Assembly (NCBI RefSeq): GCF_057098645.1
Contig: NZ_CM169472.1
Reading direction: 5' to 3' (one strand)
DNA: 64,000 nucleotides
Shown: positions 1 to 64,000 of the stretch, in pieces
Position numbering within the stretch: the stretch's first letter is position 1
How the letters are laid out: each line of letters starts with the position of its first letter
Made by a program: the position numbers and the translations under genes
Notes under the pieces: model-generated
Database searches by the model: none
What the model was told of the DNA's origin: nothing
What the model saw: the letters and a program-made list of their open reading frames with translations, nothing else

Positions 1-25
1 TAAATTCACGTCTTGTTAATGTCAT
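1..25 (-). CDS. torZ: TMAO reductase TorZ, 5-prime end only (runs off window)
   Basis: Reverse complement of 1-30 reads RBS GGGAGG then ATG ACA TTA ACA AGA CGT GAA = MTLTRREF, matching the remembered TorZ N-terminus; sits directly after torY as in the torYZ operon. Confidence 0.5.
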
Positions 26-49
26 AACTTCCTCCCTGATCAACGAGGA

Positions 50-1150
50 TCACTGTTTCTCGGTAATATCTTTGGCGTTGTACTGGAAATACCGCGTTAA
101 AATGTCCAGTTCGTTTTCGCTCATGCTGGTTCGTGCCCCCATTCCTTTGGCAATGGACGGCCACGCATTGACGGTGTAATGGTCGGCGGCAATAGGGGCA
201 TGACAACCAGCGCAATAGGTATCGTCAAGTTTTTCAGCGTATTGCCATAGCGGTTTACGGTCCGCTAATGCGGGATCGGTAAGCGCACCCTGTAAAGACG
301 CCTGACGCCATTGATTGCCGTATTCGTCAGCCTGCCATTCCCCGTTTACCGTGAGCGCCTTGATACCTTCTTCACTTAATGTGGCTAGCGCCAGCCGTTG
401 ACCTGCCGCCAGGTAGAGCGTGTTTTCACTGCCCTGCATTTGATAACCCTGCAACAGAACGATCGGCTGTTTGCCACTGGCATCAACGACGGTGAGATCG
501 GTACCAGGATTCACGGTAGCCAGCTCGCCTATGCGAGAAGTTTTGAAAGGATAAATATGTGCGCCATTAGTCACTGAAGTAGCGGCCTGACTTTCCAGCT
601 CATGCGCCGCGTTGTCATCCATTTTTATTTCTGGCGGAAAATGGGCAATGCCTTTATGACAATCGATACAGGTTTCGCCGCCCTTTTGTGCTTTGTTATG
701 CATTTTCTGCGCAGATTCACTTTGCGAGGCAATATCCATGGCATCAAAAGAATGGCAACTACGGCACGTTGCAGAGTCAGTTGCTTTTAATTCTTTCCAT
801 ACTGTTTCGGCCATTTCCTGGCGATGAGTTTCGAACTTATCGTCACTGTCTATTTTGCCGCTAACAAATTCATGATAAATATCTTTAGATGCTTTTAATT
901 TAGCAAATAAATAATCCATCCCTGACTTTGGAATATGGCAATCGGCACATTCCGCACGTATCCCTTTCTGGTTCGAAAAGTGGACAGTTCCCTGATATTC
1001 CTCAAAAGGTTTACTCATCGAGTGGCAGGAAAGGCAAAATGCTGTATCCGACGTTTTATGTAAGGCTTTTTGCGCCAGCAATAACCCGCCGCCACCAACC
1101 ACAACCGCTATCAGCAAAAACAATAACCCAATGCGTTTTTTCCCTCGCAT
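50..1150 (-). CDS. torY: pentahaem c-type cytochrome TorY (NapC/NirT family)
   Basis: 366-aa ORF, N-terminal membrane anchor, several CxxCH haem motifs; synteny with cutC/argS. Confidence 0.9.
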
Positions 1151-1461
1151 AGATTCCTCTTATTAAATTACTGGACACCGAAATCATTGTATAATTAAAT
1201 ATACAACGAATTGACCGTTTGCTTAATTCGGCACAACACTGCCTGAAATAATCAATAAAGAATATGATTTATTACAATGTAATCATTAATTGCTAAGGAA
1301 TAACCCAGCTGTTATTTATAATATATATTTGTCAGTTTTAGCAATTTAAATCACATAATTAATGTGAATATATACAATATTTTTAGCACAACGCTATGCG
1401 CACTGTCACCCGCTCAACACATCACGGCAGTCGTTCGTTTTTTATACTGTTCAGGGATAAA

Positions 1462-1493
1462 AAAAGGCCCCTGTTGAAATTGCAGGGGCCTGG
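1462..1493 (-). terminator. GC-rich hairpin plus A/T run downstream of cutC
   Basis: aaaaaaggcccctg ... caggggcc inverted repeat. Confidence 0.4.
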
Positions 1494-1537
1494 TACGAGC
1501 AAGCATCATATTGGGCGACATGATGCAACGGTAAAAA

Positions 1538-2293
<756 letters not shown>

Positions 2294-2297
2294 TTAA

Positions 2298-2864
2298 TTA
2301 CGCCGACTGCTCGCTGGCAACGATCTCTTCAATGGACCACGGATGAAACTTAATAGTTGTTTTGCCATCGGTGACCGCCAGCGTCGGATTCGGTAATCGC
2401 TCATGCTCACCTTTTGGCGAACTGGTTTTCACTGAGATCCCCGGTAGGCTGAGTCCTTCATCAGAAAGCAATGCCAGCGCACGGGCATTCAGCGTTTCTG
2501 GATCACCTGGCAGAACGATTTCAATATGTTCCCAACCTTCGTGTGGGTAACGTTTTTCCCCGGGCCACGGTAGCTCCACAATAGAAAACTGCCAGTGAGC
2601 AACCTGTACCGGTTCATGCAATTTAAACAGACAAATCGGTCTGCCATTGATCATATTTTCTGACAAAAGCTCGCCGCACTGTTCAAACCCGCGACGCCAG
2701 CGTTCAGCGGTGGCGTTTTGATGGCAACGCAAGGAAATGTGATCGGCAGTCAACGGAGTGATATTCAACCCCAGACGGCGGGAAAGTTCATCTAATGCGT
2801 GGGTAAATCGCGGTAAATCCGATGCAATATCCTGCAGCTCGTCGATAGATTGCCAGTTCGCCAT
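2298..2864 (-). CDS. yecM: YecM (VOC-family protein)
   Basis: ORF matches YecM; start set at internal Met for the 188-aa K-12 length. Confidence 0.85.
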   Translation of the reverse strand: MANWQSIDELQDIASDLPRFTHALDELSRRLGLNITPLTADHISLRCHQNATAERWRRGFEQCGELLSENMINGRPICLFKLHEPVQVAHWQFSIVELPWPGEKRYPHEGWEHIEIVLPGDPETLNARALALLSDEGLSLPGISVKTSSPKGEHERLPNPTLAVTDGKTTIKFHPWSIEEIVASEQSA

Positions 2865-3079
2865 AATCACTCTTCGTCTTTCAGTAAAAGCGTTAATTTA
2901 CCCTGTTGCCCTGTGCCAACCAACCGCTGATTTCACGCCGCTTCTGATGCAATAGTGAAAACGGCAATACGCCACGCGCACGTTGCTGACGAAAACAGCC
3001 ATTTGCAGTATACTCCCGCCCTAATTTCTTTAACTGGTGCGGGCAATTTTTGCTCGCTTCATCAATGTAAGGTATTCCG

Positions 3080-4813
3080 GTGAATATTCAGGCTCTTCTC
3101 TCAGAAAAAGTCCGTCAGGCCATGATTGCGGCAGGCGCGCCTGCGGATTGCGAACCGCAGGTTCGTCAGTCAGCAAAAGTTCAGTTCGGCGACTATCAGG
3201 CTAACGGCATGATGGCAGTTGCTAAAAAACTGGGTATGGCACCGCGACAATTAGCAGAGCAGGTGCTGACTCATCTGGATCTTAACGGTATCGCCAGCAA
3301 AGTTGAGATCGCCGGTCCAGGCTTTATCAACATTTTCCTTGATCCGGCATTCCTGGCTGAACATGTTCAGCAGGCGCTGGCGTCCGATCGTCTCGGTGTT
3401 GCTACGCCAGAAAAACAGACCATTGTGGTTGACTACTCTGCGCCAAACGTGGCGAAAGAGATGCACGTCGGTCACCTGCGCTCTACCATTATTGGTGACG
3501 CAGCAGTGCGTACTCTGGAGTTCCTCGGTCACAAAGTGATTCGCGCAAACCACGTCGGCGACTGGGGCACTCAGTTCGGTATGCTGATTGCATGGCTGGA
3601 AAAGCAGCAGCAGGAAAACGCCGGTGAAATGGAGCTGGCTGACCTTGAAGGTTTCTACCGCGATGCGAAAAAGCATTACGACGAAGATGAAGAGTTTGCC
3701 GAGCGTGCACGTAACTACGTGGTAAAACTGCAAAGCGGTGACGAATATTTCCGCGAGATGTGGCGCAAACTGGTCGACATCACCATGACGCAGAACCAGA
3801 TCACCTACGATCGTCTCAACGTGACGCTGACCCGTGATGACGTGATGGGTGAAAGCCTCTACAACCCAATGCTGCCGGGTATCGTGGCGGACCTGAAAGC
3901 CAAAGGTCTGGCAGTAGAAAGTGAAGGCGCGACCGTCGTATTCCTTGATGAGTTCAAAAACAAGGAAGGCGAACCGATGGGCGTGATCATTCAGAAGAAA
4001 GATGGCGGCTATCTCTACACCACCACTGATATCGCCTGTGCGAAATATCGTTATGAAACACTGCATGCCGATCGCGTGCTGTATTACATCGACTCCCGTC
4101 AGCATCAACACCTGATGCAGGCATGGGCGATCGTCCGTAAAGCAGGCTATGTACCGGAATCCGTACCGCTGGAACACCACATGTTCGGCATGATGCTGGG
4201 TAAAGACGGCAAACCGTTCAAAACCCGCGCGGGTGGTACAGTGAAACTGGCCGATCTGCTGGATGAAGCCCTGGAACGTGCACGCCGTCTGGTGGCAGAA
4301 AAGAACCCGGATATGCCAGCCGACGAGCTGGAAAAACTGGCTAACGCGGTTGGTATTGGTGCGGTGAAATATGCGGATCTCTCCAAAAACCGCACCACGG
4401 ACTACATCTTCGACTGGGACAACATGCTGGCGTTTGAGGGTAATACCGCGCCATACATGCAGTATGCATACACGCGTGTATTGTCCGTGTTCCGTAAAGC
4501 AGAAATTAACGAAGAGCAACTGGCTGCAGCTCCGGTTATCATCCGTGAAGATCGTGAAGCGCAACTGGCAGCTCGCCTGCTGCAGTTTGAAGAAACCCTC
4601 ACCGTGGTTGCCCGTGAAGGCACGCCGCATGTAATGTGTGCTTACCTGTACGATCTGGCCGGTCTGTTCTCTGGCTTCTACGAGCACTGCCCGATCCTCA
4701 GCGCAGAAAACGAAGAAGTGCGTAACAGCCGTCTGAAACTGGCACAACTGACAGCGAAGACGCTGAAGCTGGGTCTGGATACGCTGGGTATTGAGACTGT
4801 AGAGCGTATGTAA
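3080..4813 (+). CDS. argS: arginine--tRNA ligase
   Basis: 577-aa ORF, GTG start, class I aaRS HVGH motif present. Confidence 0.95.
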
Positions 4814-4834
4814 TCGATTTTTCGTGAGAGTGAA

Positions 4835-4868
4835 GCCTGATCAGGGTTAGCCGATCAGGCTTTTTTAT
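4835..4868 (+). terminator. rho-independent terminator of argS
   Basis: gcctgatc ... gatcaggc stem followed by TTTTTT. Confidence 0.7.
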
Positions 4869-4989
4869 TGCCATCTAAATGTATTCTGAAAACGGACATG
4901 CCATCGTTTTCTCACTGTTGAGTAAGAGGCCAGAAGCGTAATATCCAGGCCCAGGAAAACGATAACGGTTCAATTTAAGGAATACCGCA

Positions 4990-5478
4990 GTGTTTAAATT
5001 TCTTGTATTAACATTAGGCATTATCTCTTGCCAGGCTTACGCAGAAGATACGGTTATAGTAAATGATCATGACATTTCAGCCATCAAAGATTGTTGGCAA
5101 AAAAATTCAGATGATGATACTGACATTAACGTGATCAAATCATGTCTGCGACAAGAATACAACCTCGTCGATGCGCAATTAAATAAAGCTTATGGTGAAG
5201 CTTATCGTTATATAGAACAAGTGCCACGCACAGGTGCAAAAAAACCTGATACCGAACAACTTAACTTGCTTAAAAAATCACAACGAGCCTGGCTGGATTT
5301 TAGGGACAAAGAATGTGAATTAATCCTTTCAAATGAGGATGTTCAGGATTTAAGTGACCCTTATTCTGAATCAGAATGGCTATCATGTATGATCATACAG
5401 ACCAATACGCGAACTCGCCAGTTGCAGCTATACCGTAACTCTGAAGATTTTTATCCAAGCCCTTTGACAAGAGGATAA
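4990..5478 (+). CDS. yecT: YecT, secreted protein of unknown function
   Basis: 162-aa ORF with signal peptide; position between argS and flhE. Confidence 0.75.
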   Translation: MFKFLVLTLGIISCQAYAEDTVIVNDHDISAIKDCWQKNSDDDTDINVIKSCLRQEYNLVDAQLNKAYGEAYRYIEQVPRTGAKKPDTEQLNLLKKSQRAWLDFRDKECELILSNEDVQDLSDPYSESEWLSCMIIQTNTRTRQLQLYRNSEDFYPSPLTRG

Positions 5479-5599
5479 TTCACATCTTTTTGGCATGTTT
5501 TGTTGCAAGCTATTCCTGATAAATAATTGCAACAAAACATCGAGCCTTTTTCGCTGAGTTATTAAACATGCTCGCGAGCGCGTAATTTTTATTTGTCCT

Positions 5600-5992
5600 T
5601 CAGCGATAATTCACAATCACTTCATTACGTTGTACTCTTAGCGGCGGAATTAACCGCCCACCGCCAGGCACTTCCCAGATAAAGCGCAACGGTTCTGCCG
5701 TCGGTATACCGGAAAAGGCCACGGTGGTTCCGCTCTGCCCATCTAATTCGACACAACGAGATTGTGAACACAAGCGAACCCGCAGTCCTGCTGGTGTCGG
5801 GCCGATAAGCTGATAACGCCACGCCACCAGCGTCATCAATCCTGAAGCAGGTTGTCGCGAAGAAAGAGGCGCAGAAGACATCGACTCACCGCGATGATTT
5901 AGCGTAATTCCTACACTACTTGCCTGCCACATCCCCTCCCCGGCGGCTTGCGCCATCACCGGAAACAACAGCATAGCCAATAAGGTTCTCAT
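5600..5992 (-). CDS. flhE: flagellar protein FlhE
   Basis: 130-aa ORF with signal peptide, immediately downstream of flhA. Confidence 0.9.
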   Translation of the reverse strand: MRTLLAMLLFPVMAQAAGEGMWQASSVGITLNHRGESMSSAPLSSRQPASGLMTLVAWRYQLIGPTPAGLRVRLCSQSRCVELDGQSGTTVAFSGIPTAEPLRFIWEVPGGGRLIPPLRVQRNEVIVNYR

Positions 5993-8070
5993 TATTTACC
6001 GCCAATCGTCGCCGTCATTCGGATATGTCGGTTATCTGATAGTTCCAGATTCGACAGCACCACTAACTGCGGCAAACTGCGGCGCAGAAAGCGAGACAAT
6101 AATGGTCGCAGCGCGTGGTTCACCAAAAATACTGGCGGCGCACCCAACATCTCCTGACGGGATAGCGCTTCCTGAGTTTGCGCCAGCAAACGATCCGCCA
6201 ACCCTGGCTCCAATCCGCCCCCGCCCTGCAACGCCTGTAGCAACAAACGTTCCAGCGGTGTATCGAGGCCAATAACATGGACTTCATCTTTGCCAGGAAA
6301 CCACTGCTGGGTAATCGCCCGTCCCAACGCCACGCGCACGACGGCGGTTAATTCATGTGGATCACTTTGGATGGGTGCATGTTCCGCCAGCGTTTCGAGA
6401 ATGGTGCGCATATCGCGAATCGGTACTTTTTCATCGAGGAGATTTTGCAGCACTTTATGCAGTGTGGTGAGCGTGACGACGCCAGGAACGAGATCTTCCG
6501 TCAGCTTTGGCATCTCCTGGGCGACGCGATCCAGCAGCTGTTGCGCCTCCTGACGACCAAACAGCTCTGCGGCATGCTGGCTAATGAGGTGGTTAAGATG
6601 CGTTGCTACCACCGTGCTGGCCTCAACCACGGTGTACCCCTGAATCTGCGCCTGTTCTTTTAGCGCACTTTCAATCCAGATAGCATTCAGGCCAAATGCC
6701 GGATCGATGGTCGCCTCACCAGGTAACGTCCCGGCAGCGGTTCCAGGATTAATCGCCAACCAACGCCCCGGATAAGCATCACCACTGCCTATCTCCACGC
6801 CTTTCATCAAAATGCGATAGCGGGCAGGTTGCAGATCCATATTGTCGCGAATGTGCACCACTGGCGGCAGAAATCCCATCTCCTGGGCAAATTTCTTGCG
6901 AATACTGCGTATACGGCCCAACAACTCACCATCCTGCTGGAAATCGACCATCGGGATCAGTCGATAACCCACTTCCATTCCCAGAGAATCTTCCAGTTGT
7001 ACATCGTTCCACGTCGCTTCGACAACGGCATTATTCTCTGCCATTTTTACCGGTTTGGGTTCGGCAGGCGCTTTTTGTTCGCGTCCGCGGATCCACCAGG
7101 CCAGCCCCAGCAATCCAGCAGTGAACAGCAAAAATACCAGGTTCGGCATTCCAGGCACCAGGCCGAGTAAACCGAGCACGGCGGCGCTTAACAACATAAC
7201 GCTTGGGTTACTGAAAAGCTGATTCACCATCTGCTCGCCAACATCCTGATCGGTGCTGACACGCGTAACAATGACCCCCGCGGCGGTAGAAATCACCAGC
7301 GCCGGGATTTGTGCCACCAGACCGTCACCAATGGTCAATAGCGTATAACTTTCCGCCGCGTGTCCCATGCTCATGCCATGTTGCAGCACGCCGACCAGCA
7401 ACCCGCCGACAACGTTAATGACCATGATGAGGATCCCGGCGATGGCATCGCCGCGAACAAACTTACTTGCCCCGTCCATTGAGCCGTAAAAATCGGCTTC
7501 CTGAGTCACTTCGGAGCGGCGTTTTTTCGCCTCATCTTCACCAATCAATCCGGCGTTAAGGTCGGCGTCAATCGCCATCTGCTTACCCGGCATACCATCG
7601 AGAACAAAGCGCGCACCCACTTTTGCGATACGCCCGGCACCTTTGGTAATGACCATAAAGTTGATGATCACGAGAATGACAAACACCACGATACCGATAG
7701 CGAAATTGCCACCAACGAGGAAGTGACCGAACGCTTCGACCACCTTCCCTGCCGCCGCTGCGCCGGTATGCCCTTCCATCAAAATGATACGGGTTGAAGC
7801 CACGTTAAGTGCCAGACGCAACAGCGTGGTAAACAACAGAATGGTCGGAAACGCAGCAAACTCAAGCGTGCGCTGGGTAAACATCGCCACCAGCAACACC
7901 ATGATCGACAAGGCAATATTGAAGGTAAACAACAGGTCGAGTATGAATGCGGGCAGTGGCAGCACCATCATCGACAAGATCAACAGGATCAAAATCGGTC
8001 CAGCAAGGATCTGCCATTGTGTCGATTTCAGGTTTGCGGGCAGGCGCAGCATCGCGGCCAGATTACTCAT
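5992..8070 (-). CDS. flhA: flagellar export apparatus protein FlhA
   Basis: ORF matches FlhA; start set at MSNLAAMLRLP giving exactly 692 aa. Confidence 0.9.
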   Translation of the reverse strand: MSNLAAMLRLPANLKSTQWQILAGPILILLILSMMVLPLPAFILDLLFTFNIALSIMVLLVAMFTQRTLEFAAFPTILLFTTLLRLALNVASTRIILMEGHTGAAAAGKVVEAFGHFLVGGNFAIGIVVFVILVIINFMVITKGAGRIAKVGARFVLDGMPGKQMAIDADLNAGLIGEDEAKKRRSEVTQEADFYGSMDGASKFVRGDAIAGILIMVINVVGGLLVGVLQHGMSMGHAAESYTLLTIGDGLVAQIPALVISTAAGVIVTRVSTDQDVGEQMVNQLFSNPSVMLLSAAVLGLLGLVPGMPNLVFLLFTAGLLGLAWWIRGREQKAPAEPKPVKMAENNAVVEATWNDVQLEDSLGMEVGYRLIPMVDFQQDGELLGRIRSIRKKFAQEMGFLPPVVHIRDNMDLQPARYRILMKGVEIGSGDAYPGRWLAINPGTAAGTLPGEATIDPAFGLNAIWIESALKEQAQIQGYTVVEASTVVATHLNHLISQHAAELFGRQEAQQLLDRVAQEMPKLTEDLVPGVVTLTTLHKVLQNLLDEKVPIRDMRTILETLAEHAPIQSDPHELTAVVRVALGRAITQQWFPGKDEVHVIGLDTPLERLLLQALQGGGGLEPGLADRLLAQTQEALSRQEMLGAPPVFLVNHALRPLLSRFLRRSLPQLVVLSNLELSDNRHIRMTATIGGK

Positions 8071-9210
8071 GGGTCGGTTTCTCGTTAATAAAATCCAGGG
8101 CTTCCGGCACCGGAAGATGAGTAGGTTGTACAGGGCGCTGTCCACCAGCCAGACGCCAGCGTTTCAGTTGCCAGACCCAGGCCAGCACTTCCGCCACCGC
8201 GGCGTACAGTTGACCCGGGATTTGTTGACCAATCTCCGCATGTCGATACAGCGCTCGCGCCAGCGGCGGCGCTTCAAGCGTCGGGACGTTATTTTCAGCG
8301 CCAATTTCACGAATGCGCAGCGCGACCAGCCCTGCACCTTTAGCGACCACTTTCGGTGCGCTCATTTTGTTTTCGTCATACTGCAACGCTACCGAATAGT
8401 GGGTCGGGTTATTGACAATGACATCCGCTTTCGGCACATCGGCCATCATCCGACGCCGTGCGGCAGCTCGCTGCATCTGACGGATCCGTCCTTTAACATG
8501 GGGGTCGCCTTCGCTTTGTTTGAACTCATCACGAATATCCTGCCGCGACATTCGCAGCTTTTTCAGGTGGCTGAAGATTTGGAAAAAGACGTCAAATCCC
8601 ACCATTGGAATGACACCAAGCACCACCAGCAGTGCGCATAGCCCTACCAAATCCATCGCATTACCCATGGCGGTAATCGGAGACTCGGCCATTAAGCGCA
8701 TCATCTGCGGCCAGTGATGCCAGAGAAAAAACCCCGTCACGCTGCCAACCAGGATGGTTTTCAAAATTGCTTTAAGCAACTCCGCGCCAGTCTGTGCCGA
8801 GAACATCCGTTTTATGCCCGGTAGCGGGTTGAGTTTGGAAAACTTCGGCTGCAAGGATTTTCCGCTAAATACCAGCCCCCCAGCATAACCGGAGAAATGA
8901 GCGCCACCAGCACCACGCCGCTAATCAGCGGTAGCAGCGCCAGCATGGCTTCTCTGATCAGCAGAATAATTTGCCCGAGGATCAGATTCGGGTCTTTGAT
9001 AATACTGTGATCAAAATGCAGCCCAGCGGAGAGCATGCCCGACAATCGACGGGCCAGCGATACACCGCCAAACCAGATAACACTAACGCCCACCAGCAAA
9101 ATCAGCAGTGAGGTCAGTTCACGGGAACGCGGGATTTGCCCCTCTTCCCGCGCTTTTTCTAGTCGGTGAGGAGTGGGGGCTTCTGTTTTGTCGTCGCTCT
9201 CGTCAGACAC
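8063..9210 (-). pseudogene. flhB: flagellar export protein FlhB, frameshifted (1-nt deletion in a C/G homopolymer at 8876-8881)
   Basis: Two overlapping ORFs (8812-9210 N-terminal, 8063-8854 C-terminal) in different frames together cover FlhB; total span is 1148 nt, one short of the 382-aa frame. Confidence 0.85.
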
Positions 9211-9411
9211 GTCGCCAATCCTGGAAAGAGTATTAAGCGTAAATGATGCCAGAGCGCAAAGCGTTCAATGGTTTGAGTAAGGGGCAAAACAGGCGGGATT
9301 TAGGGCTTTTGCTGCCACACATCAAGCATAGTGTGCGTTTGTCGGATGCGGCGTCATCGCCTTATCAGACCGCCTGATATGACGTGGTCACGCCACATCA
9401 GGCAATACAAA

Positions 9412-10056
9412 TCAAAATCCAAGACTATCCAACAAATCGTCCACCTGATCCTGACTGGCTACCACACCGGCTTTGCTGGTATCGACCTGAGGTCCATTAA
9501 GCAAACTCTGGTTTTCACGTTTTGGACGCGACTCCTGTTCCGGGATGTTTTCCAACAGCACCATCAGCAACTGGCGTTCGATCTCCTGAATGACATCCAT
9601 CATCCGCTTAATGACCTGCCCGGTGAGATCCTGAAAATCCTGCGCCATCATGATTTCCAGCAGTTGCGCGTTAGTAAAGCTGGTATGCGCGGGTACATCT
9701 GCCAGAAATTGTCGCGTATCTGTTACCAATTCACGGGCGTCGGCAAGGTCAATCGGATCGGCAAACCAGTCATCCCAACGTTGGGTTAACGCTTTTGCTG
9801 ATTTCTCCATTTGATCCTGATGCGGTTGTGACGCCTCAACACTGTTCAGCGCCCGCTCCGCAGCCTGGGCGGTCATCTGCACAACATAGTACAAACGATC
9901 GCGCGCATCGGGGATGGCTTCCGCCGCTTCGGCAATGGCCTGATCCAGTCCCAGTTCCCGCAAACTGTCGCGCAGCATACGCGTCAGGCTGCCGATGCGC
10001 GCAATGATATCGCCAGCTGAATGCTCGTCAGCAGGTTTGATTGATGGTTGCATCAT
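9412..10056 (-). CDS. cheZ: chemotaxis phosphatase CheZ
   Basis: Matches CheZ; start at MMQPSIKP gives 214 aa. Confidence 0.9.
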
Positions 10057-10066
10057 AGTCGCATCC

Positions 10067-11520
<1,454 letters not shown>

Positions 11521-11522
11521 CG

Positions 11523-12383
11523 TTAATCCTTACTTAGCGCATACACCGTCTGACCACGCAGCGTGAAGCGGCGCTCAAGGTGGCTAAAGTTTTCAGAGTG
11601 ACCCGCAAACAGCAATCCGTCGGGTTTAAGGAGCGGAACAAAGCGGCGCAAAATCTCCTGCTGGGTAGTTTGATCGAAGTAGATCATGACGTTACGACAG
11701 AAGATCGCATCAAACGGCCCCGGCACGGTGTACTGTTTCGCCAGTAAATTCAGCGGGGCAAAATCAACATAGTTCGCCAGCTCCTGACGCACGCGTACCA
11801 GCCCTTCATGCGGTCCCGTCCCTCGCATGAAATACCGTTGCAGTTGCTGCGGCGTCAGGTTTTTCAACTCTTCATGGCGATAGATACCGCTTCTGGCTTT
11901 TTCCAGCACTTCGGTGTCGATATCACTGGCAAACACTTTCCAGCGTCCGGGCGCGGTGCCCAATGTGTCAGCCAGCGTCATCGCAATGCTGTACGGCTCT
12001 TCGCCGGTCGAAGCCGCCGCGCTCCATACGCGATACTCGCCAGAACGGCGACGTGCGTGATCCGCGAGCAGAGGGAAATGATGTGCCTCACGGAAAAATG
12101 CCGTCAGATTCGTGGTCAGCGAATTGATAAACGCCTGCCACTCACCGCTGTGCTGATTAGACTCCAGCAAGTTCAGATAATGACCGAAATCCGTCAGTCC
12201 CAGCGAACGCAAACGACGAACCAGTCGGTTGTAAACCATGTCGCGTTTATGGTCAGCCAGAACGATCCCGGCTCGTTGATAGATCAATTGACTTATCCGC
12301 CGAAAATGCGCGTCGGAAAGCGCCAGGCGCTCGGTCATCTGTAACAATAAAGACGTTTGCCCACAGGGCAGAGATGAAGTCAT
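11523..12383 (-). CDS. cheR: chemotaxis methyltransferase CheR
   Basis: 286-aa ORF matching CheR. Confidence 0.9.
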
Positions 12384-12401
12384 AGCGCCTTCTCAATCAC
12401 T

Positions 12402-14003
12402 TCAGGATACCACTGGCGCAATTTGTAACTGCGCCGACTCATGTCGTGCTACTTCATGTTCTTCAAGGGTAAATACCGCCACACGCGACGAAAGATGGTC
12501 GGCCTGATTCGCCAGTTGTTCCGTTGCCACCGCCGCTTCTTCTACCAGCGAGGCGTTCTGCTGAGTCACCTGATCCATCTGGCTGACAGCCTGTGCAACC
12601 TGCTCAATCCCCCGCCGTTGTTCTTCCGACGCCGAAGCAATTTCTCCCATAATGTCGTTCACGCGGGTCACCGAACTGACAATATCGGTCATGGTCGCGG
12701 CGGCGTTATTCACCAGTTTCGAACCCTGCTGGACACGATTGACTGACTCTTCGATCAGCCCTTTGATCTCTTTTGCTGCCTGCGCGCTACGGCTGGCAAG
12801 ATTGCGCACTTCACCTGCCACTACCGCAAAACCACGCCCCTGCTCTCCGGCGCGAGCCGCTTCCACTGCCGCATTCAGGGCCAGAATATTGGTCTGGAAA
12901 GCAATTCCGTCGATAACGCTGATAATGTCGCCAATTTTTTGCGAGCTGGTGGCGATCTCCTGCATGGTGTGAGTCATGGTACTGACCTGAACACCGCCCG
13001 CCTGCGCCGTTGTCGCGGCATTTTTTGCCAGTTCCGACGCCTGTCGTGCGTTATCGGCGTTTTGCCCTACCGTGGCGGTTAATTGCTCCATACTGGCGGC
13101 CGTTTGTGCCAGCGATGCCGCCTGCTGTTCGGTACGACTTGAGAGATCGTTATTGCCTGCGACAATCTCCGCGATACCAATGTGCATCTCCTGGCTTCCC
13201 TTACGCACATCACTCACCGTCCCACGCAAAGCCTGCTGCATGGTCTTCAGGCTGGCAAAAATGGCGGTGATCTCATTACGGCCATATACCGCAATCGGAC
13301 GCGCCAGATTACCCGCAGCAATGCTGTCAAAATGGCTACCGATAATGGCCAGTGGTTGAACAATCATCTTGCGCGTCCACCACAGCGCACTGCTGATGTA
13401 GATCGCCGCAACAATAATCATGCTGATAAACACCAGCGCCGAAATCTGATAGTTACGCTGGCTTTGCGCACTGGCGGCTTCCAGCACATGGTTGATCTCC
13501 AGCTGCCAGGCCTCAAAGTTAACGTCAAAGGCATTCTGTGATCCCTGCACCGGCGCAGTGAGGAAATCCGAAAGTTGATTACTTTCAAGCTAGGTCGCCT
13601 GATGTTCGAGATCGTTGTGCCAGCGGGCAAAACTTTTCTCCGTCTCTTTTTGCAATGCCCTGACGTGCTCGTTGCCCGCAGTCATCGCCATAAAACTTTT
13701 AAACAGCGTGGTGGATTGCGTCAGACTGGCGCGCGCCGTCGTCATCAACGTTTTAATGTCATCCGCCGGATAGCTAAGCGCTGTCAGTGTGCCTGCTTTG
13801 TTCAGCGCGGTACTGGCCTGTAACATTACCGCCCGAGTTTGCGCTAATGCCGCACGTTGCTGATTGCTCTGCTCGACCTGATTCAGTCGTTGCAAATCGT
13901 CGCGAAATGCCCAAAAAGACATGCCGTTACTGCCAATCTGCAAGATCCCGCAGAGAATCAAAATTAAAAACAGCGTGGTCGAAATTCGAATACGATTAAA
14001 CAT
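12402..14003 (-). pseudogene. tap: methyl-accepting chemotaxis protein IV (Tap) with in-frame amber codon at 13590-13592
   Basis: N-terminal 137 codons end ...NDLEHQAT then TAG; same frame continues LESNQLSDFL... into the 382-aa C-terminal ORF; total equals 533-aa Tap. Confidence 0.85.
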
Positions 14004-14048
14004 CAACGCTCCCCATCAGGCGGCAATGACCGCGTTAGTAAATACTCG

Positions 14049-15710
14049 TCAAAATGTTTCCCAGTTTGGATCTTGTTCAGCAATTCGCAGTCGTGGCTGT
14101 GCCGGTGGTTGCTCACTGGCAGGACGGGATGGTGTTTGCGGTTTATTGGTGAGTGGGCTGGCTGCCAGACGAAACGCGGAAACCGCTTGCGTTAAACGAC
14201 TAGCCTGTTCTTCCAGCGCAGCTGCGGCGGCAGCTGATTCCTGCACCAGCGATGCGTTCTGTTGCGTGACGCGATCCATTTCCGAAACCGCCAATGCGAC
14301 TTGATCGATGCCACGGCTCTGTTCATCCGATGCCGATGCAATCTCGCCCATAATGTCAGTCACGCGAGTGACAGCATTGACGATATTGTTCATTGTTTCC
14401 CCGGCGCTTTCGACCAGCACCGAACCGGTATCAACGCGCGAGACGGAGTCTTCAATGAGAGCTTTGATCTCTTTTGCCGCCTGGGCGCTACGACTGGCAA
14501 GATTACGCACTTCGCCCGCCACCACGGCAAAACCACGGCCCTGTTCACCTGCACGCGCGGCTTCAACCGCGGCATTCAGCGCGAGGATATTAGTCTGGAA
14601 GGCAATACCGTCGATAACGCTGATAATGTCGGCAATTTTCTTCGAACTATCGGCGATCTCATGCATCGTTTTCACTACGCCATCCACCACTTTGCCGCCG
14701 TGCTGGGCGGTGTCGGAGGCACTTTGCGCCAGTTGCGAGGCCTGGCGGGCGTTATCGGCGTTTTGCTTCACTGTCGCGGTGAGCTGCTCCATGCTGGCGG
14801 CAGTTTCTTCCAGCGCGGATGCCTGCTGTTCAGTACGGGAGGAAAGATCGGTGTTGCCCGCCGCAATTTCACGGGTACCGGCATAGATGGCATCTGAACC
14901 TTCGCGGACATGAGTGACGGTGTCAGTCAAAGAGCGTTGCATATGTGAAACGCTCTGCGCCAGGTCGCCCATTTCACTGCGCCCGTCAATGGTCAGGGTA
15001 TTCGCCAGGTTACCACCGGCGATTTCGCGAATGTGAGCAATAATTTTTGCCAGCGGTGTAAGCAACATACGGCGAATGCCGTACCACGCCACCAGCAGAA
15101 TCAATACCACCACCAGCGCGATAACCGCCAGTTGCCACTGGGCAAATCGGTAATCATCTGCGTTGTCAGTGACGATATCGCGATACAGTTTTTCACTGCT
15201 GAGGGCGTACTGAGCAAACGCTTCGCCCATTGCATTTTGCATTCCCTGGGTTGGCTGAGCGAAATAAGCTCCAGTATTGCCATAATCAAGATAATCAATC
15301 AGTTCAGTTAACGCTGTGTAATAGTTTTTATATTTTTCATCAATATTACGACTGGTAGCGACCATTTCAGGTAACGGTGCCATGCTTTTGAATTTTTTAT
15401 AATGAGTCGCGGCCTGGGCCAATGTTTTCCTGGCGCTATCGAGCAATTCAACTTTGGCGTTACTTTGTTGATTGGAGGAATCCATCATCATCCGCACCGC
15501 TGAACGACTCAGGTTAATGCGCGTTTGCAGCATTAAATCCCAGGTTGACGTCAGCTCGCCCTGCTGTTCCCGTAATTGATTGGAAACCACAAAGCTCTTC
15601 TGGCTATGGTGAAGAGAAGAAAAAAACAGACTGCCGGAAATAAGCTGTAACAGTGCGAATACCCCCAGCACCATTACCAACAGCGTGACTACGCGGATAC
15701 GGTTAATCAT
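14049..15710 (-). CDS. tar: methyl-accepting chemotaxis protein II (Tar)
   Basis: Start at MINRIRVV gives 553 aa; HAMP and MCP signalling domains. Confidence 0.9.
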
Positions 15711-15854
15711 AAGGCACCTTCCTGAAAACAAGTTGATCTCGTTATCGGCAAGGAAGGGGGAAACTTTATTGCTGATGCCACCCGCCGCGAAATTGAAATA
15801 AAAAACCCGATGCGCAGATCATCGGGTTCAATTCAATTGAGGAAATCAGGAGAA

Positions 15855-16358
15855 TTACGCCACTTCTGACGCCGCGCTATCTAACAGCGCCATCTCTTCG
15901 CTGTTCAGCAGTTTTTCGATGTTCACCAGAATCAACATCCGGTCGCCCAGTGCGCCCAGTCCAGTGAGATATTCTGTTGAAAGCGTCACGGCAAACTCTG
16001 GTGCCGGACGAATTTGCTCCGCCGTCAATGAAAGCACGTCTGAAACGCCGTCAACCACGATGCCGACCACCCGCTGTCCGAGATTCAGGACGATAACTAC
16101 CGTGTTGTCGTTATAGTCCACATCCACCTGGCTGAACTTAATTCGTAAGTCAACAATCGGCACAATAACGCCGCGCAGATTCGTGACGCCTTTGATAAAC
16201 GCTGGCGTGTTCGCAATCCGTGTTACCTGATCGTAGCCACGGATCTCCTGCACTTTCAGGATATCAATACCGTACTCTTCATCACCAAGGGTAAATACCA
16301 GAAATTCCTGGCCTGACGGCTCGCTGGCCAGCTTTGTTACATTCGTCATACCGGTCAT
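15855..16358 (-). CDS. cheW: chemotaxis coupling protein CheW
   Basis: 167-aa ORF matching CheW. Confidence 0.95.
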
Positions 16359-16378
16359 ATTGTTACCTTTTTACTCAT

Positions 16379-19270
<2,892 letters not shown>

Positions 19271-19274
<4 letters not shown>

Positions 19275-20158
19275 GCTTCCTCGGTTGTCGTCTGTTGTTG
19301 CGGATTTTTCACCGCACGCACATGCTCTTCCAGTTCAATAAACGACGGACGTTCGCTGGAATAGAGCGTTTTGCGACCAAACTCAACGGCGATAGGCGGT
19401 GCGTAACCGTTCAGATTAGAAAGCAGTGTGACTTTGACGCACTGCATCATTTTGCTGGTTTCGGCGCTTTTCTGACGTAAAACACTCGCTAATGGGGAAA
19501 TAAATCCGTAAGCCAATAAAATGCCGAGGAAAGTCCCCACCATCGCATGTGCGATAAGCGCCCCCAGCTCGGCGGCAGGACGATCGGCTGAACCTAACGC
19601 GTGAACGACCCCCATTACAGCTGCGACAATACCAAACGCCGGAAGTGAGTCCCCGACCAGCGCCAGACTGTTCGCCGGGACTTCTGCCTCGCTTTCGTGC
19701 GTCTCAATCTCTTCATCCATCAGGGCTTCGATTTCGAAGGTGTTCATGTGACCACTGATAATCAGGCGCAGATAATCGACGATAAAATCAAGCATGACGC
19801 TATCCGCGAGGATGCGTGGGTAGCTGGCGAAGATCTCGCTCTCACGGGGATTTTCAATATCACGTTCCAGCGAAAACATCCCCATCTGCCGCGATTTCGC
19901 CATCAACCGATAAAGCAGAGCCAGCAGATCCATATACATTGCTTTGGTGTATTTGGAGCGACGAAACAGCAACGGCAGCGCCTTCAGCGTGCCTTTAATC
20001 GCTTTGCCATTATTGCCGACGATAAACGACCCAATCCCTGCACCGGCAATAATCACCAGTTCAGCGGGTTGATAGAGTGCTCCAAGGCTTCCACCGGTCA
20101 TCAAATAACCGCCGAAAACTGTACCGAGAACAACCAGGTAACCTAATAAGATAAGCAC
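19271..20158 (-). CDS. motA: flagellar motor stator protein MotA
   Basis: 295-aa ORF matching MotA. Confidence 0.95.
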
Positions 20159-20284
20159 GACATCATCCTTCCACTGTTGACCATGACAGGATGTTCAGTC
20201 GTCAGGCGTTAACGTGCGATTGGGGCAAAAAAAAGCAGCGGTACGTCGTTACCGCTGCTGGAATGTTGCGCCACACCGTATCAG

Positions 20285-20863
20285 TTAAACAGCCTGTACT
20301 CTCTGTTCATCCAGCAGTTGTGGGATAATATCGGCAGGATTCTGGGAAAGTTTACGTCTTTTTACTGCCCGGGATGGCGGTTGACATAAGCTGCAGGCAA
20401 AGCTGCCAACAGGCTGATGAGCGTGGGTAATAAAATTGCCGCCGCAGCAGTTGCAGCTGGAAAGTTGCAGTAATCCACTTTCAACAAACCGCACCAATGT
20501 CCAGGCACGGGTTAATGCCAGCAGCGGTCCTTCTTCTGCTTGCGGGCACTGTTCAAGGTATAAACGGTAGACTTTGATCACCGCATCGACGCCATTACAC
20601 AAACCGGTTTTCAGTAAAAACTGCCATGCATTACAGAACATCGAAGCATGAACGTTTTGTTCCCAGGTCATAAACCAGTCGGTTGAGAATGGCAGCATGC
20701 CTTTCGGCGGTGGGCTTCCGCGCAGTTCTTTATAAAGTTTTATCAGGCGTCCGCGACTTAACTGTGTTTCGCTTTCCAGCATCTGCAAACGAGCGCCCAG
20801 GGTGATCAATTCCATTGCCAGCTGAATATCCCGCGCTTCCTGAACAATGCTTTTTTCACTCAT
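20285..20863 (-). CDS. flhC: flagellar master regulator FlhC
   Basis: 192-aa ORF with Cys-rich zinc site. Confidence 0.95.
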
Positions 20864-20865
20864 GA

Positions 20866-21216
20866 TCAGGCCCTTTTCTTGCGCAGCGCTTCTTCAGGCT
20901 GATTAACATCATTCAGCAAGCGTGTTGAGAGCATGATGCCGGTATGAATTTGCTGGAGATCGTCAACGCGGGAATCTTGCGTCAACTGAGTAATCGTCTG
21001 GTGGCTGTCAAAACGGAAGTGACAAACCAGCTGATTGGTTTCTGCCAGCTTAACCATTTGCGGAAGAGTCAGTGCCGCTAATGTTGTCGCCATTTCTTCA
21101 TTTATGCCGAGACGAAACATAGCGGACGCTTTGTCCTGAACAATCAGACGCTGTGCAAGTAGTAAATATGACAAGTTGATGTCATAAATGTGTTTCAGCA
21201 ACTCGGAGGTATGCAT
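20866..21216 (-). CDS. flhD: flagellar master regulator FlhD
   Basis: [17 protein letters not shown]...; start set for the 116-aa form. Confidence 0.9.
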
Positions 21217-21225
21217 TATTCCCAC

Positions 21226-21700
21226 CCAGAATAACCAACTTTATTTTTATGCGGTTTCACCGCACCCCGTGATGTCGCCGGGAAGCCCCGGTAAAAAATA
21301 ATTAGTATTAGAATAGTTGCGATAAGCTGCAATAAGCAGAGCCACCTTTTTGGTTTAATAAGTCCTTACAAATAGAAGGGGGTCTTTACACTTATCTAAG
21401 ATTTTTCCTAAATCGACGCAACTGTACTCGTCACTACACGCACATACAACGGAGGGGGGCTGCGATTTTCAATAATGTGTGATGCAGATCACACAAAACA
21501 CTCAATTACTTAACATAAATGTATAAGTCATACTTTTGTTTTGGGTGTATTTCAATCTGTTAAAAAGTTTTTCGCTACGCTAGCAAGCAAAAATGAAACA
21601 GGAATAATCGAAATGGGATGTTGCGCACAGTTAAAATAACTCACCGTAAATAATCATCTGCTATAAATAATCACTTTTATGCAATACCAGATAAGCTATT
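21226..21700 (-). promoter_or_regulatory. flhDC class I promoter and long AT-rich leader/regulatory region
   Basis: Long AT-rich non-coding stretch upstream of flhD, a known multi-input control region; individual sites not mapped; no IS present here. Confidence 0.4.
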
Positions 21701-21995
21701 TTTAAACAGACACTTACCGCACAACAAACTAATTAAATACAAAGAAAGGCAACAATCAACTTAATGTTAATAAAATGTTTTGCATATATTAACCACTTGT
21801 TTAATGCGGGGAATCAGTACATTATTTTCTTATAATTACAGTTGAAATCATATGATCACCGAGAGTGATTGATTAATTGTCTTTACTAATAATCAGACTA
21901 ATATTTACCTATTTGACTGAGTTGGGATTGCGTCGTTTCTCCATTAGGAGTAAAGCTTTAATGTCACCTGAAGTTCACAGAATAAGGAACAGGTT

Positions 21996-22424
21996 ATGAG
22001 CTATAGCAATATTCTTGTCGCTGTTGCGGTTACACCGGAAAGTCAGCAACTGCTGGCAAAAGCGGTATCTATCGCCAGGCCAGTAAAGGGACACATCAGT
22101 TTAATTACTCTCGCTTCCGACCCGGAAATGTACAATCAATTAGCTGCGCCGATGCTTGAAGATTTACGCAGCGTGATGCAGGAAGAAACGCAAAGCTTTC
22201 TTGATAAGTTAATTCAGGATGCGGGGTATCCCGTTGACAAGACGTTTATTGCCTACGGTGAGTTAAGCGAACATATTCTGGAAGTTTGTCGCAAATATCA
22301 TTTCGATTTGGTGATTTGCGGTAATCACAATCACAGTTTCTTTTCGCGAGCATCCTGCTCGGCGAAAAGAGTGATTGCCTCAAGTGAGGTCGATGTGCTG
22401 TTAGTTCCACTTACGGGAGATTAA
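21996..22424 (+). CDS. uspC: universal stress protein C
   Basis: 142-aa ORF (YecG/UspC). Confidence 0.85.
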   Translation: MSYSNILVAVAVTPESQQLLAKAVSIARPVKGHISLITLASDPEMYNQLAAPMLEDLRSVMQEETQSFLDKLIQDAGYPVDKTFIAYGELSEHILEVCRKYHFDLVICGNHNHSFFSRASCSAKRVIASSEVDVLLVPLTGD

Positions 22425-22430
22425 CCGCTC

Positions 22431-25783
<3,353 letters not shown>

Positions 25784-25797
25784 CATACTCTCCTTAC

Positions 25798-27312
25798 TCA
25801 GGCAACAGCCTGGCTGACTTTAGGCATCGCAAGGCTCAGTGCCTGACGCTCATCTGCCTGCTCGTGCAACAATTCACCGGCGATTTCACCTTCCCGCATC
25901 ACCACAATCCGGTCGGCAACGCCGAGGACTTCAGGTAAGTCGCTGGAGGCAAACAGCACCGCCACGCCCTGCGCCGCCAGCGCATAAATTACGTTATATA
26001 TTTCGTGCTTAGCGCCAACATCGATGCCGCGCGTAGGTTCATCCAGCAAAATGACCTTCATCTCTTCCGATAACCAGCGGCCCAGAATGGCTTTTTGCTG
26101 ATTTCCGCCTGAGAGATTCATGATCAGTTGCTCCGCGCCCGGCGTTTTGATGTTGAGCGAACGAATGTGGTGATCGGCATTGTTTTCTTCCCAACCGTTG
26201 TTGATTACACAACCGCCGAGCACATGTTTACGTCTGGCACTGATGTTGATATTGTCGCGAACGGAGTGCACGGGAATAATGCCTTCCGCTTTGCGATCTT
26301 CCGGGCAGAGCATCATGCCTGCGGCAATGGCGTGGCTCGGTTTACGAATATCGATCGGCTGTTGGTCGATATAAACCTGACCGGCGGTGATTTGCGTCCC
26401 GCCAAACATGCCTTTCATTAATTCGCTACGCCCCGCCCCTACCAGACCAAACAGCCCAACAATTTCACCACTGCGAACCGCCAGACTTATTGGCGTACGC
26501 ACGCCTGGTGCTTTCACAGCATCAAGACGCAGGCGCTCCTCGCCATAACTACGCGGTTGCCAGCCGTAGATATCGCCAATGTCGCGCCCGACCATCGCCT
26601 GCACCAGCGCGTCGTGGTCAACCTGCTGCATATCGGTAAAGGTTTTGACATAACGTCCATCTTTAAAGACAGTGATGGCATCGCTGAGGGCAAATATTTC
26701 TTCCATACGGTGAGAAACGTATAAGATCACCCGCCCCTCTTTTCGCAGTTCACGAATAACGCGGAAAAGATTGTCGATTTCGCGGGCAGAAAGGGAGCTG
26801 GTTGGCTCATCAAAGGCGATAATTTTAGCGTTACGCGCCAGCGCCTTGGCAATTTCAACCATCTGCCACTGACCAATGGAGAGATATTTCAGCGGCGTGT
26901 CCGGGTCAATATCCATACCAAGATGTTTAAGTTGTAAACCCGCCTCATAATTCAGTAATGAGCGATTCACAATGCCGCCTTTATGCGGCAGCTGGCCGAG
27001 ATAGATGTTTTCCGCGACGGTCATTTCCGGCACGAGATGCAGTTCCTGGTAAATAATCGCCACACCCGCGTTAAGTGCTGCGGTCGTGTCGGAAAAGGAC
27101 ATTTCCTGCCCATTAATCACTACAGAACCCGTGGTTGGCGCATAGTTGCCGCTGAGGATTTTTAAGAGAGTTGATTTTCCTGCGCCATTTTCACCCATCA
27201 ACGCATGAACCTGACCGGCATAGCAGTCAAAACTAATATCCGTCAGCGCCTTAACGCCGGGAAACGTTTTACCGATGCCGCGAAATGAGAGATACGGGGT
27301 AGACTGTTGCAT
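25798..27312 (-). CDS. araG: L-arabinose ABC transporter ATP-binding protein
   Basis: Duplicated ABC ATPase with Walker [10 protein letters not shown]; start set for 504 aa. Confidence 0.9.
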
Positions 27313-27381
27313 AACGTCTCCGTGAATCACTGGTCGTTCACACCCCCTCTGCATCATGCAGAGGGGAATTTTTCCGGCAAA

Positions 27382-28371
27382 TTACTTACCGCCTAAACCT
27401 TTTTTCTCCAGTTCTTCTTTAAAGTTGTCACGCGTGATCAGTACCACGTCGGTAACTTCGGTAAATTTTGGCGGTTCAACGTCTTTTGCTACCCAGTTGT
27501 AAAGCATTTCGCTGGATTTATAGCCATGAACATCCGGGCTTGGCAGCAGGGAACCGTAGAAGCCGGTTGCCTGTGCTTTAGACAGTTCGCTTACGGCATC
27601 CACACCGTTAATACCAATACCGATGATATCGGCTGCTTTAAAGCCCTGACCTTCGGTTGCACGTACGCCGCCAAGTACGGTGCTGTCGTTCATACCGACG
27701 ATCAGCCAATGTTTAACTTCCGGATGTTGAACCAGCATTGAGTTGGCAGCGTCAAATGCCCCCGGGATGTCGTTAGATTTGGTAGGTACCTGATAAATTT
27801 GTTTTTCCGGGAATCCTGCAGCTTTCAGCGCATCCATAGACCCCGTAGTACGGCGACGAGCCGTATCCAGTTCGTTGGCGGTAATCGCCATCACCGCGCT
27901 TTCTTTGACATCCCAGCCCCGTTTCTGCATCTCTTTATACAGTTCCTGGCCCTGACGTTCGCCAATTTTGGTCGCCGCCATCATCACCAACGGAACGGTA
28001 TCCATTGGCTTACCTTTGGCGTTAACAAACTGGTCATCCACGGCAATGACTTTCATATCGTAGCCACGCGCTTTCGCCACGATGGCAGAGCCGAGTTTCG
28101 GGTCCGGAGTACAAATAACGAAACCTTTCGCGCCACTGGCTGCCAGGCTGTCGATCGCGTTCAATGTTTTTTCGCCATCCGGCACGGCAATCTTAATAAC
28201 CTCAAACCCTAAATCCTTCCCAGCTTTATCGGCAAACTTCCATTCGGTCTGGAACCATGGCTCTTCCGGTTGCTTCACCAGGAAACCGAGCTTCAGGTTC
28301 TCCGCCATAGCGGATTGTGACATAACGGCTGCCAGACCAATGGCTGCCAGGGCTTTAGTAAATTTGTGCAT
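27382..28371 (-). CDS. araF: L-arabinose-binding periplasmic protein
   Basis: Start at MHKFTKALAAIGLAAVMSQSAMA (signal peptide) gives 329 aa. Confidence 0.9.
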   Translation of the reverse strand: MHKFTKALAAIGLAAVMSQSAMAENLKLGFLVKQPEEPWFQTEWKFADKAGKDLGFEVIKIAVPDGEKTLNAIDSLAASGAKGFVICTPDPKLGSAIVAKARGYDMKVIAVDDQFVNAKGKPMDTVPLVMMAATKIGERQGQELYKEMQKRGWDVKESAVMAITANELDTARRRTTGSMDALKAAGFPEKQIYQVPTKSNDIPGAFDAANSMLVQHPEVKHWLIVGMNDSTVLGGVRATEGQGFKAADIIGIGINGVDAVSELSKAQATGFYGSLLPSPDVHGYKSSEMLYNWVAKDVEPPKFTEVTDVVLITRDNFKEELEKKGLGGK

Positions 28372-28620
28372 GGTTCTCTCCAGCTTTAGTGTCGTTTTGT
28401 GTAGGGCAAAAACGAATGACATTCGTTAAATTAATCGGAAAACAAAGCATTACCTTTTAACTAAAAGATAAGTGACTGTGTTGACATAGTTTTAGCGAGA
28501 AATTAATTCTCCATAGGAGAGCAATATCACATCGCAGAATTACAGTGAGAACGTGCATAAATTTAGCGGGAAAAGACATAAAGAAAAGCCAATTTGTCAG
28601 ACAAATTGTCGAATGCACAG
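28372..28620 (-). promoter_or_regulatory. araFGH promoter region (AraC/CRP-dependent)
   Basis: Intergenic region upstream of araF; assignment from established knowledge, sites not mapped. Confidence 0.4.
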
Positions 28621-29167
28621 CAGATTAATCCATAAGATTAGCCTGGAAATCCTTGTTGTCTTTGGTACCCATGCGGGATGTCTTCTTTTTAACCAGTCAA
28701 TAGGCCGCATTACCTGGCGTTGAGTTTTTGAAATGGTGTAATAACCACAACTCAAAGATGTGGAAAATGCGCGCCATTCATTTCGCCATTAATTATCACT
28801 GTGCTCATTAATTAACAGGACACGTATAATGAGAGCCATCTCGCAAAAATGAAAAAACGTTTTATAAAATCATCACTTCATCATGAATTCAAATTCATCG
28901 ATTAATATCAACAAGATACAAAAAGCACTATCATTAAAATTCATTGCAGTTACATTGATTTCATCAATGAAATGTAAAAATATATAAACTTGATGATTTA
29001 AGCATTTTCTTATACCCGTTCAGACGTTATTCTTATTTCAGATCATCGTCAGAATTGACTCCACGATCACATTTCGGACCGGCAGAAAGGAATTATTCTG
29101 CAAACAGTAATTATGGTGTTTTGATTTATCTTGCACCTCTCCACTTCTGGATATAAGGATATTAGGT

Positions 29168-29671
29168 ATGGCAACCGCTGGAATGCTTCTCAAACTCAAC
29201 TCTCAAATGAACCGCGAGTTTTACGCATCCAATCTCTACCTTCACCTGAGTAACTGGTGTTCTGAACAGAGTCTGAACGGCACCGCCACTTTCCTTCGCG
29301 CCCAGGCACAGAGTAATGTGACCCAAATGATGCGCATGTTTAACTTTATGAAGAGTGTCGGCGCTACCCCCATCGTTAAAGCCATTGATGTTCCCGGTGA
29401 AAAACTGAACTCTCTGGAAGAACTGTTCCAAAAAACGATGGAAGAATACGAGCAACGTTCTAGTACGTTGGCACAGTTAGCCGATGAAGCGAAAGAACTG
29501 AATGATGATTCAACCGTCAATTTCCTGCGCGATCTGGAAAAAGAACAGCAGCATGATGGTCTGTTGCTGCAAACCATTCTTGATGAAGTGCGCAGTGCGA
29601 AACTTGCGGGTATGTGCCCTGTGCAGACCGACCAACATGTTCTGAATGTCGTGTCGCATCAGCTGCATTGA
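29168..29671 (+). CDS. ftnB: ferritin-like protein FtnB
   Basis: 167-aa ferritin-fold ORF. Confidence 0.85.
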
Positions 29672-29714
29672 TCATACATCGGCGCTAATGCATTGCGCCG
29701 ATGAAGTTTTTGAG

Positions 29715-29751
29715 AAACCGCTGCCTCATCTTTTTGAAGCAGCGGTTTTTT
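29715..29751. terminator. bidirectional rho-independent terminator between convergent ftnB and yecJ
   Basis: aaaccgctgc ... gcagcggttt stem flanked by A-run and T-run. Confidence 0.65.
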
Positions 29752-30001
29752 AATGGGATTCGCCCTGTGGGGTAAACTTGAGTTCAATCAGCGCGATGGC
29801 TTTTTGGATTGCCCGCATGGTGACCGGGTCTGCGGCGGCGGGATGGTTAGTAAAGTCGATATTCTTCAGCTGGCTGGACATTTTTTCGCGAACTTCAACG
29901 GGCGCGATTACATCCAGAACGTCGAGAATTTGTTTGATAACCAACTGGCAAGCAACCACATCAGAAACCAGTTCCTGATCGGCATTCAGCGGCTGGGACA
30001 T
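29750..30001 (-). CDS. yecJ: DUF2766 protein YecJ
   Basis: 83-aa ORF matching YecJ. Confidence 0.8.
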
Positions 30002-30085
30002 CGTAAACTCCTGATAGCATTTTGAAAGCCGTTATAGTAGCGGCTTCACATCTTCAGCGATAGTCACATCCACCGTCACCAGGAC

Positions 30086-30116
30086 ACAAAAAAACCTGCC
30101 GGAGCAGGTTTTTTTG
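30086..30116. terminator. bidirectional terminator downstream of azuC
   Basis: acaaaaaaa cctgc cgga gcagg ttttttt. Confidence 0.6.
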
Positions 30117-30203
30117 TTATCGGAACATATTGCCTGGCGGTACGTCTTTGAACGTCTTGCAATAGTTATTGAACATACTTTTCAGGATTTTGCGCAGTTT
30201 CAT
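30117..30203 (-). CDS. azuC: small membrane protein AzuC (28 aa)
   Basis: Reverse complement reads ATG AAA CTG CGC AAA ATC CTG AAA AGT ATG TTC AAT AAC TAT TGC AAG ACG TTC AAA GAC GTA CCG CCA GGC AAT ATG TTC CGA TAA = MKLRKILKSMFNNYCKTFKDVPPGNMFR; below the ORF-track length cutoff. Confidence 0.8.
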   Translation of the reverse strand: MKLRKILKSMFNNYCKTFKDVPPGNMFR

Positions 30204-30465
30204 CGCGGCACTCCGACCATTTGTTATACAGGTGTTATTGTCTTTGCGCTTATAATATGACAACCATCACAAAAATCAATCTTTATGTGATACAAATCAC
30301 ATAAATACCCCTTTAATGTTATAAAAATGATAACCAAAAAACAGCCCCCCTATTTCTGACACCTACAGATGGCAAGAAATAGCGCCTGCCAGGCGTCTTT
30401 TCCGGCCATTGTCGCAGCGCTGTAACGCGTAAAATAGTGCTTTCTCTTACTCTTCTGGCTGGACC

Positions 30466-30789
30466 ATGAGACTTCTGATTCTGACTCTTTCATTAATAAC
30501 GCTGGCGGGGTGTACGGTTACTCGCGAGGCCCATGTGAGCGAAGTTGACGCGGCAACAGGTATTGTACGGTTGGTTTATGACCAGGCTTTTTTGCAGCAT
30601 GCCCATACCGATCGTTATGTCAGTCGCGGGATCGCCGATCGCGCATGCCAGCAGGAAGGCTATACCCACGCGATCCCCTTTGGTCAGCCAGTAGGCAACT
30701 GTAGCCTTTTTGCGGGTTCCTTATGTTTGAATACGGAATTCACTTTGTCATATCAGTGCCATCATTCCGCCTTCCCTGTCTTTCTCTAA
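30466..30789 (+). CDS. yecR: lipoprotein YecR
   Basis: 107-aa ORF with lipobox LAGC. Confidence 0.8.
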   Translation: MRLLILTLSLITLAGCTVTREAHVSEVDAATGIVRLVYDQAFLQHAHTDRYVSRGIADRACQQEGYTHAIPFGQPVGNCSLFAGSLCLNTEFTLSYQCHHSAFPVFL

Positions 30790-30959
30790 ATATTTTAATC
30801 AGCGAGGGGATCTTCGCTGATTAAAGAAATAGCGGTAATGCGTTTTATTCCCATTCGTATTTTTAATAATTGAAGTTTATATTTTACCTTTTGCAAATAA
30901 TAAAATAACAAATTATAGTGACGCCACAGCAACAAATATAACCTTTGTGGAGCACTATC

Positions 30960-31457
30960 ATGCTGAAACCAGAAATGATTGAAAAACTTAATGAGCAGAT
31001 GAACCAGGAACTGTACTCTTCACTGCTTTATCAGCAAATGAGCGCCTGGTGCAGCTATCATACCTTCGAAGGTGCTGCCGCGTTCCTGCGCCGCCACGCC
31101 CAGGAAGAGATGACGCATATGCAGCGTCTGTTTGATTACCTGACTGATACCGGAAACTTACCGCGTATTAATACCGTTGAATCTCCGTTTGCTGAATATT
31201 CTTCACTTGATGAATTATTCCAGGAAACCTATAAACACGAACAATTAATCACGCAGAAAATTAACGAACTGGCTCATGCTGCAATGACCAATCAGGACTA
31301 CCCAACATTTAATTTCCTGCAATGGTATGTTTCTGAGCAGCATGAAGAAGAGAAACTGTTCAAATCGATTATTGATAAATTAAGCCTGGCAGGCAAAAGC
31401 GGCGAAGGTCTGTATTTTATCGACAAAGAACTCTCTACCCTCGACACACAAAACTAA
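30960..31457 (+). CDS. ftnA: ferritin FtnA
   Basis: Start at [10 protein letters not shown] gives 165 aa. Confidence 0.9.
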
Positions 31458-31465
31458 TGCTCTCC

Positions 31466-31491
31466 GGCGGCAGGTTTTCTGCCGCCGTTTC
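31466..31491. terminator. hairpin between convergent ftnA and yecH
   Basis: cggcggcag gtttt ctgccgccg then TTT. Confidence 0.5.
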
Positions 31492-31494
31492 AAA

Positions 31495-31734
31495 TCAGTG
31501 ACGGCAAATCTTACTCTGATCGGTCGAAAAACCGTCTTCAGAAGGAATAAATTTGCCTTTTGCTGCCAGAAACGCCACCAGCTCTCCCGCTGTCATCCCT
31601 TCTGCCGAGCAGGTGTGAAAACGTGCCTGTTCACCAAAACGCGCTTTAATCGCAGCTTCCAGACTGGCATGCGTATATTGCTCGCCTGATTCAATCATCA
31701 TATTTAACACTTCATGACCGTGTATAGAGTCCAT
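31495..31734 (-). CDS. yecH: DUF2492 protein YecH
   Basis: 79-aa ORF. Confidence 0.8.
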   Translation of the reverse strand: MDSIHGHEVLNMMIESGEQYTHASLEAAIKARFGEQARFHTCSAEGMTAGELVAFLAAKGKFIPSEDGFSTDQSKICRH

Positions 31735-31925
31735 CGTTCCTCCTCAAAAAAAAGCCTAGCGTAGCGATTACCGCTTATGAAGACTTTGCGCCAGCGCAGG
31801 ACTGAATGCTTTTTATTGTACATTTATATTTACACCATATGTAACGTCGGTTTGACGAAGCAGCCGTTATGCCTTAACCTGCGCCGCAGATATCACTCAT
31901 AAAGATCGTCAGGACAGAAGAAAGC

Positions 31926-33137
31926 GTGAAAAACAGAACCCTGGGAAGTGTTTTTATCGTGGCGGGAACCACAATTGGCGCAGGCATGCTGGCAATGCCG
32001 CTGGCTGCGGCCGGTGTTGGTTTTAGCGTTACGTTAATCTTGTTGATTGGGCTTTGGGCGTTGATGTGCTACACGGCGCTATTACTGCTGGAGGTGTACC
32101 AGCATGTTCCGGCAGATACCGGTCTGGGCACGCTGGCAAAACGCTATCTGGGACGCTACGGTCAATGGCTGACGGGCTTCAGTATGATGTTCTTAATGTA
32201 TGCTCTGACTGCGGCATACATCAGCGGTGCCGGTGAATTGTTGGCCTCCAGCATCAGCGACTGGACAGGTATTTCAATGTCGGCAACCGCTGGCGTGCTG
32301 TTGTTCACTTTTGTTGCCGGTGGCGTGGTTTGTGTTGGAACATCGCTGGTCGATTTATTTAACCGTTTTCTGTTCAGCGCCAAAATTATTTTTTTGGTGG
32401 TGATGTTGGTATTGCTGCTACCGCATATTCACAAAGTGAATCTTTTAACCCTGCCGTTGCAACAGGGGCTGGCACTGTCTGCAATCCCGGTGATTTTTAC
32501 GTCGTTTGGTTTTCACGGTAGCGTGCCGAGTATTGTCAGCTATATGGATGGCAACATTCGTAAGCTACGCTGGGTGTTTATAACCGGTAGTGCGATCCCC
32601 CTGGTGGCATATATTTTCTGGCAGGTGGCGACGCTTGGCAGCATTGATTCAACAACCTTTATGGGATTGCTGGCTAATCATGCCGGATTAAACGGGCTGT
32701 TACAGGCGTTACGCGAAATGGTGGCCTCTCCGCATGTTGAGCTGGCAGTGCATTTATTTGCTGATTTAGCCCTCGCCACGTCATTTCTCGGCGTTGCGTT
32801 AGGCTTATTTGATTATCTGGCTGATTTGTTTCAGCGTTCAAATACCGTTGGTGGACGATTGCAAACTGGAGCAATTACCTTTCTGCCGCCGTTGGCGTTT
32901 GCACTGTTTTATCCACGAGGATTTGTGATGGCGCTGGGTTACGCCGGTGTGGCGCTGGCGGTACTGGCATTGATTATCCCTTCGCTGTTGACCTGGCAAA
33001 GCAGAAGGCACAATCCTCAAGCGGGTTACCGGGTCAAAGGTGGTCGTCCGGCGCTGGTGGTGGTGTTTCTCTGTGGTATTGCTGTGATTGGCGTGCAATT
33101 TTTGATTGCGGCAGGGTTGTTACCAGAAGTGGGGTGA
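31926..33137 (+). CDS. tyrP: tyrosine-specific transporter
   Basis: 403-aa polytopic membrane ORF, GTG start. Confidence 0.9.
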
Positions 33138-33198
33138 TCAGATAGCCTCAAATTCCTTATTGGGTGCCAGAATTAACGCTGACACCCAATTTGACTTC

Positions 33199-33864
33199 TT
33201 AATGCAGGCAGCACTGCTTAAATTTCTTACCACTACCGCACGGGCAAGGATCGTTACGCCCCGGTTTCTCTTCTGCTTTGATCGGTTGCTGAACAGCTTT
33301 TTCCTGCGGATGCGCCATCCAGTACGCATGTAGATCAAGCGCCGCCAGTCGAATGGCATCTACGCTCTCTTCAAACGCTTCTGGCGACATCTTCTCTACC
33401 CGCTCGAAGTTTTCCTCAGTACCGTGCAGCGCAATCGCCTCCAGCGCTGGTTTTAACGAATCGGGCAATGTTGACCAGTCAGAAAGTGCCACGCCCCGCA
33501 TATAGCCAAAGCACCACTCCTCAACAATCGTCAGCTCGCTGCCATCAACTTCTCGCAAGCCGAATAACGGCTCAAACTGCTCCGGGAATTCGTTCAGACG
33601 CTCTGCGGTATCGGCCATATGTTGAAAAGCCAGGTTCATAAAGCGCGTCATCTCTTTCTCTGACGCCCAGCGCGGCACATAGTCAGCCCCACCCCACACG
33701 GCAACCAGCCACTGTGCCGGTTCAATCTCTTGCGGAGAACTCAACACCGCCGTCAATAAACCGTCCAGCTCCGCCACATCAAGGATGGCGTGGTCAGTGT
33801 TGTATTTGGTCAGAATATCGTCCAGCCATTCCAACTCACTTTCGTTTAACGGTCCCGTTTTCAT
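33199..33864 (-). CDS. yecA: UPF0149 family protein YecA (C-terminal SEC-C motif)
   Basis: 221-aa ORF ending ...[20 protein letters not shown]. Confidence 0.9.
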
Positions 33865-33990
33865 ACGCTTTTCCTTGTGGATCTCAACTCGCCAGCACCT
33901 ATCTTACATGCCGGTCCGTATCAGAGATACTTTTTGAGTGGCTTTGCCGGTGATTAAAAATCAAGGAGGGTGTAACGACAAGTTGCAGGC

Positions 33991-34016
33991 ACAAAAAAAC
34001 CACCCGAAGGTGGTTT
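33991..34016 (-). terminator. rho-independent terminator at the original leuZ 3-prime flank
   Basis: aaaaaaaccaccc gaa ggtggttt hairpin; left copy of the repeat. Confidence 0.6.
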
Positions 34017-34059
34017 CACGACACTGCTTATTGCTTTGATTTTATTCTTATCTTTCCCA

Positions 34060-34115
34060 TGGTACCCGGAGCGGGACTTGAACCCGCACAGCGCGAACGC
34101 CGAGGGATTTTAAAT
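34060..34115 (-). other. tRNA-Leu 3-prime fragment (integration remnant)
   Basis: tggtacccggagcgggacttgaacccgcacagcgcgaacgccgagggattttaaat equals the 3-prime part of leuZ; 5-prime part replaced by island sequence. Confidence 0.85.
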
Positions 34116-34462
34116 TCTACGCAATATCAATGAGTTACATAGCAGTGCATTGCGAAACTTTGCTGACGTTGAATGGTCGTCTTTGCAACCACTGGCAGAA
34201 AATGGATAGCCGTAGATTGCGTTGAGCACAGAAACAGCACAGGGTAATCGTCTACTTGGTCCTGTAAAGGAGGTTGTTGCCACACAAGCTAAAGCGCTTG
34301 ACCTGCCCCCAGTATTCGGTACAACTGTCAGTTAGTAATATCTGTTCTGTGAACCGCTCTCTGAATGTGATCCATTCATAATCAGCGCTACCTTTAGAGG
34401 TTGAATACCCAGCCCCTGGTAAACATAACGTTCCAGGGGGTACTTTGCGATGAAGGATATTT

Positions 34463-36334
34463 TTACAGCGTAAATTCGTTTCCGGGTCCAGTGCCCAGGT
34501 TATTTACTATATAAGCATCTATTCTCTGATCATTAAATCGCCAGCAGTCAATGGCAAGATCCATCAGCAGGCGTTGCCTTGATGTGATGCTTTCCGCAGA
34601 CCAGTCTTGATATTCATATCCATATTTCAGCTTAAAGCGATTTAATGCAGTGTTATCACCAATTGAGTACTGGGAGTGGAGTAATCGAGTCATGATGATT
34701 TCAGAGTTTAAATATTCTGTTTGTTTTTTCAAAAACCAGTCTTCACTCAAATCATTGCAGTTATTGACAGACTGGTTAATTGTACCCTCTAATAATGTTA
34801 CATTACCAAGTTTGTAGAGATAACTTGTTCGATTTACATCAGAGAACTCCCCGTTTTCAGGGGCGTTTCGTACCGTCTGAGGAAGAATATGCTCAATTTG
34901 CATCTGCTGAATAGCCTGCTGGCTCTTTTCCGGAAAACCGCAAAGATGGCGGATATGATTCTCTAATCTACCCAATACATAACGTTGGCGATACTGAGGC
35001 GTAAAATTATAGTCATTAATAATTGAGAATCGTTCTTTAAATTCATCTAAACGCTCCACAACAAAAGGTATAAGTGTTGCTGAAACAACATTTGCAACCT
35101 CTGCTTTCGTTTTCACATCCCGAAGCTTTACAGCCCATTGAGTAAAGCGTTGCTCATATGTCTTCGATTGAATAGCCATTGTATTTGTAAAGAATAAAAA
35201 GCTCTCAAGTTGAGCACCTAAGAAATCCATTACATCATCTGAACAACTAATATCCAATGCCATTAGTAAAACCAAATGCTGACGTGAGCGATATTTATTA
35301 ATATATCCAATGTTACTTACGTTTGGAAAACGGATATTTTCACGCCAGTAGGCTGCTTCATTTGTTGCATTGACCAGGTTAGCGTATCGTTCTGATAATT
35401 TTTCCAATTCTTTGACGAGGACCATAGGGCGTGTCTTATACTGCAACGACAGTTCCCCCTCAGCTGAAATGATCCATTTATATATATCATCTTCACGCAA
35501 AATCCCGTGATGATATCGTGCCATCAGAAAGTAACGTAAAAAACGAAGCGGGTTATCACTTTCGCCGCAAGACTCAAGGTTATTAGTGATGGATTTCCAT
35601 GTTGTCTTTATTGCCGAAAACTGTTCTTCTTTTATCTGACTGAAAATCAAATTTTTAACAAGATCCATAGCATTAAGGCTGGCACCACGCTGATTGATCG
35701 TTTCGAAGATCTTTAATGCGCTACTTAAGTTCTCTGATTCAATGACAACCAGCTCAACTTTTGTTAAAAAAAAGCGAGCGAAGGAGATTAATCCATTCAA
35801 GCTATCTTGCAATTGGTATTTAAGATAATCACGAATGTGATCATACGCGTCAGCCATTTTTTTTACTGAAGCTGTTTCCGCAAAGGTATTGGTTTGCCCT
35901 TCAATTAACCGCGAAATAAATCCTCGACTTTCTTCATATTGAAGATCTAGTCTAATTAGATTTTCCTCACTATTAATATCATAACTAGAGAGCCATTCCT
36001 CAATAGTTTTCAGATATTCCAGCCCTTTTTTGTCAAGTGTATCCAATCTATCTTTTAATAGATCCCGTAAGGCACACATAGTGATGACAATAGTGGTCAA
36101 CCGCTGCTGTCCGTCAATAACATCATGCTTTTCCCCATTCTTTACGATAATAACAGAACCGAGAAAATAACCATTTTGATCTTTCTGCTCTGGTTGGTAT
36201 TCATTGTCTAAATCCATGAGAAACTGTTCAACCTGATCATCAACCTTCCATACATACTCACGTTGATAATCGGGAACTAAAAAATAATAATCGCTTAATT
36301 TTGATATATTTTTTACATCGGCTTCTATTTTCAT
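34463..36334 (-). CDS. GmrSD-family type IV restriction endonuclease-like protein (DUF262 N-terminal, DUF1524 C-terminal)
   Basis: 623-aa ORF; N-terminal DGQQR motif typical of DUF262; C-terminal EHILPQ ... N-rich motif typical of DUF1524 His-Me finger. Confidence 0.65.
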   Translation of the reverse strand: MKIEADVKNISKLSDYYFLVPDYQREYVWKVDDQVEQFLMDLDNEYQPEQKDQNGYFLGSVIIVKNGEKHDVIDGQQRLTTIVITMCALRDLLKDRLDTLDKKGLEYLKTIEEWLSSYDINSEENLIRLDLQYEESRGFISRLIEGQTNTFAETASVKKMADAYDHIRDYLKYQLQDSLNGLISFARFFLTKVELVVIESENLSSALKIFETINQRGASLNAMDLVKNLIFSQIKEEQFSAIKTTWKSITNNLESCGESDNPLRFLRYFLMARYHHGILREDDIYKWIISAEGELSLQYKTRPMVLVKELEKLSERYANLVNATNEAAYWRENIRFPNVSNIGYINKYRSRQHLVLLMALDISCSDDVMDFLGAQLESFLFFTNTMAIQSKTYEQRFTQWAVKLRDVKTKAEVANVVSATLIPFVVERLDEFKERFSIINDYNFTPQYRQRYVLGRLENHIRHLCGFPEKSQQAIQQMQIEHILPQTVRNAPENGEFSDVNRTSYLYKLGNVTLLEGTINQSVNNCNDLSEDWFLKKQTEYLNSEIIMTRLLHSQYSIGDNTALNRFKLKYGYEYQDWSAESITSRQRLLMDLAIDCWRFNDQRIDAYIVNNLGTGPGNEFTL

Positions 36335-36391
36335 TTTATATCCTTACATAGCTGGATGAACACCATAGATCATACTGATCCCAGATCCAAT

Positions 36392-36901
36392 TCACAAACG
36401 AACAGGAGAGTAGACCCCTTCTACATTACAGCTATCTCCGTCATCAAAAATCAACTCTCCTGCACTATAACCATCCATGGATAAAATAGCCTTTTCATTG
36501 AGAGCCAGACTAAGGCACATTGATGTTTTTATCATATTATCTGTACCATAAATCTCATACCAGTTATCTTCTTTTTTAGAAACCTCTACCTCATACTTTC
36601 CTGAGTCAATATTAACCATGCTAAATACATTATCTACATCACATGAATCCTTGCTATCTGTAAAAATTATTTTTTTATCATAGCCATCAACCCTGAGATA
36701 TGCGTCTTCAGAATAAGCATAAACATAACAATATTTAGTATTAACAAAAGAATCCTTCCCAGTAATTTGATATAAATTACTATCTTTTCTTGTGACATTT
36801 ATTTCCCACGTATTGGCATGAACATAACCTGGAGCCAAAAACAGGGTTAATAAGAACGGTCCAATCTTGGCTTTAAAGTTTCTAACAATTTTGAAAAACA
36901 T
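36392..36901 (-). CDS. secreted protein of unknown function with two tandem Cys-containing repeat domains
   Basis: 169-aa ORF; signal peptide MFFKIVRNFKAKIGPFLLTLFLAPGYVHA; internal repeat NLYQITGKDS...CDVDNVFSMV / NWYEIYGTDN...CNVEGVYSPV. Confidence 0.55.
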   Translation of the reverse strand: MFFKIVRNFKAKIGPFLLTLFLAPGYVHANTWEINVTRKDSNLYQITGKDSFVNTKYCYVYAYSEDAYLRVDGYDKKIIFTDSKDSCDVDNVFSMVNIDSGKYEVEVSKKEDNWYEIYGTDNMIKTSMCLSLALNEKAILSMDGYSAGELIFDDGDSCNVEGVYSPVRL

Positions 36902-36952
36902 AAAACCCCTTCTTATATAGTTCTGTAATATGTTAATTTAGCTGGGCTCTTA

Positions 36953-37708
36953 CTACATATCAGCCAACAACATCCCAGCCATGCCATCCAGCCGTTTCTT
37001 GACCTTTTCCCACCCAGGCATAACCTGCCCCATCAGGCGGTAAAACTCTTCACTGTGGTTGTGCTCAGCAACATGGCATAACTCATGTAGCAAAACATAA
37101 TCGATACATTCTGAGGATGCCTTAACCAGCCATGGATTCAGGGTCAGACAGCCTTTTGCTGAACAGTTGCCCCATTGCGTTTGCATCGCCCGCAGACGTA
37201 TCGGAGGACGCTCACTGACCCAAAGGGTCTGCGGAATCAGTAAATCAAGCCTGCGCTGAAAAACATCTCTGGCACGTTCCCGATACCATTCAGCCAGCAA
37301 GGCTTTAATCTTTTCTGCCGATTTGTGTCTGACAGTCACTTCCAGACGCCCACGCAACATTTTCACTCGTTGCGGCACAGTAGCGTCTTCTGTCACTTTC
37401 AACTGATATTGCTTACCGAGATAATAATGGCTTTCTCCGCTGACATACTGACGCGGAACAATGTGTGTCTGTTGCTCCCTGAAATCACGCAGTTGCTGGT
37501 ATATCCAGCGCCCACGTTTTTTCAGCGCAGACAATACCTCGTGCTCCGGTGTTTCAGGCGGTACAGAGGCCACAACCCGGCAGTCCGGATAAACCTTGAT
37601 GAGCACCCTGCCCTTTACGACCTGACGCGGAACACACTGTACGACGATGACCTCATCACCATAGACAATGCGTAACGCTTTCATTGATGGCGATTCTTTT
37701 TCACTCAT
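36953..37708 (-). CDS. DUF45/YgjP-like zinc metallohydrolase
   Basis: 251-aa ORF with HELCHVAEHNHSEEF (HExxH...NHS); 4-nt overlap with hsdR stop. Confidence 0.6.
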   Translation of the reverse strand: MSEKESPSMKALRIVYGDEVIVVQCVPRQVVKGRVLIKVYPDCRVVASVPPETPEHEVLSALKKRGRWIYQQLRDFREQQTHIVPRQYVSGESHYYLGKQYQLKVTEDATVPQRVKMLRGRLEVTVRHKSAEKIKALLAEWYRERARDVFQRRLDLLIPQTLWVSERPPIRLRAMQTQWGNCSAKGCLTLNPWLVKASSECIDYVLLHELCHVAEHNHSEEFYRLMGQVMPGWEKVKKRLDGMAGMLLADM

Positions 37709-40700
37709 GATTTCATCAAACCAACGCGCAGTATCTGGATGATGGTTTCCACAATACGGTTAACCTGATTCATTCCGGCACCAATTTCCCGGCAGGCCGT
37801 AAACAGCAGTGGTAGCAGACTTGTCTTAACGACTTTCTCAATGTCCTGGGGGTTCAGGGAGTTTTCTGCCACCGCTTTGACGATAATGTTGTCCACGTCA
37901 AAAGCCAGCTTCGTCCACTTATCCTGCACTTGAACGTCTTTTACCACAAAAACCTCAGGTAGCTCTTTTTTAAATACACCGTAATATGCCTGAGCATGCT
38001 TGTTTACCGCCAAAGCATCCGGGATATCACTGAGCTTACGGGCTTTAACCTGTTCTTCAAACTCACGGAATAAGAGGTACTGCTTAAGTGGATGGTCGAA
38101 CAGTTTTTCAGCCTCTTCGATTGCCATACGCAGGAGTCTGGAAAAGGCCTCCTGAGCATACGGATCATCACGCAGCTCCTGCTCAATCATCTTCGTCACA
38201 CGGGTTTTAATGATGTCGGTTTCATTGCGGGTTTTATTGTTATCCCACTCTTCGGGTTTTTCGCTCTTGCCCATTTTACCGACTTCATACACGCCATCCG
38301 GTTCACGAACCTCAACGCCGGTAACATGCTTATCCAGCAATTTTTTCACCTGCTCAGCGTAGTCGTCATAATTGACCTGCTCTCCACTTACCTGCATCGC
38401 CCACTGGCGAAGGCTGGACATCTGTTTTACGGTTTCTTTATAGAGATTTCGGTCTTGTTCCGTAAAGCTCTTGTCGGTGAAGAAGGTAGCGGACTGCAGT
38501 GCCACTTTCAGGCATCCGGCAAAGGCCGTTAACGCCTCGAAGAAATCATCACGGGTTTTCTGATGGATATCGACCATCTCTCCGTCACGTTCTTCCATTT
38601 TAGGCACCAGTACTGCACGTAACTGCTCAGTATCATTTTTGTTTTTAACACCGGCAAATATGGCCCACAACTGGTTATACAGATGCGGCAGACGTTTATA
38701 TTCAGAGCTCATGGCGCTGTACAGCCCGTCAATATCCTTGATGTCGTATCCTCCCTGGGTTCGGGAGGCGAGATCCTGATATTTGCCGATAGTCGTGTCC
38801 AGTTCAGCCAGAATGCCGCGATAATCAATCAGCAGGCCAAACTTTTTCAGTGGATGCAGACGGTTTACCCTTGCAATCGCCTGGATAAGGTTGTGGGACT
38901 TAAGCGGCTTGTCGATATACAGCACGGTATTCTTCGGTTCATCAAATCCGGTGAGCAGTTTATCAACGACGATCAGTAATTTGAGCTTATCATCAGTATC
39001 GAAACGACTGATGATATTGCGGGTATACACAGACTCATCCTGCATGCCGACGTTATCTTTCCACCATTTCGTCACTTCCGGCAGTTTGCTTTCATCCACC
39101 TCAGTATTCCCTTCCCGGGTATCCGGCGGGCTGATAACTACAGCTGACTCAAACAACCCGGCTTCATCAAGATACTTTTTATATTTGATGGCGGAAATCT
39201 TGCTGTCGCAGGCAAGTTGGCCTTTCAGCCCCTCATCAATATTCTTCGAGAAGTGTGTGGCGATATCGAGTGCGATCAGCCGGATGCGGTCATCTGCACT
39301 GTAGACCTCACCTTTACGGGCATATTTACGTTTAAGGTCGGCTTTTTGCGCTTCGCTTAACCCATCGGTAATACGGTCAAACCAGGCATCTATTGCCCGA
39401 TCGTTAACCTCAAGGTCGGGAATACGTTCTTCATACAGCAAAGGTGTAACGGCTTTATCTTCTACCGCTCGCTGCATGGTATAAGCGTGGACAATCGGCC
39501 CGAATTTATTGGTGGTCTTATCTTCTTTTAGCAATGGCGTACCGGTGAATGCCACAAAGGCGGCGTTCGGCAGTGCCAGTTTCATTCGCACATGGTTCTC
39601 ACCCCCCTGGCTGCGGTGTCCTTCATCAATCAGAACGATGATGTCGGGGCTGGTATTGACGCATTCAGGCAATTTTGTCGCTGAGTTAAATTTCTGGATA
39701 AGGGTAAAGATTATACGTTCTTTACCAGAGCCAATCTGCTGTGCCAGCTTCTGACCTGAGGTCGCCATCGCTTTGGCCTTATCATCCTTCCCTGCCAGTT
39801 CGCCACCAGAGACAAAAGTGCCGCTGAGCTGCCCTTCAAGGTCCACGCGGTCCGTCACCACCACAATACGACACTGCTTCAGGCTGTCATGAAGGATCAG
39901 CGCCTTGCTGAGGAATACCATGGTGTAAGATTTACCTGACCTCGTGGTATGCCAGATCACCCCACCTTCCCTGCCCCCGTCTGGTCTGCGGGTACTGATG
40001 CGTTCCAGCAGTCTTTTTATCCCGAACACCTGCTGATAGCGGGCAACAATTTTTCCGGTTTTTTTATCAAACAGGGTGAAGAAGCGGGTCATCTCCAGCA
40101 GACGTTCCGGTGAAAGCAGACTGATGAGCAGCTTATCCTGCCCGCTGACTGCCAGTTCCCCCCCATCGATTAACTGTTGATACCATTTGAGATCGACTGA
40201 AGGACGATGATCAAACAACGCATGAATTTGTTCAGTCGATAACTGATGGTTGCGCAGCGCATACATCTGCGGATCGGTAATATCTTCTTCGCGCCATGCC
40301 GCCCAGAATTTCATTGGCGTATGGCATGTACCGTAGCGCCCGTCATGACCGTTAATCGAAAGTAATAACTGGCTGTAGACAAACAGCTGCGGGATTTCAT
40401 CGTTGAACTGGTTGCGGATACTCTGGGATATCCCCTCGTCAATGGTTGGCCCTTTCTTGCCATGACCAGCCGGGCTTTTCGCTTCAATAACAGCCAGCGG
40501 GATACCATTAACAAAGCAGACAATATCCGGTCTGCGGGTTTCAACACCGCCTGACCGCAATACCGTAAATTCTTCAGTAAAATGGAACTGGTTATTTTCC
40601 GGATGTTCCCAGTCGATCAGCGCAATGGTGGGGTTGACCTTCTTGCCATCGACAAATTCGGTGACGGCGATACCGTAGAGCAGATGGTTATACATCCGTT

Positions 40701-40989
40701 CATTGGCTTTGAGCAGCCCTTCATTCAGCGCCGGAGAACAGACCTGTGATATCAGGTTATCCAGTGCTTTTTCCGATAACTGGCAGTTTTTGCCACCCGC
40801 CATAAAGGAACGCTTCGACAGCTCTTCACGCAGAACCGGACGCAGCACCACCTCATCCTGTTTATAGCCCCGGTAATCCATAATCTGTTTCGGAGATAAA
40901 AACGTCCAGCCGAGGCTGGTCAGTAACGTCAGTGCCGGGATTTTGGCGCTGTATTCTTCCTGGAATTTAGGTTGGTAGTGCTTATCCAC
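37705..40989 (-). CDS. hsdR: type I restriction enzyme R subunit
   Basis: 1094-aa ORF; N-terminal PD-(D/E)xK-like IEAK motif, SF2 helicase motifs including DEGHRS. Confidence 0.85.
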   Translation of the reverse strand: MDKHYQPKFQEEYSAKIPALTLLTSLGWTFLSPKQIMDYRGYKQDEVVLRPVLREELSKRSFMAGGKNCQLSEKALDNLISQVCSPALNEGLLKANERMYNHLLYGIAVTEFVDGKKVNPTIALIDWEHPENNQFHFTEEFTVLRSGGVETRRPDIVCFVNGIPLAVIEAKSPAGHGKKGPTIDEGISQSIRNQFNDEIPQLFVYSQLLLSINGHDGRYGTCHTPMKFWAAWREEDITDPQMYALRNHQLSTEQIHALFDHRPSVDLKWYQQLIDGGELAVSGQDKLLISLLSPERLLEMTRFFTLFDKKTGKIVARYQQVFGIKRLLERISTRRPDGGREGGVIWHTTRSGKSYTMVFLSKALILHDSLKQCRIVVVTDRVDLEGQLSGTFVSGGELAGKDDKAKAMATSGQKLAQQIGSGKERIIFTLIQKFNSATKLPECVNTSPDIIVLIDEGHRSQGGENHVRMKLALPNAAFVAFTGTPLLKEDKTTNKFGPIVHAYTMQRAVEDKAVTPLLYEERIPDLEVNDRAIDAWFDRITDGLSEAQKADLKRKYARKGEVYSADDRIRLIALDIATHFSKNIDEGLKGQLACDSKISAIKYKKYLDEAGLFESAVVISPPDTREGNTEVDESKLPEVTKWWKDNVGMQDESVYTRNIISRFDTDDKLKLLIVVDKLLTGFDEPKNTVLYIDKPLKSHNLIQAIARVNRLHPLKKFGLLIDYRGILAELDTTIGKYQDLASRTQGGYDIKDIDGLYSAMSSEYKRLPHLYNQLWAIFAGVKNKNDTEQLRAVLVPKMEERDGEMVDIHQKTRDDFFEALTAFAGCLKVALQSATFFTDKSFTEQDRNLYKETVKQMSSLRQWAMQVSGEQVNYDDYAEQVKKLLDKHVTGVEVREPDGVYEVGKMGKSEKPEEWDNNKTRNETDIIKTRVTKMIEQELRDDPYAQEAFSRLLRMAIEEAEKLFDHPLKQYLLFREFEEQVKARKLSDIPDALAVNKHAQAYYGVFKKELPEVFVVKDVQVQDKWTKLAFDVDNIIVKAVAENSLNPQDIEKVVKTSLLPLLFTACREIGAGMNQVNRIVETIIQILRVGLMKS

Positions 40990-41058
40990 CCGGTAATCCT
41001 TCTTGGCTAAGAGGTGAAACTGTATGTCCTTACGGACATACTCAAAATGAACGAAGAC

Positions 41059-42843
41059 TTATGATGAAAAGAACGGCGAGTCCCGATAAAGGCGATTGTA
41101 CTTGACCTGTTCTGTTTCGCCCTTGTTTACATTACCAAATTTCTCCTGATGCGTCGTACAGCAGGAACCACAGGATGCACAAATAAATCGTCCTTCTGAA
41201 CATTTTTCATGCAAATCCCTGGCGTCAATTATTTCGCTGCATTTGTAACCAATACAGTGATTAATGTAATGCCCGATACCAAACTGTTCGCACGAATGAC
41301 TGGCACATTTAAAGACGGTCAGGCGATACGCGGCCTGGAAAGGTTTTTTCACAAATCCTTTCGACTTTGTATCCCAGACGCTGACTTCCACACGAGCATA
41401 TTTCATATCTGGAACCATCAGCACCCCACAACTTCGGCAATGCAAGCGGGAATGTAATTCTCTGATACGATTGAAATACCCAGCCAGTTTAATTGGGAAA
41501 TCCCGCTTAGAAGGTTCGCCTGCAATCAGATAGGTCATGCCATAGTGGGCAAGCCAGTCATAAATAGTGAAGTCGATGTAATCCCGACTGAGGTCGGGTA
41601 GTACCTGCGGATCATGGCAGATTTTCGAACGACAAAGGAATTTTTTCTCTATCGTTCCGTCAGGTTGTTTTGCATTCCAGTGAAATGCCTCACAGGATAA
41701 TTTTAAATTCCGGGAACGAATTTTCAATGAGCTACACTGTGGGAACAATTTGAAAACAGAAGGATGGCTTACCGGGATTTTACCCGACAACACTCCCTGC
41801 CATATCTCATGCAGAATAATACTCAGAACGGACTGTTCATCGTTACGCCCAATCAGCGGTAACAATTTACTCAGAATAAAGTATTCAGGGTCAGAAGAAA
41901 TTTCAGTATTCGACTCAATATCATTAACAAAACTGAAATCTTTCCTGAACATCTTCTGTTTAATCAAATACTTATTGACAAAAGGACTAATCACGGAATG
42001 TTTATAAAATTGCTCTCTCGATGAGAATTTCTGCTGATAGGCATCACGGACAAATGGTTGTATATCCATTTTATTTTTCGTGAAACTACGTCGAACAAAA
42101 TTCTCTATATCATCATGCCGATGTTCAAGAATCCGCTCGCTGCTTATACAATCGTAAAATGCCAGGTAGAGAATAGCACTTATAGATATATGGCTGAGTA
42201 ATTCATTGATGATGTCCGATGTTGAAGCCCCCTGGCAATCCGTAGCCGCAGAACACCTTTTCACCCAAACAGCGAACTGATCAATGTTATTATCGATAAA
42301 TGACGAAGGCATGACTGCAGGAGATATTTGTTGTGCGGTCAAATCATCAAAATTCTTATCAGAGGCGAAAAGTGCAAACTGGTTATCGTAGTTACGTGAT
42401 TTTAAAAATAGCGGCAAGACTTTTGTAGCAGCTATATCACTGGTAACTAACCGAATTATAGCCCTTTCGCCAAAGGACTGAGTGAGAAAATTAATAACGC
42501 AGTCACGATAACGCCAACGAGCGAAATCAACGCCCTCCTCAATAATAGCCCGGAGATATTCAATAAGGAGCTCAGCCGTCTCCTCATCTGTTTTATCAAG
42601 AATGTGAACATTAAAAGCCGTAGGCTTACCATTTTTACCTGTACCTTCCCTGAACAGCACCGGTGCATTGTCTGCGGGTGTATAGTTCCGGCTTATCTCA
42701 TTCTTATGAAAAAACAGCTCATTACCATTCTCTGATAAGAGAAAGCCAAAGTTATTCTCCCGATCCGTTTTGCTGTTGTAGCCTCCGAACCAGAGAACAT
42801 TTCCCATGTACCACCGGGAACGATCCAGATTGTTCACTGCCAT
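41059..42843 (-). CDS. protein of unknown function: N-terminal cold-shock-like domain, C-terminal Cys/His-rich putative zinc-ribbon region
   Basis: Start chosen at MAVNNLDR with RBS GAAGGGGG 7 nt upstream (594 aa); WFGGYNSKTDRENNFGFL resembles the CSD KWFN..KGFGFI core; C-terminal clusters CRSCG, CASHSC, CASCGSCC. Confidence 0.55.
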   Translation of the reverse strand: MAVNNLDRSRWYMGNVLWFGGYNSKTDRENNFGFLLSENGNELFFHKNEISRNYTPADNAPVLFREGTGKNGKPTAFNVHILDKTDEETAELLIEYLRAIIEEGVDFARWRYRDCVINFLTQSFGERAIIRLVTSDIAATKVLPLFLKSRNYDNQFALFASDKNFDDLTAQQISPAVMPSSFIDNNIDQFAVWVKRCSAATDCQGASTSDIINELLSHISISAILYLAFYDCISSERILEHRHDDIENFVRRSFTKNKMDIQPFVRDAYQQKFSSREQFYKHSVISPFVNKYLIKQKMFRKDFSFVNDIESNTEISSDPEYFILSKLLPLIGRNDEQSVLSIILHEIWQGVLSGKIPVSHPSVFKLFPQCSSLKIRSRNLKLSCEAFHWNAKQPDGTIEKKFLCRSKICHDPQVLPDLSRDYIDFTIYDWLAHYGMTYLIAGEPSKRDFPIKLAGYFNRIRELHSRLHCRSCGVLMVPDMKYARVEVSVWDTKSKGFVKKPFQAAYRLTVFKCASHSCEQFGIGHYINHCIGYKCSEIIDARDLHEKCSEGRFICASCGSCCTTHQEKFGNVNKGETEQVKYNRLYRDSPFFSS

Positions 42844-42865
42844 GAGCAAGCCCCCTTCCGCTTTG

Positions 42866-43549
42866 TCAGTGCAGGCAGCACTTTTTAAATTTTTTACCAC
42901 TGCCACACTGACACGGGTCATTACGACCGGGCAGTTTTTCTGCCCCCTTCACGGGAACAGGCCGGGATGATGCCTCTGACATTCTCACCGACAACCAGTG
43001 CTGGTAAAGCGCCAGTGCCGCAGGCTGAATGAGAGTAATACTCTGTTCAAATTGAACAGGTGACATTTTCTCAACCACTGGGAAGTTCTTTTCAATACCA
43101 TGAAGGGCTATCGCCTCCAGCGAGGGACGTAAGGCCTCTGGCAAGGCTGACCAGTCATCCAGAGACCGGCCTTTCATATACCCGAAACACCACTCTTCGA
43201 CGATGGTATATGTCTTCCCCTTCACCTCACGTCCATTGAAAATCGGTTCAAACTGTTCAGGGGCCTCATACAGGCAGCCAGCGATATCGTTCATATGCTG
43301 AAAACACAGCCCCACAAAACGCGTCATCTCTTTTTCAGTGGTCCAGCGAGGGTGGTAATCACCTCGCCCCCAGATAGCACTGAGCCAGGTATTAGGGGAA
43401 ATCGTATTCGGGCCAGAGACAATCGCCGTCAGAAAGCCATCCAGCTCAGAGAAACAGAGCACAGAGTCATCATTGCCGTATTTCATCAACACCTCTTCCA
43501 GCCAGTCGATTTCCCGGTCAATCAGCGGCCCGCTTTTCGTCAGTTTCAT
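42866..43549 (-). CDS. YecA-like UPF0149 protein with SEC-C motif (paralogue of chromosomal yecA)
   Basis: 227-aa ORF colinear with YecA at roughly 60 percent identity by eye, ends [24 protein letters not shown] overlap with hsdS stop; stop 22 nt before next gene. Confidence 0.7.
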   Translation of the reverse strand: MKLTKSGPLIDREIDWLEEVLMKYGNDDSVLCFSELDGFLTAIVSGPNTISPNTWLSAIWGRGDYHPRWTTEKEMTRFVGLCFQHMNDIAGCLYEAPEQFEPIFNGREVKGKTYTIVEEWCFGYMKGRSLDDWSALPEALRPSLEAIALHGIEKNFPVVEKMSPVQFEQSITLIQPAALALYQHWLSVRMSEASSRPVPVKGAEKLPGRNDPCQCGSGKKFKKCCLH

Positions 43550-44188
43550 TCGGCAACCGCCTCATCGACCTTAACACGACGTTTGCCAGTCAGTAGCTGT
43601 TGCATCAGGGCTTTTTTCTCGTCTTTCAGGCAGGCGAGTTTTTTCTCCAGCGTGGAGATTTCAGCGTCGGCAGCGGAAAGGACGGCGGCGATTTTTTGTT
43701 GTTCTTTGATATCTAATGGCAACCTAAAGTCTTTCTCTTTAAGTTCTCGCATATGTCTGCTGTAACCTAAATTCGGAATATCTGTATTTGAAAGAAGATA
43801 GTATCCAAGTTTTGGTTCAAGTATTTTGCTAGTTTTTATTACTTGCGTTCCATCAGCACCGGGACAAAACACAAACTCAATCCATTTGACGCATCTTGTA
43901 TGATCGCCAAAAACAATCACAGGCACGTCCGAATAAACCTCTAAATTATTACAGTACCCAGCAATTCGACTTTGCCCTTGATCGATTATAGGGATGGAAC
44001 CTGACTGTAAATAATCGGAAGATTTGACTTGCGCCGATTTTTTATTTGCAACAATGAAAGCATTATCAAACGTTAAATATACCCACTCCCCATTAAACCT
44101 CCCCCCATTCTCATCCAGCAAGCGTTTTTGTCCGGTAAGCAATTGCTGCATCAGGGCTTTTTTCTGTTGCTGGCTGTTGGTGAGAAGC

Positions 44189-45245
44189 GGCTTTGTTGAA
44201 TAAATCAGATTTCGGGTAAGTCTCCCCCGTAGCGGGTTGTGTTTTCAGGCAATACGCACGCTTTCAGGCATACCTGCTTTCGTCATTTTGTTCAGCGCTC
44301 GTACCAGGGCCATAGCCTCCGCAACCTGACCATCGTAGTCACGCAGCGTCAGTGAACCCCCGAACAGCTGTTTTACCCGGTACATCGCCGTTTCCGCTAT
44401 CGAGCGACGGTTGTAATCTGTTGTCCATTTCCACCGCGCATTACTCCCGGTCATTCGCTGATTAGCCACTGCACGGTTACGGTCTGCATATTCACCGGGC
44501 CAGTAGCCCGCACCTTTTCGGGGAGGGATAAGCGCGCTGATTTTCTTACGCCGCAGTTCATCGTGACATAGCCGGGTATCGTAAGCGCCATCGGCGGCGG
44601 CTGACCTGATTTTCCGGTGGGTTTGCCGGATTAACCCGGGGAAGGCCTCTGAGTCCGTAACGTTGTTCAGCGACAGGTCTGCACAGATGATTTCATGTGT
44701 TTTACTGTCAACGGCGAGATGCAGCTTACGCCAGATACGGCGGCGTTCCTGGCCATGCTTTTTGACTTTCCACTCGCCTTCACCGAAGACCTTCAGCCCG
44801 GTGGAATCAATCACCAGATGTGCGATTTCACCCCGGGTGGGCGTTTTGAAACTGACATTAACCGACTTTGCCCGCCTGCTGACACAGCTGTAATCCGGGC
44901 AGCGTAGCGGAACGTTCATCAGAGAAAAAATGGAATCAATAAAGCCCTGCGCAGCGCGCAGGGTCAGCCTGAATACGCGTTTAATGACCAGCACAGTCGT
45001 GATGGCAAGGTCAGAATAGCGCTGAGGTCTGCCTCGTGAAGAAGGTGTTGCTGACTCATACCAGGCCTGAATAGCTTCATCATCCAGCCAGAAAGTTATG
45101 GAGCCACGGTTGATGAGGGCTTTATTGTAGGTGGGCCAGTTGGTGATTTTGAACTTTTGCTTTGCCACGGAACGGTCTGCGTTGTCGGGAAGATGCGTGA
45201 TCTGATCCTTCAACTCAGCAAAAGTTCGATTTATTCAACAAAGCC
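44189..45245 (-). mobile_element. IS903-like element (IS5 family), copy 1, 1057 bp
   Basis: Terminal inverted repeats GGCTTTGTTGAATAAATC; 9-bp target duplication GTGAGAAGC at 44180-44188 and 45246-45254. Confidence 0.9.
44245..45213 (-). CDS. IS903-like transposase
   Basis: 322-aa ORF; recognised by eye as IS903/IS102-type transposase. Confidence 0.85.
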   Translation of the reverse strand: MKDQITHLPDNADRSVAKQKFKITNWPTYNKALINRGSITFWLDDEAIQAWYESATPSSRGRPQRYSDLAITTVLVIKRVFRLTLRAAQGFIDSIFSLMNVPLRCPDYSCVSRRAKSVNVSFKTPTRGEIAHLVIDSTGLKVFGEGEWKVKKHGQERRRIWRKLHLAVDSKTHEIICADLSLNNVTDSEAFPGLIRQTHRKIRSAAADGAYDTRLCHDELRRKKISALIPPRKGAGYWPGEYADRNRAVANQRMTGSNARWKWTTDYNRRSIAETAMYRVKQLFGGSLTLRDYDGQVAEAMALVRALNKMTKAGMPESVRIA

Positions 45246-45815
45246 GTGAGAAGCTTTTCCGTCACCGAAATCGCCTCATCCCAGGTTGACAGAATTTTAA
45301 CGATTCTCTTTTGTTCAGACAGTGGGGGGATATTAAATGGCCACTTAAACCAACTATCTAACTTAAAAATCATTTTCTCTATGTGCACACCAATGCTAGA
45401 GTGGAAGCAGGTTTGCTGGAAATATAGAGACTCCGATAGAAATTCCATATAAGGAAGATAAAAACCGGACTTCCCTGTAAGCACACAATATTCATTCGAT
45501 ACAATTGAGCCAGAAAGTTCTTTAGGTACAAGACCGCAAGCACCGTGCACAATTTGTCGTTTTGATATGAGAAAGTCGCCTTCTTTAATATAGAATTGAC
45601 TTTTTACGGAGATATCTTTTCCTTTAAGATGCTCACGTCTTATTACGCCACCTCTGGAGCGCTTTACTGTAACTAAGTCATACTCTTGATTATCTTGTAT
45701 ATATGCCTTTCTTGCCTCTATATTTAAGCACTTTTCTAATGATAACTTTTGCCATCCTGTAGGTAGCATTCCAAGGATCGGTTTTCCAGCTTTAACGCTC
45801 ACTGGGTAAAGCGAA

Positions 45816-47339
45816 TCACGAGCCATAACCCAACTCCTTCAAATACCCTGCCATCTCAACTTCCAGCTTCGCCAGTTCCACCTTCAGTTGCTCACGCTCT
45901 GCTCGCACCGCCACCAGGTCAATCTCATCCTCTTCTTCAAAGGTATCGACATAGCGCGGAATATTGAGGTTGTAATCGTTGTCCTGAATTTCCTTCAGGC
46001 TGGCAAGATAGGCGTATTTCTCGACGTTATCGCCATCACGGTAGGTCTTGACGATTTTCTTAATGTTTTCTTCGCTAAGCTGGTTCTGGTTTTTACCTGC
46101 CTTGAATTCACGGCTGGCATCGATAAACAGCACCTTGTCATCAACTTTCTACTTTTTGAAAATCAGAATCGCAGCCGGAATCCCCGTACCGTAGAACAGT
46201 TTTTCCGGCAGACCAATTACCGCATCCAGCAAATTTTCGTCGATCAGTTTCTGGCGAATTTTACCTTCGCTGGAGCCACGGAAAAGCACACCGTGTGGCA
46301 CAACTACGCCCATACGGCCAGTTCCCGGTTTCAGGGTTTCGATCATATGCGAGATAAAAGCGTAATCTCCTTTAGTCTTCGGCGGTACACCGCGACGAAA
46401 ACGGCCAAACTTATCGTTCTCGGCCTCGTCATGGCCCCACTTATCGAGGCTGAACGGTGGGTTAGCGGTCACGATATCAAACAGCATCAGGTCGCCATTT
46501 TTATCGAGCAGCTTCGGGTTACGAATGGTATCGCCCCACTCGATTTTATGGTTGTCTTCCCCGTGCAGGAACATATTCATTTTCGCCAGCGACCACGTAG
46601 AACCGATCGCTTCCTGACCGAACAAGGCATAGTTACGACTATCATGCCCGGAGACAATTTTACGCCCACACTTCATCAATAATGAACCGGAACCACAGGC
46701 TGGATCGCAGATGGTATCACCCGGTTGCGGATCGAGCAGTTCTGCAATCAGGTCCGAAACTTCCGGCGGGGTATAGAACTCCCCGGCTTTCTGCCCACCG
46801 CTGGCGGCAAAGTTTTTGATCAGGTATTCGTAAGCATTGCCGATAACGTCCAGCGTACCGACACGACTCGGCTTCAGGTTGAGATCTTCACCGGCGAAGT
46901 CTTCCAGTAGCTGACGCAGTATGGTGTTTTTCTGTTTTTCTTCGCCAAGACGATCGGTGTTAAACGAAATATCCTGGAACACGCTTTTCCCGGCATCTTT
47001 CAGTTTGGTTCCGTTGGCTTCTTCGATTGCATGCAGAGCCTGATCGATACGCTCACCGTTACCCAGCTCATGGCGGCGTTCGTACAGCGCATAAAAGCTG
47101 GCACTTTTTGGCAGTACAAAACGCTCGTTGGCCATCATCGCTTCAATCAGTTCCGGCGCATCGCCATACTGTTCTTTGTATTCGTCATAGTGATCCTGCC
47201 AGACATCTGAAATGTACTTGAGGAACAGCATGGTAAGGATAAAGTCTTTATAGGTATCAGCACTGATGGTGCCACGGAACGTATCACACGCGGCCCACAG
47301 GGCTTTGTTGATCGTGTCCTGACTGATTTTGTCGTTCAT
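45816..47339 (-). pseudogene. hsdM: type I R-M methyltransferase HsdM with in-frame amber codon at 46149-46151
   Basis: 396-codon ORF with N6-adenine MTase motifs (DPACGSG, NPPF) stops at ...AAILIFKK TAG, then continues in frame KVDDKVLFIDAS... for 105 more codons; overlaps hsdS start. Confidence 0.8.
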
Positions 47340-47714
47340 GAATCATCCTGGTCTGAAGAAAAAGCTAGCGATGCAGGGCTTTGCATCTTAAAAATTGCGG
47401 TAAATGATACCGTAAGATGCCTCCCCTGACACGCCAATATCGCAGCATTCAGGTTTGCATCATCCCCGTAATATCGACATGAGACAGACTGACACAACCT
47501 GGCTCGTCACTCGCTAAAAACCAATTATCTTAGTAAGATAGCATCCATATTAGCCATGGTGTAAAACTGCCGTTGGGGTAATGATGATCCATATATCACC
47601 CATTCTGGTGTGTGAAGCTGACATCATCCATAATCGGCAACGTTGATGCCCTTTGATAGTAATGATGACCGTCAATGTGATTCCCCTGCTGACTGGAGGT
47701 CTCCGGATAGAATG

Positions 47715-48878
47715 AGTATTGCCAACTGCGCTATCGGCCCACTTTATGATGAGCAAATAAAAAAAACACTTATGTATGCTGACCATAAATTCAAGCGGCT
47801 AATGAATACACGAATGTCGTTACTCGAACATTTATCACCCCACTATGACTTATCTTCCATGTTCAGCTATGAGTTGGAGGGAAGAGTTTTTCGGATTAAA
47901 TTGATCAAGCCTGAGATTAAATTATCTCGCCAGCAGTTGATCTTCTCCTCACTCTTTTTAGAGCAAGATTTTCTAAAAGAATATAAAAAACACATCTCAA
48001 ATACTCTACAAAAAACAATCAAACAGTGCATTAAAAAATACAAACAAAAAATCAAAATCGAGCCTTCTATTTTAGATTACATATCAGCATCACCCCGCAA
48101 TACGTCGAGTTATGTATTACATGAGATAGTTTCTCAATGTGAACATTGCGATGAAATTCGCAATATTAAAAATGATATATTGCTTGATGAACTAACGTTG
48201 AATGGCCGGATCACTAACATTTCAAAATACATTAAAAATAGTCAAGATAAAATCGTCGAACATATAGAGTTCTGCACTCATAAACTTGTCAATATAAGTC
48301 GTAAGAATCGTCACATTTTCAACAGCACCACAATACCTGGTAGAAAACCTAACATCACTGGTGTTTTACTTTGCCTTTCGGAATTGATAAGCAACCTGCA
48401 TATTTACCCAACTGAAATTAATAATATAAGCAATGCCATAATATTAAGCATTGTATACTCTGTACTTCAACATCTTCAATCTGGAAGAGAAACAGAAAAA
48501 ACCAAAACCTCTCCAGCACTGAATTTCATCCCCACCATCATCGCACCTCATGTTTTCTACCTGGCGAAACGCGAAAAATCCTCTCAATATAAATACATTG
48601 AAAAAGAATATCTTCTCGGCCAGTTACTTATATTTTTGATGTATAAAACAGTTTACTACTCGATTCATAGCATCAGGGTAAGCCGTAAGCATTTCTATAA
48701 CGATATAAAACCAAAATTAATGACACTAAAAAAAGAAAGCTTATTAAGCACCAATTTCATGAAAAATCGAAGAGAGATTAGTGGTGAAGTCTTTGGTGAT
48801 GTTGGTAGTATTGAGGCTGATTTTCGAGAAATCAGCACATTGATTCATCGGCGAAAGGCTCTGTTTATTTCCTTTTAA
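47715..48878 (+). CDS. hypothetical protein, AT-rich, Lys/Ile/Asn-rich
   Basis: Long ORF in strongly AT-rich DNA; start chosen at MSIANCAIG; no recognisable motifs. Confidence 0.4.
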   Translation, partial: SIANCAIGPLYDEQIKKTLMYADHKFKRLMNTRMSLLEHLSPHYDLSSMFSYELEGRVFRIKLIKPEIKLSRQQLIFSSLFLEQDFLKEYKKHISNTLQKTIKQCIKKYKQKIKIEPSILDYISASPRNTSSYVLHEIVSQCEHCDEIRNIKNDILLDELTLNGRITNISKYIKNSQDKIVEHIEFCTHKLVNISRKNRHIFNSTTIPGRKPNITGVLLCLSELISNLHIYPTEINNISNAIILSIVYSVLQHLQSGRETEKTKTSPALNFIPTIIAPHVFYLAKREKSSQYKYIEKEYLLGQLLIFLMYKTVYYSIHSIRVSRKHFYNDIKPKLMTLKKESLLSTNFMKNRREISGEVFGDVGSIEADFREISTLIHRRKALFISF

Positions 48879-49279
48879 TCTTTAGAGAACACTATATCAT
48901 CGTGAAGCAGAGCTAATTTCAGCCTTGCATAGATCATTATCAATGCCATAGACAGTGTTAATCATATGACATCGTTCCGGTATTGATACTGATTATCAGG
49001 CCTTGGTTTTATGTAATTTAAACACCACCATCTCTGAAACCCCATAACGCTCACAATTTAACCATAAAAACTAACCGGTTTATACCCGCTAACAAAATCA
49101 ATAACATATTGAATTTAAATAACTATAACCATTCCAACTACAGATGACTGGCTTTTATTTATGGTATATGTCCCGGCAGAATCAAGCTTGCGCCCTCTAC
49201 CACTCACGATTTAGGATTTCCTCGCTAACACAGCATGTTTCATTATAAATCAATGTATTAATTTAAACGAGGATAAACC

Positions 49280-50126
49280 ATGTTCGAGAAAATGAAAAAC
49301 AATGTAACCCGTGTACCGGGGAATTTAACCATACTTAATCAATACCAAAAAGACATTGATCACCTGTCTAAATTATTTTCTGAACAGCTATTACTGGATC
49401 TAATGACGACTACCAACCCTAATCAAACATTGCAAATGAAACCTTCTGTAGATATTCTTCATGTACTATCTCCATCAGCATCCACTGCTAACCATATCAA
49501 TTTTTTTCAGCACGTCCCAGTGATCGAACTATGGTTAAAAAAGGAGTGCACTGCCTTTAATTCACTTGCTATTTATTTCTATGCACAGCAATCCCGTAAA
49601 AATGTCATTCCGAAAAAAAATCTGTAGACAACTGGACGTATTTATTAATACTGAACTTGCATCTGCGGTTAATGGCAATAGTAATTCTAAACCCCTTTTT
49701 CATTTTCTAAATAACTACCTTTATCATCCTAAAATGATTGCATTGATCATTTTATCTATGCTGCCTTATGAAGTCATTCGTAACGATGAATCACTGAGTG
49801 AGTTTAAAACACCATTAACCACACCCGATGAGTTTATTATCAAAGCATTTTGCGTTAAAGGTACGCAAAACACCACGGGACATAAAAAAGATATCGAACA
49901 ATTGCTTCGAAAAACATATATCTACATTGCATTACTTTTGAACCCTGAGTGGGTACCATCATCCAAGGATTTGATTTCCTTTTTATCAGGAGAGTCCACC
50001 GAGATAAGTGGTTCAATGAATTTCCAGTCAACGTCCAGTGGTCTGGGTGTTCAAACTAACAATATCACTCTTCTTAAGAATGAGGTTTACTTCGAAAAAA
50101 TAGCGAACAAGATCATGAAACTGTAG
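49280..50126 (+). pseudogene. hypothetical gene split by a frameshift in an A8 tract (49614-49621)
   Basis: ORFs 49280-49627 and 49566-50126 overlap in different frames; with A7 instead of A8 the frame reads through (...IPKKICRQLDVF...). Confidence 0.45.
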
Positions 50127-50271
50127 TTTCTTAATATAATGGCGACATGGAATTGTGTTGCCATTATATCCGAATCAGAATTTTTCACCTGATGAACTGT
50201 GAAAACTGAGACTGGCAGACAGTAATCTCGCACCGTATTTTTTCTGTGTTATTTTACAGGAGAAATACGAT

Positions 50272-51400
50272 GCCCATTCTGGATCTGCGTTTCAGCAACA
50301 AATCACTTCACCAACTTCCCCATCCCCTCACGGGCTGTCAGGAATACCGTGATATTCACTGCCAAAACCTGCGTGCTCTGGTGTATCCCAATCGGATCAC
50401 GCTGGCCTTTCGTGCCACTATAAACAATCAGCGTATATATGAACCCCTGGGTCAGTTCCCTCAGCTCTGCGTTGAGGATGCCCGTCAGCATGTGATGAAA
50501 CTGCTTGCTGATAAAAATCGTCTTGCGGTTCAGTCCCGTCGATTCACTGTGGAACAGGCCATCAATGACCTGTGGCTACCGGATTTGCAGTTGTATAAAA
50601 AGAGTCCTCAGTCAGAGTTGTCAAAACTCAACCTCTACGTTCGCCCGTTCTGGGGCAAGCGGCAACTTCGCGACATCACGGCAGGAGAACTAGAACAATA
50701 TGCTGCTGGCTTACGGGAAAAATTACGTCCGTCAACAGTAAACCGTATCCTCGCAATATTGTCCAAAATATGCTCTCTGGCAGTACGTGCTGGATGGATC
50801 ACGCATTCCCCGATGTCACATGTCCGCTATCTGAAAGAAAATAACATTCGCTATCGCACACTATCAGCGACAGAAATCCCGCGCTTTATTGACGCGGCAA
50901 CAGCGCTGCAAACACCGGCAGCTGATTCTATATTGCTTGCTCTTTATACGGGGATGCGTATTGGTGAGGTATGTACCCTGAAATGGGAGTACTGGCACCT
51001 GGATATGCATCAACTCATACTGCCTGATACAAAGTCCGGACACCCTTTCACCTGCCCACTTGCACCTCCAGCCATTGCAGTTGTCCAGTGCCAGCAGGAC
51101 CTGATGCTCAGCAAAACTTACATTTTTCCGCGACTAACCGACAATGCCCGCCCTCTGGCATATCCGCGTGCAACCTTTGCCCGTATTTGCCGGGATGCCG
51201 ACATTGATAACCTGCGGATGCATGACCTGCGCCGTACCTTTGCCACCCGGGTACTACAGGCGACCGGGGATATTGCAATCGCTTCCCATCTGCTAAATCA
51301 CCATTCACTCACGGCGACCCGTCGCTACGCTTTTCACAATGCAGCGACATCACACGCAGTGGTTTCTCAGGTCATTGAAAGTTATGACACGAAAAAATGA
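50272..51400 (+). CDS. tyrosine-type site-specific integrase
   Basis: RBS AGGAG then ATG; catalytic signature R (YTGMRIGE), HDLRRT, HH, RYAFH with Tyr. Confidence 0.75.
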
Positions 51401-51440
51401 ACCAATGATCTGTGATTCGTGAAAGCAGTTCGCAGAAAGA

Positions 51441-51608
51441 TTGAATCTTTCTGCATCCACGGTTGCGTCAGATATTTCTCGCAATCCCGGAAAACTCCCG
51501 CCCTTCATCAGAATTGGGCGGGCTATACGATTCTCTCTTGACGATATTGTTGATTGGGAAAATGCACATCGTCAAAACAAACTTAAAGGTGATATAAATG
51601 GTTACTAA
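51441..51608 (+). CDS. AlpA-like excisionase / HTH regulator (short ORF, no ATG; possibly TTG-initiated or a remnant)
   Basis: Translation LNLSASTVASDISRNPGKLPPFIRIGRAIRFSLDDIVDWENAH resembles AlpA-type HTH; frame opens right after a TGA. Confidence 0.4.
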   Translation: MNLSASTVASDISRNPGKLPPFIRIGRAIRFSLDDIVDWENAHRQNKLKGDINGY

Positions 51609-51786
51609 GAACACGGAAAATAACGCTAATAATGCACTGAACATTCTTCCCGAATCAGCAAGCACAGCTGTAGACAACGATGAAAAATATCTGTCCTTTG
51701 CATTAGTTCTCGCTATCACGATTATGGGCAACTGAACCGCCCCGGGAATCCTGGAGACTAAACTTCCTGAGAAAGAGGTAAACAGG

Positions 51787-52113
51787 ATGACTAAAAATAC
51801 TCGTTTTTCCCCTGAAGTCCGTCAACGGGCAGTCCGTATGGTTCTGGAAAGTCAGGGCGAATATGACTCACAATGGGCGACAATTTGTTCCATTGCTCCA
51901 AAGATTGGCTGTACGCCGGAGACTCTGCGTGTCTGGGTTCGCCAGCATGAGCGGGATACCGGGGGCGGTGATGGAGGGCTCACCACCGCTGAACGTCAGC
52001 GTCTGAAAGAGCTGGAGCGTGAAAATCGTGAACTGCGCCGCAGTAACGATATCCTTCGCCAGGCTTCCGCTTATTTTGCGAAGGCGGAGTTCGACCGCCT
52101 CTGGAAAAAATGA
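51787..52113 (+). CDS. IS629 OrfA (transposase N-terminal HTH part)
   Basis: 108-aa [22 protein letters not shown]... Confidence 0.85.
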
Positions 52114-53000
52114 TGCCACTGCTGGATAAGCTGCGTGAGCAGTACGGGGTCGGACCGCTATGCAGCGAACTGCATATTGCCCCGTCAACGTATTACCACT
52201 GTCAGCAACAGCGACATCATCCGGATAAACGCAGTGCCCGTGCGCAGCGCGATGACTGGCTGAAGAAAGAGATACAGCGCGTATACGATGAAAATCACAA
52301 GGTATACGGTGTGCGTAAAGTCTGGCGTCAGTTGTTACGGGAAGGTATCAGAGTGGCCAGATGCACTGTGGCACGTCTCATGGCGGTTATGGGACTTGCC
52401 GGTGTTCTCCGGGGTAAAAAGGTCCGTACGACCATCAGCCGGAAAGCCGTTGCCGCAGGCGACCGCGTAAACCGTCAGTTCGTGGCAGAACGACCTGACC
52501 AGCTGTGGGTGGCTGATTTTACTTACGTCAGCACATGGCAGGGCTTCGTCTATGTGGCGTTCATCATTGATGTGTTTGCCGGATACATTGTGGGGTGGCG
52601 GGTCTCATCGTCCATGGAGACGACATTCGTGCTGGATGCACTGGAGCAGGCGTTATGGGCCCGTCGACCGTCCGGCACGGTCCATCACAGTGATAAAGGT
52701 TCTCAGTATGTATCGCTGGCCTACACACAGCGGCTTAAGGAAGCCGGATTACTGGCATCAACAGGAAGTACAGGCGACTCGTATGACAACGCGATGGCGG
52801 AGAGCATCAATGGTCTTTACAAAGCGGAGGTAATACACCGTAAGAGCTGGAAAAACCGTGCAGAAGTGGAACTGGCCACACTCACGTGGGTGGACTGGTA
52901 TAACAATCGACGATTGCTGGAAAGGCTGGGCCATACTCCTCCGGCAGAAGCAGAAAAAGCTTATTATGCTTCCATCGGAAACGATGATCTGGCAGCCTGA
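52110..53000 (+). CDS. IS629 OrfB (transposase catalytic part, DDE)
   Basis: 296-aa ORF overlapping orfA. Confidence 0.85.
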
Positions 53001-53662
53001 GTTCACAGATAAAACACTCTCCAGGAAACCCGGGGCGGTTCAAACTTAGTAAAGCTCATCGGCACAGATGGCTTCATACTTTATACCTACACCCTGCAGG
53101 ACACGGCTACTGCTCGTGCTGTTTTTAATGAATTAGCCAGGCGTCTCAAAAATTTCAATCGTCAGGAGGAGGTCTACACCACCGATTCCCTCACCTTTCG
53201 AATGAAATACATTTACGGTGTTACCCTGTTCGAACATGATAGTAAATCTATCCTTAACCTTTTTGATAAGAAGGGTTATCCAGTATTGAGTGAATCAGGA
53301 GAACCCGGTTCTCTTGATGATATGTATCTTGACATTCAAGCCCGATTACATGGCGGCTACGCCTCAAAAAAGTTTCTTCATTTACATGAACATTGTCTGT
53401 TATCTGCACACGTTACCCCGTCTGTGGAAAAGACGCAACGTGGTATCCTGATTAAAGCAGGCAGGAAACTCGTTTCCTTTATCTATGCAGATAATGAATC
53501 TCGCAAAAATGATATTTTCAAAGCTGTAGTAGACGTCATTAAATCCTGATTCATTATGCCGGGTGCGTATTCCGCTCTATTCGATCACGGATTGGCATCG
53601 AAGTCCGATCAGCGATTCGCATCCATTCGATCAACCGGGAACTTAACTTTTTCTACCGCTTT

Positions 53663-54421
53663 TTAACGCGTTTTTTCGCTGCTTTCCACTACCGGGGGAT
53701 TTTTCCTCAGTGACTCTCCCTGAAGGACCACTCGGTGTGAGTTATGTACCAGTCTGTCCAGGATGGCATCTGCTGTTGTTGGGTTCTCCATCAGACCATG
53801 CCATTTATCTACCGGGAACTGGCTTACCACTATCGTGCTGCTTTGTCCGTAACGATCCTCTATGAGCTCCAGAAGGTCATTACACTGGGCGTTACTTAAC
53901 TGTTCCAGCCCCAGATCGTCCAGGATTAGAACCTGTATTTTTTGCAACTGTTTCAGATATTTCAGCCAGCTGCCATCAACACGTCCCTGAGCCAGTTGTT
54001 CCAGTAATCGCCCGGTTCTACAGTACCGGACGCTGTGTTTCTGTCGACATGCCTGTTCGCCCAGCGCATTGGCTATCCAGCTCTTGCCACATCCTGTCGG
54101 ACCGGTTATCAGCAGGTTTTTCCTGTGGGTTATGTAGTGGCCGTTCAGCAGTTCTCTCATCTGTTCAGCCCGCAGACCTCTTGAGGCCGGATAGCGCAGC
54201 CCTTCCGGTGTTGCCTGGTATTTCAGGCCGGCATTTTTTCTCAACCGTGCCACACGGCTGTTTTCCCTGCTCAGAAGCTCGTCATCAACCAGCAGCGTCA
54301 GCCTTTCCTCGAACGACAGTTCGTCGTAGGTCTGAGGCGTTTCCCGCTGCCGTATCAGGCTCCCGGCCATCGCCGGGAGTTTCAGTTGGGTCAGTTTGTT
54401 TAACAGGTTATCACTCATACT
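53663..54421 (-). CDS. istB: IS21-family IstB ATP-binding helper protein
   Basis: Start at MSDNLLNKL; Walker A GPTGCGKS. Confidence 0.75.
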   Translation of the reverse strand, partial: SMSDNLLNKLTQLKLPAMAGSLIRQRETPQTYDELSFEERLTLLVDDELLSRENSRVARLRKNAGLKYQATPEGLRYPASRGLRAEQMRELLNGHYITHRKNLLITGPTGCGKSWIANALGEQACRQKHSVRYCRTGRLLEQLAQGRVDGSWLKYLKQLQKIQVLILDDLGLEQLSNAQCNDLLELIEDRYGQSSTIVVSQFPVDKWHGLMENPTTADAILDRLVHNSHRVVLQGESLRKNPPVVESSEKTR

Positions 54422-54434
54422 GTTGTTCCTTCTG

Positions 54435-55970
54435 TCAGTGGTAGTAGCCCGGACCACGCAGGTTTTCATGCTCTGAAGCATATGCCGGATGTTGTTCGCC
54501 CTGGCGGGATAATGGAAGCTCCAGGTTCTCCCGATGGTGACGCAGCAGATTGTCGATAAAGCGTCTGTCAGGGGCGTTATAGTGCAGGGCAACGTAACAG
54601 GCCTTTTCCAGCCGTTCCGGGCCGTATTTTTTCTGAAGTGCCAGCAGCCCCAGAACTGCACGATAAGCCAGTTCCGGATGGGGTTTTGCCTTCAGCATGG
54701 ATTCAACCACCCGGCCTGTGGACGGGCCCGTACGTTTTCCCTGCTCGATCAGGCGTTCCGGTGTCCATGTCCCGTGCTGCCGGTGGCGCTCTGGCATGTG
54801 AAGCGGATTGGTTGTGTGTTTATATTCATGTGTGCTGCGCGGATGTTGCGCCACACACTGCCCCTTGTGCCAGAGCTGTACCACCGACTGCCCCGCCTTC
54901 AGTGACAGACGCTGACCGACCAGTTCGTGTGGAACGGAGTACCAGTGACGGGCATATTCAACGTGGTAGTCAGGGCCAACCTTCACAGCTTTGTATTCCG
55001 TGTATTCATAAGGTGCCAGAGGCAGCGGAGAGAGTGCTGGCGCATCCAGTATGCGGAAGCGTTCTGCACGGGTTTGATTGCCGTACCCCTTCATTGGCCG
55101 GTTATTCATGTCTGTCAGTAACTCCCTAAGGCGCGCATTCAGCGCCCTGAGCGTGTGGAAGGTTTCATTACGGATGCGGGCAAGAAGCCATCGTTCAACG
55201 ATGAGGACGCCGTTTTCTGCTTTTGGTTTATCTTTAGGTTTGCGTGGTCGGGCCGGGATGATAACCGTGCCATAGTGCTCAGCCAGTGCCTGATAACTGT
55301 CGTTGATGACAGGCTCATATCGATCGGCCTTTTTCACTGCGCTTCTGAGGTTATCGGGGATGAGCAGCTTCGGTACGCCGCCCAGGAAGGTCAGGCAACG
55401 GCTGTGGGCATTTAACCATGACATCATGTCCTGACCTTCGCACGCTTCAACGTAGGTATAGTTGGACGCCCCCATTACGGCCACGAAGATTGCCACGCGG
55501 CGTATCTCACCGGTGTCCGGATTAATAACAGGAACCGTAGGACCACAGAAGTCGATAAAAAGCTTTTCGCCGGCACGATGCTCCTGGCGCATGGAGAGAC
55601 GTCGCGTTTTTTTCCACTCCCGGTAGCAACGGCAGAAGTGCGAGTATCCCATCGCTTTGTTACCCGCCTGTGCCTTGTATTCCATCCACAACAGTTGCCG
55701 CGTCACACCTGGTTTTCTCATTTCCGTATCGAAGTACAACATGTCAGGCATTACAAGCTCTGATGCAAAGGTGTCTTTGGGCGGAAAAATGAGTTTCTCC
55801 AGCGTGTCATGGGATATATCAGCAGGTAATGGCCATGACAGAGAAGAGGCTTTGAAGCGGGCAAGAACCTCAAAAACGGTTGAGGCGCTGATGTGTAACG
55901 TCAGTCCGATACAACGGTTAGTCAGCTTCTTGTCGAACTTGAGCTGAAGGATCTTAAAACAGGTTTCCAT
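54435..55970 (-). CDS. istA: IS21-family transposase IstA
   Basis: Start chosen at METCFKIL; DDE integrase-type fold; precedes istB. Confidence 0.7.
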   Translation of the reverse strand: METCFKILQLKFDKKLTNRCIGLTLHISASTVFEVLARFKASSLSWPLPADISHDTLEKLIFPPKDTFASELVMPDMLYFDTEMRKPGVTRQLLWMEYKAQAGNKAMGYSHFCRCYREWKKTRRLSMRQEHRAGEKLFIDFCGPTVPVINPDTGEIRRVAIFVAVMGASNYTYVEACEGQDMMSWLNAHSRCLTFLGGVPKLLIPDNLRSAVKKADRYEPVINDSYQALAEHYGTVIIPARPRKPKDKPKAENGVLIVERWLLARIRNETFHTLRALNARLRELLTDMNNRPMKGYGNQTRAERFRILDAPALSPLPLAPYEYTEYKAVKVGPDYHVEYARHWYSVPHELVGQRLSLKAGQSVVQLWHKGQCVAQHPRSTHEYKHTTNPLHMPERHRQHGTWTPERLIEQGKRTGPSTGRVVESMLKAKPHPELAYRAVLGLLALQKKYGPERLEKACYVALHYNAPDRRFIDNLLRHHRENLELPLSRQGEQHPAYASEHENLRGPGYYH

Positions 55971-56594
55971 AGTGCTCCTGGATTTTCTCTTTCTGGACAT
56001 TGACGTCTCCACTGGTTTAAACACGGCAATGGAGACTGTGGTGAAAAGAGTTAATTCCCGGAGTGACTGGCAGGATGCCAATCAATGATCGGAAGCATGC
56101 CAAATCGTGATCGATTGTGATGCCAAACTGTGATCGGAGATGGATGCCAAATCATGATCGATTCGAATGCCAAACTGCGATCGATTCAGATGCCATTTTG
56201 CAGCCGGGGGGGACGAACTCCCGGCATTTTTTCGGAGTTAACTATGAGCAATAATTTGCAGGACATCCTCGCTGCCGCATCGGGGTATCAGTCCGTGACT
56301 TCAGAGCCAGCGCTCAATCTTAAAAGACCTAAAACGCTTGATGATTATCCTGTGATACCACCTGCATCAAAAAAAGTATCTGTTATTTCAAGTGACCTGA
56401 CACTCCATATCGGTTTTGATACCGAATATGTTTTCAATCCTGAAACACAACAGAATGATATTCTGTCATATCAGAGTTATGTTGTCTTACCCGATAATAC
56501 AGGTATATCGAACATTATCTATCCACCTGACTCACAGAAAAAATCCCGGCTGTCTTTTAAGAACTTTCTCTGTCAAACGATTATGGATTTGCCC

Positions 56595-57500
56595 CTATAT
56601 TTCCAGACATCTGTTATCACTTAACCCATTACAAGCCCGCTGCCGCAGATATTCCCGTGGCGAGCGATAACCCAGCGCACTATGCGGATGCCATTCGTTA
56701 TAATGCTCGAACGCCTCTGCAAGGTTCTTTGCTGCCGTTAACCCGTCTGGTTTGGGCATGATACTGATGTAGTCACGCTTTATCGTTTTCACGAAGCTCT
56801 CTGCTATTCCGTTACTCTCCGGACTCCGCACCGCCGTGTTCTTCGGTTCAAGTCCCAACATCCGGGCGAACTGGCGTGTTTCATTAGCCCGGTAGCATGA
56901 ACCATTATCCGTCAGCCACTCCACTGGAGACGACGGAAGATCGTTGCCGAAGCGGCGTTCCACCGCTCCCAGCATGACGTCCTGTACTGTTTCACTGTTG
57001 AAGCCGCCGGTAGTCACCGCCCAGTGCAGTGCCTCACGATCACAGCAGTCCAGCGCGAACGTGACACGCAGTCTCTCTCCGTTATCACAGCAGAACTCGA
57101 ACCCGTCAGAGCACCATCGCTGATTGCTTTCTTTCACGGCCACTCTGCCTGTATGTGCCCGTTTCGATGGCGGTACAGCAGGTTTTCGCTCAAGCAACAG
57201 CGCATTCTGGCGCATGATCCGGTAAACACGTTTGGCATTGATCGCAGGCATACCATCAAGTTCTGCCTGTCTGCGAAGCAGCGCCCATACCCGACGATAA
57301 CCATACGTGGGCAGCTCTCCGATAACATGGTGTATACGGAGAAGCACATCCGTATCATCAGTGTGACGACTGCGGCGGCCATCCATCCAGTCATCGGTTC
57401 GTCTGAGAATGACGTGCAACTGCGCACGCGACACCCGGAGACAACGGCTGACTAAGCTTACTCCCCATCCCCGGGCAATAAGGGCGCGTGCGCTATCCAC
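56595..57500 (-). CDS. insD: IS2 transposase InsD
   Basis: 301-aa ORF. Confidence 0.85.
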
Positions 57501-57823
57501 TTTTTTGCCCGTCCATATTCAACGGCTTCTTTGAGGAGTTCATTTTCCATCGTTTTCTTGCCGAGCAGGCGCTGGAGTTCTTTAATCTGCTTCATGGCGG
57601 CAGCAAGTTCAGAGGCAGGAACAACCTGTTCTCCGGCGGCCACAGCAGTAAGACTTCCTTCCTGGTATTGCTTACGCCAGAGAAATAACTGGCTGGCTGC
57701 TACACCATGTTGCCGGGCAACGAGGGAGACCGTCATCCCCGGTTCAAAGCTCTGCTGAACAATTGCGATCTTTTCCTGTGTGGTACGCCGTCTGCGTTTC
57801 TCCGGCCCTAAGACATCAATCAT
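57458..57823 (-). CDS. insC: IS2 InsC
   Basis: Start at [13 protein letters not shown], 121 aa. Confidence 0.85.
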
Positions 57824-59974
57824 CTGTTCTCCAATGACTAGTCTAAAAACTAGTATTAAGACTATCACTTATTTAAGTGATACTGGTTGTCTGGAGATTC
57901 AGGGGGCCAGTCTAGATTACACCGCTTCTTGAAACGGGTGTGATTACAAAATGGCCCGGTATTATTAATATATATGCGCATTTCATTCGTGCGGATATCA
58001 CCTCCTTTGCCAATTTCTGGTCAGACTACAAAATTCTTCTGAAAGGAATACGCGGTACTGTCAGCAGCTTCAAAAATCGTTACGGTATCGATTTTGATGA
58101 ACAGCAGGAACGTCGCGTAAAGACTGAACAGATAATGTTTGACAAACGAACTTCCCCTCCGCGTTGCAGTAACGTAGCTTTCATCGATACACTGCTTATC
58201 ACTCCCGGGGGTATGGGTCTGGCTGAATGTGGTGAATTACTGGGTCTTCCCAAACTGACCATTCCTGCACCTTATTCCATAACCAATATGCGTGAATATC
58301 TTCTGGGCGACAGAGCAGGGTTTGAAGCCTATGCTCTGCGGGATGCCGAGATTGCGGTTCGTTATGCTTTACAGGTTCGCAATTTTTGCGCCCGGGAGCT
58401 GATGATTGATCGTGTCCCCGCCACCATCGGGGCGATGGCAGTTTCACGGTTCACCAAAACACTTAAAGAAAACAATATGTCTCCTGAAGTCTGCCTTGGG
58501 ACACACATTAAAACCCGTGAACTCTGGCTCACGGAGAAACAGGCATTCCGGACGATTAAAAACCCCGCCAGTGTTCCTTCAAGAGAGCTGTTTGAAACGT
58601 TCCCGATCAACTGTTACCACGGCGGACGCAATGAGTGTTTTATGATGGGGGTTACACCGTCTGATCACTGGTATGACTACGATCTGGCTGGAGCGTATAC
58701 CACCGGGCTATTAGATATCCTCATACCCGATTACGGAAACATCCGCCTCAGTAAAAATCCGGACGATTACTGTGGGCATGTAATGGGATTTGCGTTTGTC
58801 ACATTTCAGTTCCCGGAATCAGTTCCCTATCCCAGCCTGCCGGTTCGGACCGATCAATATGGGTTATTCTTTCCATTAAGTGGCGAATCATGGGCAACGG
58901 CACCTGAAATCGAACTTGCTCTGTCGCTCGGGGCAGAGATGACGATCCATAATGGGATCATCGTCCCCTGGATCTGTGACACCTCCCCACATAACAGCGA
59001 ATCAACATCGGTGTTTCTTCCCTTTGTTCAACAGGTCCGTGAGAACCGTAATCGCCATATTAAAGGTTCTCTGGAGGAGAAATTCTGGAAAGAAATTGGC
59101 AACTCGCTTTATGGCAAACTTGCTCAGGGCCTTCGCGCCAAAACCGCCTTTGATACTGCCCGTGGATTAAACAGATCCCTCCCACCATCATCGGTTACTC
59201 AGCCATTCTTTGCTGCGCATGTGACGGGATTTATCCGCGCCGTTGTCGGGGAACTCATGAATGCTTTGCCTTCTGATTCATCGGTTGTCAGCGTCACAAC
59301 CGATGGCTTTTTGACAAATTGCCCACTTAACAAGATAAACATGAGCGGTCCACTGTCTTCCCGCTTCCAGTCGCTGTGCGATATTGTTGATCCGGGTTCA
59401 TCAATGTTGACATGTAAGCATGAGGTCAGCCAGCTTATCGCCATGAAAACCCGGGGGCAGTTAACCTATAGAGCTATTCAGGGAAAACCTGTTGTTCATG
59501 CCAGGGCTGGCGTCAAACCTCCTGCCGATATTCCACGCAGTGACTATAACGACTATATGGTAGATCTTTACCTTAATCGTTTACCCGGTCAGACGTTATC
59601 CCGAAGTACGTTGATATCAACGCGTGAGATGTGGCTGTCGGAAAGCGATCTGGTATCCCGGGAACAGGATATCCGTCTTAATCTGGAATTCGATTTCAAA
59701 CGCCAGCCCGTACAGCCCGCCATGAATGAAGGGCATTTACTGATGTCTTCCCGCCCATGGGATAATATGGAAGAGGCTCTGCAGCAACGCTCTCTTTTCG
59801 ACGACTGGCGGCAAACGCATACACTGAAGACCCTGGCTGACTGGGATGACTGGTGTGATTTTCTCTATTGCCGGACGGTGTTTTCTGATATGAAACTAAA
59901 AGTCGGAAGCAAACGTAGTGATGATATTTTAGTCAGACTATTTCTCCGGGCGCTGACTCAGTGCCAATGGGGGC

Positions 59975-60523
59975 TTATGCTGAAAGATAAAAAAAGTTAT
60001 TCCTGTAAAGAGGTTGCTGAATGGCTGACGTCAGAAGGCTATTCAGTAACATGTCAAAAAGCACCTGCTGGATCTCCCGGGCCCGAAGGTCGCAGTAACG
60101 TATCTTCCCCAGACGAGGTTCAATGTATTGCGTGAAACGCTGAACATCCTTATCCCAGGACTTTTTATGGCGTTTGATGAACGGAACATAGGTCTGGTGA
60201 AAAAACTCACTAAGTGTTGGCATCGCACGATAATTATCGCGTTCTGCTTTAGGGTCATTTCCCAGTGCAATCGCCTCCTTGTGACGACGAGCTATCTGAC
60301 GGGCTGTCCCCACATCGATTTCAGGGAATCTGCCAATACTGATACTTTTTTTGGTACCGTGGAATGTGTAGCGCAGGAGGAAACGTTTGTTACCCGTTCG
60401 ACCTGAGAGACATTTGAGGCCTATGACCTCGGTATCTGATACCTCAAGCTCTGTAGATCGGGTATCTGTGTTTGCCGGAAGGGCTTTGATGGATGAATTG
60501 GTGAATCGGAAGGATTTTTGCAT
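59975..60523 (-). pseudogene. N-terminal fragment of a P4-type tyrosine integrase (arm-binding domain), truncated
   Basis: MQKSFRFTNSSIKALP ... GRFPEIDVGTARQIARRHKEAIALGNDP resembles integrase N-terminal domain; no catalytic domain follows; overlaps piPolB 3-prime end on the opposite strand. Confidence 0.5.
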
Positions 60524-60709
60524 ATTTATCCTCATGTATCTGATTGATATCATGAAAATAATATATATCTGAAGGTGTTTTTATTACGGGGCAGGATTGA
60601 AGAATGGAAAAGCTATTAGACGCGTACAAACGGATATTGCAGGAAGTTAACGCCCAGTCATTTAACCTGAATGAGGATAAATACTCAGGCGTCTTTTTAC
60701 CCGTGCCGT

Positions 60710-61766
60710 GGCTTTGTTGAATAAATCGAACTTTTGCTGAGTTGAAGGATCAGATCACGCATCTTCCCGACAACGCAGACCGTTCCGTGGCAAAGCAAAA
60801 GTTCAAAATCACCAACTGGCCCACCTACAATAAAGCCCTCATCAACCGTGGCTCCATAACTTTCTGGCTGGATGATGAAGCTATTCAGGCCTGGTATGAG
60901 TCAGCAACACCTTCTTCACGAGGCAGACCTCAGCGCTATTCTGACCTTGCCATCACGACTGTGCTGGTCATTAAACGCGTATTCAGGCTGACCCTGCGCG
61001 CTGCGCAGGGCTTTATTGATTCCATTTTTTCTCTGATGAACGTTCCGCTACGCTGCCCGGATTACAGCTGTGTCAGCAGGCGGGCAAAGTCGGTTAATGT
61101 CAGTTTCAAAACGCCCACCCGGGGTGAAATCGCACATCTGGTGATTGATTCCACCGGGCTGAAGGTCTTCGGTGAAGGCGAGTGGAAAGTCAAAAAGCAT
61201 GGCCAGGAACGCCGCCGTATCTGGCGTAAGCTGCATCTCGCCGTTGACAGTAAAACACATGAAATCATCTGTGCAGACCTGTCGCTGAACAACGTTACGG
61301 ACTCAGAGGCCTTCCCCGGGTTAATCCGGCAAACCCACCGGAAAATCAGGTCAGCCGCCGCCGATGGCGCTTACGATACCCGGCTATGTCACGATGAACT
61401 GCGGCGTAAGAAAATCAGCGCGCTTATCCCTCCCCGAAAAGGTGCGGGCTACTGGCCCGGTGAATATGCAGACCGTAACCGTGCAGTGGCTAATCAGCGA
61501 ATGACCGGGAGTAATGCGCGGTGGAAATGGACAACAGATTACAACCGTCGCTCGATAGCGGAAACGGCGATGTACCGGGTAAAACAGCTGTTCGGGGGTT
61601 CACTGACGCTGCGTGACTACGATGGTCAGGTTGCGGAGGCTATGGCCCTGGTACGAGCGCTGAACAAAATGACGAAAGCAGGTATGCCTGAAAGCGTGCG
61701 TATTGCCTGAAAACACAACCCGCTACGGGGGAGACTTACCCGAAATCTGATTTATTCAACAAAGCC
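60710..61766 (+). mobile_element. IS903-like element, copy 2, 1057 bp, inverted relative to copy 1
   Basis: Same inverted repeats; 9-bp target duplication CCGTGCCGT at 60701-60709 and 61767-61775. Confidence 0.9.
60742..61710 (+). CDS. IS903-like transposase
   Basis: 322-aa ORF identical in translation to the copy at 44245-45213. Confidence 0.85.
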   Translation: MKDQITHLPDNADRSVAKQKFKITNWPTYNKALINRGSITFWLDDEAIQAWYESATPSSRGRPQRYSDLAITTVLVIKRVFRLTLRAAQGFIDSIFSLMNVPLRCPDYSCVSRRAKSVNVSFKTPTRGEIAHLVIDSTGLKVFGEGEWKVKKHGQERRRIWRKLHLAVDSKTHEIICADLSLNNVTDSEAFPGLIRQTHRKIRSAAADGAYDTRLCHDELRRKKISALIPPRKGAGYWPGEYADRNRAVANQRMTGSNARWKWTTDYNRRSIAETAMYRVKQLFGGSLTLRDYDGQVAEAMALVRALNKMTKAGMPESVRIA

Positions 61767-62578
61767 CCGTGCCGTTTGAAGAATACTGGCATTCACCGAT
61801 AAAAATCATGCTGGTTGGACGTGAAACCGCAGGCTGGAATACGCTGAATGGTAAGAATACGATATCACGGGTGTTGGGACTTATACCTGACGTCACCATC
61901 GGGCAAGTGGTTGAAGAAGCTGTAGATCGTTACAGGAAACATCTTCCGGTACAAAATTATGGCACCGCCAACCTCAAATCACGTAGCCGCTTCACGCAAT
62001 ATCATTTCAGGCTGGCCCGGGAGCTTAATATTCTTCCCCAGGCAATCGTGTATGCCAATCTACTGGCGTGGGATTACGACGGACTGACCCCTCTCAATCG
62101 CCCTCAAAATGAAGTGCAGGAAGTCATATTAGCCTCGCTGAAGCTACTGGCGGTACAAATTAAACACCTTGAGCCTGATTTCATCATCTTTGCATCTGGA
62201 GCCCGGAGAACAGACTACATCATAAAACAGGTGCTTACTGAGCTAGGCGGCTATGAGACTTCTTCAGTCATTCCGGGGAAGCTGTGGGAGTTCAAAACAG
62301 GTAATACAATCTGTTTCAGAATTGCCCATCCAAGGGCTATGCGCGGACACCAGAAGTACAGAGATGAGGTGATTGCACGAATTAAGCAACTTTGTACTCA
62401 GGGTGGCTAGAGCATTACAGCTTGCTCAGCAGGGCCCCTTCCCGGAAGAGTACCGGAAAACAGGCAAAGCAACCTGGTTCTCTATGCTGGAGGCGACACG
62501 TTCGATTCGGCATTGCCAGGCTGGAGATTGCAGCTCATTGCACCCCGTGAGCACAGGATATGCACAGGACATGAATTT

Positions 62579-62708
62579 CAGGCACAAAAAAACCACCCGG
62601 AGGTGGTTTCACGACACTGCTTATTGCTTTGATTTTATTCTTATCTTTCCCATGGTACCCGGAGCGGGACTTGAACCCGCACAGCGCGAACGCCGAGGGA
62701 TTTTAAAT
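62579..62708. repeat. attR: 130-bp direct repeat (leuZ 3-prime part plus downstream flank)
   Basis: Matches 33986-34115 with 1 mismatch. Confidence 0.9.
62584..62609 (-). terminator. rho-independent terminator downstream of leuZ (copy within attR)
   Basis: aaaaaaaccaccc gga ggtggttt. Confidence 0.6.
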
Positions 62709-62739
62709 CCCTTGTGTCTACCGATTCCACCATCCGGGC
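62653..62739 (-). tRNA. leuZ: tRNA-Leu
   Basis: 87-nt sequence, reverse complement GCCCGGATGGTGGAATCGGTAGACACAAGGGATTTAAAATCCC...GGGTACCA. Confidence 0.9.
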
Positions 62740-62751
62740 TCGGGAAGAAAG

Positions 62752-62825
62752 TGGAGGCGCGTTCCGGAGTCGAACCGGACTAGACGGATTTGCAATCCGC
62801 TACATAACCGCTTTGTTAACGCGCC
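62752..62825 (-). tRNA. cysT: tRNA-Cys
   Basis: 74-nt sequence, reverse complement GGCGCGTTAACAAAGCGGTTATGTAGCGGATTGCAAATCCGTC...CTCCA. Confidence 0.9.
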
Positions 62826-62878
62826 AAATTCTTCAGGCCTTTCAGCCAGACATCCGCTGACGCCGATGTCTTTTAAAC

Positions 62879-62954
<76 letters not shown>

Positions 62955-63105
62955 ATTCATCAAGCAATCAGTTAATCACTTGATTTTATTATCGTCTGGC
63001 AATCAGTGCCGCCGTTCGATGCGTTGCATTCTACTTACCTGGCGCGATGAGTCAACGATATTTTTCACCACTTTTGATCGTTTGCTGAAAATTGCGCCGA
63101 AACGA

Positions 63106-63654
63106 TCACTGATCAAGCAAATCTGCACGCGCAGCGCTCAAATATTGCAACATTGACCACAGAGTCAGTACCGCAGCCACAAAGAAAAGTGCAATACCGG
63201 CGTACTCAACCCAAATGTTCGGACGCCACAGCAGCCATGCCAACGCCACCATCTGGGCAGTGGTTTTCACTTTCCCAATCCAGGAGACAGCCACGCTACT
63301 GCGTTTACCCAACTCCGCCATCCATTCGCGTAGCGCAGAAATAATAATTTCACGAGCGATCATCGTTGCCGCCGGTAAGGTCACCCACCAGCTGTGGTAA
63401 TGCTCGGTTACCAGCACCATGGCGATAGCCACGAGAACTTTATCTGCTACAGGGTCAAGGAAAGCACCAAACCGGGTACTCTGGTTCCAGCGGCGTGCCA
63501 GAAAACCATCGAACCAGTCAGTCACCGCCGCGACGCAGAAAATGAGCGCGGCGGCAAACGGCGACCAGGTGACAGGCAGATAAAAGACCAATACAAAGAA
63601 TGGGATAAGGATGACACGGAACAGTGTAAGCAACGTAGGGATATTAAATTGCAT
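63106..63654 (-). CDS. pgsA: CDP-diacylglycerol--glycerol-3-phosphate 3-phosphatidyltransferase
   Basis: 182-aa ORF matching PgsA; CDP-alcohol phosphatidyltransferase motif. Confidence 0.9.
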
Positions 63655-63710
63655 AATGACGGGTAACTATCTGTTGTCAGTAAGATTACCCCTATGTTGC
63701 TACAGAGACA

Positions 63711-64000
63711 TCAATGTTTCAACGACCAGAAGATCTTTTCTGCCAGACCTTGCGAAATACCCGGCACTTTTGCAATTTCCTCGACGCTGGCGTTACGTAA
63801 ACCTTGCAAACCACCCATATATTTCAACAACATTTGCCGGCGTTTTGGCCCGACGCCTTCAATGGTTTCCAGGGAACTGGTATTTTTGACCTTCGCCCGT
63901 TTTTTACGGTGCCCGCCAATCGCGTGATCATGTGATTCATCGCGAATATGCTGGATAACATGCAGCGCGGGAGAATCTGGCGGCAAACTGAATCCCTCAC
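63711..64000 (-). CDS. uvrC: excinuclease ABC subunit C, 3-prime end only (runs off window)
   Basis: C-terminal HhH region ...[50 protein letters not shown]. Confidence 0.85.

What the first reader, a model, noticed from the sequence alone, without database searches (positions are those of the whole stretch)
41059..43549. Two-gene cassette (YecA-like SEC-C protein + 594-aa cold-shock-domain/Cys-rich protein) embedded between hsdS and hsdR
The YecA-like gene overlaps the hsdS stop (ATGA), and its own stop lies 22 nt before the ATG of the 594-aa gene, which has a strong RBS. hsdR follows 70 bp later. The cassette therefore sits in the slot where anticodon nucleases PrrC/RloC are inserted in other type I R-M loci, yet neither protein resembles PrrC. 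A nucleic-acid-binding CSD-like N-terminus plus a C-terminal Cys/His cluster suggests an R-M-guarded effector. I do not recognise this pair as a described defence system.
Basis: partly seen in the sequence, partly recalled or inferred. Interest (0 to 1): 0.85.

Follow-up and report, generated by a model that had tools for sequence, protein, structure and literature searches.

The report
Two independent passengers in a restriction operon
Two genes sit between hsdS and hsdR of a mobile E. coli restriction-modification operon, but they are not a pair: one is a routine YecA-like accessory of this operon family, and the other is an uncharacterised cold-shock-domain plus zinc-cluster protein that also turns up alone next to other anti-phage systems, so it is a testable candidate defence gene.

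Summary
On the minus strand, a 227-aa YecA-like gene (42866-43549) overlaps the hsdS stop (ATGA). A 594-aa gene (41059-42843) follows 22 nt later behind a GGAAGGGGG Shine-Dalgarno sequence. hsdR starts 69 nt after that.

The "two-gene system guarded by R-M" reading is mostly not supported.
- The YecA-like gene is a regular member of this operon family (hsdM-hsdS-yecA*-hsdR-M48). About 43% of matching E. coli genomes have it without the 594-aa gene. It matches the untested PADLOC candidate PDC-S12.
- The 594-aa gene is a separate insertion. Its diverged homologues (63% identity or less) never have a YecA-like neighbour. They sit alone beside or inside BREX, next to Mokosh, in an ICE variable region, or in integrase islands.
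- The gene stays intact where the R-M is broken, as in this window (hsdM nonsense codon, IS5 in hsdS).

The protein has three parts: a cold-shock domain, a variable helical region, and a roughly 200-aa domain with 17 invariant Cys/His. That last domain has no Pfam, PADLOC, NCBIfam, PHROG or PDB match.

Best reading: a stand-alone candidate defence gene that binds single-stranded nucleic acid, riding in the R-M operon. Function is untested. Interest is moderate.

The parts
45816..47339 (-). hsdM, type I R-M methyltransferase subunit, inactivated by an in-frame stop at 46149-46151
   Evidence: The ORFs 46149-47339 and 45816-46133 are in the same frame. RefSeq marks the gene 'internal stop' in a sister strain. 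The intact 507-aa form is in L002.
43546..45826 (-). hsdS specificity subunit, split into a 5' part (45215-45826) and a 3' part (43546-44151) by an IS5-family insertion whose transposase ORF is at 44245-45213
   Evidence: Both halves match a single 1215-nt hsdS in L001 and L002. It is 100% identical to a second IS5 copy at 60742-61710.
42866..43549 (-). YecA-like gene (227 aa; UPF0149 domain plus C-terminal SEC-C metal-binding motif). Its start overlaps the hsdS stop (ATGA).
   Evidence: Pfam match. PADLOC PDC-S12 at 8.5e-98. NCBIfam PRK10396 at 350 bits. It is 58% identical to the chromosomal YecA at 33199-33864. It is present without the CSD gene in L039, L040 and L046.
42844..42865 (-). 22-nt spacer carrying the Shine-Dalgarno sequence GGAAGGGGG for the 594-aa gene
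   Evidence: Read directly from the sequence.
41059..42843 (-). 594-aa gene for the CSD / helical / poly-Cys protein; an independently mobile single-gene module
   Evidence: Homologue family. Alignment. Structure model with pLDDT 85. No match in PADLOC, NCBIfam or PHROGs. dN/dS 0.14-0.21.
42601..42813 (-). Cold-shock (OB-fold) domain, residues 11-81. The RNP1-like FGF and RNP2-like FFH motifs are kept, and there is a 7-residue insertion (GGxNxKTxREN) in the beta1-beta2 loop.
41746..42585 (-). Variable all-helical middle region, residues 87-366
   Evidence: Secondary structure of the model. Low conservation. Partly repeated in the 865-1012-aa long forms.
41134..41745 (-). Conserved Cys/His-rich C-terminal domain, residues 367-570. 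Enough ligands for about four Zn sites, plus invariant E385, R405, D448, N458, R459, Y482, R484, Y506, R507, T509, D540 and R542.
41022..41041 (-). Perfect 8-bp hairpin (GUAUGUCC-GUAA-GGACAUAC) in the 69-nt gap before hsdR. No U-tract follows it.
   Evidence: Fold of the 81-nt region gives -22.1 kcal/mol, z = -2.4. The terminator scan does not call it.
37705..40989 (-). hsdR restriction subunit (1094 aa, intact, GTG start)
   Evidence: ORF. RefSeq annotation of identical loci.
36953..37708 (-). M48/YgjP-like (SprT-like) metallopeptidase gene overlapping the hsdR stop; the conserved last gene of the operon
   Evidence: ORF. Annotation. Present in every cassette variant.

Best explanation
The locus is a mobile type I R-M operon, hsdM-hsdS-yecA*-[594-aa gene]-hsdR-M48. 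In this window it is carried by a pipolin inserted at tRNA-Leu. The two embedded genes have separate histories and probably separate functions.

(1) The YecA-like gene is a standard accessory of this operon family. It is translationally coupled to hsdS and is present with or without the 594-aa gene. It is a xenologue of the housekeeping chaperone YecA and most likely acts as a protein-binding adaptor for the R-M complex. That role is inferred.

(2) The 594-aa gene is an independently mobile single-gene module. In one lineage it was inserted at the yecA*/hsdR junction, where it is probably co-transcribed with the operon. I infer that it is a stand-alone anti-phage or anti-MGE protein.
- Its cold-shock domain would bind single-stranded nucleic acid, most plausibly ssDNA or replication intermediates. 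Some relatives that share the C-terminal domain carry HARP or HRDC domains, though I did not establish whether these replace the CSD.
- The conserved four-zinc Cys-rich domain would be the invariant working part. It could be a further nucleic-acid clamp that blocks replication, in the manner of the replication inhibitor CspD, or an unrecognised enzyme.

Shown: gene order, domain content, family distribution, independence of the two genes, purifying selection. Inferred: defence function, ssDNA target, mode of action.
For: **Independence of the two genes.**
- yecA* occurs without the CSD gene, with a 52-nt yecA*-hsdR gap, in L039, L040 and L046. About 13 of 30 evenly sampled E. coli hits are of this kind.
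- CSD homologues at 63% identity or less have no yecA* neighbour in any locus checked.
- The CSD gene is intact while yecA* is frameshifted in Citrobacter or truncated by an IS in Pantoea.

**Defence and MGE context of lone homologues.**
- 60-63 nt downstream of BREX brxL in two Rhodobacterales.
- 56 nt upstream of pglZ-brxL in Pseudohongiella.
- Next to Mokosh MkoA/MkoB in both Vibrio lentus and Pantoea, with an Mrr-like REase also nearby in V. lentus.
- In an ICE variable region between tra genes.
- In integrase/AlpA islands in V. cholerae and P. fluorescens.
- Near WYL, LeoA-like and Aga-REase genes.
- On 132 plasmids, 128 of them conjugative.

**Variable partner of conserved systems.** The BREX proteins of L005 and L016 match almost perfectly (PglZ scores 1831 bits over 831 aa), while the adjacent CSD proteins are only 63% identical.

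**Architecture.**
- Cold-shock domain.
- Invariant Cys/His array.
- Among 82 distant relatives with the C-terminal domain, Pfam finds CSD in 14-27, HARP in 5-7 and HRDC in 3-4, and no enzymatic domain.

**Precedents.** A CSD protein serves as a retron Se72 / type V effector; the NCBIfam and PADLOC CSD_V models are hit by relatives. CspD as an ssDNA-binding replication inhibitor is from my own knowledge (Yamanaka et al. 2001).

**Other.** No convincing internal promoter or terminator was found.
Against: - There is no experimental evidence of any kind.
- No catalytic domain or motif was identified.
- The C-terminal model is only of moderate confidence (pLDDT 74 alone; 57-96 by 10-residue block within the full-length model), so a missed fold match is possible.
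- Several homologues sit among ordinary genes with no recognisable defence neighbour: Erwinia, Aeromonas and Pararhodobacter.
- Only about 13 independent contexts were inspected, by hand, with no genome-wide enrichment statistic.
- PADLOC v2 did not include this family among its 145 embedding-derived candidates.
- An RNA target is equally compatible with a cold-shock domain.
Confidence: 0.5

Rival explanations
1. PrrC-like guard model. The 594-aa protein is a latent toxic effector held in check by the type I R-M complex. It is released when a phage anti-restriction factor disables the R-M.
For: It occupies the same slot as prrC, between hsdS and hsdR on the same strand (prr locus order from my own knowledge). 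It is probably co-transcribed with the operon. Within Enterobacterales it is found only inside this cassette.
Against: Diverged homologues occur with no type I R-M at all, in BREX, Mokosh, ICE and integrase-island contexts. The gene is intact and under purifying selection where the R-M is inactivated: this window has an hsdM stop and IS5 in hsdS, and Pantoea retains only hsd remnants. It has no similarity to PrrC or RloC. PrrC, by contrast, is found almost exclusively embedded in type I R-M (10.1101/2024.01.29.577857, section 10).
Confidence: 0.1
2. An obligate two-component system. YecA* acts as sensor or chaperone and the 594-aa protein as effector, and the two work together.
For: The spacing is a tight 22 nt. 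Gene order is conserved in every copy of the CSD-containing cassette, including a diverged one where YecA* is 77% and CSD 90% identical, and in 132 plasmids.
Against: Each gene is common without the other (26-28, 34, 104, 105). yecA* is broken while the CSD gene is intact in Citrobacter and Pantoea. There is no co-occurrence beyond one mobile cassette lineage.
Confidence: 0.1
3. The gene is not an immune gene. It could be a nucleic-acid-binding regulator or RNA chaperone that controls expression of the flanking operon (hsdR, BREX), or an MGE maintenance or establishment factor that handles ssDNA during transfer.
For: A cold-shock domain plus zinc ribbons with no catalytic domain fits a binder or regulator. 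It lies immediately upstream of hsdR and pglZ, or downstream of brxL. It is frequent on conjugative plasmids and in an ICE. Some homologues lie among housekeeping genes.
Against: The same operon family is complete without it. At 594 to more than 1200 aa, with a rapidly diverging helical region, it is atypical for an operon regulator. It is associated with four unrelated defence system types.
Confidence: 0.2
4. The Cys-rich domain is a divergent His-Me (HNH-like) nuclease, and the protein cleaves ssDNA or RNA that the cold-shock domain has bound.
For: The local pattern C513-x4-C518 ... N-H529-C ... D540-x-R542 ... C558-x2-C561-C-x2-H565, with predicted strand-strand-helix elements, loosely recalls Cys-flanked HNH motifs. 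This is my own reading of the sequence.
Confidence: 0.1

Closest known systems
PrrC / RloC anticodon nucleases embedded in type I R-M (EcoprrI locus)
   Same: The genomic slot is identical: between hsdS and hsdR, on the same strand, probably co-transcribed.
   Different: There is no sequence similarity and no NTPase or anticodon-nuclease domain. The family is not restricted to type I R-M. The gene persists intact where the R-M is dead.
PADLOC candidate PDC-S12 (Payne et al., 'guilt-by-embedding', bioRxiv 10.1101/2024.01.29.577857)
   Same: The YecA-like protein matches the model end to end at 8.5e-98, and it is embedded in a type I R-M, which is how the candidate was defined. The pipolin study lists Type I RM and PDC-S12 as frequent cargo (PMC11551731).
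   Different: PDC-S12 is untested. Its HMM is not specific to the embedded clade: the housekeeping YecA in this same window scores higher (366 against 325 bits). It covers only the YecA-like gene, not the 594-aa gene.
Housekeeping YecA (AscA), UPF0149 + SecA-like metal-binding domain
   Same: Same two-domain architecture. It passes the NCBIfam equivalog cutoff. The C-terminal CxCx8CC-LH motif is kept.
   Different: It is only 58% identical to the chromosomal yecA that is also present at 33199-33864. It forms a separate clade (68-100% identity), followed by a gap down to the orthologues at 59% or less. It is always placed downstream of hsdS.
Small cold-shock proteins: CspA family, CspD, and the retron Se72 / type V CSD effector
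   Same: OB-fold cold-shock domain with RNP1-like and RNP2-like aromatic motifs. CspD and the retron effector are precedents for toxic or defensive CSD proteins.
   Different: This is a 594-aa multidomain protein with an insertion in the beta1-beta2 loop, a helical region and a novel poly-Cys domain. No retron RT or ncRNA is nearby.
Other single-gene defence genes embedded in R-M or BREX (Payne et al. HEC/PDC sets; BrxU/GmrSD)
   Same: A lone gene nested in or abutting multi-gene systems of several types, carried on MGEs.
   Different: There is no homology to any PADLOC v2 model. No recognisable effector domain is present.

Membership tests
PrrC/RloC anticodon nuclease | Gene located between hsdS and hsdR of a type I R-M operon | tested here: met
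   Gene order is read. The same order is seen in intact cassettes.
PrrC/RloC anticodon nuclease | Sequence homology to PrrC/RloC (ABC-ATPase-like N-domain plus C-terminal ACNase domain) | tested here: not met
   No PADLOC family matches the 594-aa protein at E<=1, and the YecA-like protein gives no PrrC or RloC hit. Pfam finds only CSD, or UPF0149 + SEC-C.
PrrC/RloC anticodon nuclease | Near-exclusive linkage of the family to type I R-M | tested here: not met
   Homologues occur in BREX, Mokosh, ICE and integrase-island contexts without hsd genes.
PADLOC PDC-S12 (YecA-like gene) | Full-length match to the PDC-S12 HMM | tested here: met
   8.5e-98, covering residues 5-227 against model positions 2-218 of 218. 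The model also matches housekeeping YecA, with a higher score.
PADLOC PDC-S12 (YecA-like gene) | Anti-phage activity | not testable with these tools
   The source paper lists PDCs as predictions only (10.1101/2024.01.29.577857, section 10).
YecA orthologue (housekeeping UPF0149/SEC-C chaperone) | NCBIfam PRK10396 equivalog score above the cutoff | tested here: met
   350.5 bits against a cutoff of 149.
YecA orthologue (housekeeping UPF0149/SEC-C chaperone) | Is the single chromosomal orthologue at the conserved tyrP-yecA position | tested here: not met
   The true yecA is at 33199-33864 and is 58% identical. The embedded clade is separated from the orthologues by an identity gap.
Cold-shock protein (CspA family) | CSD/OB fold with RNP1 and RNP2 motifs | tested here: met
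Cold-shock protein (CspA family) | Single-domain protein of about 70 aa | tested here: not met
   The protein is 594 aa with two further regions.
Retron type V (CSD effector) | Adjacent reverse transcriptase and msr/msd ncRNA | tested here: not met
   The neighbours are hsdS, yecA* and hsdR. No RT ORF lies within the operon.
HNH / His-Me finger nuclease | Detectable beta-beta-alpha-metal fold or HNH profile match | tested here: not met
Pipolin cargo | Located in an element with piPolB integrated at tRNA-Leu between pgsA and yecA | tested here: met
   piPolB is at 57940-60135, 99% identical to the annotated polymerase. tRNA-Leu is at 62653-62739. The site is as described in PMC11551731.

The most novel reading that the evidence does not exclude
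The 594-aa protein founds an undescribed class of single-protein immune effectors. A nucleic-acid-recognition head (CSD in this family; some relatives sharing the C-terminal domain carry HARP or HRDC) would detect single-stranded or forked replication intermediates of phages or plasmids. A previously unseen four-zinc domain, present in more than 800 representative proteins, would carry out the response. The gene travels as a second line of defence nested in R-M, BREX and Mokosh loci.
Probability: 0.3. Interest if true: 0.75.

Novelty: new member of a known kind. Interest (0 to 1): 0.5.

Why it matters
Genes nested inside R-M and BREX operons have repeatedly turned out to be new immune systems. 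This family is common in clinically relevant hosts: 198 of 5426 complete E. coli genomes and 129 Klebsiella plasmids carry it. It is absent from the defence catalogues I could search. Its conserved zinc-rich domain has no structural or profile match.

If it does defend, it would add a new effector or sensor domain. It would also extend the precedent of cold-shock domains in bacterial immunity beyond the small retron effector.

The analysis also corrects how the locus should be read. The YecA-like gene is part of the R-M operon family, and the PADLOC PDC-S12 model cannot tell it apart from housekeeping yecA. That matters for anyone counting 'PDC-S12' hits in genomes.

Tried and rejected
- **Homology to PrrC/RloC or any PADLOC, NCBIfam or PHROG family** for the 594-aa protein: none found.
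- **AFDB50 search** returned only family members annotated 'CSD domain-containing', plus one 'Thaumarchaeal output domain' protein. I could not follow that protein up, and no such Pfam hit appeared in 82 relatives.
- **A weak MIT-like profile hit** to VPS4 (E 0.5) was rejected as not significant.
- **An HNH-like reading** of the Cys/His pattern was rejected for lack of any profile or fold support.
- **Extra enzymatic domains in the 865-1280-aa relatives**: the extra length is repeated helical region or a second CSD.
- **Positive selection on the fast-diverging YecA-like gene** was rejected. Its dS is also high and omega is 0.08-0.14, so the pattern reflects a mosaic or older allele.
- **Own promoter or terminator** for the embedded genes: nothing above shuffle expectation for promoters, and no terminator between the genes.
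- **Phage-borne copies**: none.
- **Literature searches** for a description of the pair or of the CSD family found nothing.
- **Two non-CSD relatives** searched against PDB sequences gave nothing.
- **Three look-ups of distant relatives** mostly landed on contigs too short to be informative.
Full report
**1. What is in the sequence**

All relevant genes are on the minus strand. In 5' to 3' order they are as follows.
- hsdM, 47339-45816. It has an in-frame stop at 46149-46151.
- hsdS, 45826-43546. It is split by an IS5-family insertion whose transposase ORF is at 44245-45213.
- A 227-aa YecA-like gene, 43549-42866.
- A 594-aa gene, 42843-41059.
- hsdR, 40989-37705.
- An M48/YgjP-like metallopeptidase gene, 37708-36953.

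- The YecA-like ATG overlaps the hsdS TGA (ATGA).
- Twenty-two nucleotides, containing GGAAGGGGG, separate the YecA-like stop from the ATG of the 594-aa gene.
- The hsdR GTG start lies 69 nt after that gene's stop.

The longer 620-aa reading from ATG 42921 is used in some RefSeq records. The 594-aa start is the one shared with homologues. Both embedded genes are under purifying selection, with dN/dS of 0.08-0.21 against five enterobacterial copies.

**2. Where the window comes from**

The region is 100% identical to E. coli O145:H28 chromosomes. It lies in an island between the housekeeping yecA (33199-33864) and the tRNA-Leu/Cys/Gly cluster (62653-62954).

The island carries a primer-independent PolB at 57940-60135, which is 99% identical to the annotated polymerase. 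It is therefore a pipolin at the insertion site described in PMC11551731. That paper lists "Type 1 RM, PDC-S12" among frequent pipolin cargo.

The intact form of the operon is present in E. coli PapRG-06-5. The same six genes sit on conjugative IncF Klebsiella plasmids.

**3. The YecA-like gene**

It has a UPF0149 domain and a SEC-C motif. It passes the NCBIfam YecA equivalog cutoff and matches PADLOC candidate PDC-S12 at 8.5e-98.

PDC-S12 comes from a "guilt-by-embedding" screen of genes nested in BREX, DISARM and type I R-M systems. It has not been tested (10.1101/2024.01.29.577857).

The protein is 58% identical to the chromosomal YecA in the same window. It belongs to a distinct clade: members are 68-100% identical to it, and there is then a gap down to housekeeping YecA orthologues at 59% or less.

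The PDC-S12 HMM scores the housekeeping YecA higher than the embedded copy (366 against 325 bits). The model therefore does not discriminate between the two.

This gene is present in the same operon without the 594-aa gene.
- In E. coli PK8217 and SEC470 and in a metagenome contig, the order is hsdM-hsdS-yecA*-hsdR-M48, with only 52 nt between yecA* and hsdR.
- In an evenly spaced sample of the 485 matching E. coli records, 12 of 30 had both genes, 13 of 30 had yecA* only, and 4 of 30 had only a 210-nt remnant of the 594-aa gene.

Across cassette variants, identity to the window's proteins was as follows.

| Protein | Identity across variants |
|---|---|
| HsdM | 98-99.7% |
| HsdR | 94-99% |
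| M48 | 92-99.6% |
| YecA* | 76-98% (76-91% in the more diverged cassettes) |

YecA* also has a higher dS than its neighbours while omega stays at 0.08-0.14. This points to a mosaic or older allele, not positive selection.

I conclude that yecA* is a regular accessory gene of this R-M operon family and is translationally coupled to hsdS. Housekeeping YecA/AscA is reported as a chaperone whose metal-binding domain binds SecB and ribosomes (bioRxiv 10.1101/2020.07.21.215244 and 10.1101/613315, abstracts). A role as a protein-binding adaptor for the R-M complex is an inference from that.

**4. The 594-aa protein**

The protein has three regions.
- **Residues 87-366: helical region.** It is poorly conserved and is partly repeated in the 865-1012-aa homologues.
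- **Residues 367-570: conserved core.** The invariant Cys/His residues are C370, C384, C404, C409, C469, C472, C513, C518, H529, C530, C535, C548, C555, C558, C561, C562 and H565. That is enough for about four zinc sites. The invariant polar residues are E385, R405, D448, N458, R459, Y482, R484, Y506, R507, T509, D540 and R542.

The AlphaFold model has a mean pLDDT of 85.

An exhaustive profile search finds the domain in 831 representative proteins, 469 of them at E of 1e-10 or better. Among 82 distant relatives, Pfam detects CSD in 14-27, HARP in 5-7 and HRDC in 3-4. No enzymatic domain is found. Long relatives carry one or two N-terminal CSDs.

**5. Is it a pair with YecA*?**

No, not beyond one cassette lineage.

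The two genes occur together only in near-identical enterobacterial copies. These are E. coli, Klebsiella, Buttiauxella, Franconibacter, Citrobacter, Enterobacter and Intestinirhabdus, where the CSD protein is at least 91% identical. One somewhat older version has YecA* at 77% and CSD at 90% identity.

The CSD gene can outlast its neighbours.
- In Citrobacter braakii, yecA* appears frameshifted while the CSD gene is intact.
- In Pantoea, the CSD gene (85% identical) is intact among remnants of yecA*, hsdR and hsdM.

No homologue at 63% identity or less has a YecA-like or hsd neighbour. Their contexts are as follows.
- An ICE variable region between tra genes, next to a Fic gene, in Vibrio metschnikovii.
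- 60-63 nt downstream of BREX brxL in Tritonibacter and Cognatishimia. There the BREX proteins match almost perfectly but the CSD proteins are only 63% identical.
- 56 nt upstream of pglZ-brxL, after a vWA-domain gene, in Pseudohongiella.
- Between an Mrr-like REase and a Mokosh MkoA/MkoB system in Vibrio lentus. A Mokosh system is also adjacent in Pantoea.
- Integrase/AlpA islands in V. cholerae and P. fluorescens.
- Next to IS91, or near WYL, LeoA-like or Aga-REase genes.
- Ordinary-looking surroundings in Erwinia, Aeromonas and Pararhodobacter.

No phage genome carries the gene. It is on 132 plasmids, 128 of them predicted conjugative.

**6. Interpretation**

The "slot" resemblance to prrC is real but positional only. 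The PrrC-style guard model predicts exclusive linkage to type I R-M and dependence on an intact R-M. Neither is seen. In this window the R-M is already dead while the 594-aa gene, yecA* and hsdR remain intact.

The pattern fits a single-gene module that nests in or abuts defence operons of several unrelated types and travels on MGEs. That is the signature used to predict embedded defence genes.

For mechanism I commit, at moderate-to-low confidence, to the following.
- The cold-shock domain recognises single-stranded nucleic acid.
- Some relatives that share the C-terminal domain carry HARP (fork-binding) or HRDC domains. I could not place these domains within those proteins, so I cannot say they replace the CSD. 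Their presence still tilts the target towards ssDNA or replication intermediates rather than mRNA.
- The conserved zinc-rich domain is the working part. It could be an additional nucleic-acid clamp that blocks replication, by analogy with the ssDNA-binding replication inhibitor CspD (my own knowledge). It could also be an unrecognised enzyme.

Precedents for CSD proteins in defence exist in the retron Se72 / type V effector models. A regulatory or MGE-maintenance role cannot be excluded.

**7. Novelty and score**

The YecA-like gene is already catalogued as an untested candidate. The 594-aa family is, as far as the searchable catalogues and literature show, undescribed.

As a kind of thing, an accessory gene embedded in an R-M operon is well known, so I rate it a new member of a known kind. 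Its conserved domain has no detectable relative among solved structures or profile libraries. Interest is moderate (0.5): it is a clean, abundant and easily testable candidate, but there is no functional evidence and no mechanistic handle yet.

Noticed in passing
window 43546-47339: The host type I R-M is inactivated twice: an in-frame stop in hsdM at 46149-46151 and an IS5 insertion splitting hsdS (transposase ORF 44245-45213). hsdR, yecA*, the 594-aa gene and M48 stay intact. Sister O145 strains carry different IS3 lesions in the same operon.
   Followed up: partly
window 36953-37708: An M48/YgjP-like (SprT-like) metallopeptidase gene overlaps the hsdR stop. It is conserved as the last gene of every cassette variant seen. 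It has no PADLOC hit. It may be a further R-M accessory, for example controlling HsdR.
   Followed up: partly
window 34463-36334: A DUF262/GmrSD-like protein (623 aa) matches PADLOC HEC-06 at 1.3e-79 and Orf5/SspE-like models. It is a separate type IV-like defence gene just downstream of the R-M operon. It is preceded by a 169-aa hypothetical gene (36392-36901) that travels with it in several genera.
   Followed up: partly
window 33199-33864 versus 42866-43549: The PADLOC PDC-S12 model scores the housekeeping yecA higher (366 bits) than the R-M-embedded copy (325 bits). 'PDC-S12' calls in genome surveys may therefore largely be ordinary yecA.
   Followed up: yes
window 34100-62740: The whole island is a pipolin: piPolB at 57940-60135 (its true start is further upstream), tRNA-Leu attachment site at 62653-62739, and two 100% identical IS5 copies (44245-45213 and 60742-61710).
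   Followed up: partly
L005 8001-9740 versus L016 9998-11740: Two Rhodobacterales carry almost perfectly matching BREX proteins, but the CSD-family gene downstream of brxL is only 63% identical between them. The accessory gene is exchanged or evolves much faster than the system it is attached to.
   Followed up: partly
L047 12222-17791 and L057 10993-17504: A Mokosh type I system (MkoA, 1653 aa, plus MkoB) lies within about 2.5 kb of the CSD-family gene in both Pantoea and Vibrio lentus, even though the two CSD proteins are distant relatives (85% and 46% identical to the query, respectively). This could be a coincidence of defence islands or a recurrent association.
   Followed up: no
L006 12161-13481: In Pseudomonas fluorescens, a YchJ-like SEC-C protein and a 72-aa SEC-C-only protein lie 2.4-3.5 kb downstream of the CSD-family gene. 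They are probably unrelated core genes, but they are the only other SEC-C proteins seen near a family member.
   Followed up: no
window 41022-41041: A perfect 8-bp hairpin with a GUAA loop lies in the 69-nt gap between the 594-aa gene and hsdR, with no U-tract after it. This spacer replaces most of the 52-nt yecA*-hsdR spacer of cassettes that lack the gene, and only the hsdR ribosome-binding region is shared.
   Followed up: partly

What the first reader, a model, noticed from the sequence alone, without database searches (positions are those of the whole stretch)
43546..47339. Type I R-M system inactivated twice (IS903 in hsdS, amber in hsdM) while hsdR is intact
hsdS is cleanly split by IS903 with a 9-bp TSD and joins in frame when the IS is removed. 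hsdM carries an in-frame TAG at 46149-46151 with 105 in-frame codons after it. hsdR (1094 aa) shows no lesion. Two independent hits on the modification/specificity genes suggest relaxed or negative selection on the system.
Basis: seen in the sequence. Interest (0 to 1): 0.55.

Follow-up and report, generated by a model that had tools for sequence, protein, structure and literature searches.

The report
Decayed type I restriction system, pipolin island
This is an ordinary dead restriction-modification gene cluster in an E. coli defence island; all three enzyme genes are damaged, not two, and two of the three lesions are old ones shared with the O145:H28 food-poisoning lineage.

Summary
A 1057-bp IS903B (44189-45245, 9-bp duplication GCTTCTCAC) splits hsdS. 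Removing it restores a 404-codon gene that differs by 7 nt from an intact E. coli orthologue. hsdM codon 397 is TAG where orthologues have CAG (Gln).

"hsdR is intact" holds only at ORF level. hsdR carries G350R in helicase motif I (Walker A, TGSGKS to TRSGKS). That glycine is present in 139 of 141 diverse homologues, so HsdR is probably ATPase-dead.

The lesions differ in age. The amber and G350R occur together in exactly the same 20 complete E. coli genomes, all O145 (O145:H28/NM) where a serotype is given. RefSeq already annotates hsdM there as having an "internal stop". The IS903B insertion is found in none of 5,426 complete genomes, so it is recent and strain-specific.

Sister O145:H28 strains decayed differently. 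One type has hsdM cut by an IS3-family element and hsdR split by IS600. Another has a 9-kb deletion.

The locus lies in an IS-riddled pipolin at tRNA-Leu (leuZ). The best reading is neutral decay of an already inactive (r-m-) system. This is ordinary and largely already annotated, so interest is low.

The parts
45816..47339 (-). hsdM pseudogene (507 codons; N6-adenine methyltransferase subunit)
   Evidence: Full-length matches to PADLOC MTase_I models and to solved type I M subunits: 7VRU E=1e-95, EcoR124II M E=8e-69. 99.5% identical to the annotated intact hsdM of ECCHD184.
46149..46151 (-). amber codon TAG = Gln397Stop (ancestral CAG, C-to-T transition)
   Evidence: The same allele is in 20 O145 (O145:H28/NM) genomes. 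RefSeq annotates 'internal stop' in RM13514.
45255..45826 (-). hsdS 5' part (TRD1 plus the first half of the central helix D1; codons 1-191). The target-site copy 45246-45254 continues it to codon ~194.
   Evidence: The reconstructed protein matches PADLOC Specificity_I PDLC03156 over its full length, E=2e-178.
45246..45254 (-). target-site duplication copy 1 (GCTTCTCAC)
44189..45245 (-). IS903B (1057 bp, 18-nt terminal inverted repeats, one 307-aa transposase gene at 44245-45168 with a GTG start)
   Evidence: Transposase matches NF033579 IS5-family, E=5e-107. 100% identical to copies annotated IS903B in many E. coli replicons.
44180..44188 (-). target-site duplication copy 2 (GCTTCTCAC)
43546..44179 (-). 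hsdS 3' part (second half of D1, TRD2, D2). It carries a strain-specific V220G change at 44102.
42866..43549 (-). embedded YecA-family (UPF0149/SEC-C motif) gene, start overlapping the hsdS stop; ORF intact
   Evidence: NF007704 E=5e-105. PADLOC candidate defence family PDC-S12 E=9e-98. Protein identical to the L002/L003 orthologues.
41059..42921 (-). embedded 620-aa cold-shock-domain protein gene; ORF intact
   Evidence: Pfam CSD, residues 53-106, E=3e-4. RefSeq name 'cold shock domain-containing protein' in orthologous loci. Only synonymous differences from L002.
37705..40989 (-). hsdR (1094 codons, ORF uninterrupted)
   Evidence: TIGR00348 hsdR 455 bits against a cut-off of 284.55. PADLOC REase_I E=0. 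Same length as annotated orthologues.
39940..39942 (-). hsdR codon 350, AGG (Arg) where orthologues have GGG (Gly): substitution in helicase motif I / Walker A (HTTGSGKS to HTTRSGKS)
   Evidence: Aligns to G of HTTGSGKT in EcoR124I HsdR. G in 139/141 aligned homologue representatives. The allele is confined to the same 20 O145 genomes.
36953..37708 (-). M48-family metallopeptidase gene overlapping the hsdR stop; ORF intact
   Evidence: RefSeq annotation of identical-length orthologues. Only synonymous differences.

Best explanation
The region is a type I restriction-modification operon (hsdM-hsdS-yecA-like-CSD gene-hsdR-M48 peptidase, all on the minus strand). It is carried as cargo of a pipolin-type genomic island at tRNA-Leu (leuZ), in an E. 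coli belonging to or very close to the O145:H28 EHEC lineage. The system is dead and has been decaying stepwise.

Step 1, in an ancestor shared with O145:H28:
- hsdM acquired CAG to TAG at codon 397. This removes the last 111 residues, including the conserved VLFIDAS segment and the C-terminal helical tail.
- hsdR acquired G350R in the Walker A/motif I P-loop.

Either change alone should abolish restriction. HsdR acts only when docked on an M2S1 core through HsdM, and it needs ATP-driven translocation to cleave. The hsdM stop also abolishes modification.

Step 2, recently and only in this strain: an active IS903B inserted into the central coiled-coil helix (D1) of hsdS, making a 9-bp duplication. 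A second identical copy sits 15 kb away. hsdS also picked up V220G.

Because the first knock-out already gave an r-m- phenotype, the later hits are best read as neutral pseudogene decay, not as independent evidence of selection.

Shown: the lesions, their ancestral states, their distribution among genomes, and the alternative decay routes in sister strains.

Inferred: that Q397* and G350R are each null, the order of those two changes, and the neutrality of later events.
For: - Lesions and ancestral states.
- The TAG allele and the R350 allele are each present in exactly 20 of 5,426 complete E. coli genomes, and it is the same 20 strains. All are O145 (O145:H28/NM) where a serotype is given.
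- The window is 99.98-100% identical to O145:H28 RM13514 across the operon. It is 99.97% identical to RM12761 across 10.7 kb that includes core genes.
- RefSeq annotates RM13514 hsdM as 'internal stop'.
- No complete genome carries the hsdS::IS903B junction.
- Sister strains decayed along other routes. In RM13514, hsdM is truncated by an IS3-family element and hsdR is split by IS600. RM12761 lacks window 38736-47744.
- G350 is G in 139/141 homologue representatives. One exception is the self cluster and the other has a degenerate motif. It aligns with the TGSGKT motif of EcoR124I HsdR.
- A motif I/Walker A mutant of EcoKI HsdR (K477R) cannot hydrolyse ATP, translocate or cleave (PMC4231737).
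- R contacts the M2S core via M, and neither S nor M binds DNA alone (PMC3874165).
- Substitution pattern: 6 nonsynonymous/nonsense and 0 synonymous single-site changes in hsdM/S/R, against 0 and 3 in the accessory genes. My own Fisher exact calculation gives p = 1/84, about 0.012.
- The published SMRT methylome of RM13514 shows only GATC and CTGCAG-type adenine methylation and no bipartite type I motif (PMC3893438).
Against: - No phenotype or methylome data exist for the source strain.
- The effect of G350R is inferred from conservation and from a different residue (the Lys) of the same motif, not measured.
- The RM13514 methylome does not isolate the effect of the amber, because hsdM there is also 5'-truncated.
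- The substitution counts are tiny. They also required excluding a 10-site synonymous cluster (hsdM codons 67-82), which I interpret as a recombination tract because it matches the ECCHD184 allele.
- The order of Q397* and G350R cannot be resolved, because no intermediate genome was found.
- The source genome itself is not in the collections searched, so its lineage is inferred from near-identity.
Confidence: 0.88

Rival explanations
1. Adaptive loss rather than neutral decay. Inactivating this restriction barrier was positively selected in the EHEC O145:H28 ancestor, for example to allow uptake of Stx phages, plasmids and other mobile DNA. The repeated independent destruction of the locus would then reflect continuing selection against it.
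For: The locus has been hit in at least four further independent ways within one clonal lineage: IS903B here, the IS3-family truncation and the IS600 insertion in RM13514, and the 9-kb deletion in RM12761. All single-site changes in the RM genes are nonsynonymous or nonsense.
Against: Once hsdM is null the system is r-m-, so nothing remains for selection to remove. The later hits are what neutral decay predicts in an island that carries five IS copies in about 28 kb. A 6:0 nonsynonymous-to-synonymous count is compatible with neutrality, since roughly three quarters of random coding changes are nonsynonymous. No test here separates positive from relaxed selection.
Confidence: 0.12
2. Residual or altered activity. 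Low-level read-through of the UAG, together with the N-terminal half-HsdS (195 native residues plus 8 IS-encoded) acting as a homodimer, yields a weak methyltransferase with a new palindromic specificity. Near-cognate Gln insertion at the UAG would restore the wild-type residue. Truncated S subunits behave this way in type IC EcoDXXI::Tn5, EcoR124I(delta50) and NgoAV.
For: Transposon-truncated or deleted S subunits that form functional homodimers are documented (PMC3874165). D1 and D2 of this HsdS are similar in sequence, as in type IC. The ancestral codon at the stop is Gln.
Against: The insertion lies inside D1 and removes its conserved second half (QKKALMQQLLTG). The documented functional truncations retain D1. 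Spontaneous UAG read-through is normally well below the level needed for stoichiometric M2S1 (general knowledge, not tested). HsdR carries G350R, so restriction would still fail. RM13514, whose hsdS is intact, shows no type I motif in its methylome.
Confidence: 0.03
3. Artefact. The TAG is a sequencing or assembly error, or HsdM is naturally made as two polypeptides in this family.
For: A 105-codon ORF with a GTG start follows 5 codons after the stop.
Against: The identical TAG is found in 20 independently sequenced complete genomes. The other 328 genomes that match the 81-bp query lack the exact allele, and the three orthologues I checked directly have CAG and a single 507-codon ORF. The stop falls inside a segment that aligns continuously with solved single-chain M subunits.
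Confidence: 0.01

Closest known systems
Annotated decayed type I R-M locus of E. coli O145:H28 RM13514 / RM12581 (RefSeq NZ_CP006027, NZ_CP007136)
   Same: It is the same island and the same operon, 99.98-100% identical. It has the same hsdM Q397* ('internal stop' in RefSeq) and the same hsdR G350R, E982K and E1031D.
   Different: In RM13514, hsdM is additionally 5'-truncated by an IS3-family element, hsdR is split by IS600, and hsdS is intact. Here hsdM is full length, the hsdR ORF is uninterrupted, and hsdS carries IS903B plus V220G.
EcoprrI (prrA-D), a type IC R-M system with the anticodon nuclease gene prrC embedded in the operon
   Same: The gene order is hsdM-hsdS-(embedded non-RM gene)-hsdR. 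The closest solved R subunit is type IC EcoR124I, and EcoR124II M matches HsdM over its full length. The concept of an accessory defence gene inside a type I operon is described in PMC3874165.
   Different: The embedded genes here are a YecA-family/SEC-C protein and a cold-shock-domain protein, not PrrC. Similarity to EcoR124I HsdR is limited to the motor region (E=1e-31). No functional link between the embedded genes and the RM enzyme is shown.
EcoDXXI hsdS::Tn5, EcoR124I HsdS(delta50) and NgoAV: truncated S subunits
   Same: A transposable element or truncation interrupts hsdS between the two target-recognition domains (PMC3874165).
   Different: Those truncations retain the whole D1 helix and stay active as homodimers with palindromic specificity. 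Here D1 is cut in half, and HsdM and probably HsdR are also defective.
E. coli pipolins (piPolB-encoding defence islands at tRNA-Leu between pgsA and yecA)
   Same: The integration site (leuZ at 62653-62739), flanking direct repeats, tyrosine recombinase, a family-B-like polymerase gene, and Type I RM plus PDC-S12 cargo all match (PMC11551731).
   Different: This copy is heavily degraded. The polymerase gene is split by IS2, and four more IS copies are present.

Membership tests
Type I restriction-modification system (HsdM/HsdS/HsdR) | HsdR with an N-terminal nuclease and an SF2 motor domain | tested here: met
   TIGR00348 scores 455.3 bits against a cut-off of 284.55. PADLOC REase_I PDLC03041 matches 4-1092, E=0. 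PD-(D/E)xK-like D155, E169 and K171 and the DEGH box at 455 are present.
Type I restriction-modification system (HsdM/HsdS/HsdR) | HsdM gamma-class N6-adenine methyltransferase (DPACGSG and NPPF motifs) with a C-terminal region | tested here: met
   The motifs are visible in the translation.
Type I restriction-modification system (HsdM/HsdS/HsdR) | HsdS with two target-recognition domains separated by two conserved helices | tested here: met
   The reconstructed 404-aa protein matches PADLOC Specificity_I PDLC03156 over 20-404, E=2e-178. It is collinear with annotated intact orthologues.
Type I restriction-modification system (HsdM/HsdS/HsdR) | All three subunit genes intact, i.e. a potentially functional system | tested here: not met
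   hsdM Q397*, hsdS::IS903B and hsdR G350R at a near-invariant Walker A glycine. It is a decayed member.
Type I restriction-modification system (HsdM/HsdS/HsdR) | Bipartite m6A recognition motif, ATP-dependent restriction | not testable with these tools
   The only indirect evidence is the published methylome of the sister strain RM13514, which shows no type I motif (PMC3893438).
Type IC family (EcoR124I / EcoDXXI / EcoprrI) | Sequence relatedness and subunit complementation with EcoR124I; gene order hsdM-hsdS-hsdR | tested here: inconclusive
   The gene order is met. HsdM matches EcoR124II M at E=8e-69 over the full length, but other M subunits are closer (7VRU, 1e-95). HsdR matches EcoR124I only over about 220 motor residues, E=1e-31. 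Complementation is not testable. It may belong to an unnamed family.
IS903 group of the IS5 family (IS903B) | 1057 bp, 18-bp terminal inverted repeats, a single DDE transposase of about 307 aa, 9-bp target duplication | tested here: met
   Length, inverted repeats and target duplication. Transposase NF033579 E=5e-107. 100% identity to copies annotated IS903B.
Pipolin (piPolB-encoding integrative element) | Primer-independent family-B DNA polymerase gene | tested here: inconclusive
   The 731-aa ORF at 57940-60135 gives only a weak DNA_pol_B_2 hit, E=0.002. The orthologous gene is annotated 'DNA polymerase' or 'DNA polymerase type-B family protein' in RefSeq. Here the gene is interrupted by IS2.
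Pipolin (piPolB-encoding integrative element) | Integration at tRNA-Leu between pgsA and yecA in E. coli, flanking direct repeats, tyrosine recombinase | tested here: met
   tRNA-Leu(taa) at 62653-62739. 133-bp repeats at 33983-34115 and 62576-62708, inferred because each cross-aligns to the other's counterpart in the reference loci. Tyrosine recombinase at 50246-51400. Site as described in PMC11551731.

The most novel reading that the evidence does not exclude
The operon may persist for its embedded accessory genes rather than for restriction. These genes are the YecA-family/PDC-S12 protein, the 620-aa cold-shock-domain protein and the M48 peptidase. They may form a defence or stress module that remains under purifying selection after hsdM/S/R became dispensable, analogous to PrrC in EcoprrI but able to act without an active RM enzyme. 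The uninterrupted but ATPase-dead HsdR might be kept as a scaffold. The only support is the substitution contrast (0 nonsynonymous and 3 synonymous changes in the accessory genes, against 6 and 0 in hsdM/S/R) and the PADLOC candidate-defence hit. The RM12761 lineage deleted two of these genes, and the IS903B insertion is probably polar on them. Both points argue against this reading.
Probability: 0.08. Interest if true: 0.45.

Novelty: already known. Interest (0 to 1): 0.14.

Why it matters
It matters little beyond bookkeeping. Decayed type I systems are common; REBASE keeps a category for them (PMC3874165). The amber in this hsdM is already flagged in RefSeq annotations of O145:H28 genomes.

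Three modest points are useful:
1. A correction: an uninterrupted hsdR ORF is not an intact hsdR, because a Walker A G350R hides in it.
2. A clean example of one clonal lineage dismantling the same dead locus along three routes (IS903B; IS3-family element plus IS600; 9-kb deletion). These lesions could serve as sub-lineage markers for O145:H28/ST32 typing.
3. The hsdS::IS903B junction and a second identical IS903B copy show that this IS was recently active in the source strain.

Tried and rejected
- I searched for the hsdS::IS903B junction in 5,426 complete E. coli genomes and found none. The source genome could therefore not be identified directly.
- A 101-bp query around the TAG could not separate 0 from 1 mismatch by identity band. 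I repeated it with 81 bp.
- The promoter/terminator consensus scan of 40900-47800 gave 8 promoter-like sites against 10.0 expected, and terminator-like sites only mildly above expectation (13 against 6.8). I did not use it as evidence for operon structure or IS polarity.
- NCBIfam and PADLOC found nothing for the 620-aa protein, the M48 protein, or the divergently transcribed 411-aa ORF at 47643-48878. Pfam gave only a weak CSD hit for the 620-aa protein.
- The first literature searches for an O145:H28 methylome failed on syntax or terms before succeeded.
- PMC2602864 did not contain the EcoR124I Walker A mutant I was looking for.
- I considered and rejected: sequencing error, a naturally split HsdM, a functional half-HsdS, and Pyl/Sec-type recoding of TAG (no basis in E. 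coli).
- I did not assign the system to families IA-IE, because the sequence evidence is inconclusive.


Full report
**1. What is at the coordinates**

All relevant genes lie on the minus strand.

| Gene | Window coordinates | Notes |
|---|---|---|
| hsdM | 45816-47339 | 507 codons |
| hsdS 5' part | 45246-45826 | start overlaps the hsdM stop |
| IS element | 44189-45245 | 1057 bp |
| hsdS 3' part | 43546-44188 | |
| YecA-family gene | 42866-43549 | start overlaps the hsdS stop |
| cold-shock-domain protein gene | 41059-42921 | 620 aa |
| hsdR | 37705-40989 | 1094 codons |
| M48 metallopeptidase gene | 36953-37708 | |

The family assignments are firm:
- HsdR exceeds the TIGR00348 cut-off (455 against 284.55 bits) and matches a PADLOC REase_I model end to end.
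- The repaired HsdM and the reconstructed HsdS match PADLOC MTase_I and Specificity_I models.
- HsdM aligns over its full length with solved type I M subunits: 7VRU 1e-95, EcoR124II M 8e-69, EcoKI M only 2e-27 and partial.
- The nearest solved R subunit is EcoR124I, but only over the motor region (1e-31).
- Gene order and the similar D1/D2 helices resemble type IC. I leave the family (IA-IE) open.

**2. The IS insertion**

- The element is exactly 1057 bp, and its first 18 terminal nucleotides are identical inverted repeats.
- It encodes one 307-aa IS5-family transposase (NF033579, 5e-107).
- It is flanked by a perfect 9-bp duplication, GCTTCTCAC.
- It is 100% identical to copies annotated "IS5-like element IS903B" in many E. 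coli chromosomes and plasmids. It is therefore IS903B, not the Tn903 prototype.
- Removing it plus one duplication copy gives a 1215-nt open hsdS. This has 7 nt / 3 aa differences and no gaps against the intact hsdS of E. coli PapRG-06-5.
- The insertion point (codon ~195) lies in the middle of the central conserved helix D1. It separates ...EAISVTEKLLT from NSQQQKKALMQQLLTG....
- No complete E. coli genome among 5,426 carries this junction.

**3. The amber in hsdM**

- Codon 397 is TAG. Three intact orthologues (ECCHD184, PapRG-06-5, G1/2) have CAG, so the change is a C-to-T transition giving Gln397Stop.
- 110 sense codons follow before the normal TGA.
- The stop precedes the conserved VLFIDAS...NQN.LS segment and the C-terminal helical tail, which align continuously with single-chain solved M subunits.
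- An 81-bp query centred on the TAG is matched at 100% by exactly 20 complete genomes, all O145 (O145:H28/NM) where a serotype is given. The other 328 matching genomes are at 98.8% or lower.
- RefSeq annotates the RM13514 copy as "internal stop".
- This excludes both sequencing error and a naturally split HsdM.

**4. hsdR is not clean**

- The ORF is uninterrupted and has the same length as its orthologues.
- Against the closest orthologue (G1/2) it has three nonsynonymous and no synonymous differences: G350R, E982K and E1031D.
- G350R changes HTTGSGKS to HTTRSGKS. This aligns with HTTGSGKT, helicase motif I/Walker A, of EcoR124I HsdR.
- I aligned the query with 150 representatives of 50%-identity clusters (query identity 100% to 30%). 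The column is G in 139 of 141 sequences with a residue there.
- The two exceptions are P0001, a 633-aa protein 100% identical to the query (that is, this same allele), and one protein whose whole motif is degenerate.
- A Walker A substitution in EcoKI HsdR (K477R) abolishes ATP hydrolysis, translocation and cleavage (PMC4231737).
- That G350R is null is an inference from conservation, not a measurement.
- Positions 982 and 1031 are variable.
- The R350 allele is matched at 100% by exactly the same 20 O145 genomes as the TAG.

**5. Lineage and order of events**

- The window is 100% identical to RM13514 over hsdM codons 70-507. It has one mismatch in 6,128 bp from hsdS to hsdR. That mismatch is hsdS V220G at 44102, specific to the window.
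- It has 3 mismatches in 10,753 bp against RM12761, across core genes and the island edge.
- The source is therefore in, or very close to, the O145:H28 clone, but is not itself in the collection.
- Shared, hence older, changes: hsdM P92L and Q397*; hsdR G350R, E982K and E1031D.
- Strain-specific, hence younger, changes: IS903B in hsdS and V220G.

Sister strains took other routes:
- In RM13514-type genomes, hsdM is cut at codon 70 by an IS3-family element and hsdR is split by IS600. hsdS is intact.
- In RM12761/RM13516, a 9,009-bp deletion with TAT/ATAT microhomology at the junction removes window 38736-47744. That takes out the promoter, hsdM, hsdS, both embedded genes and two thirds of hsdR.
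- The window preserves the most ancestral architecture of the three.

**6. Selection**

I counted single-site changes where the window differs from PapRG-06-5 and G1/2 and those two agree with each other.

| Gene set | Nonsynonymous / nonsense | Synonymous |
|---|---|---|
| hsdM, hsdS, hsdR | 6 | 0 |
| CSD, M48 and YecA-like genes | 0 | 3 |

- A Fisher exact test gives p = 1/84, about 0.012 (my calculation).
- I excluded a cluster of 10 synonymous differences in hsdM codons 67-82. It matches the ECCHD184 allele and looks like a recombination tract.
- The counts are small but fit relaxed constraint on the RM genes.
- Nothing here demonstrates selection for loss. After the first null mutation the system is r-m-, because R docks on the M2S core through M, and neither M nor S binds DNA alone (PMC3874165). 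Later hits are expected to be neutral.

**7. Function today**

- The best reading is no modification and no restriction.
- The published SMRT methylome of RM13514 found only GATC and CTGCAG/DTGCAG adenine methylation in a strain with an intact hsdS (PMC3893438). This fits a dead hsdM, although that copy is also 5'-truncated.
- Transposon-truncated S subunits can work as homodimers in type IC (EcoDXXI::Tn5, EcoR124I delta50, NgoAV; PMC3874165).
- Those truncations keep D1 whole and have working M subunits. Here D1 is halved and M is truncated, so I give residual activity about 3%.

**8. Context**

- The operon sits in a roughly 28-kb island bounded by 133-bp direct repeats (33983-34115 and 62576-62708).
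- The island lies at tRNA-Leu(taa) leuZ (62653-62739), between yecA and pgsA.
- It carries a tyrosine recombinase and a divergent family-B polymerase gene (weak Pfam hit; RefSeq names).
- This matches E. coli pipolins, for which Type I RM and PDC-S12 are reported as frequent cargo (PMC11551731).
- The island carries five IS copies: two identical IS903B, one 1310-bp IS3-family element, one IS21-family element, and one IS2 that splits the polymerase gene.

**9. Verdict**

Relaxed selection is supported. It misses the hsdR Walker A lesion and the different ages of the lesions.
- The phenomenon is ordinary, and its main component is already annotated in public genomes.
- Novelty: already known. 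Interest: 0.14.

Noticed in passing
window 60710-61766 (+), target duplications at 60701-60709 and 61767-61775: There is a second IS903B copy, 100% identical to the one in hsdS, in inverted orientation about 15.5 kb away. It has its own 9-bp duplication, CCGTGCCGT. Both copies are absent from the O145:H28 reference loci examined, so IS903B transposed recently in this strain. No inversion between the two copies has occurred, because each keeps a matched duplication.
   Followed up: partly
window ~33983-62708: The whole region is a pipolin-like island at tRNA-Leu(taa) leuZ (62653-62739), next to tRNA-Cys and tRNA-Gly. It has 133-bp direct repeats at 33983-34115 and 62576-62708 and a tyrosine recombinase at 50246-51400.
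   Followed up: partly
window 56584-57914 (-), flanked by GATTA at 56579-56583 and 57915-57919: An IS2 (1331 bp, 5-bp duplication GATTA) interrupts the island's family-B-like DNA polymerase (piPolB-like) gene. The remaining 731-aa ORF is at 57940-60135. The orthologue in ECCHD184 is an uninterrupted 866-codon gene.
   Followed up: partly
window ~53564-56202 (-) and 51733-53042 (+): An IS21-family element (istA-like 548 aa, istB-like 332 aa) sits just upstream of the polymerase gene and is absent from RM12761. A 1310-bp IS3-family element is 100% identical to the copy that truncates hsdM in RM13514.
   Followed up: partly
window 42866-43549 (-) versus 33199-33864 (-): The YecA-family gene embedded in the RM operon is a 58%-identical paralogue of the core yecA gene that flanks the island 9 kb away. 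It matches the PADLOC candidate defence family PDC-S12 (E=9e-98).
   Followed up: partly
window 41059-42921 (-): The 620-aa protein between the yecA-like gene and hsdR has a weak N-terminal cold-shock domain and a Cys-rich C-terminus. It has no other family match in NCBIfam, PADLOC or Pfam. It is present in some orthologous operons (PapRG-06-5, G1/2, RM13514) and absent in others (ECCHD184). Its position is like that of prrC in EcoprrI.
   Followed up: partly
window 36953-47339: Single-site changes that set the window apart from two agreeing comparators are all amino-acid-changing in hsdM/S/R (6 to 0) and all synonymous in the CSD, M48 and yecA-like genes (0 to 3). This hints that the accessory genes are still constrained while the RM genes are not. 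The numbers are very small.
   Followed up: partly
protein P0001, corresponding to hsdR codons 1-633: The protein library holds a 633-aa protein 100% identical to the first 633 residues of this HsdR, including R350. It could be another truncated allele of the same decaying gene or a contig-end fragment. I did not resolve which.
   Followed up: no
window 47643-48878 (+): A low-GC (32-36%) 411-aa ORF is transcribed divergently from hsdM. It has no match in NCBIfam or PADLOC, and it is annotated as hypothetical in all related loci.
   Followed up: no

Follow-up and report, generated by a model that had tools for sequence, protein, structure and literature searches.

Two inverted IS903B copies within an Escherichia coli pipolin, very probably acquired by independent insertion

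The window analysed here, a 64,000-nucleotide stretch of contig NZ_CM169472.1 (assembly GCF_057098645.1), carries two copies of an IS903-type element that face each other across about 15.5 kb of DNA, raising the question of whether the pair constitutes a composite transposon or two separate insertions. Tn903 consists of inverted IS903 copies flanking aphA1, with an interior of approximately 1 kb. We consider it very probable that the two IS903B copies entered an E. coli pipolin in separate transposition events, each of which generated its own 9-bp duplication. The coordinates of the features are given in Table 1.

Table 1. Features of the pipolin and of the two IS903B insertion sites (positions in the window)
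Feature	Position	Strand	Details
Pipolin attL direct repeat	33983..34115		133 nt, 131/133 identical to attR
hsdS 3' fragment, type I R-M specificity subunit	43546..44188	-	
Copy 1 TSD, left	44180..44188		9 bp, GTGAGAAGC, read directly
IS903B copy 1	44189..45245	-	1057 bp, in hsdS; transposase on minus strand
Copy 1 transposase gene	44245..45168	-	307 aa from GTG; open frame to 45213, 322 aa from TTG (PGAP choice)
Copy 1 TSD, right	45246..45254		9 bp, GTGAGAAGC, read directly
hsdS 5' fragment	45246..45826	-	Insertion follows coding nt 572
hsdM with premature amber Q397*	45816..47339	-	TAG at 46149-46151
Pipolin tyrosine recombinase, intact	50246..51400	+	384 aa; Phage_integrase and Phage_int_M; between the IS903B copies
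IS629-like element, IS3 family	51733..53042	+	1310 bp, TSD AAC; interrupts 212-aa hypothetical gene
IS21-family element (PGAP: ISSso4 family)	53564..56202	-	2639 bp; istA and istB
piPolB gene, split by IS2	56244..60135	+	
IS2 in piPolB	56584..57914	-	1331 bp, 5-bp TSD GATTA
Partial integrase	59975-60553		Arm-DNA-bind_3 domain
UDG-superfamily gene 5' fragment	60604..60709	+	246-aa gene, pipolin right end
Copy 2 TSD, left	60701..60709		9 bp, CCGTGCCGT, read directly
IS903B copy 2	60710..61766	+	1057 bp, in UDG-like gene; transposase on plus strand
Copy 2 transposase gene	60787..61710	+	307 aa from GTG; open frame starts 60742
UDG-superfamily gene 3' fragment	61767..62410	+	
Copy 2 TSD, right	61767..61775		9 bp, CCGTGCCGT, read directly
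Pipolin attR direct repeat	62576..62708		Overlaps 3' part of tRNA-Leu(taa)
tRNA-Leu(taa)	62653-62739	-	

The original prediction described identical transposases in two oppositely oriented copies some 15.5 kb apart, and each of these points was borne out. A repeat search returned the two elements as the sole inverted pair (1057 nt, 100% complementary, with 15,464 nt between them), and in a scripted comparison the sequence of copy 1 was the exact reverse complement of that of copy 2, leaving no divergence in their pairwise alignment. Identity of the transposase ORFs follows directly from that of the DNA. The terminal inverted repeats read GGCTTTGTTGAATAAATC, with 18 of 18 positions identical at both ends and divergence beginning at position 19; 18-bp perfect terminal inverted repeats are characteristic of IS903. 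The copy 1 transposase matched the NCBIfam model NF033579 for IS5 family transposases (E 6e-107; 357 bits against a cutoff of 140 bits), and the Pfam domains PF13737 and PF01609 (DDE_Tnp_1_5 and DDE_Tnp_1) both scored above their gathering thresholds. Furthermore, the element matched at 100% over 1057 bp copies on E. coli plasmids and chromosomes annotated as 'IS5-like element IS903B family transposase', and the IS903B entry lists a 1057-bp member of the IS5 family (PMC5001619, Table 2). With its length, perfect 18-bp terminal repeats, single DDE transposase of 307 aa and 9-bp TSD, the element does not differ structurally from IS903 or IS903B, and its novelty is confined to the two insertion sites. 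Judged by sequence, it is best called an IS903B-type element of the IS903 group, IS5 family, the isoform name being the PGAP family label. The predicted ORF and the ends are intact in both copies, which amounts to the prerequisites for transposition only.

Both copies lie in a pipolin that extends from 33983 to 62708 at a tRNA-Leu gene. Att-like terminal direct repeats, one of them overlapping a tRNA gene (tRNA-Leu in E. coli), serve as a criterion for pipolins (PMC7385651), and the att repeats of this island have that arrangement. After removal of IS2 and one of its TSD copies, piPolB encodes 851 aa, in which the KH-X8-KTRG motif at 613-626 reads KHEVSQLIAMKTRG and TTDG occurs at 573. The reported hallmarks of piPolB are KH-X8-KTRG replacing KxY and a PolC motif without the first Asp, with K613, H614, K623 and R625 (PMC5695915); a PDB sequence search with piPolB returned no match. 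The island thus resembles other E. coli pipolins in its att repeats, tRNA-Leu site, piPolB and tyrosine recombinase (PMC5695915; PMC7385651; PMC11551731), as well as in its right-end UDG-like gene and distal type I R-M defence cargo. In contrast to those pipolins, this copy is heavily IS-laden. It has taken five insertions, and the genes broken by them are hsdS, a core hypothetical gene, piPolB and the UDG-like gene; hsdM, in addition, contains an amber codon. Besides the IS903B copies and IS2, the insertions comprise an IS629-like element, which carries an ALIL frameshift pseudoknot at 52068-52184, and an IS21-family element, which is flanked by the 6-bp TSD GCCGGG and lies just upstream of piPolB. 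Codon 397 of hsdM is CAG in both reference strains and TAG here. The sequence suggests that this pipolin is probably replication- and restriction-defective. Five IS elements plus a nonsense mutation were counted in the pipolin versus no IS element in 35 kb of adjacent core chromosome.

Copy 1 splits the predicted hsdS gene of the type I restriction-modification cargo. In silico removal of this copy together with one TSD restored an intact 404-aa hsdS frame, identical to that of strain PapRG-06-5 at 402 of 405 positions. Copy 2 splits a divergent UDG-fold (DNA-glycosylase-like) gene adjoining attR, and the corresponding removal yielded a 246-aa frame 100% identical to that of strain G1/2. The 246-aa protein had no match in Pfam, NCBIfam or PDB sequence searches, and its assignment comes from fold-level and motif-level tests.

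Separate 9-bp duplications had been proposed for the two copies, in line with the 9-bp direct repeat published for IS903 and IS903B, and the flanks agree: GTGAGAAGC borders copy 1 and CCGTGCCGT borders copy 2. The probability of a chance 9/9 flank match is 4^-9 (~4e-6) per element. Empty sites were supplied by two IS903-free relatives, strains G1/2 and PapRG-06-5 (loci L001 and L002), from whose loci both copies are missing in the alignment. The empty site of copy 1 corresponds to 6181-6189 of L002, where the alignments of the left and right flanks overlap by exactly 9 bp. The empty site of copy 2 corresponds to 16770-16778 of L001 and L002, the overlap of the flanks again being the 9-bp duplication; the aligned segments overlap over 16769-16778 because the last IS base matches by chance. 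The interior (45246-60709) is colinear with the corresponding part of the island in strains lacking IS903, at 97-100% identity, which indicates that the IS903B copies are independent simple insertions. The published preferred target of IS903 is WTTYA-N9-TRAAW, and the flanks match it poorly, with 3/5 plus 1/5 at site 1 and 3/5 plus 3/5 at site 2, which fits the loose specificity of IS903 and lends no positive support.

Across 5,426 complete E. coli genomes, a search with both full insertion junctions recovered neither. Considering the identity of the copies, the otherwise intact state of the interrupted genes and the uniqueness of the junctions among complete E. coli genomes, both insertions are, as far as sequence comparison indicates, recent and strain-specific. 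A homologous R-M module with 95-97% identity occurs on Klebsiella IncF plasmids. Three candidates for another occurrence of the copy 1 insertion were set aside. In strain 613 (H51), the apparent IS in hsdS is an IS903-like element with 88% identity that lies elsewhere, next to an hsdS that is intact. The other two are Klebsiella plasmids with an IS5 family transposase annotated near the homologous R-M module. In pKp3b, the IS lies outside hsdS, and the insertion in pYZ-58-173k is an independent one, with 95% identity, the TSD CCGTTAATG and another position and orientation.

Inverted IS903 copies around cargo are the architecture of Tn903, and IS903B composites are known to transpose (PMC9769513), so that the pair might have arrived as a pre-formed Tn903-like composite transposon already carrying the 15.5-kb interior. 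However, the outer left flank (GTGAGAAGC) differs from the outer right flank (CCGTGCCGT), so that the pair has no common duplication, and the two flanks of each individual IS do match as a TSD. Furthermore, in the IS-free relatives the DNA runs without a break from one exterior through the interior to the other, with order and orientation unchanged, and each of the two split genes, hsdS and the UDG-like gene, has its parts to either side of an IS and can be rejoined into an intact ORF. IS903 is not known to excise precisely at appreciable frequency. The probability of a composite arrival is therefore close to nil, and the original reading of the pair as independent insertions rather than a composite transposon holds, given the differing TSDs and the colinearity of the interior with IS903-free strains.

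IS903 forms cointegrates as well as simple insertions, as older literature describes, and copy 2 could on these grounds be a product of intramolecular, cointegrate-type replicative transposition of copy 1, inverting the intervening DNA. For IS26, inversions by intramolecular replicative transposition are documented (PMC5001619, discussion; PMC4471558). In one step, this route would leave the interior inverted and the duplications split, so that one half of the old target and one half of the new, in reverse complement, flank each IS, and it is contradicted by the colinearity of the interior with the references and the matched direct TSD at each copy. A two-step form, in which replicative transposition is followed by exact homologous re-inversion, would bring back the colinearity and reunite each 9-bp pair around a single IS; it gives the same final sequence but invokes two events where one suffices; we regard the replicative route as highly improbable. 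An assembly artefact, in which a repeat consensus filled two gaps and so produced either one of the copies or their perfect identity, is given an equally low probability. The 100.0% identity over 1057 bp would be expected of such an artefact, IS copies are a classic repeat-resolution problem, and IS-caused gaps are known in pipolin reconstructions. An artefact would not, however, create 9-bp duplications at precise junctions where the sequence of relatives runs uninterrupted, and it is common for a genome to contain identical IS903B copies, in up to 40 or more places and also across several replicons. If the source is a short-read or hybrid assembly, assembly or polishing could have contributed in part to the 100% identity, since repeat copies are often homogenised.

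We thus favour two separate transpositions of IS903B and propose the following scenario. Copy 1 very probably entered hsdS of the type I R-M cargo by simple insertion, its 9-bp duplication arising from a staggered cut, and copy 2 very probably entered the UDG-like gene next to attR by a separate simple insertion with its own 9-bp duplication. A further copy of IS903B would have served as donor, whether this was a member of the pair itself or lay beyond the window on a plasmid or the chromosome. The outcome is a 17,578-bp unit in which 1057-bp perfect inverted repeats surround 15,464 bp of pipolin DNA. The interior contains the 5' fragment of hsdS, the amber-bearing hsdM, two hypothetical genes, the integrase, an HTH gene, the IS629-like element, the IS21-family element, piPolB interrupted by IS2, and the partial integrase.

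The matched TSDs and the colinearity mean that the assembled state is un-inverted, and the 15.5-kb segment is currently in that orientation. RecA-dependent recombination between the IS903B copies would flip the interior, and homologous inversion is plausible as a reasonable extension of established recombination biology; the diagnostic junction of a flipped interior would be GTGAGAAGC-IS-ACGGCACGG. In the E. coli long-term evolution experiment, approximately 70% of large rearrangements, inversions included, arose through recombination between IS copies (PMC4173774). The inversions mediated there by IS150 and IS1 likewise used about 1 kb of homology from inverted identical IS copies, whereas the segment considered here, at 15.5 kb, is small, is wholly contained in a non-essential island and does not cross the replication axis.

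By analogy with Tn903, it is plausible that IS903 transposase could act on the outermost ends of the pair and move all 17.6 kb as one unit. A 6.6-kb IS903B composite transposon was observed to move from plasmid to chromosome (PMC9769513). As in Tn903, two inverted IS903-type copies with all four ends intact bracket passenger DNA. Unlike Tn903, the pair very probably came together at its present site through two separate insertions, and it lacks a common outer TSD; its interior, 15.5 kb of pipolin DNA, includes three further IS elements and has no selectable marker. Among the defining features of a composite transposon, intact outer ends around passenger DNA are thus present and a single common target duplication is absent. 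That the pair already constitutes a functional Tn903-like composite transposon of 17.6 kb, formed in situ and carrying the pipolin core (integrase and piPolB region) with part of the type I R-M system, is improbable. If it were true, transposition of the unit to a conjugative plasmid would provide a concrete route for pipolin-to-plasmid gene exchange. Exchange between pipolins and plasmids has been inferred by comparative genomics, with defence genes 'usually found near transposases' (PMC11551731).

IS903B is a known element with known behaviour, and the pair has little import beyond annotation and would not surprise a specialist. The gain for annotation is that two IS903B insertions are labelled and the genes they destroyed, hsdS and a UDG-fold gene, are identified. 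The 15.5-kb segment may appear in either orientation to assemblers and in comparative analyses. This IS-hit pipolin illustrates the decay of defence islands and how IS elements could bracket modules for exchange.

A repeat search of the entire window returned one inverted pair only, comprising copy 1 and copy 2 of an IS903B element, each of 1057 nt, 100% complementary and 15,464 nt apart, and a scripted comparison showed that the reverse complement of copy 2 is exactly copy 1. The original prediction of two identical, inverted copies was thus correct to the base, with zero divergence between them. Both elements share an 18-bp terminal inverted repeat, GGCTTTGTTGAATAAATC (18/18 identical), and each is co-oriented with the gene that it disrupts. 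The 9-bp target-site duplications (TSDs) predicted for each copy were read at the junctions as GTGAGAAGC and CCGTGCCGT, respectively, and were confirmed by the empty sites of relatives; the probability of a 9/9 flank match by chance is approximately 4e-6 per element.

The same Escherichia coli chromosomal island occurs without IS903 in strains G1/2 and PapRG-06-5, and the window aligned colinearly with both IS903-free islands (L001/L002). The flanks of copy 1 meet at 6181-6189 of L002, and those of copy 2 at 16770-16778 of L001/L002, so that the flank overlap is exactly the 9 duplicated bases; the HSPs around copy 2 overlap by one base more (16769-16778) because the final IS base matches by accident. 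In silico removal of copy 1, inserted after nt 572 of hsdS, together with one duplication restored a 404-aa HsdS, with 402 of 405 aligned positions identical to that of PapRG-06-5, and removal of copy 2 restored a 246-aa ORF 100% identical to that of G1/2. These results show that each copy arose by a simple insertion that duplicated 9 bp of its target.

The outer flanks of the two copies differ and the interior is native to the island in IS903-free relatives, ruling out import as a composite transposon and bearing out the claim that the insertions were independent. One-step intramolecular replicative transposition predicts an inverted interior and split duplications; the interior is colinear and the duplications are matched, indicating that the assembled state is un-inverted, and this route is also ruled out. 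Replicative inversion followed by exact homologous re-inversion would lead to the same final sequence and stays a formal possibility, at the cost of a second event where a single one is enough.

Coordinates of features in the window
Feature	Coordinates	Remarks
Copy 1	44189-45245 (-)	IS903B
Copy 1 duplication	44180-44188 + 45246-45254	GTGAGAAGC; junction reading
Copy 2	60710-61766 (+)	IS903B
Copy 2 duplication	60701-60709 + 61767-61775	CCGTGCCGT; junction reading
246-aa gene	60604-60709 + 61767-62410	split by copy 2
Pipolin	33983-62708	att repeats, tRNA-Leu(taa), piPolB with KH-X8-KTRG, tyrosine recombinase, UDG-like gene right
Direct repeats	33983-34115 + 62576-62708	island ends
tRNA-Leu(taa)	62653-62739	overlapped by right repeat
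hsdR	37705-40989	intact
hsdM Q397*	46149-46151 (-)	TAG
Tyrosine recombinase	50246-51400	pipolin feature
IS629-like, IS3 family	51733-53042	1310 bp; TSD AAC; ALIL frameshift pseudoknot; splits 212-aa hypothetical gene
IS21-family (PGAP 'ISSso4 family')	53564-56202	2639 bp; TSD GCCGGG
IS2	56584-57914	TSD GATTA; splits piPolB
tap/tar	12532-14879	ordinary core-genome feature
MicL	1459-1766	ordinary core-genome feature
C0465	15758-15835	ordinary core-genome feature

The 1057-bp sequence was matched in at least 5,000 enterobacterial plasmids; among the matches listed, those on four E. coli plasmids show 100% identity and each bears the label 'IS5-like element IS903B family transposase', and a chromosomal copy in strain 2017.17.03CC is also 100% identical. 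The sole long ORF scored 357 bits (cutoff, 140) with NCBIfam NF033579, the model for IS5 family transposases, and also matched the Pfam domains DDE_Tnp_1_5 and DDE_Tnp_1; the transposase is 307 aa from the GTG at codon 16, PGAP annotating the 322-aa frame. IS903B belongs to the IS5 family, is 1057 bp long (PMC5001619), and generates 9-bp direct repeats (PMC9769513; PMC2577343 Table 1). All defining features tested were found in the element, for which 'IS903-group, IS903B-type' appears the safe name, the isoform label being PGAP's. The donor of both insertions would be another IS903B copy. As some strains harbour IS903B at as many as 40 or more genomic places and identical copies are on plasmids, the donor may have been a plasmid copy, or one copy of the pair may have given rise to the other. 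Both target sites show only a weak resemblance to the published preferred site, WTTYA-N9-TRAAW (PMC2577343).

The island that carries both copies is a pipolin of E. coli, riddled with ISs. The repeat at its ends is 133 nt long (131/133 identical), tRNA-Leu(taa) is followed by tRNA-Cys, tRNA-Gly, and pgsA-uvrC, and yecA, tyrP, and the flagellar-chemotaxis region lie to the left. In silico removal of IS2 and one 5-bp duplication from the interrupted family-B polymerase gene gave 851 aa, 848 identical to G1/2, with KHEVSQLIAMKTRG at residues 613-626 and TTDG replacing the DTDS core of the PolC motif (YxDTDS). Both features, together with the residue numbering (K613, H614, K623, and R625), agree with the hallmarks of the primer-independent PolB of E. 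coli pipolins, an enzyme characterised biochemically (PMC5695915). Published pipolins likewise integrate at tRNA-Leu and exhibit att repeats, distal defence cargo, a tyrosine recombinase, and a 'UDG at the right end' (PMC7385651, PMC11551731). The left cargo comprises type I restriction–modification (R-M), DUF262, and M48 peptidase genes. In strain G1/2 (L004 7264-19304), yecA and the pipolin are separated by a further module of 12 kb, which carries an MZA system against phages, a partial integrase, and IS421. This module is absent from the window (compared at ~34030), showing tandem, modular occupancy of the tRNA-Leu site.

The 246-aa protein disrupted by copy 2 had no sequence matches in Pfam, NCBIfam, or PDB, and its homologues are called UDG-like by some sources. 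A structure search with its AlphaFold (AF2) model (37 homologues; pLDDT 90, pTM 0.89) returned the UDG superfamily only, with family-4 UDG 4zby at the top (E 1e-5), followed by UdgX, SMUG1, and TDG (TM-scores 0.4-0.6). The product is thus predicted to be a divergent protein of the uracil-DNA-glycosylase fold. Invariant residues include GRET.GWN and AHPR motifs, and the gene is kept in pipolin-like contexts in Enterobacterales, Pseudoalteromonas, Marinobacter, and others.

Between the copies lie, in order, the hsdS 5' half, hsdM, two hypothetical genes, an integrase, an HTH gene, the 212-aa gene with the IS629-like element, the IS21-family element, piPolB with IS2, and a partial integrase. The amber codon in hsdM, where both references read CAG, may be genuine or may stem from a sequencing error. 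Breakage of hsdS as well as hsdM leaves the type I R-M system doubly inactivated, and its phenotype should be r- m-. The type I R subunit is inactive without the M2S core, so this state would be harmless. The hsdR/cold-shock-domain/YecA-like/hsdS/hsdM module (37002-47628) is also on the Klebsiella IncFIB/IncFII plasmids pKp3b and pYZ-58-173k, where it adjoins the tra region and is 96-97.5% identical outside the variable parts of hsdS, which fits the exchange of defence cargo between pipolins and plasmids described in the literature. Five clean IS insertions of four families occupy approximately 18 kb of the pipolin, and comparison with G1/2 revealed none in the window's 35 kb of flanking core chromosome; under uniform insertion along the window, the probability that all five fall in the 28.7-kb island is approximately 0.02. 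This clustering fits the usual insertion tolerance of dispensable horizontally acquired DNA. Elsewhere in the window, the direct repeats of families D1 and D2 (73-74% identity, 1701-nt spacing) correspond to the paralogous chemoreceptor genes tap and tar, and Rfam placed the MicL sRNA inside cutC and the C0465 sRNA adjoining tar.

A search of 5,426 complete E. coli genomes found neither IS903B junction, so both insertions are private to the source strain; this finding, the identity of the copies, and the fact that the target genes are otherwise intact suggest recent insertion. Two look-alikes proved to be different events. In E. coli strain 613 (L003, NZ_CP183123.1), an 88%-identical IS903-like element lies directly past an intact hsdS, and in pYZ-58-173k a 95%-identical element lies in a homologous hsdS at a different position and orientation (TSD CCGTTAATG). 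The strain 613 island is without its left part (hsdR, cold-shock-domain gene, YecA-like gene) up to chromosomal yecA, which looks like an IS-adjacent deletion.

The original prediction was right in both observation and interpretation (identical, inverted, independent). Neither the element nor its behaviour nor the type of island is new; the present analysis adds proof from empty sites, names the genes that are disrupted, and recognises the host island as an IS-riddled pipolin. The copies had also been proposed as substrates for homologous inversion, and 1057 bp of perfect inverted homology would be an adequate RecA substrate. In evolving E. coli, IS–IS recombination caused ~70% of large rearrangements, inversions included (PMC4173774). 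Inversion would exchange the inner duplications, giving GTGAGAAGC-IS-ACGGCACGG, and would spare attL and attR while affecting only already broken genes, and should thus be near-neutral. The 17.6-kb unit has the inverted IS903 architecture of Tn903, and IS903B composite transposons do move (PMC9769513); movement of the unit is possible.

What the first reader, a model, noticed from the sequence alone, without database searches (positions are those of the whole stretch)
47340..50245. Strongly AT-rich block with a 388-aa protein of unknown function
Composition is visibly far below the surrounding E. coli average and the proteins are Lys/Ile/Asn-rich with no motif I recognise. This looks like recently acquired DNA from a low-GC donor, probably H-NS-silenced.
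Basis: seen in the sequence. Interest (0 to 1): 0.4.

Follow-up and report, generated by a model that had tools for sequence, protein, structure and literature searches.

The report
AT-rich orphan genes inside a pipolin
The AT-rich block is real and holds two orphan genes, one intact and one broken, at the junction between the defence cargo and the integrase/polymerase core of a known E. coli mobile element (a pipolin); it is a long-standing part of that element, not a fresh import, and what the genes do is still unknown.

Summary
Window 47340-50245 is 36.4% GC against a 48.5% window mean, the lowest block of its size. The 388-aa ORF (47712-48878, "A") is a real gene. A second gene, "B", is 376 aa in relatives. 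Here it is a pseudogene (49280-50126) with an A7->A8 frameshift and a 285-bp deletion.

The block lies inside a pipolin (attL 33986-34115, attR 62579-62708 in tRNA-Leu). It sits between the type I restriction-modification cargo and the core: IntP2, excisionase-like HTH, hyp212, piPolB. In 15 complete loci from seven genera, B always lies directly upstream of IntP2 on the same strand. A is optional.

Both genes are under purifying selection (dN/dS 0.12-0.35) and are 33-38% GC in every host. Both are orphans confined to Enterobacterales. Pfam, PADLOC, PHROGs, NCBIfam and PDB gave no credible match, and fold searches with the B model found nothing.

B is hypervariable. Two cores with 92-99% identical neighbouring genes carry B proteins that are only 40% identical.

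"Recent import from a low-GC donor" is not supported. H-NS silencing is plausible but untested. My best guess, at low confidence, is a conflict-driven specificity or regulatory factor tied to the IntP2 module. A new defence gene is the main rival. The element is known, so interest is modest.

The parts
33986..34115 (.). attL: left 130-bp direct repeat of the pipolin (context, defines the element that holds the block)
   Evidence: 99.2% identical to 62579-62708
47340..47711 (.). Intergenic region between hsdM (- strand) and gene A. It is 45% GC, so not yet AT-rich. Homology to pipolins that lack A runs up to 47580.
47557..47581 (+). Conserved 25-mer TGGTGTAAAACTGCCGTTGGGGTAA, the left border of the variable cassette. 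It lies upstream of A in type-1 pipolins and directly upstream of B in types 2 and 3. It looks like a promoter (TG + TAAAAC), which is my inference.
   Evidence: single copy in the window; 27 bp around it are 100% identical in Serratia
47712..48878 (+). Gene A: intact 388-aa orphan protein. It is predicted mostly alpha-helical (from an unreliable model), basic (pI 9.5), has no transmembrane segment, and is 34% GC.
48879..49279 (.). A-B intergenic region, 36% GC. It is not alignable between E. coli and Edwardsiella except for the last ~80 bp. The Shine-Dalgarno GAGGA lies 7 nt before the B start codon.
49280..50126 (+). Gene B, a pseudogene here (376 aa when intact). An A7->A8 frameshift at 49613-49620 gives a stop at 49625-49627. 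A 285-bp deletion with its junction at about 49710-49711 removes roughly residues 145-239.
   Evidence: the same allele is present in O145:H28 RM12761
50135..50168 (+). Hairpin with a 14-bp stem immediately after the B stop codon, not followed by a U-run. The Edwardsiella and Citrobacter copies carry compensatory changes.
   Evidence: (I8)
50192..50204 (+). ATGAACTGTGAAA, invariant in all 8 aligned pipolin subtypes. This is the right border of the variable cassette, where homology to type-2 and type-3 pipolins resumes (from 50189).
50230..50273 (+). Conserved leader hairpin that pairs an upstream anti-SD stretch with the Shine-Dalgarno (AGGAGA) and the AUG (50270) of IntP2.
   Evidence: RNAalifold gives 16 pairs, mostly invariant. 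In the window dG is -27.6 kcal/mol with z = -5.3; EC24 gives z = -5.4; the Edwardsiella copy is weaker.
50270..51400 (+). IntP2-type tyrosine recombinase (376 aa from ATG 50270), the gene that B always precedes (context).
62579..62708 (.). attR: right 130-bp direct repeat, overlapping the 3' part of tRNA-Leu(taa) at 62653-62739 (context).

Best explanation
The AT-rich block is a variable cassette (about 47582-50188) at the junction of the two modules of an enterobacterial pipolin. On its left is exchangeable defence cargo, here a type I restriction-modification system. On its right is the conserved core: IntP2, an excisionase-like HTH protein, hyp212, piPolB, and further on a WYL protein, a GTPase, DUF2787 and IntSXT.

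The cassette encodes two lineage-restricted orphan proteins. B (376 aa) behaves as a core gene with a fixed position and a hypervariable sequence. A (388 aa) is an optional companion. Both are genuine protein-coding genes kept at 33-38% GC.

In this window A is intact and B is dead, as part of a general decay of this copy of the pipolin.

Shown here: the identity of the element, the anatomy, gene reality, distribution, hypervariability and pseudogenisation.

Inferred, at low confidence: the cassette is read from the conserved promoter-like 25-mer toward IntP2. B, with A where present, would act as a conflict-driven specificity factor of the element. It could be a sensor or regulator gating the IntP2-Xis-piPolB excision/replication module, or an exclusion factor. 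This would resemble the fast-diverging, integrase-adjacent regulators of phage satellites. The conserved hairpin over the IntP2 ribosome-binding site would stop read-through from the cassette from producing integrase.
For: Element identity:
- 130-bp direct repeats, with attR in tRNA-Leu.
- The piPolB carries the KTRG motif and a KH dipeptide at 613-614, where PMC5695915 places K613/H614.
- The gene order matches published enterobacterial pipolins (PMC11551731, PMC7385651).

Fixed position:
- In 15 complete loci from Escherichia, Citrobacter, Edwardsiella, Serratia, Intestinirhabdus, Enterobacter and Buttiauxella, B lies 143-170 bp upstream of IntP2 on the same strand.
- In E. coli, A-B occurs in 271 and IntP2 in 288 of 5426 complete genomes.

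Real genes: dN/dS is 0.12-0.35 and full-length ORFs are kept at 41-70% amino-acid identity.

Hypervariability: Serratia versus E. coli EC24 gives IntP2 92%, piPolB 92%, WYL 98% and GTPase 99%, but B only 40%. There are three B subfamilies at 35-42% identity.

Cassette borders: a conserved 25-mer on the left and an invariant 13-mer on the right.

Not ordinary cargo: the same family fills the site in every element, whereas the adjacent hsdM is 96-99% identical across cores that are only about 70-77% identical, which indicates recent exchange.

Not a known defence system: no hit in PADLOC, NCBIfam or PHROGs.

IntP2 leader hairpin.

B is predicted all-alpha (pLDDT 66.7; A's model is unreliable at pLDDT 39.6). 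Both proteins are basic and lack transmembrane segments.
Against: - B points the same way as the integrase, whereas satellite and phage master repressors are usually divergent.
- The 13-mer in the IntP2 leader is invariant while B is hypervariable, so B is unlikely to recognise it.
- No transcription, binding or phenotype data exist for either gene.
- Promoter-like consensus sites are not enriched in the block: 6 found against 12 expected.
- Defence-island context and fast evolution fit a defence role equally well.
Confidence: 0.55

Rival explanations
1. A and/or B are a new anti-phage (abortive-infection-like) or anti-mobile-element defence system. They would be carried as the innermost cargo of a defence island and would diversify through an arms race with phages.
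For: - Pipolins are defence islands; about one gene in five in Enterobacterales pipolins is a defence gene (PMC11551731).
- The neighbours here are a type I restriction-modification system, a GmrSD/DUF262 protein, and in relatives Mza and a PD-(D/E)XK nuclease.
- Low GC, orphan status and rapid divergence are typical of defence genes.
- A has a weak Pfam AbiJ_NTD4 hit, E = 0.008.
Against: - No PADLOC, NCBIfam or PHROG model matches.
- The AbiJ hit scores 17 bits against a 34-bit cut-off and is seen in only 2 of 8 family members, so it is best treated as chance.
- No enzymatic, NTPase, nuclease or transmembrane effector feature was found.
- Unlike hotspot cargo, the same family occupies the site in every pipolin subtype and stays put while the adjacent restriction-modification cargo is swapped.
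- No homologues occur in the phage collection, and the only plasmid match is an IS1-truncated fragment.
Confidence: 0.3
2. The block is a xenogeneic AT-rich insert recently taken from a low-GC organism, transcriptionally silenced by H-NS, and functionally irrelevant to the host and the element.
For: - The block is 36% GC in a genome region averaging about 48.5%.
- H-NS occupancy in E. coli correlates inversely with GC, as shown for ETEC H10407 (PMC4287617).
- B is a pseudogene here.
Against: - Both genes are under purifying selection.
- Position and low GC are conserved in seven genera, with saturated synonymous divergence.
- No homologue was found outside Enterobacterales, so no donor can be named.
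- B's decay goes with decay of the whole element in this strain: hsdM has a nonsense codon, hsdS, hyp212 and piPolB are hit by IS elements, and IntSXT is truncated.
- H-NS binding is compatible with the other explanations and was not tested.
Confidence: 0.1
3. A and B are structural or mechanistic helpers of pipolin transfer or replication, for example an origin-binding, partition or packaging-hijack factor, rather than conflict or specificity proteins.
For: - They are linked to the integrase and replicase module in pipolins. A is also linked to such a module in a piPolB-less island: L003 carries A, a different integrase and a DUF927 protein.
- Pipolins have no known transfer genes, so unassigned core orphans are candidates (PMC11551731).
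Against: - No iterons or repeats were found in or around the block.
- 40% identity between B proteins of near-identical cores is hard to reconcile with a housekeeping mechanistic role that must fit 92%-identical partners.
- A is dispensable in types 2 and 3.
Confidence: 0.05

Closest known systems
Enterobacterial pipolins (piPolB-encoding integrative elements at tRNA-Leu) and their unnamed 'orphan' core genes (Mateo-Caceres & Redrejo-Rodriguez 2024, PMC11551731; Flament-Simon et al. 2020, PMC7385651)
   Same: The integration site, the direct repeats and the gene order are the same: IntP2, excisionase, orphan, piPolB, WYL, DUF2787, IntSXT. The bimodular layout of cargo plus core is also the same. 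The paper states that orphan proteins belong to the conserved core and that the type I restriction-modification cargo is recently exchanged. I see the same pattern.
   Different: The papers give no function for these genes. In the text held here they do not single out these two genes, their low GC, B's hypervariability, the cassette borders or the IntP2 leader hairpin. I could not verify that A or B are the '2 orphan proteins' of their MacSyFinder model, because no supplement is held.
Master repressors of phage satellites (SaPI Stl) and phage immunity regions (comparison from my own knowledge of those systems)
   Same: An integrase-adjacent orphan, predicted helical, diverges far faster than the surrounding excision and replication genes. 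It is flanked by conserved sequence, which would allow allele exchange.
   Different: No HTH or other DNA-binding domain was detected. The gene is co-oriented with the integrase instead of divergent. No helper phage or induction is known for pipolins. At 376 aa it is larger than typical repressors.
Defence hotspots next to the integrase in P4-like satellites and P2-like prophages (Rousset et al. 2022; from my own knowledge)
   Same: AT-rich accessory genes sit immediately upstream of an integrase, between conserved flanks, within a mobile element rich in defence genes.
   Different: In those hotspots unrelated systems replace each other. Here a single family (B, with or without A) fills the site in all elements examined, and no defence model matches it.
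Lactococcal AbiJ (Pfam AbiJ_NTD4, PF18863)
   Same: Only a weak local similarity of A residues 90-237 (E = 0.008).
   Different: The score is below the gathering threshold (17.1 against 34 bits), and the hit is absent in 6 of 8 family members. This is not a member.
Fold-back inhibition of transposase translation in IS10/IS50 (from my own knowledge)
   Same: A leader hairpin occludes the Shine-Dalgarno sequence and the AUG of the recombinase, so transcripts entering from upstream should be poorly translated.
   Different: This is a tyrosine integrase of an integrative element, not an IS transposase. The internal promoter that would escape the hairpin has not been located, and there is no experimental support.

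Membership tests
Pipolin (element that holds the block) | Encodes a primer-independent family-B DNA polymerase (piPolB) with the KTRG motif | tested here: met
   Window 57940-60135 is 99% identical to residues 121-851 of the 851-aa protein that PGAP calls 'DNA polymerase type-B family' in related records. It has KTRG at the position equivalent to 623 and KH at 613-614, as in PMC5695915. The Pfam DNA_pol_B_2 hit is only weak, E = 0.0014. The gene is split by an IS3-family insertion in this window.
Pipolin (element that holds the block) | Integrated at tRNA-Leu and flanked by direct repeats, with attR overlapping the tRNA | tested here: met
   130-bp repeats at 33986-34115 and 62579-62708 are 99.2% identical; tRNA-Leu(taa) lies at 62653-62739.
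Pipolin (element that holds the block) | Enterobacterial core synteny: IntP2 followed by an excisionase near piPolB, and IntSXT next to the att site | tested here: met
   The tblastn map shows IntP2 at 50270-51397, HTH at 51423-51605, hyp212, piPolB, and a truncated IntSXT at 60047-60523. DUF2787, WYL and the GTPase are missing from this degraded copy but present in relatives.
Pipolin core gene (for B) | Present at a fixed position in pipolins of different subtypes and genera | tested here: met
   B lies directly upstream of IntP2 in all 15 complete loci from seven genera. In E. coli, A-B occurs in 271 genomes and IntP2 in 288.
Pipolin core gene (for A) | Present at a fixed position in pipolins of different subtypes and genera | tested here: not met
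   A is absent from type-2 (Serratia) and type-3 (EC24, Intestinirhabdus, Enterobacter, Buttiauxella) pipolins. It is present in type 1 and in one piPolB-less island, L003.
Known anti-phage defence systems (PADLOC-DB 2.0, NCBIfam 20.0) | Significant match to a system's protein model | tested here: not met
   PADLOC gave 0 families at E <= 1 for A and B. NCBIfam gave nothing above noise.
AbiJ (PF18863 AbiJ_NTD4) | Score at or above the Pfam gathering threshold, shared by family members | tested here: not met
   17.1 bits against a cut-off of 34; only 2 of 8 members hit.
H-NS-silenced xenogeneic DNA | AT content well above the genome average | tested here: met
   64% AT against about 51.5% for the window.
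H-NS-silenced xenogeneic DNA | H-NS occupancy (ChIP) and derepression in an hns mutant | not testable with these tools
   An H-NS ChIP-seq data set exists for H10407, which carries an intact copy at NC_017633.1:2116073-2118942. No chromosomal H-NS peak table is among the files held. The motif count is inconclusive.
Satellite/phage master repressor (Stl/CI-like) | Recognisable DNA-binding (HTH) domain | tested here: not met
Satellite/phage master repressor (Stl/CI-like) | Transcribed divergently from the genes it represses | tested here: not met
   A and B are on the same strand as IntP2, Xis and piPolB.

The most novel reading that the evidence does not exclude
B (with A in type-1 elements) is a previously unrecognised hypervariable specificity protein of pipolins. 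One version is a sensor or regulator that decides when the IntP2-Xis-piPolB module excises and self-replicates, which would give pipolins an induction switch comparable to Stl of phage satellites. The other version is a new all-alpha single-gene phage- or element-exclusion system. In either case allele swapping between the conserved 25-mer and the IntP2 leader would drive diversification.
Probability: 0.25. Interest if true: 0.6.

Novelty: already known. Interest (0 to 1): 0.3.

Why it matters
In itself the block is an ordinary piece of a described mobile element. It is present in about 5% of complete E. coli genomes and annotated there as hypothetical proteins.

It matters modestly for three reasons.
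1. How pipolins are regulated and transferred is an open question, and the fixed-position, fast-evolving gene B next to the integrase is an obvious untested candidate.
2. The case shows that low GC here is a long-maintained gene property rather than a timestamp of acquisition.
3. The conserved hairpin over the IntP2 start site suggests a testable translational control of the integrase.

Tried and rejected
- Pfam, PADLOC, PHROGs and NCBIfam on A and B gave nothing credible. Scans of each family member showed the AbiJ_NTD4, HAM1_C, Mer2 and DnaJ hits to be inconsistent noise.
- A and B as paralogues: BLASTP and hhalign were negative, with probability 0.08%.
- An exhaustive HMMER profile search for A against 1.84 billion representatives found only 8 close relatives or fragments.
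- A profile search for B found 59 clusters, all in Enterobacterales.
- A species-representative genome scan for B found 7 loci, all in Enterobacteriaceae.
- AlphaFold2 of A gave pLDDT 39.6, which is unusable, so I did not search with it.
- The afdb50 library was unavailable.
- PDB sequence profile searches returned 0 hits.
- Phage and plasmid tblastn found nothing except an IS1-truncated B fragment next to the same restriction-modification system on a Klebsiella plasmid.
- Rfam on 47000-51800 returned 0 matches at E <= 1.
- Repeats and iterons: only short chance pairs.
- Promoter and terminator consensus scans showed no enrichment.
- Transmembrane helices: maximum KD19 of 1.23 and 1.51, below the usual ~1.6 threshold.
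- No internal att-like repeat lies near the block.
- The H-NS motif count was not informative.
- A literature search for the RefSeq protein accessions found no papers.
Full report
**Observation**

Sliding-window composition shows a sharp trough. GC falls from about 0.50 at 46750-47250 to 0.32-0.37 between 47750 and 50250, then returns to 0.49 by 50250-50750. This is the minimum of all 2906-bp windows (mean 48.5%, sd 4.0%). The first ~370 bp (47340-47711) are 45% GC, so the truly AT-rich part is about 47700-50245.

The 388-aa protein is the ORF from ATG 47712 to 48878. The longest mechanical ORF starts at TTG 47643 (411 aa), and PGAP annotates 410 aa in relatives. Orthologues from other genera all begin at the MSI... 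methionine. I call this gene A.

**A second gene, broken here**

The closest intact relatives, such as E. coli PapRG-06-5 (99% identity), are 285 bp longer over this block. They carry two annotated hypothetical proteins, of 410 aa (PGAP start) and 376 aa.

The 376-aa gene, which I call B, corresponds to window 49280-50126 and is a pseudogene here. An extra A in a poly-A run (A7->A8, 49613-49620) shifts the frame and gives a stop at 49625-49627. A 285-bp deletion with its junction at about 49710-49711 removes roughly residues 145-239. This explains the 115-aa and 186-aa ORFs in the mechanical list. The same broken allele is present in E. coli O145:H28 RM12761, whose integrase is 100% identical to the window's.

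**Context: the block lies inside a pipolin**

The block sits between a type I restriction-modification system on the minus strand and a tyrosine integrase on the plus strand. The restriction-modification genes are hsdR 37705-40989, a cold-shock-domain protein, a YecA-like protein, hsdS and hsdM. The integrase is followed in relatives by an HTH_17 excisionase-like gene, a 212-aa orphan and an 851-866-aa protein that PGAP names 'DNA polymerase type-B family'.

The window's copy of that polymerase has the KTRG motif, and a KH dipeptide at 613-614 where the literature places K613/H614 of primer-independent PolB.

A 130-bp direct repeat at 33986-34115 and 62579-62708 bounds the element. The right copy overlaps tRNA-Leu(taa).

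This is the published architecture of E. coli pipolins: integration at tRNA-Leu, attL/attR repeats, IntP2 plus excisionase near piPolB, IntSXT next to the att site, and a distal cargo module rich in defence systems including type I restriction-modification (PMC7385651, PMC11551731). The AT-rich block therefore sits exactly at the cargo/core junction of a known mobile element.

**Are A and B real genes?**

Yes. Nei-Gojobori estimates give dN/dS of 0.12-0.35 for both genes in comparisons within E. coli and with Edwardsiella and other relatives. Synonymous sites are saturated between genera, with dS of 1.1 to above 1.8. Full-length ORFs are preserved at 41-70% amino-acid identity.

**What are they?**

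Orphans. Pfam, PADLOC, PHROGs and NCBIfam gave nothing credible. The one suggestive hit, AbiJ_NTD4 on A (E = 0.008, 17 bits against a 34-bit cut-off), is seen in only 2 of 8 family members, and I treat it as chance.

A and B are not paralogues.

- A profile of the A family, searched with HMMER against 1.84 billion cluster representatives, found only 8 sequences. All are close relatives or fragments.
- The B family has 59 clusters, all in Enterobacterales.
- A scan of one genome per species found 7 loci, all in Enterobacteriaceae.
- PDB sequence profile searches found nothing.
- There are no homologues in 50,697 phage records. The only plasmid match is a 97-aa B fragment cut by IS1, next to the same restriction-modification system on a Klebsiella quasipneumoniae IncFIB plasmid. 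This is a footprint of cargo exchange, not a second home for the gene.

**Distribution and synteny**

I mapped A, B, IntP2, HTH, hyp212, piPolB, WYL, GTPase, DUF2787, IntSXT and hsdM by tblastn onto all fetched loci.

In all 15 complete loci, B lies 143-170 bp upstream of IntP2 on the same strand. These loci come from Escherichia, Citrobacter, Edwardsiella, Serratia, Intestinirhabdus, Enterobacter and Buttiauxella.

A is present only in the common E. coli-type ('type 1') elements, found in E. coli, Citrobacter, Edwardsiella and Intestinirhabdus. Protein-search hits add Salmonella and Klebsiella aerogenes. A also occurs alone in one piPolB-less island (L003), upstream of a different integrase followed by a DUF927 protein.

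In complete E. coli genomes, A-B is found in 271 of 5426 and IntP2 in 288 of 5426. B therefore behaves as a core gene and A as an optional companion.

**Hypervariability and cassette borders**

B falls into at least three subfamilies that are 35-42% identical.

The contrast with its neighbours is striking. Between the Serratia element (L005) and E. coli EC24 (L010), IntP2 is 92% identical, piPolB 92%, WYL 98%, GTPase 99%, HTH 84% and hyp212 73.5%. B is only 40% identical.

At the DNA level, similarity between the window and type-2 or type-3 elements stops at 47580-47582 and resumes at 50189.

- The left border is a conserved 25-mer, TGGTGTAAAACTGCCGTTGGGGTAA (47557-47581). It precedes A in type 1 and directly precedes B in types 2 and 3, and looks like an extended -10 promoter, which is my inference.
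- The right border is an invariant ATGAACTGTGAAA (50192-50204) in the IntP2 leader.

By contrast, hsdM next door is 96-99% identical across elements whose cores are only about 70-77% identical. This is the recent cargo exchange described in the literature (PMC11551731). In Serratia, a stretch homologous to the hsdM 5' end survives next to different cargo.

**Low GC is not a sign of recency**

A and B are 33-38% GC in every locus examined, including the Edwardsiella and Serratia loci. Their neighbours are 47-51% GC. Their divergence between E. coli and Edwardsiella (59% and 69% amino-acid identity) matches that of IntP2 (69%). The block has therefore travelled with pipolins for a long time without its composition drifting toward that of the host. 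No low-GC donor can be identified.

**Regulatory features in the B-IntP2 spacer**

A hairpin with a 14-bp stem follows the B stop codon (50135-50168). It carries compensatory changes in Edwardsiella and Citrobacter and has no U-run.

A second, conserved hairpin (50230-50273) pairs an upstream stretch with the IntP2 Shine-Dalgarno sequence and the AUG at 50270. RNAalifold predicts 16 pairs, nearly all invariant. The window's 76-nt leader folds at -27.6 kcal/mol (z = -5.3), and EC24's copy gives z = -5.4. The Edwardsiella copy is weaker.

I read this as fold-back control that keeps transcripts arriving from the cassette from being translated into integrase. That is an inference.

**Mechanism: how far one can go**

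Shown: element identity, anatomy, gene reality, distribution, hypervariability, and B's inactivation.

Not shown: any activity.

The combination of fixed position, family conservation, extreme divergence relative to neighbours, and conserved flanks is what one sees for specificity or immunity determinants of mobile elements. I therefore favour a conflict-driven specificity or regulatory factor tied to the IntP2-Xis-piPolB module, at low confidence.

The main rival is a new defence gene. It is favoured by the neighbourhood, but weakened by the lack of any effector-like feature and by the fact that the site is never occupied by an unrelated system.

The motif count is uninformative. A ChIP-seq data set exists for H10407, which carries an intact copy, but no H-NS peak table is among the files held.

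**State of this copy**

The whole pipolin in the window is decaying.
- hsdM has an in-frame stop at 46146-46148.
- hsdS is split by an IS5-family element.
- The excisionase-like gene lacks its 5' end.
- hyp212 and piPolB are interrupted by IS3-family elements, and an IS21-family element has inserted between them.
- IntSXT is reduced to its arm-binding part.
- The 246-aa gene next to attR is interrupted, with a second IS5 copy lying just upstream.

B's loss is part of this general erosion. A remains intact.

**Verdict**

This is a correct observation of an ordinary component of a known element. The genes are uncharacterised orphans. The new points from this analysis are B's behaviour as a hypervariable cassette and the integrase-leader hairpin. 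Both are leads, not discoveries.

Noticed in passing
window 50230-50273: A conserved RNA hairpin sequesters the Shine-Dalgarno sequence and the AUG (50270) of the IntP2 integrase. It is present in all 8 pipolin subtypes aligned. In the window dG is -27.6 kcal/mol with z = -5.3. It may act as fold-back control of integrase translation.
   Followed up: partly
window 50135-50168: A strong hairpin with a 14-bp stem lies right after the gene B stop codon, without a U-run. The Edwardsiella and Citrobacter copies carry compensatory changes. Its role is unknown; it could be a transcript 3' end or stabiliser, or a protein-binding site.
   Followed up: partly
window 47557-47581 and 50192-50204: Two single-copy conserved elements bracket the variable cassette: a 25-mer on the left and an invariant 13-mer ATGAACTGTGAAA on the right. 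Homology to other pipolin subtypes breaks exactly between them.
   Followed up: partly
window 46146-46148: hsdM carries an in-frame stop codon after residue 396 of 507. The type I methylase is probably inactive in this strain.
   Followed up: yes
window 43546-45826: hsdS is split by an IS5-family insertion (transposase at 44245-45213). A second, identical transposase ORF lies at 60742-61710, just upstream of the interrupted 246-aa gene next to attR.
   Followed up: partly
window 51422-60135: The pipolin core is heavily disrupted. A 143-bp deletion removes the 5' end of the excisionase-like HTH gene. An IS3-family element (51734-53042) splits hyp212. An IS21-family element (istA/istB, 53663-56081) sits between hyp212 and piPolB. 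Another IS3-family element (transposase ORF 56595-57500) splits piPolB after about codon 113.
   Followed up: partly
window 33986-34115 and 62579-62708: 130-bp direct repeats (99.2% identical) define the pipolin as about 28.7 kb. attR overlaps tRNA-Leu(taa), upstream of the cysT-glyW-pgsA region.
   Followed up: yes
L019 (Klebsiella quasipneumoniae plasmid pKqu-1, NZ_CP097647.1:162428-176658): The same type I restriction-modification cargo (hsdR, CSD protein, YecA-like, hsdS, hsdM) sits on an IncFIB plasmid. Next to it is a 97-aa fragment of a fourth B variant, cut by IS1. This is direct evidence of exchange between pipolins and plasmids that dragged along part of B.
   Followed up: partly
L003 (Logan ERR1891491 contig, 5450-10385): This piPolB-less, pipolin-like island carries an A homologue (46% identity) alone. 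It lies upstream of a different tyrosine integrase (27% identity to IntP2) followed by a DUF927 protein. DUF2787 and an IntSXT-like integrase are nearby.
   Followed up: no
loci L010, L014-L017 compared with the window (hsdM at 45816-47339): hsdM is 96-99% identical in protein across pipolins whose IntP2 and piPolB are only about 70-77% identical. This shows recent horizontal replacement of the cargo module independent of the core.
   Followed up: partly
window 41500-42700 and about 34000-37000: There are other low-GC stretches inside the pipolin cargo. The gene for the 620-aa cold-shock-domain protein embedded in the restriction-modification operon is about 39-41% GC. The region of the GmrSD/DUF262 gene averages about 38% GC in 2.9-kb windows.
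   Followed up: no

What the first reader, a model, noticed from the sequence alone, without database searches (positions are those of the whole stretch)
49280..50126. Frameshift at an A8 homopolymer in an island gene
Two overlapping ORFs fuse into one frame of about 280 codons if the A8 run at 49614-49621 is A7. Poly-A tracts of this length are slippage-prone, so this could be phase-variable expression, a programmed frameshift, or a sequencing indel.
Basis: seen in the sequence. Interest (0 to 1): 0.4.

Follow-up and report, generated by a model that had tools for sequence, protein, structure and literature searches.

The report
Frameshifted pseudogene in decaying pipolin island
The two overlapping reading frames are the remains of one 376-codon gene of unknown function in a known kind of E. 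coli mobile island (a pipolin), broken by an extra A in a run of A's and by a 285-base deletion, so this is ordinary gene decay and not a regulated frameshift.

Summary
The A8 run is at 49613-49620. ORFs 49280-49627 and 49566-50126 fuse into 281 codons if one A is removed.

Orthologues in E. coli, Salmonella, Edwardsiella, Phytobacter, Serratia, Hafnia and Lelliottia are single 376-381-aa proteins that align straight across the site. Intact alleles carry A7 (AAA AAA ATC, Lys-Lys-Ile) or AAAGAAA. So A8 is a +1 insertion that stops translation at codon 115.

The window also lacks 285 bp (95 conserved codons, junction at 49711). Even the "repaired" frame would therefore give an internally deleted protein.

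The gene lies in a pipolin, bounded by att repeats at 33986-34115 and 62579-62708 on tRNA-Leu. It sits directly upstream of the integrase-excisionase-orphan-piPolB module. This copy is decaying: five IS insertions, an amber stop in hsdM, and split hsdS and piPolB.

The tract is a real slippage hot spot. A7, A8 and A9 alleles exist, and A8 arose on at least three backgrounds. But all 77 contigs carrying the deletion allele have A8, and an A7-plus-deletion product is absent from 15 billion proteins.

There is no conserved shift and no stimulatory signal. Published data show no E. coli RNA polymerase deletion slippage on poly(A).

Verdict: fixed pseudogene, low interest.

The parts
49280..49627 (+). 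ORF1: the first 112 codons of the ancestral 376-codon gene, then 3 out-of-frame codons (Lys-Asn-Leu) and a TAG stop
   Evidence: identical to NCBI WP_187002355.1 in RM12761, PS10-3 and G1/2; exact product on 308 contigs
49613..49620 (+). A8 homopolymer, the frameshift site. The in-frame ancestral state is A7 (CCG AAA AAA ATC = Pro-Lys-Lys-Ile)
   Evidence: A7 in PapRG-06-5 and 2018-05-5CC, AAAGAAA in strain 1506, A9 in L009-L014
49566..50126 (+). ORF2: the rest of the gene in the +1 frame (NCBI start at ATG 49602). It corresponds to residues 113-143 and 239-376 of the intact protein
   Evidence: the exact 174-aa product from ATG 49602 is on 77 contigs
49710..49712 (+). Junction of a 285-bp in-frame deletion (residues 144-238 of the intact protein), with 1 nt of ambiguity (the A at 49711)
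   Evidence: alignment to PapRG-06-5 and PS10-3; BLAST blocks abut at 49711; junction sequences
50246..51400 (+). Tyrosine integrase (the IntP2-type of the pipolin literature) directly downstream on the same strand. This adjacency is conserved in all homologous loci examined
   Evidence: Pfam Phage_integrase E 5e-22; neighbourhoods; PMC11551731
50134..50169 (.). 14-nt inverted repeat between the gene's stop codon and the integrase start
   Evidence: identical in PapRG-06-5 and PS10-3; function not tested
47643..48878 (+). Upstream 410-aa orphan gene, intact here. It is present in E. coli and Edwardsiella loci but absent from Serratia and the P0055-type loci, so it is not obligatorily linked
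   Evidence: (weak AbiJ_NTD4, E 0.006, below cut-off)
33986..34115 (.). attL: 130-nt direct repeat of the tRNA-Leu end, the left boundary of the pipolin
   Evidence: 99.2% identical to 62579-62708
62579..62708 (.). attR: 130-nt direct repeat overlapping the 3' part of tRNA-Leu(taa) at 62653-62739 (- strand)
   Evidence: matches the published pipolin structure (PMC7385651)
56245..56583 (+). piPolB, N-terminal fragment (coordinates approximate), cut off by an IS3-family insertion at 56583-57915
   Evidence: piPolB motifs in the intact orthologue
57915..60135 (+). piPolB, the remainder after the IS insertion
46149..47339 (-). hsdM of the cargo type I R-M system, truncated by a CAG to TAG amber mutation at 46149-46151 (396 of 507 codons)
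44188..45246 (-). IS5-family insertion that splits hsdS (halves at 43546-44151 and 45215-45826)
51733..53043 (+). IS3-family element (orfA 51787-52113, orfB 52110-53000) inserted in the ~212-aa core orphan gene
53563..56203 (-). IS21-family element (istA 54435-56081, istB 53663-54661) inserted between the orphan gene and piPolB

Best explanation
The two ORFs are a pseudogene. The ancestral gene encodes a 376-aa all-helical protein of unknown function. It belongs to enterobacterial pipolins and always lies directly upstream of the integrase-excisionase-orphan-piPolB module. Its codons 112-114 (AAA AAA ATC) form an A7 run. Strand slippage during DNA replication added one A, giving A8. This moves the ribosome into a frame that ends three codons later (115 aa) and leaves the rest of the gene as a second ORF with no Shine-Dalgarno sequence of its own. 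In the lineage of this window the dead gene then lost 285 bp (residues 144-238, which include the most conserved helix). The lesion is inherited and fixed in the lineage. It is one of many in a pipolin that is being eroded by IS elements, a nonsense mutation and deletions. Shown here: the A7/A8 difference, the deletion, the single-gene state of the orthologues, the pipolin identity, the other lesions, and the stability of A8 in the lineage. Inferred: replication slippage as the mutational mechanism, frameshift before deletion as the order of events, loss of function, and relaxed selection as the reason.
For: Single-gene ancestry. PapRG-06-5 has A7 and an intact 376-aa gene that differs from the window by 1 SNP, the tract and the deletion. 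Thirteen to 18 orthologues of 375-381 aa, down to 31-41% identity, align colinearly across the site, where Lys-Lys is replaced by KE, EK, KH or EH.

Census of complete E. coli genomes. About 244 carry the gene. 101 match the A7 form of the main allele exactly. A further 127 match it at 95-99% identity, and every sampled row but one (ET450, see evidence against) had no length change. One has A8 on that backbone (CFSAN061762). In the window's allele class, 10 of 15 have A8.

Deletion. 285 bp are missing relative to both the A7 and the A8 relatives.

Stability. The exact A8 C-terminal product with the deletion is on 77 contigs. The 281-aa A7-plus-deletion product and the 282-aa A10 product are absent from about 15 billion proteins.

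Decay context. The hsdM amber stop, five IS copies that split hsdS, the core orphan and piPolB, and a truncated Arm-only integrase next to the tRNA. Other A8 or A9 loci also carry broken neighbours: split integrase in PS10-3 and L012, split 410-aa gene in G1/2, split hsdM in L014.

Pipolin identity. Att repeats, tRNA-Leu, and the piPolB motifs D59/E61, KH-X8-KTRG at 613-626 and SVTTDG. The pipolin papers describe the same structure and frequent truncations.
Against: The tract clearly mutates repeatedly. A8 occurs on at least three sequence backgrounds, each with A7 relatives: window/PS10-3 type, G1/2 type with an adjacent T to C change, and CFSAN061762 type. It also occurs in a fourth allele type, P0012. 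A9 occurs 2 SNPs away from A7 and A8 alleles. This pattern is also what a contingency locus would show.

ORF2 has stayed open in the non-deleted A8 alleles (83 contigs for one exact 269-aa product), so those copies may be young or still under some constraint.

Loss of function was not tested. The protein's function is unknown, so I cannot show that the 95-residue deletion is disabling.

Some tract lengths in long-read assemblies may be errors. ET450 shows both A6 and T6.
Confidence: 0.85

Rival explanations
1. Phase variation. The poly-A run is a contingency tract that reversibly switches the gene ON (A7) and OFF (A8, A9) by slippage, giving mixed populations.
For: A7, A8 and A9 are all found among alleles that differ by 4 SNPs or fewer. 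A8 arose independently on several backgrounds. The tract lies in the first third of the gene.
Against: No variation within the lineage: 77 contigs with the deletion allele all have A8, and no A7-plus-deletion product is on record. On the main allele, 101 complete genomes have exactly A7 and one has A8. In this window the ON state would still lack 95 conserved residues. Many alleles interrupt the run (AAAGAAA) or use other codons, so the tract is not conserved. From general knowledge: 7-9 A in mismatch-repair-proficient E. coli is shorter than typical contingency tracts. Neighbouring genes are decaying too.
Confidence: 0.07
2. Recoding. The A8 allele is expressed as a full-length protein by programmed +1 ribosomal frameshifting or by transcriptional slippage on the A run.
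For: An A run lets tRNA-Lys re-pair perfectly after a +1 shift and would recreate the exact wild-type sequence PKKICRQ (reading of the sequence). Unprogrammed frameshift suppression of about 1% is documented in E. coli (PMC10861913). Transcriptional rescue of interrupted genes is known, for example Citrobacter tssM (PMC4256274, listed).
Against: The shift is not conserved; most orthologues are in frame. The common -1 slip on A AAA AAA leads into the dead-end third frame (the 143-aa product seen in A9 alleles). No Shine-Dalgarno-like stimulator is visible upstream and no RNA structure stands out (z 0.35 and 0.07). E. coli RNA polymerase gave no detectable rescue by deletion on poly(A), and insertion needs at least 8 A (PMC6260861). 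Any rescued product here would be internally deleted.
Confidence: 0.03
3. Sequencing or assembly indel. The genome really has A7 and the extra A is a homopolymer error.
For: Homopolymer miscalls occur in the same gene in other assemblies. ET450 has both A6 and T6. CFSAN061762 is a singleton among complete genomes.
Against: Identical A8 in RM12761, RM13516, five PS10-3-type genomes and the window, which is a different assembly with different IS positions. The exact 115-aa product is on 308 contigs from NCBI, ENA, JGI and Logan short-read assemblies.
Confidence: 0.03
4. Two genuine genes. ORF1 and ORF2 are separate functional proteins.
For: NCBI annotates them as two hypothetical proteins. Both ORFs are open.
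Against: Both halves align to one continuous protein in every distant orthologue. No split form exists beyond near-identical alleles. The ORF2 start has no ribosome-binding site.
Confidence: 0.01

Closest known systems
Pipolins of Enterobacterales: piPolB-encoding integrative elements at tRNA-Leu between pgsA and yecA (Redrejo-Rodriguez 2017, PMC5695915; Flament-Simon 2020, PMC7385651; Mateo-Caceres 2024, PMC11551731)
   Same: 130-nt att direct repeats with attR on tRNA-Leu. piPolB with the KH-X8-KTRG and SxTTDG motifs. An integrase followed by an excisionase near piPolB. A truncated Arm-only integrase near the tRNA. A variable defence cargo (type I R-M, GmrSD) distal to the core. ISs near the integrase, and truncations. 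All of these are described in the papers and seen here.
   Different: In the passages I read, the papers name orphan core proteins but do not describe this 376-aa gene or its frameshift alleles. I could not check whether it is one of their '2 orphan proteins'.
Homopolymer frameshift pseudogenes (ordinary gene decay at mononucleotide runs)
   Same: A one-base length change in an A/T run inside a coding region. A premature stop. Accompanying lesions in the same and neighbouring genes. Clonal inheritance.
   Different: Nothing essential. The same tract has mutated on several backgrounds (A8 at least three times, and A9), which marks it as a local hot spot.
Contingency (phase-variable) loci with homopolymeric tracts, for example poly-G or poly-C tracts in Neisseria, Haemophilus and Campylobacter (general knowledge)
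   Same: An intragenic mononucleotide run near the 5' third of the gene whose length sets the reading frame. Several lengths are seen in nature.
   Different: The tract is short (7-9 A). It is not conserved among orthologues. There is no variation within the sampled clonal lineage. The host is mismatch-repair proficient. In this window the in-frame state would still be a deleted protein.
Programmed frameshifting or transcriptional slippage: IS3-family orfAB -1 frameshift, prfB +1, Citrobacter tssM and Shigella mxiE slippage (PMC5009743, PMC1088944, PMC4256274)
   Same: Two overlapping ORFs joined at a slippery A run.
   Different: The shift is not conserved. There is no stimulator. The direction needed (+1, or deletion of an A in the mRNA) is the one E. 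coli RNA polymerase does not detectably make on poly(A). A true programmed case sits in the same window for comparison: the IS3-family element at 51787-53000, annotated by NCBI with a programmed frameshift in RM12761.

Membership tests
Pipolin (the element that carries the gene) | Encodes a primer-independent family B DNA polymerase (piPolB) with the KH-X8-KTRG motif, SxTTDG in place of YxDTDS, and exonuclease D59/E61 | tested here: met
   The orthologous intact 851-aa protein (L002 9515-12067) has D59/E61, K613-H614, KTRG at 623-626, SVTTDG and KxxxNSLYG. These match the residues given in PMC5695915. In the window the gene is split by an IS.
Pipolin (the element that carries the gene) | Flanked by att-like direct repeats, with the right one overlapping a tRNA-Leu gene | tested here: met
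   130-nt repeats, 99.2% identical, at 33986-34115 and 62579-62708. tRNA-Leu(taa) at 62653-62739. PMC7385651.
Pipolin (the element that carries the gene) | Enterobacterial core: IntSXT-type recombinase near the tRNA, and IntP2-type integrase plus excisionase near piPolB | tested here: inconclusive
   Integrase (Pfam Phage_integrase) followed by an HTH_17 protein next to piPolB: present. The tRNA-proximal recombinase is only an Arm-domain remnant (NCBI annotation), as in the truncated subgroup described in PMC11551731. The IntP2 and IntSXT subfamily assignments were not tested with their profiles.
Programmed ribosomal frameshift site | The frameshift is conserved among orthologues (the gene is never or rarely in one frame) | tested here: not met
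   All orthologues below 90% identity, and about 228 of 244 complete E. coli genomes, show no A8 at the site and are annotated as one gene.
Programmed ribosomal frameshift site | A stimulatory element: an upstream Shine-Dalgarno-like sequence, a downstream RNA structure, or an adjacent stop or hungry codon | tested here: not met
   No SD-like sequence upstream. Downstream and spanning folds are no better than shuffles (z 0.35 and 0.07). The 0-frame stop is two codons past the run, not adjacent.
Transcriptional-slippage recoding | A run long enough for the host RNA polymerase to slip in the direction needed | tested here: not met
   Rescue needs loss of one A (or gain of two). The published E. 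coli reporter series found no rescue by deletion on poly(A) and a threshold of 8 A for insertions (PMC6260861). Not measured on this sequence.
Phase-variable contingency locus | Tract length differs among very close relatives | tested here: met
   A7 (PapRG-06-5), A8 (PS10-3, window) and A9 (L009-L014) occur within 4 SNPs or fewer over the gene.
Phase-variable contingency locus | Switching within a clone or lineage (both states recovered from one lineage) | tested here: not met
   77 contigs carry the exact A8-plus-deletion product. The A7-plus-deletion (281 aa) and A10-plus-deletion (282 aa) products are absent from the collection. Read-level heterogeneity is not testable with these tools.
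Phase-variable contingency locus | The in-frame state encodes a complete, functional protein | tested here: not met
   In this window the in-frame state lacks residues 144-238, which hold 8 of the invariant columns of the 13-sequence alignment and the highest-confidence helix of the model. Function itself was not tested.

The most novel reading that the evidence does not exclude
The A7 run is kept as a mutational switch of a pipolin core gene. Loss of the 376-aa protein by A7 to A8 is repeatedly selected, for instance because the protein is costly or promotes excision or replication of the element. The recurrent frameshifts would then mark domestication or immobilisation of pipolins by their hosts, not neutral decay. 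In non-deleted A8 alleles, reversion could re-arm the element.
Probability: 0.07. Interest if true: 0.45.

Novelty: already known. Interest (0 to 1): 0.15.

Why it matters
It matters little beyond annotation. The two "hypothetical proteins" that NCBI calls here (WP_187002355.1 and WP_229998153.1 in RM12761) should be read as one pseudogene. The 281-codon "repaired" frame should not be taken as the native protein, which has 376 residues.

Two modest by-products:

1. The gene is a conserved, uncharacterised orphan found only next to the integrase-excisionase-piPolB module of enterobacterial pipolins. Only 31 representatives match it among 1.84 billion proteins. That makes it a candidate core function of these little-understood elements.
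2. Its A7 run is a recurrent breakage point, which could serve as a marker of pipolin decay.

Tried and rejected
**Function of the 376-aa protein**
- Pfam, PADLOC, PHROGs and NCBIfam gave nothing.
- A profile search of 1.84 billion representatives found only the family itself.
- The first AlphaFold model, from 13 sequences, was poor (pLDDT 60.7). A second from 18 sequences was usable (pLDDT 74.4, pTM 0.65).
- Foldseek against AFDB was not available.
- Hydropathy peaks at 1.5 over 19 residues, so there is no confident membrane helix.

**Ideas rejected**
- A two-gene defence pair with the upstream 410-aa gene. That gene is missing from the Serratia and P0055-type loci, while the integrase linkage holds. 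Its AbiJ_NTD4 hit is below cut-off.
- A 281-aa database protein (P0047) looked at first like an A7-plus-deletion revertant. It is the TTG-started ORF2 of a non-deleted G1/2-type allele.
- The T7 run at 49501-49507 as a second hot spot. It is unchanged in eight loci. The 296-aa N-truncated forms come from a 1-nt deletion outside any run. Only ET450 shows T6, together with A6, which is probably a long-read artefact.

**Dead ends**
- Identifying the source genome. No complete RefSeq E. coli genome has the window's IS junction. The closest, RM12761 and RM13516, differ by a 9-kb deletion and in IS positions.
- Two paper look-ups failed on short search terms.

Full report
**1. The observation**

The region holds a single A8 run at window 49613-49620.
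- ORF 49280-49627 (115 codons) and ORF 49566-50126 overlap across the run.
- Removing one A joins them into 846 nt, that is 281 codons plus stop.
- A8 runs are not rare in this window: five A8 and one T8 in 64 kb. The gene is AT-rich, 36% G+C against 48.5% for the window.
- So the run alone means little. What matters is that it sits exactly where two ORFs, both homologous to one protein, change frame.

**2. What the gene should look like**

The window is E. coli. Over 49200-50200 it is identical to O145:H28 strains RM12761 and RM13516.
- NCBI annotates two hypothetical proteins there.
- In strain PapRG-06-5 the same locus is one 1131-nt gene of 376 codons. It differs from the window by one SNP, by A7 instead of A8, and by 285 bp that the window lacks.
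- Strain PS10-3 has A8 and the split but keeps the 285 bp.
- The window therefore carries two lesions. One is a +1 A that ends translation after 115 codons. The other is an in-frame 285-bp deletion with its junction at 49711, which removes residues 144-238.

**3. Orthologues**

A search of 5.8 billion protein clusters found only 17 relatives, all in Enterobacterales.
- The full-length forms are 376 aa in E. coli, Enterobacter, Phytobacter, Edwardsiella and Salmonella. They are 380 aa in Serratia, Lelliottia and Hafnia, at about 40% identity.
- A profile search of 1.84 billion representatives added four more full-length subfamilies (375-381 aa) and nothing else, 31 hits in all.
- All align without a break across the tract. 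Lys112-Lys113 is replaced by KE, EK, KH, AH or EH in other members.
- The single reading frame is therefore ancestral, and the A run is an accident of two AAA lysine codons followed by ATC.

**4. How the tract varies**

*Complete E. coli genomes (5,426).* About 244-250 carry the gene.
- On the main allele (about 91% identical to the window), 101 genomes match an A7 query exactly.
- Another 127 differ from that query only by substitutions in the rows sampled, apart from ET450 (below). An example is AAAGAAA in strain 1506.
- One genome, CFSAN061762, has A8 on that backbone.
- In the window's own allele class there are 15 genomes. Ten have A8: RM12761, RM13516, five PS10-3-type, and three G-strains with A8 plus an adjacent T to C change. 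Three are intact with A7. Two carry an unrelated 1-nt deletion.

*Independent origins.* SNP distances place A8 alleles in three clades that each also contain A7 or interrupted alleles. A fourth allele type also has an A8-type ORF2 (P0012). So the insertion arose at least three times.

*The 15-billion-protein collection.*
- The exact 115-aa A8 product is on 308 contigs.
- A 143-aa product that can only come from A9 is on 31 contigs.
- Six A9 loci were fetched and confirmed. They lie 2 SNPs from the A7 and A8 alleles and have no deletion.

*Caveat.* Some length calls may be errors. ET450 shows both A6 and T6 in this gene, the signature of long-read homopolymer under-calling.

**5. Is it switching?**

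The deletion marks the window's lineage.
- Its exact A8-dependent 174-aa product is on 77 contigs.
- The 281-aa product expected from A7 plus the deletion is absent from the collection. So is the 282-aa product expected from A10.
- On the main allele, A7 is stable (101 exact against 1).
- This is the pattern of a mutational hot spot whose products are inherited clonally. It is not the pattern of a rapid reversible switch.
- In this window a return to A7 would still give a protein without 95 residues. Those residues include the longest, most hydrophobic and most confidently modelled helix (204-233) and several invariant positions.

**6. Is it recoding?**

ORF2 is in the +1 frame relative to ORF1, so rescue needs a +1 ribosomal shift or loss of one A in the mRNA.
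- The common -1 slip on A AAA AAA leads into the third frame, which is the dead-end 143-aa product.
- No Shine-Dalgarno-like stimulator is visible upstream.
- The flanking RNA folds no better than shuffled sequence (z 0.35 and 0.07).
- A systematic reporter study found that E. coli RNA polymerase needs at least eight A's for insertional slippage and gave no rescue by deletion on poly(A) (PMC6260861).
- Unprogrammed frameshift suppression of the order of 1% exists in E. coli (PMC10861913). A trace of fused product therefore cannot be excluded.
- The shift is not conserved, which is the defining property of programmed cases.

**7. Where the gene lives**

The window contains tRNA-Gly, tRNA-Cys and tRNA-Leu(taa) at 62653-62954.
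- A 130-nt segment overlapping the 3' part of tRNA-Leu (62579-62708) is repeated at 33986-34115 with 99.2% identity. This delimits a 28.7-kb island.
- The large gene downstream of the integrase encodes, in intact relatives, an 851-aa protein with the diagnostic residues of primer-independent PolB: D59/E61, K613-H614-X8-KTRG623-626, SVTTDG and KxxxNSLYG (PMC5695915).
- The island is therefore a pipolin, a known class of element. All but one of the E. coli pipolins described are integrated at this tRNA-Leu gene (PMC7385651). In Enterobacterales pipolins have a small conserved core and a variable defence cargo (PMC11551731).

*Gene order.* In E. coli, Edwardsiella, Serratia and the hosts of P0055, the 376-381-aa gene always lies directly upstream of, and on the same strand as, integrase, HTH_17 excisionase, a ~211-aa orphan and piPolB. 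The genes to its left change: type I R-M; type III-like R-M plus a UvrD-nuclease; dynamin-like GTPases; patatin. It is thus a core-side orphan of the element and not cargo. I infer, without a test, that it serves the element's own maintenance or mobility.

*Function.* Its function remains unknown.
- No family library recognises it.
- The better AlphaFold model (pLDDT 74.4) is an all-helical bundle.

**8. The element is decaying in this strain**

Relative to PapRG-06-5, the window's pipolin has:
- an IS5-family insertion splitting hsdS (44188-45246), and a second copy at 60709-61766;
- an IS3-family element in the ~212-aa orphan (51733-53043);
- an IS21-family element (53563-56203);
- another IS3-family element inside piPolB (56583-57915);
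- an amber mutation in hsdM (46149-46151);
- only an Arm-domain remnant of the tRNA-proximal integrase, as in the truncated pipolin subgroup described in PMC11551731.

Other A8 or A9 loci also have broken neighbours. The frameshift is one lesion among many.

**9. Verdict**

The best explanation is a fixed pseudogene, made by replication slippage at an A7 run and followed by a 285-bp deletion, in a decaying pipolin (confidence 0.85).
- Phase variation (0.07), recoding (0.03), sequencing error (0.03) and two true genes (0.01) are each contradicted by specific results above.
- Read-level heterogeneity and expression could not be tested here.
- Novelty: an ordinary, known kind of event in a known kind of element.
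- The only mildly interesting residue is a conserved, uncharacterised pipolin core-side orphan with a recurrent breakage point.
- Interest: 0.15.

Noticed in passing
window 33986-62708: The whole island is a pipolin. It has 130-nt att repeats at 33986-34115 and 62579-62708 (on tRNA-Leu 62653-62739), a piPolB gene with the KTRG and SVTTDG motifs, and a cargo of GmrSD (34463-36334), an M48 peptidase and a type I R-M system.
   Followed up: yes
window 46149-46151 (- strand): hsdM of the cargo type I R-M system carries a CAG to TAG amber mutation, truncating 507 to 396 codons. With hsdS split by an IS, the R-M system is probably dead.
   Followed up: partly
window 44188-45246, 51733-53043, 53563-56203, 56583-57915, 60709-61766: Five IS copies sit inside the 28.7-kb element: two IS5-family, two IS3-family and one IS21-family. 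They split hsdS, the ~212-aa core orphan and piPolB. Their positions differ from those in the closest complete genomes, RM12761 and RM13516.
   Followed up: partly
window 51787-53000: The IS3-family element has overlapping orfA and orfB. NCBI annotates the identical copy in RM12761 with a programmed frameshift and an 'AL1L pseudoknot'. This is a true recoding site 2 kb from the false one.
   Followed up: no
window 50134-50169: A 14-nt inverted repeat (ATATAATGGCGACA / TGTTGCCATTATAT, 8-nt spacer) lies between the gene's stop codon and the integrase start. It is identical in PapRG-06-5 and PS10-3. No T-run follows, so it may be a protein-binding site or a weak terminator.
   Followed up: partly
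window 47643-48878: The upstream 410-aa orphan is intact here. It has a weak, sub-threshold AbiJ_NTD4 match (E 0.006). It is present with the gene in E. coli and Edwardsiella but absent in Serratia and other hosts, and it is split in strain G1/2.
   Followed up: partly
L021 (E. coli ET450, NZ_CP100958.1) 560-1000: This complete genome shows A6 at the tract and T6 at the T7 run of the same gene. Both are one base short, which looks like long-read homopolymer under-calling. It warns against trusting singleton tract lengths in public assemblies.
   Followed up: partly
L008 (E. coli NT1F31) and H12 (LCP22S3_I2): An unrelated 1-nt deletion (CATGTACTA to CATGACTA, equivalent to about window 49464) frameshifts the same gene in another lineage. 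It gives the 296-aa N-truncated product found on 8 contigs.
   Followed up: partly
window 38735-47745 versus RM12761: RM12761 and RM13516 lack 9 kb that the window retains (most of hsdR through hsdM). No complete RefSeq E. coli genome shares the window's IS junction at 51733. The source genome is therefore a related lineage not in that collection.
   Followed up: partly
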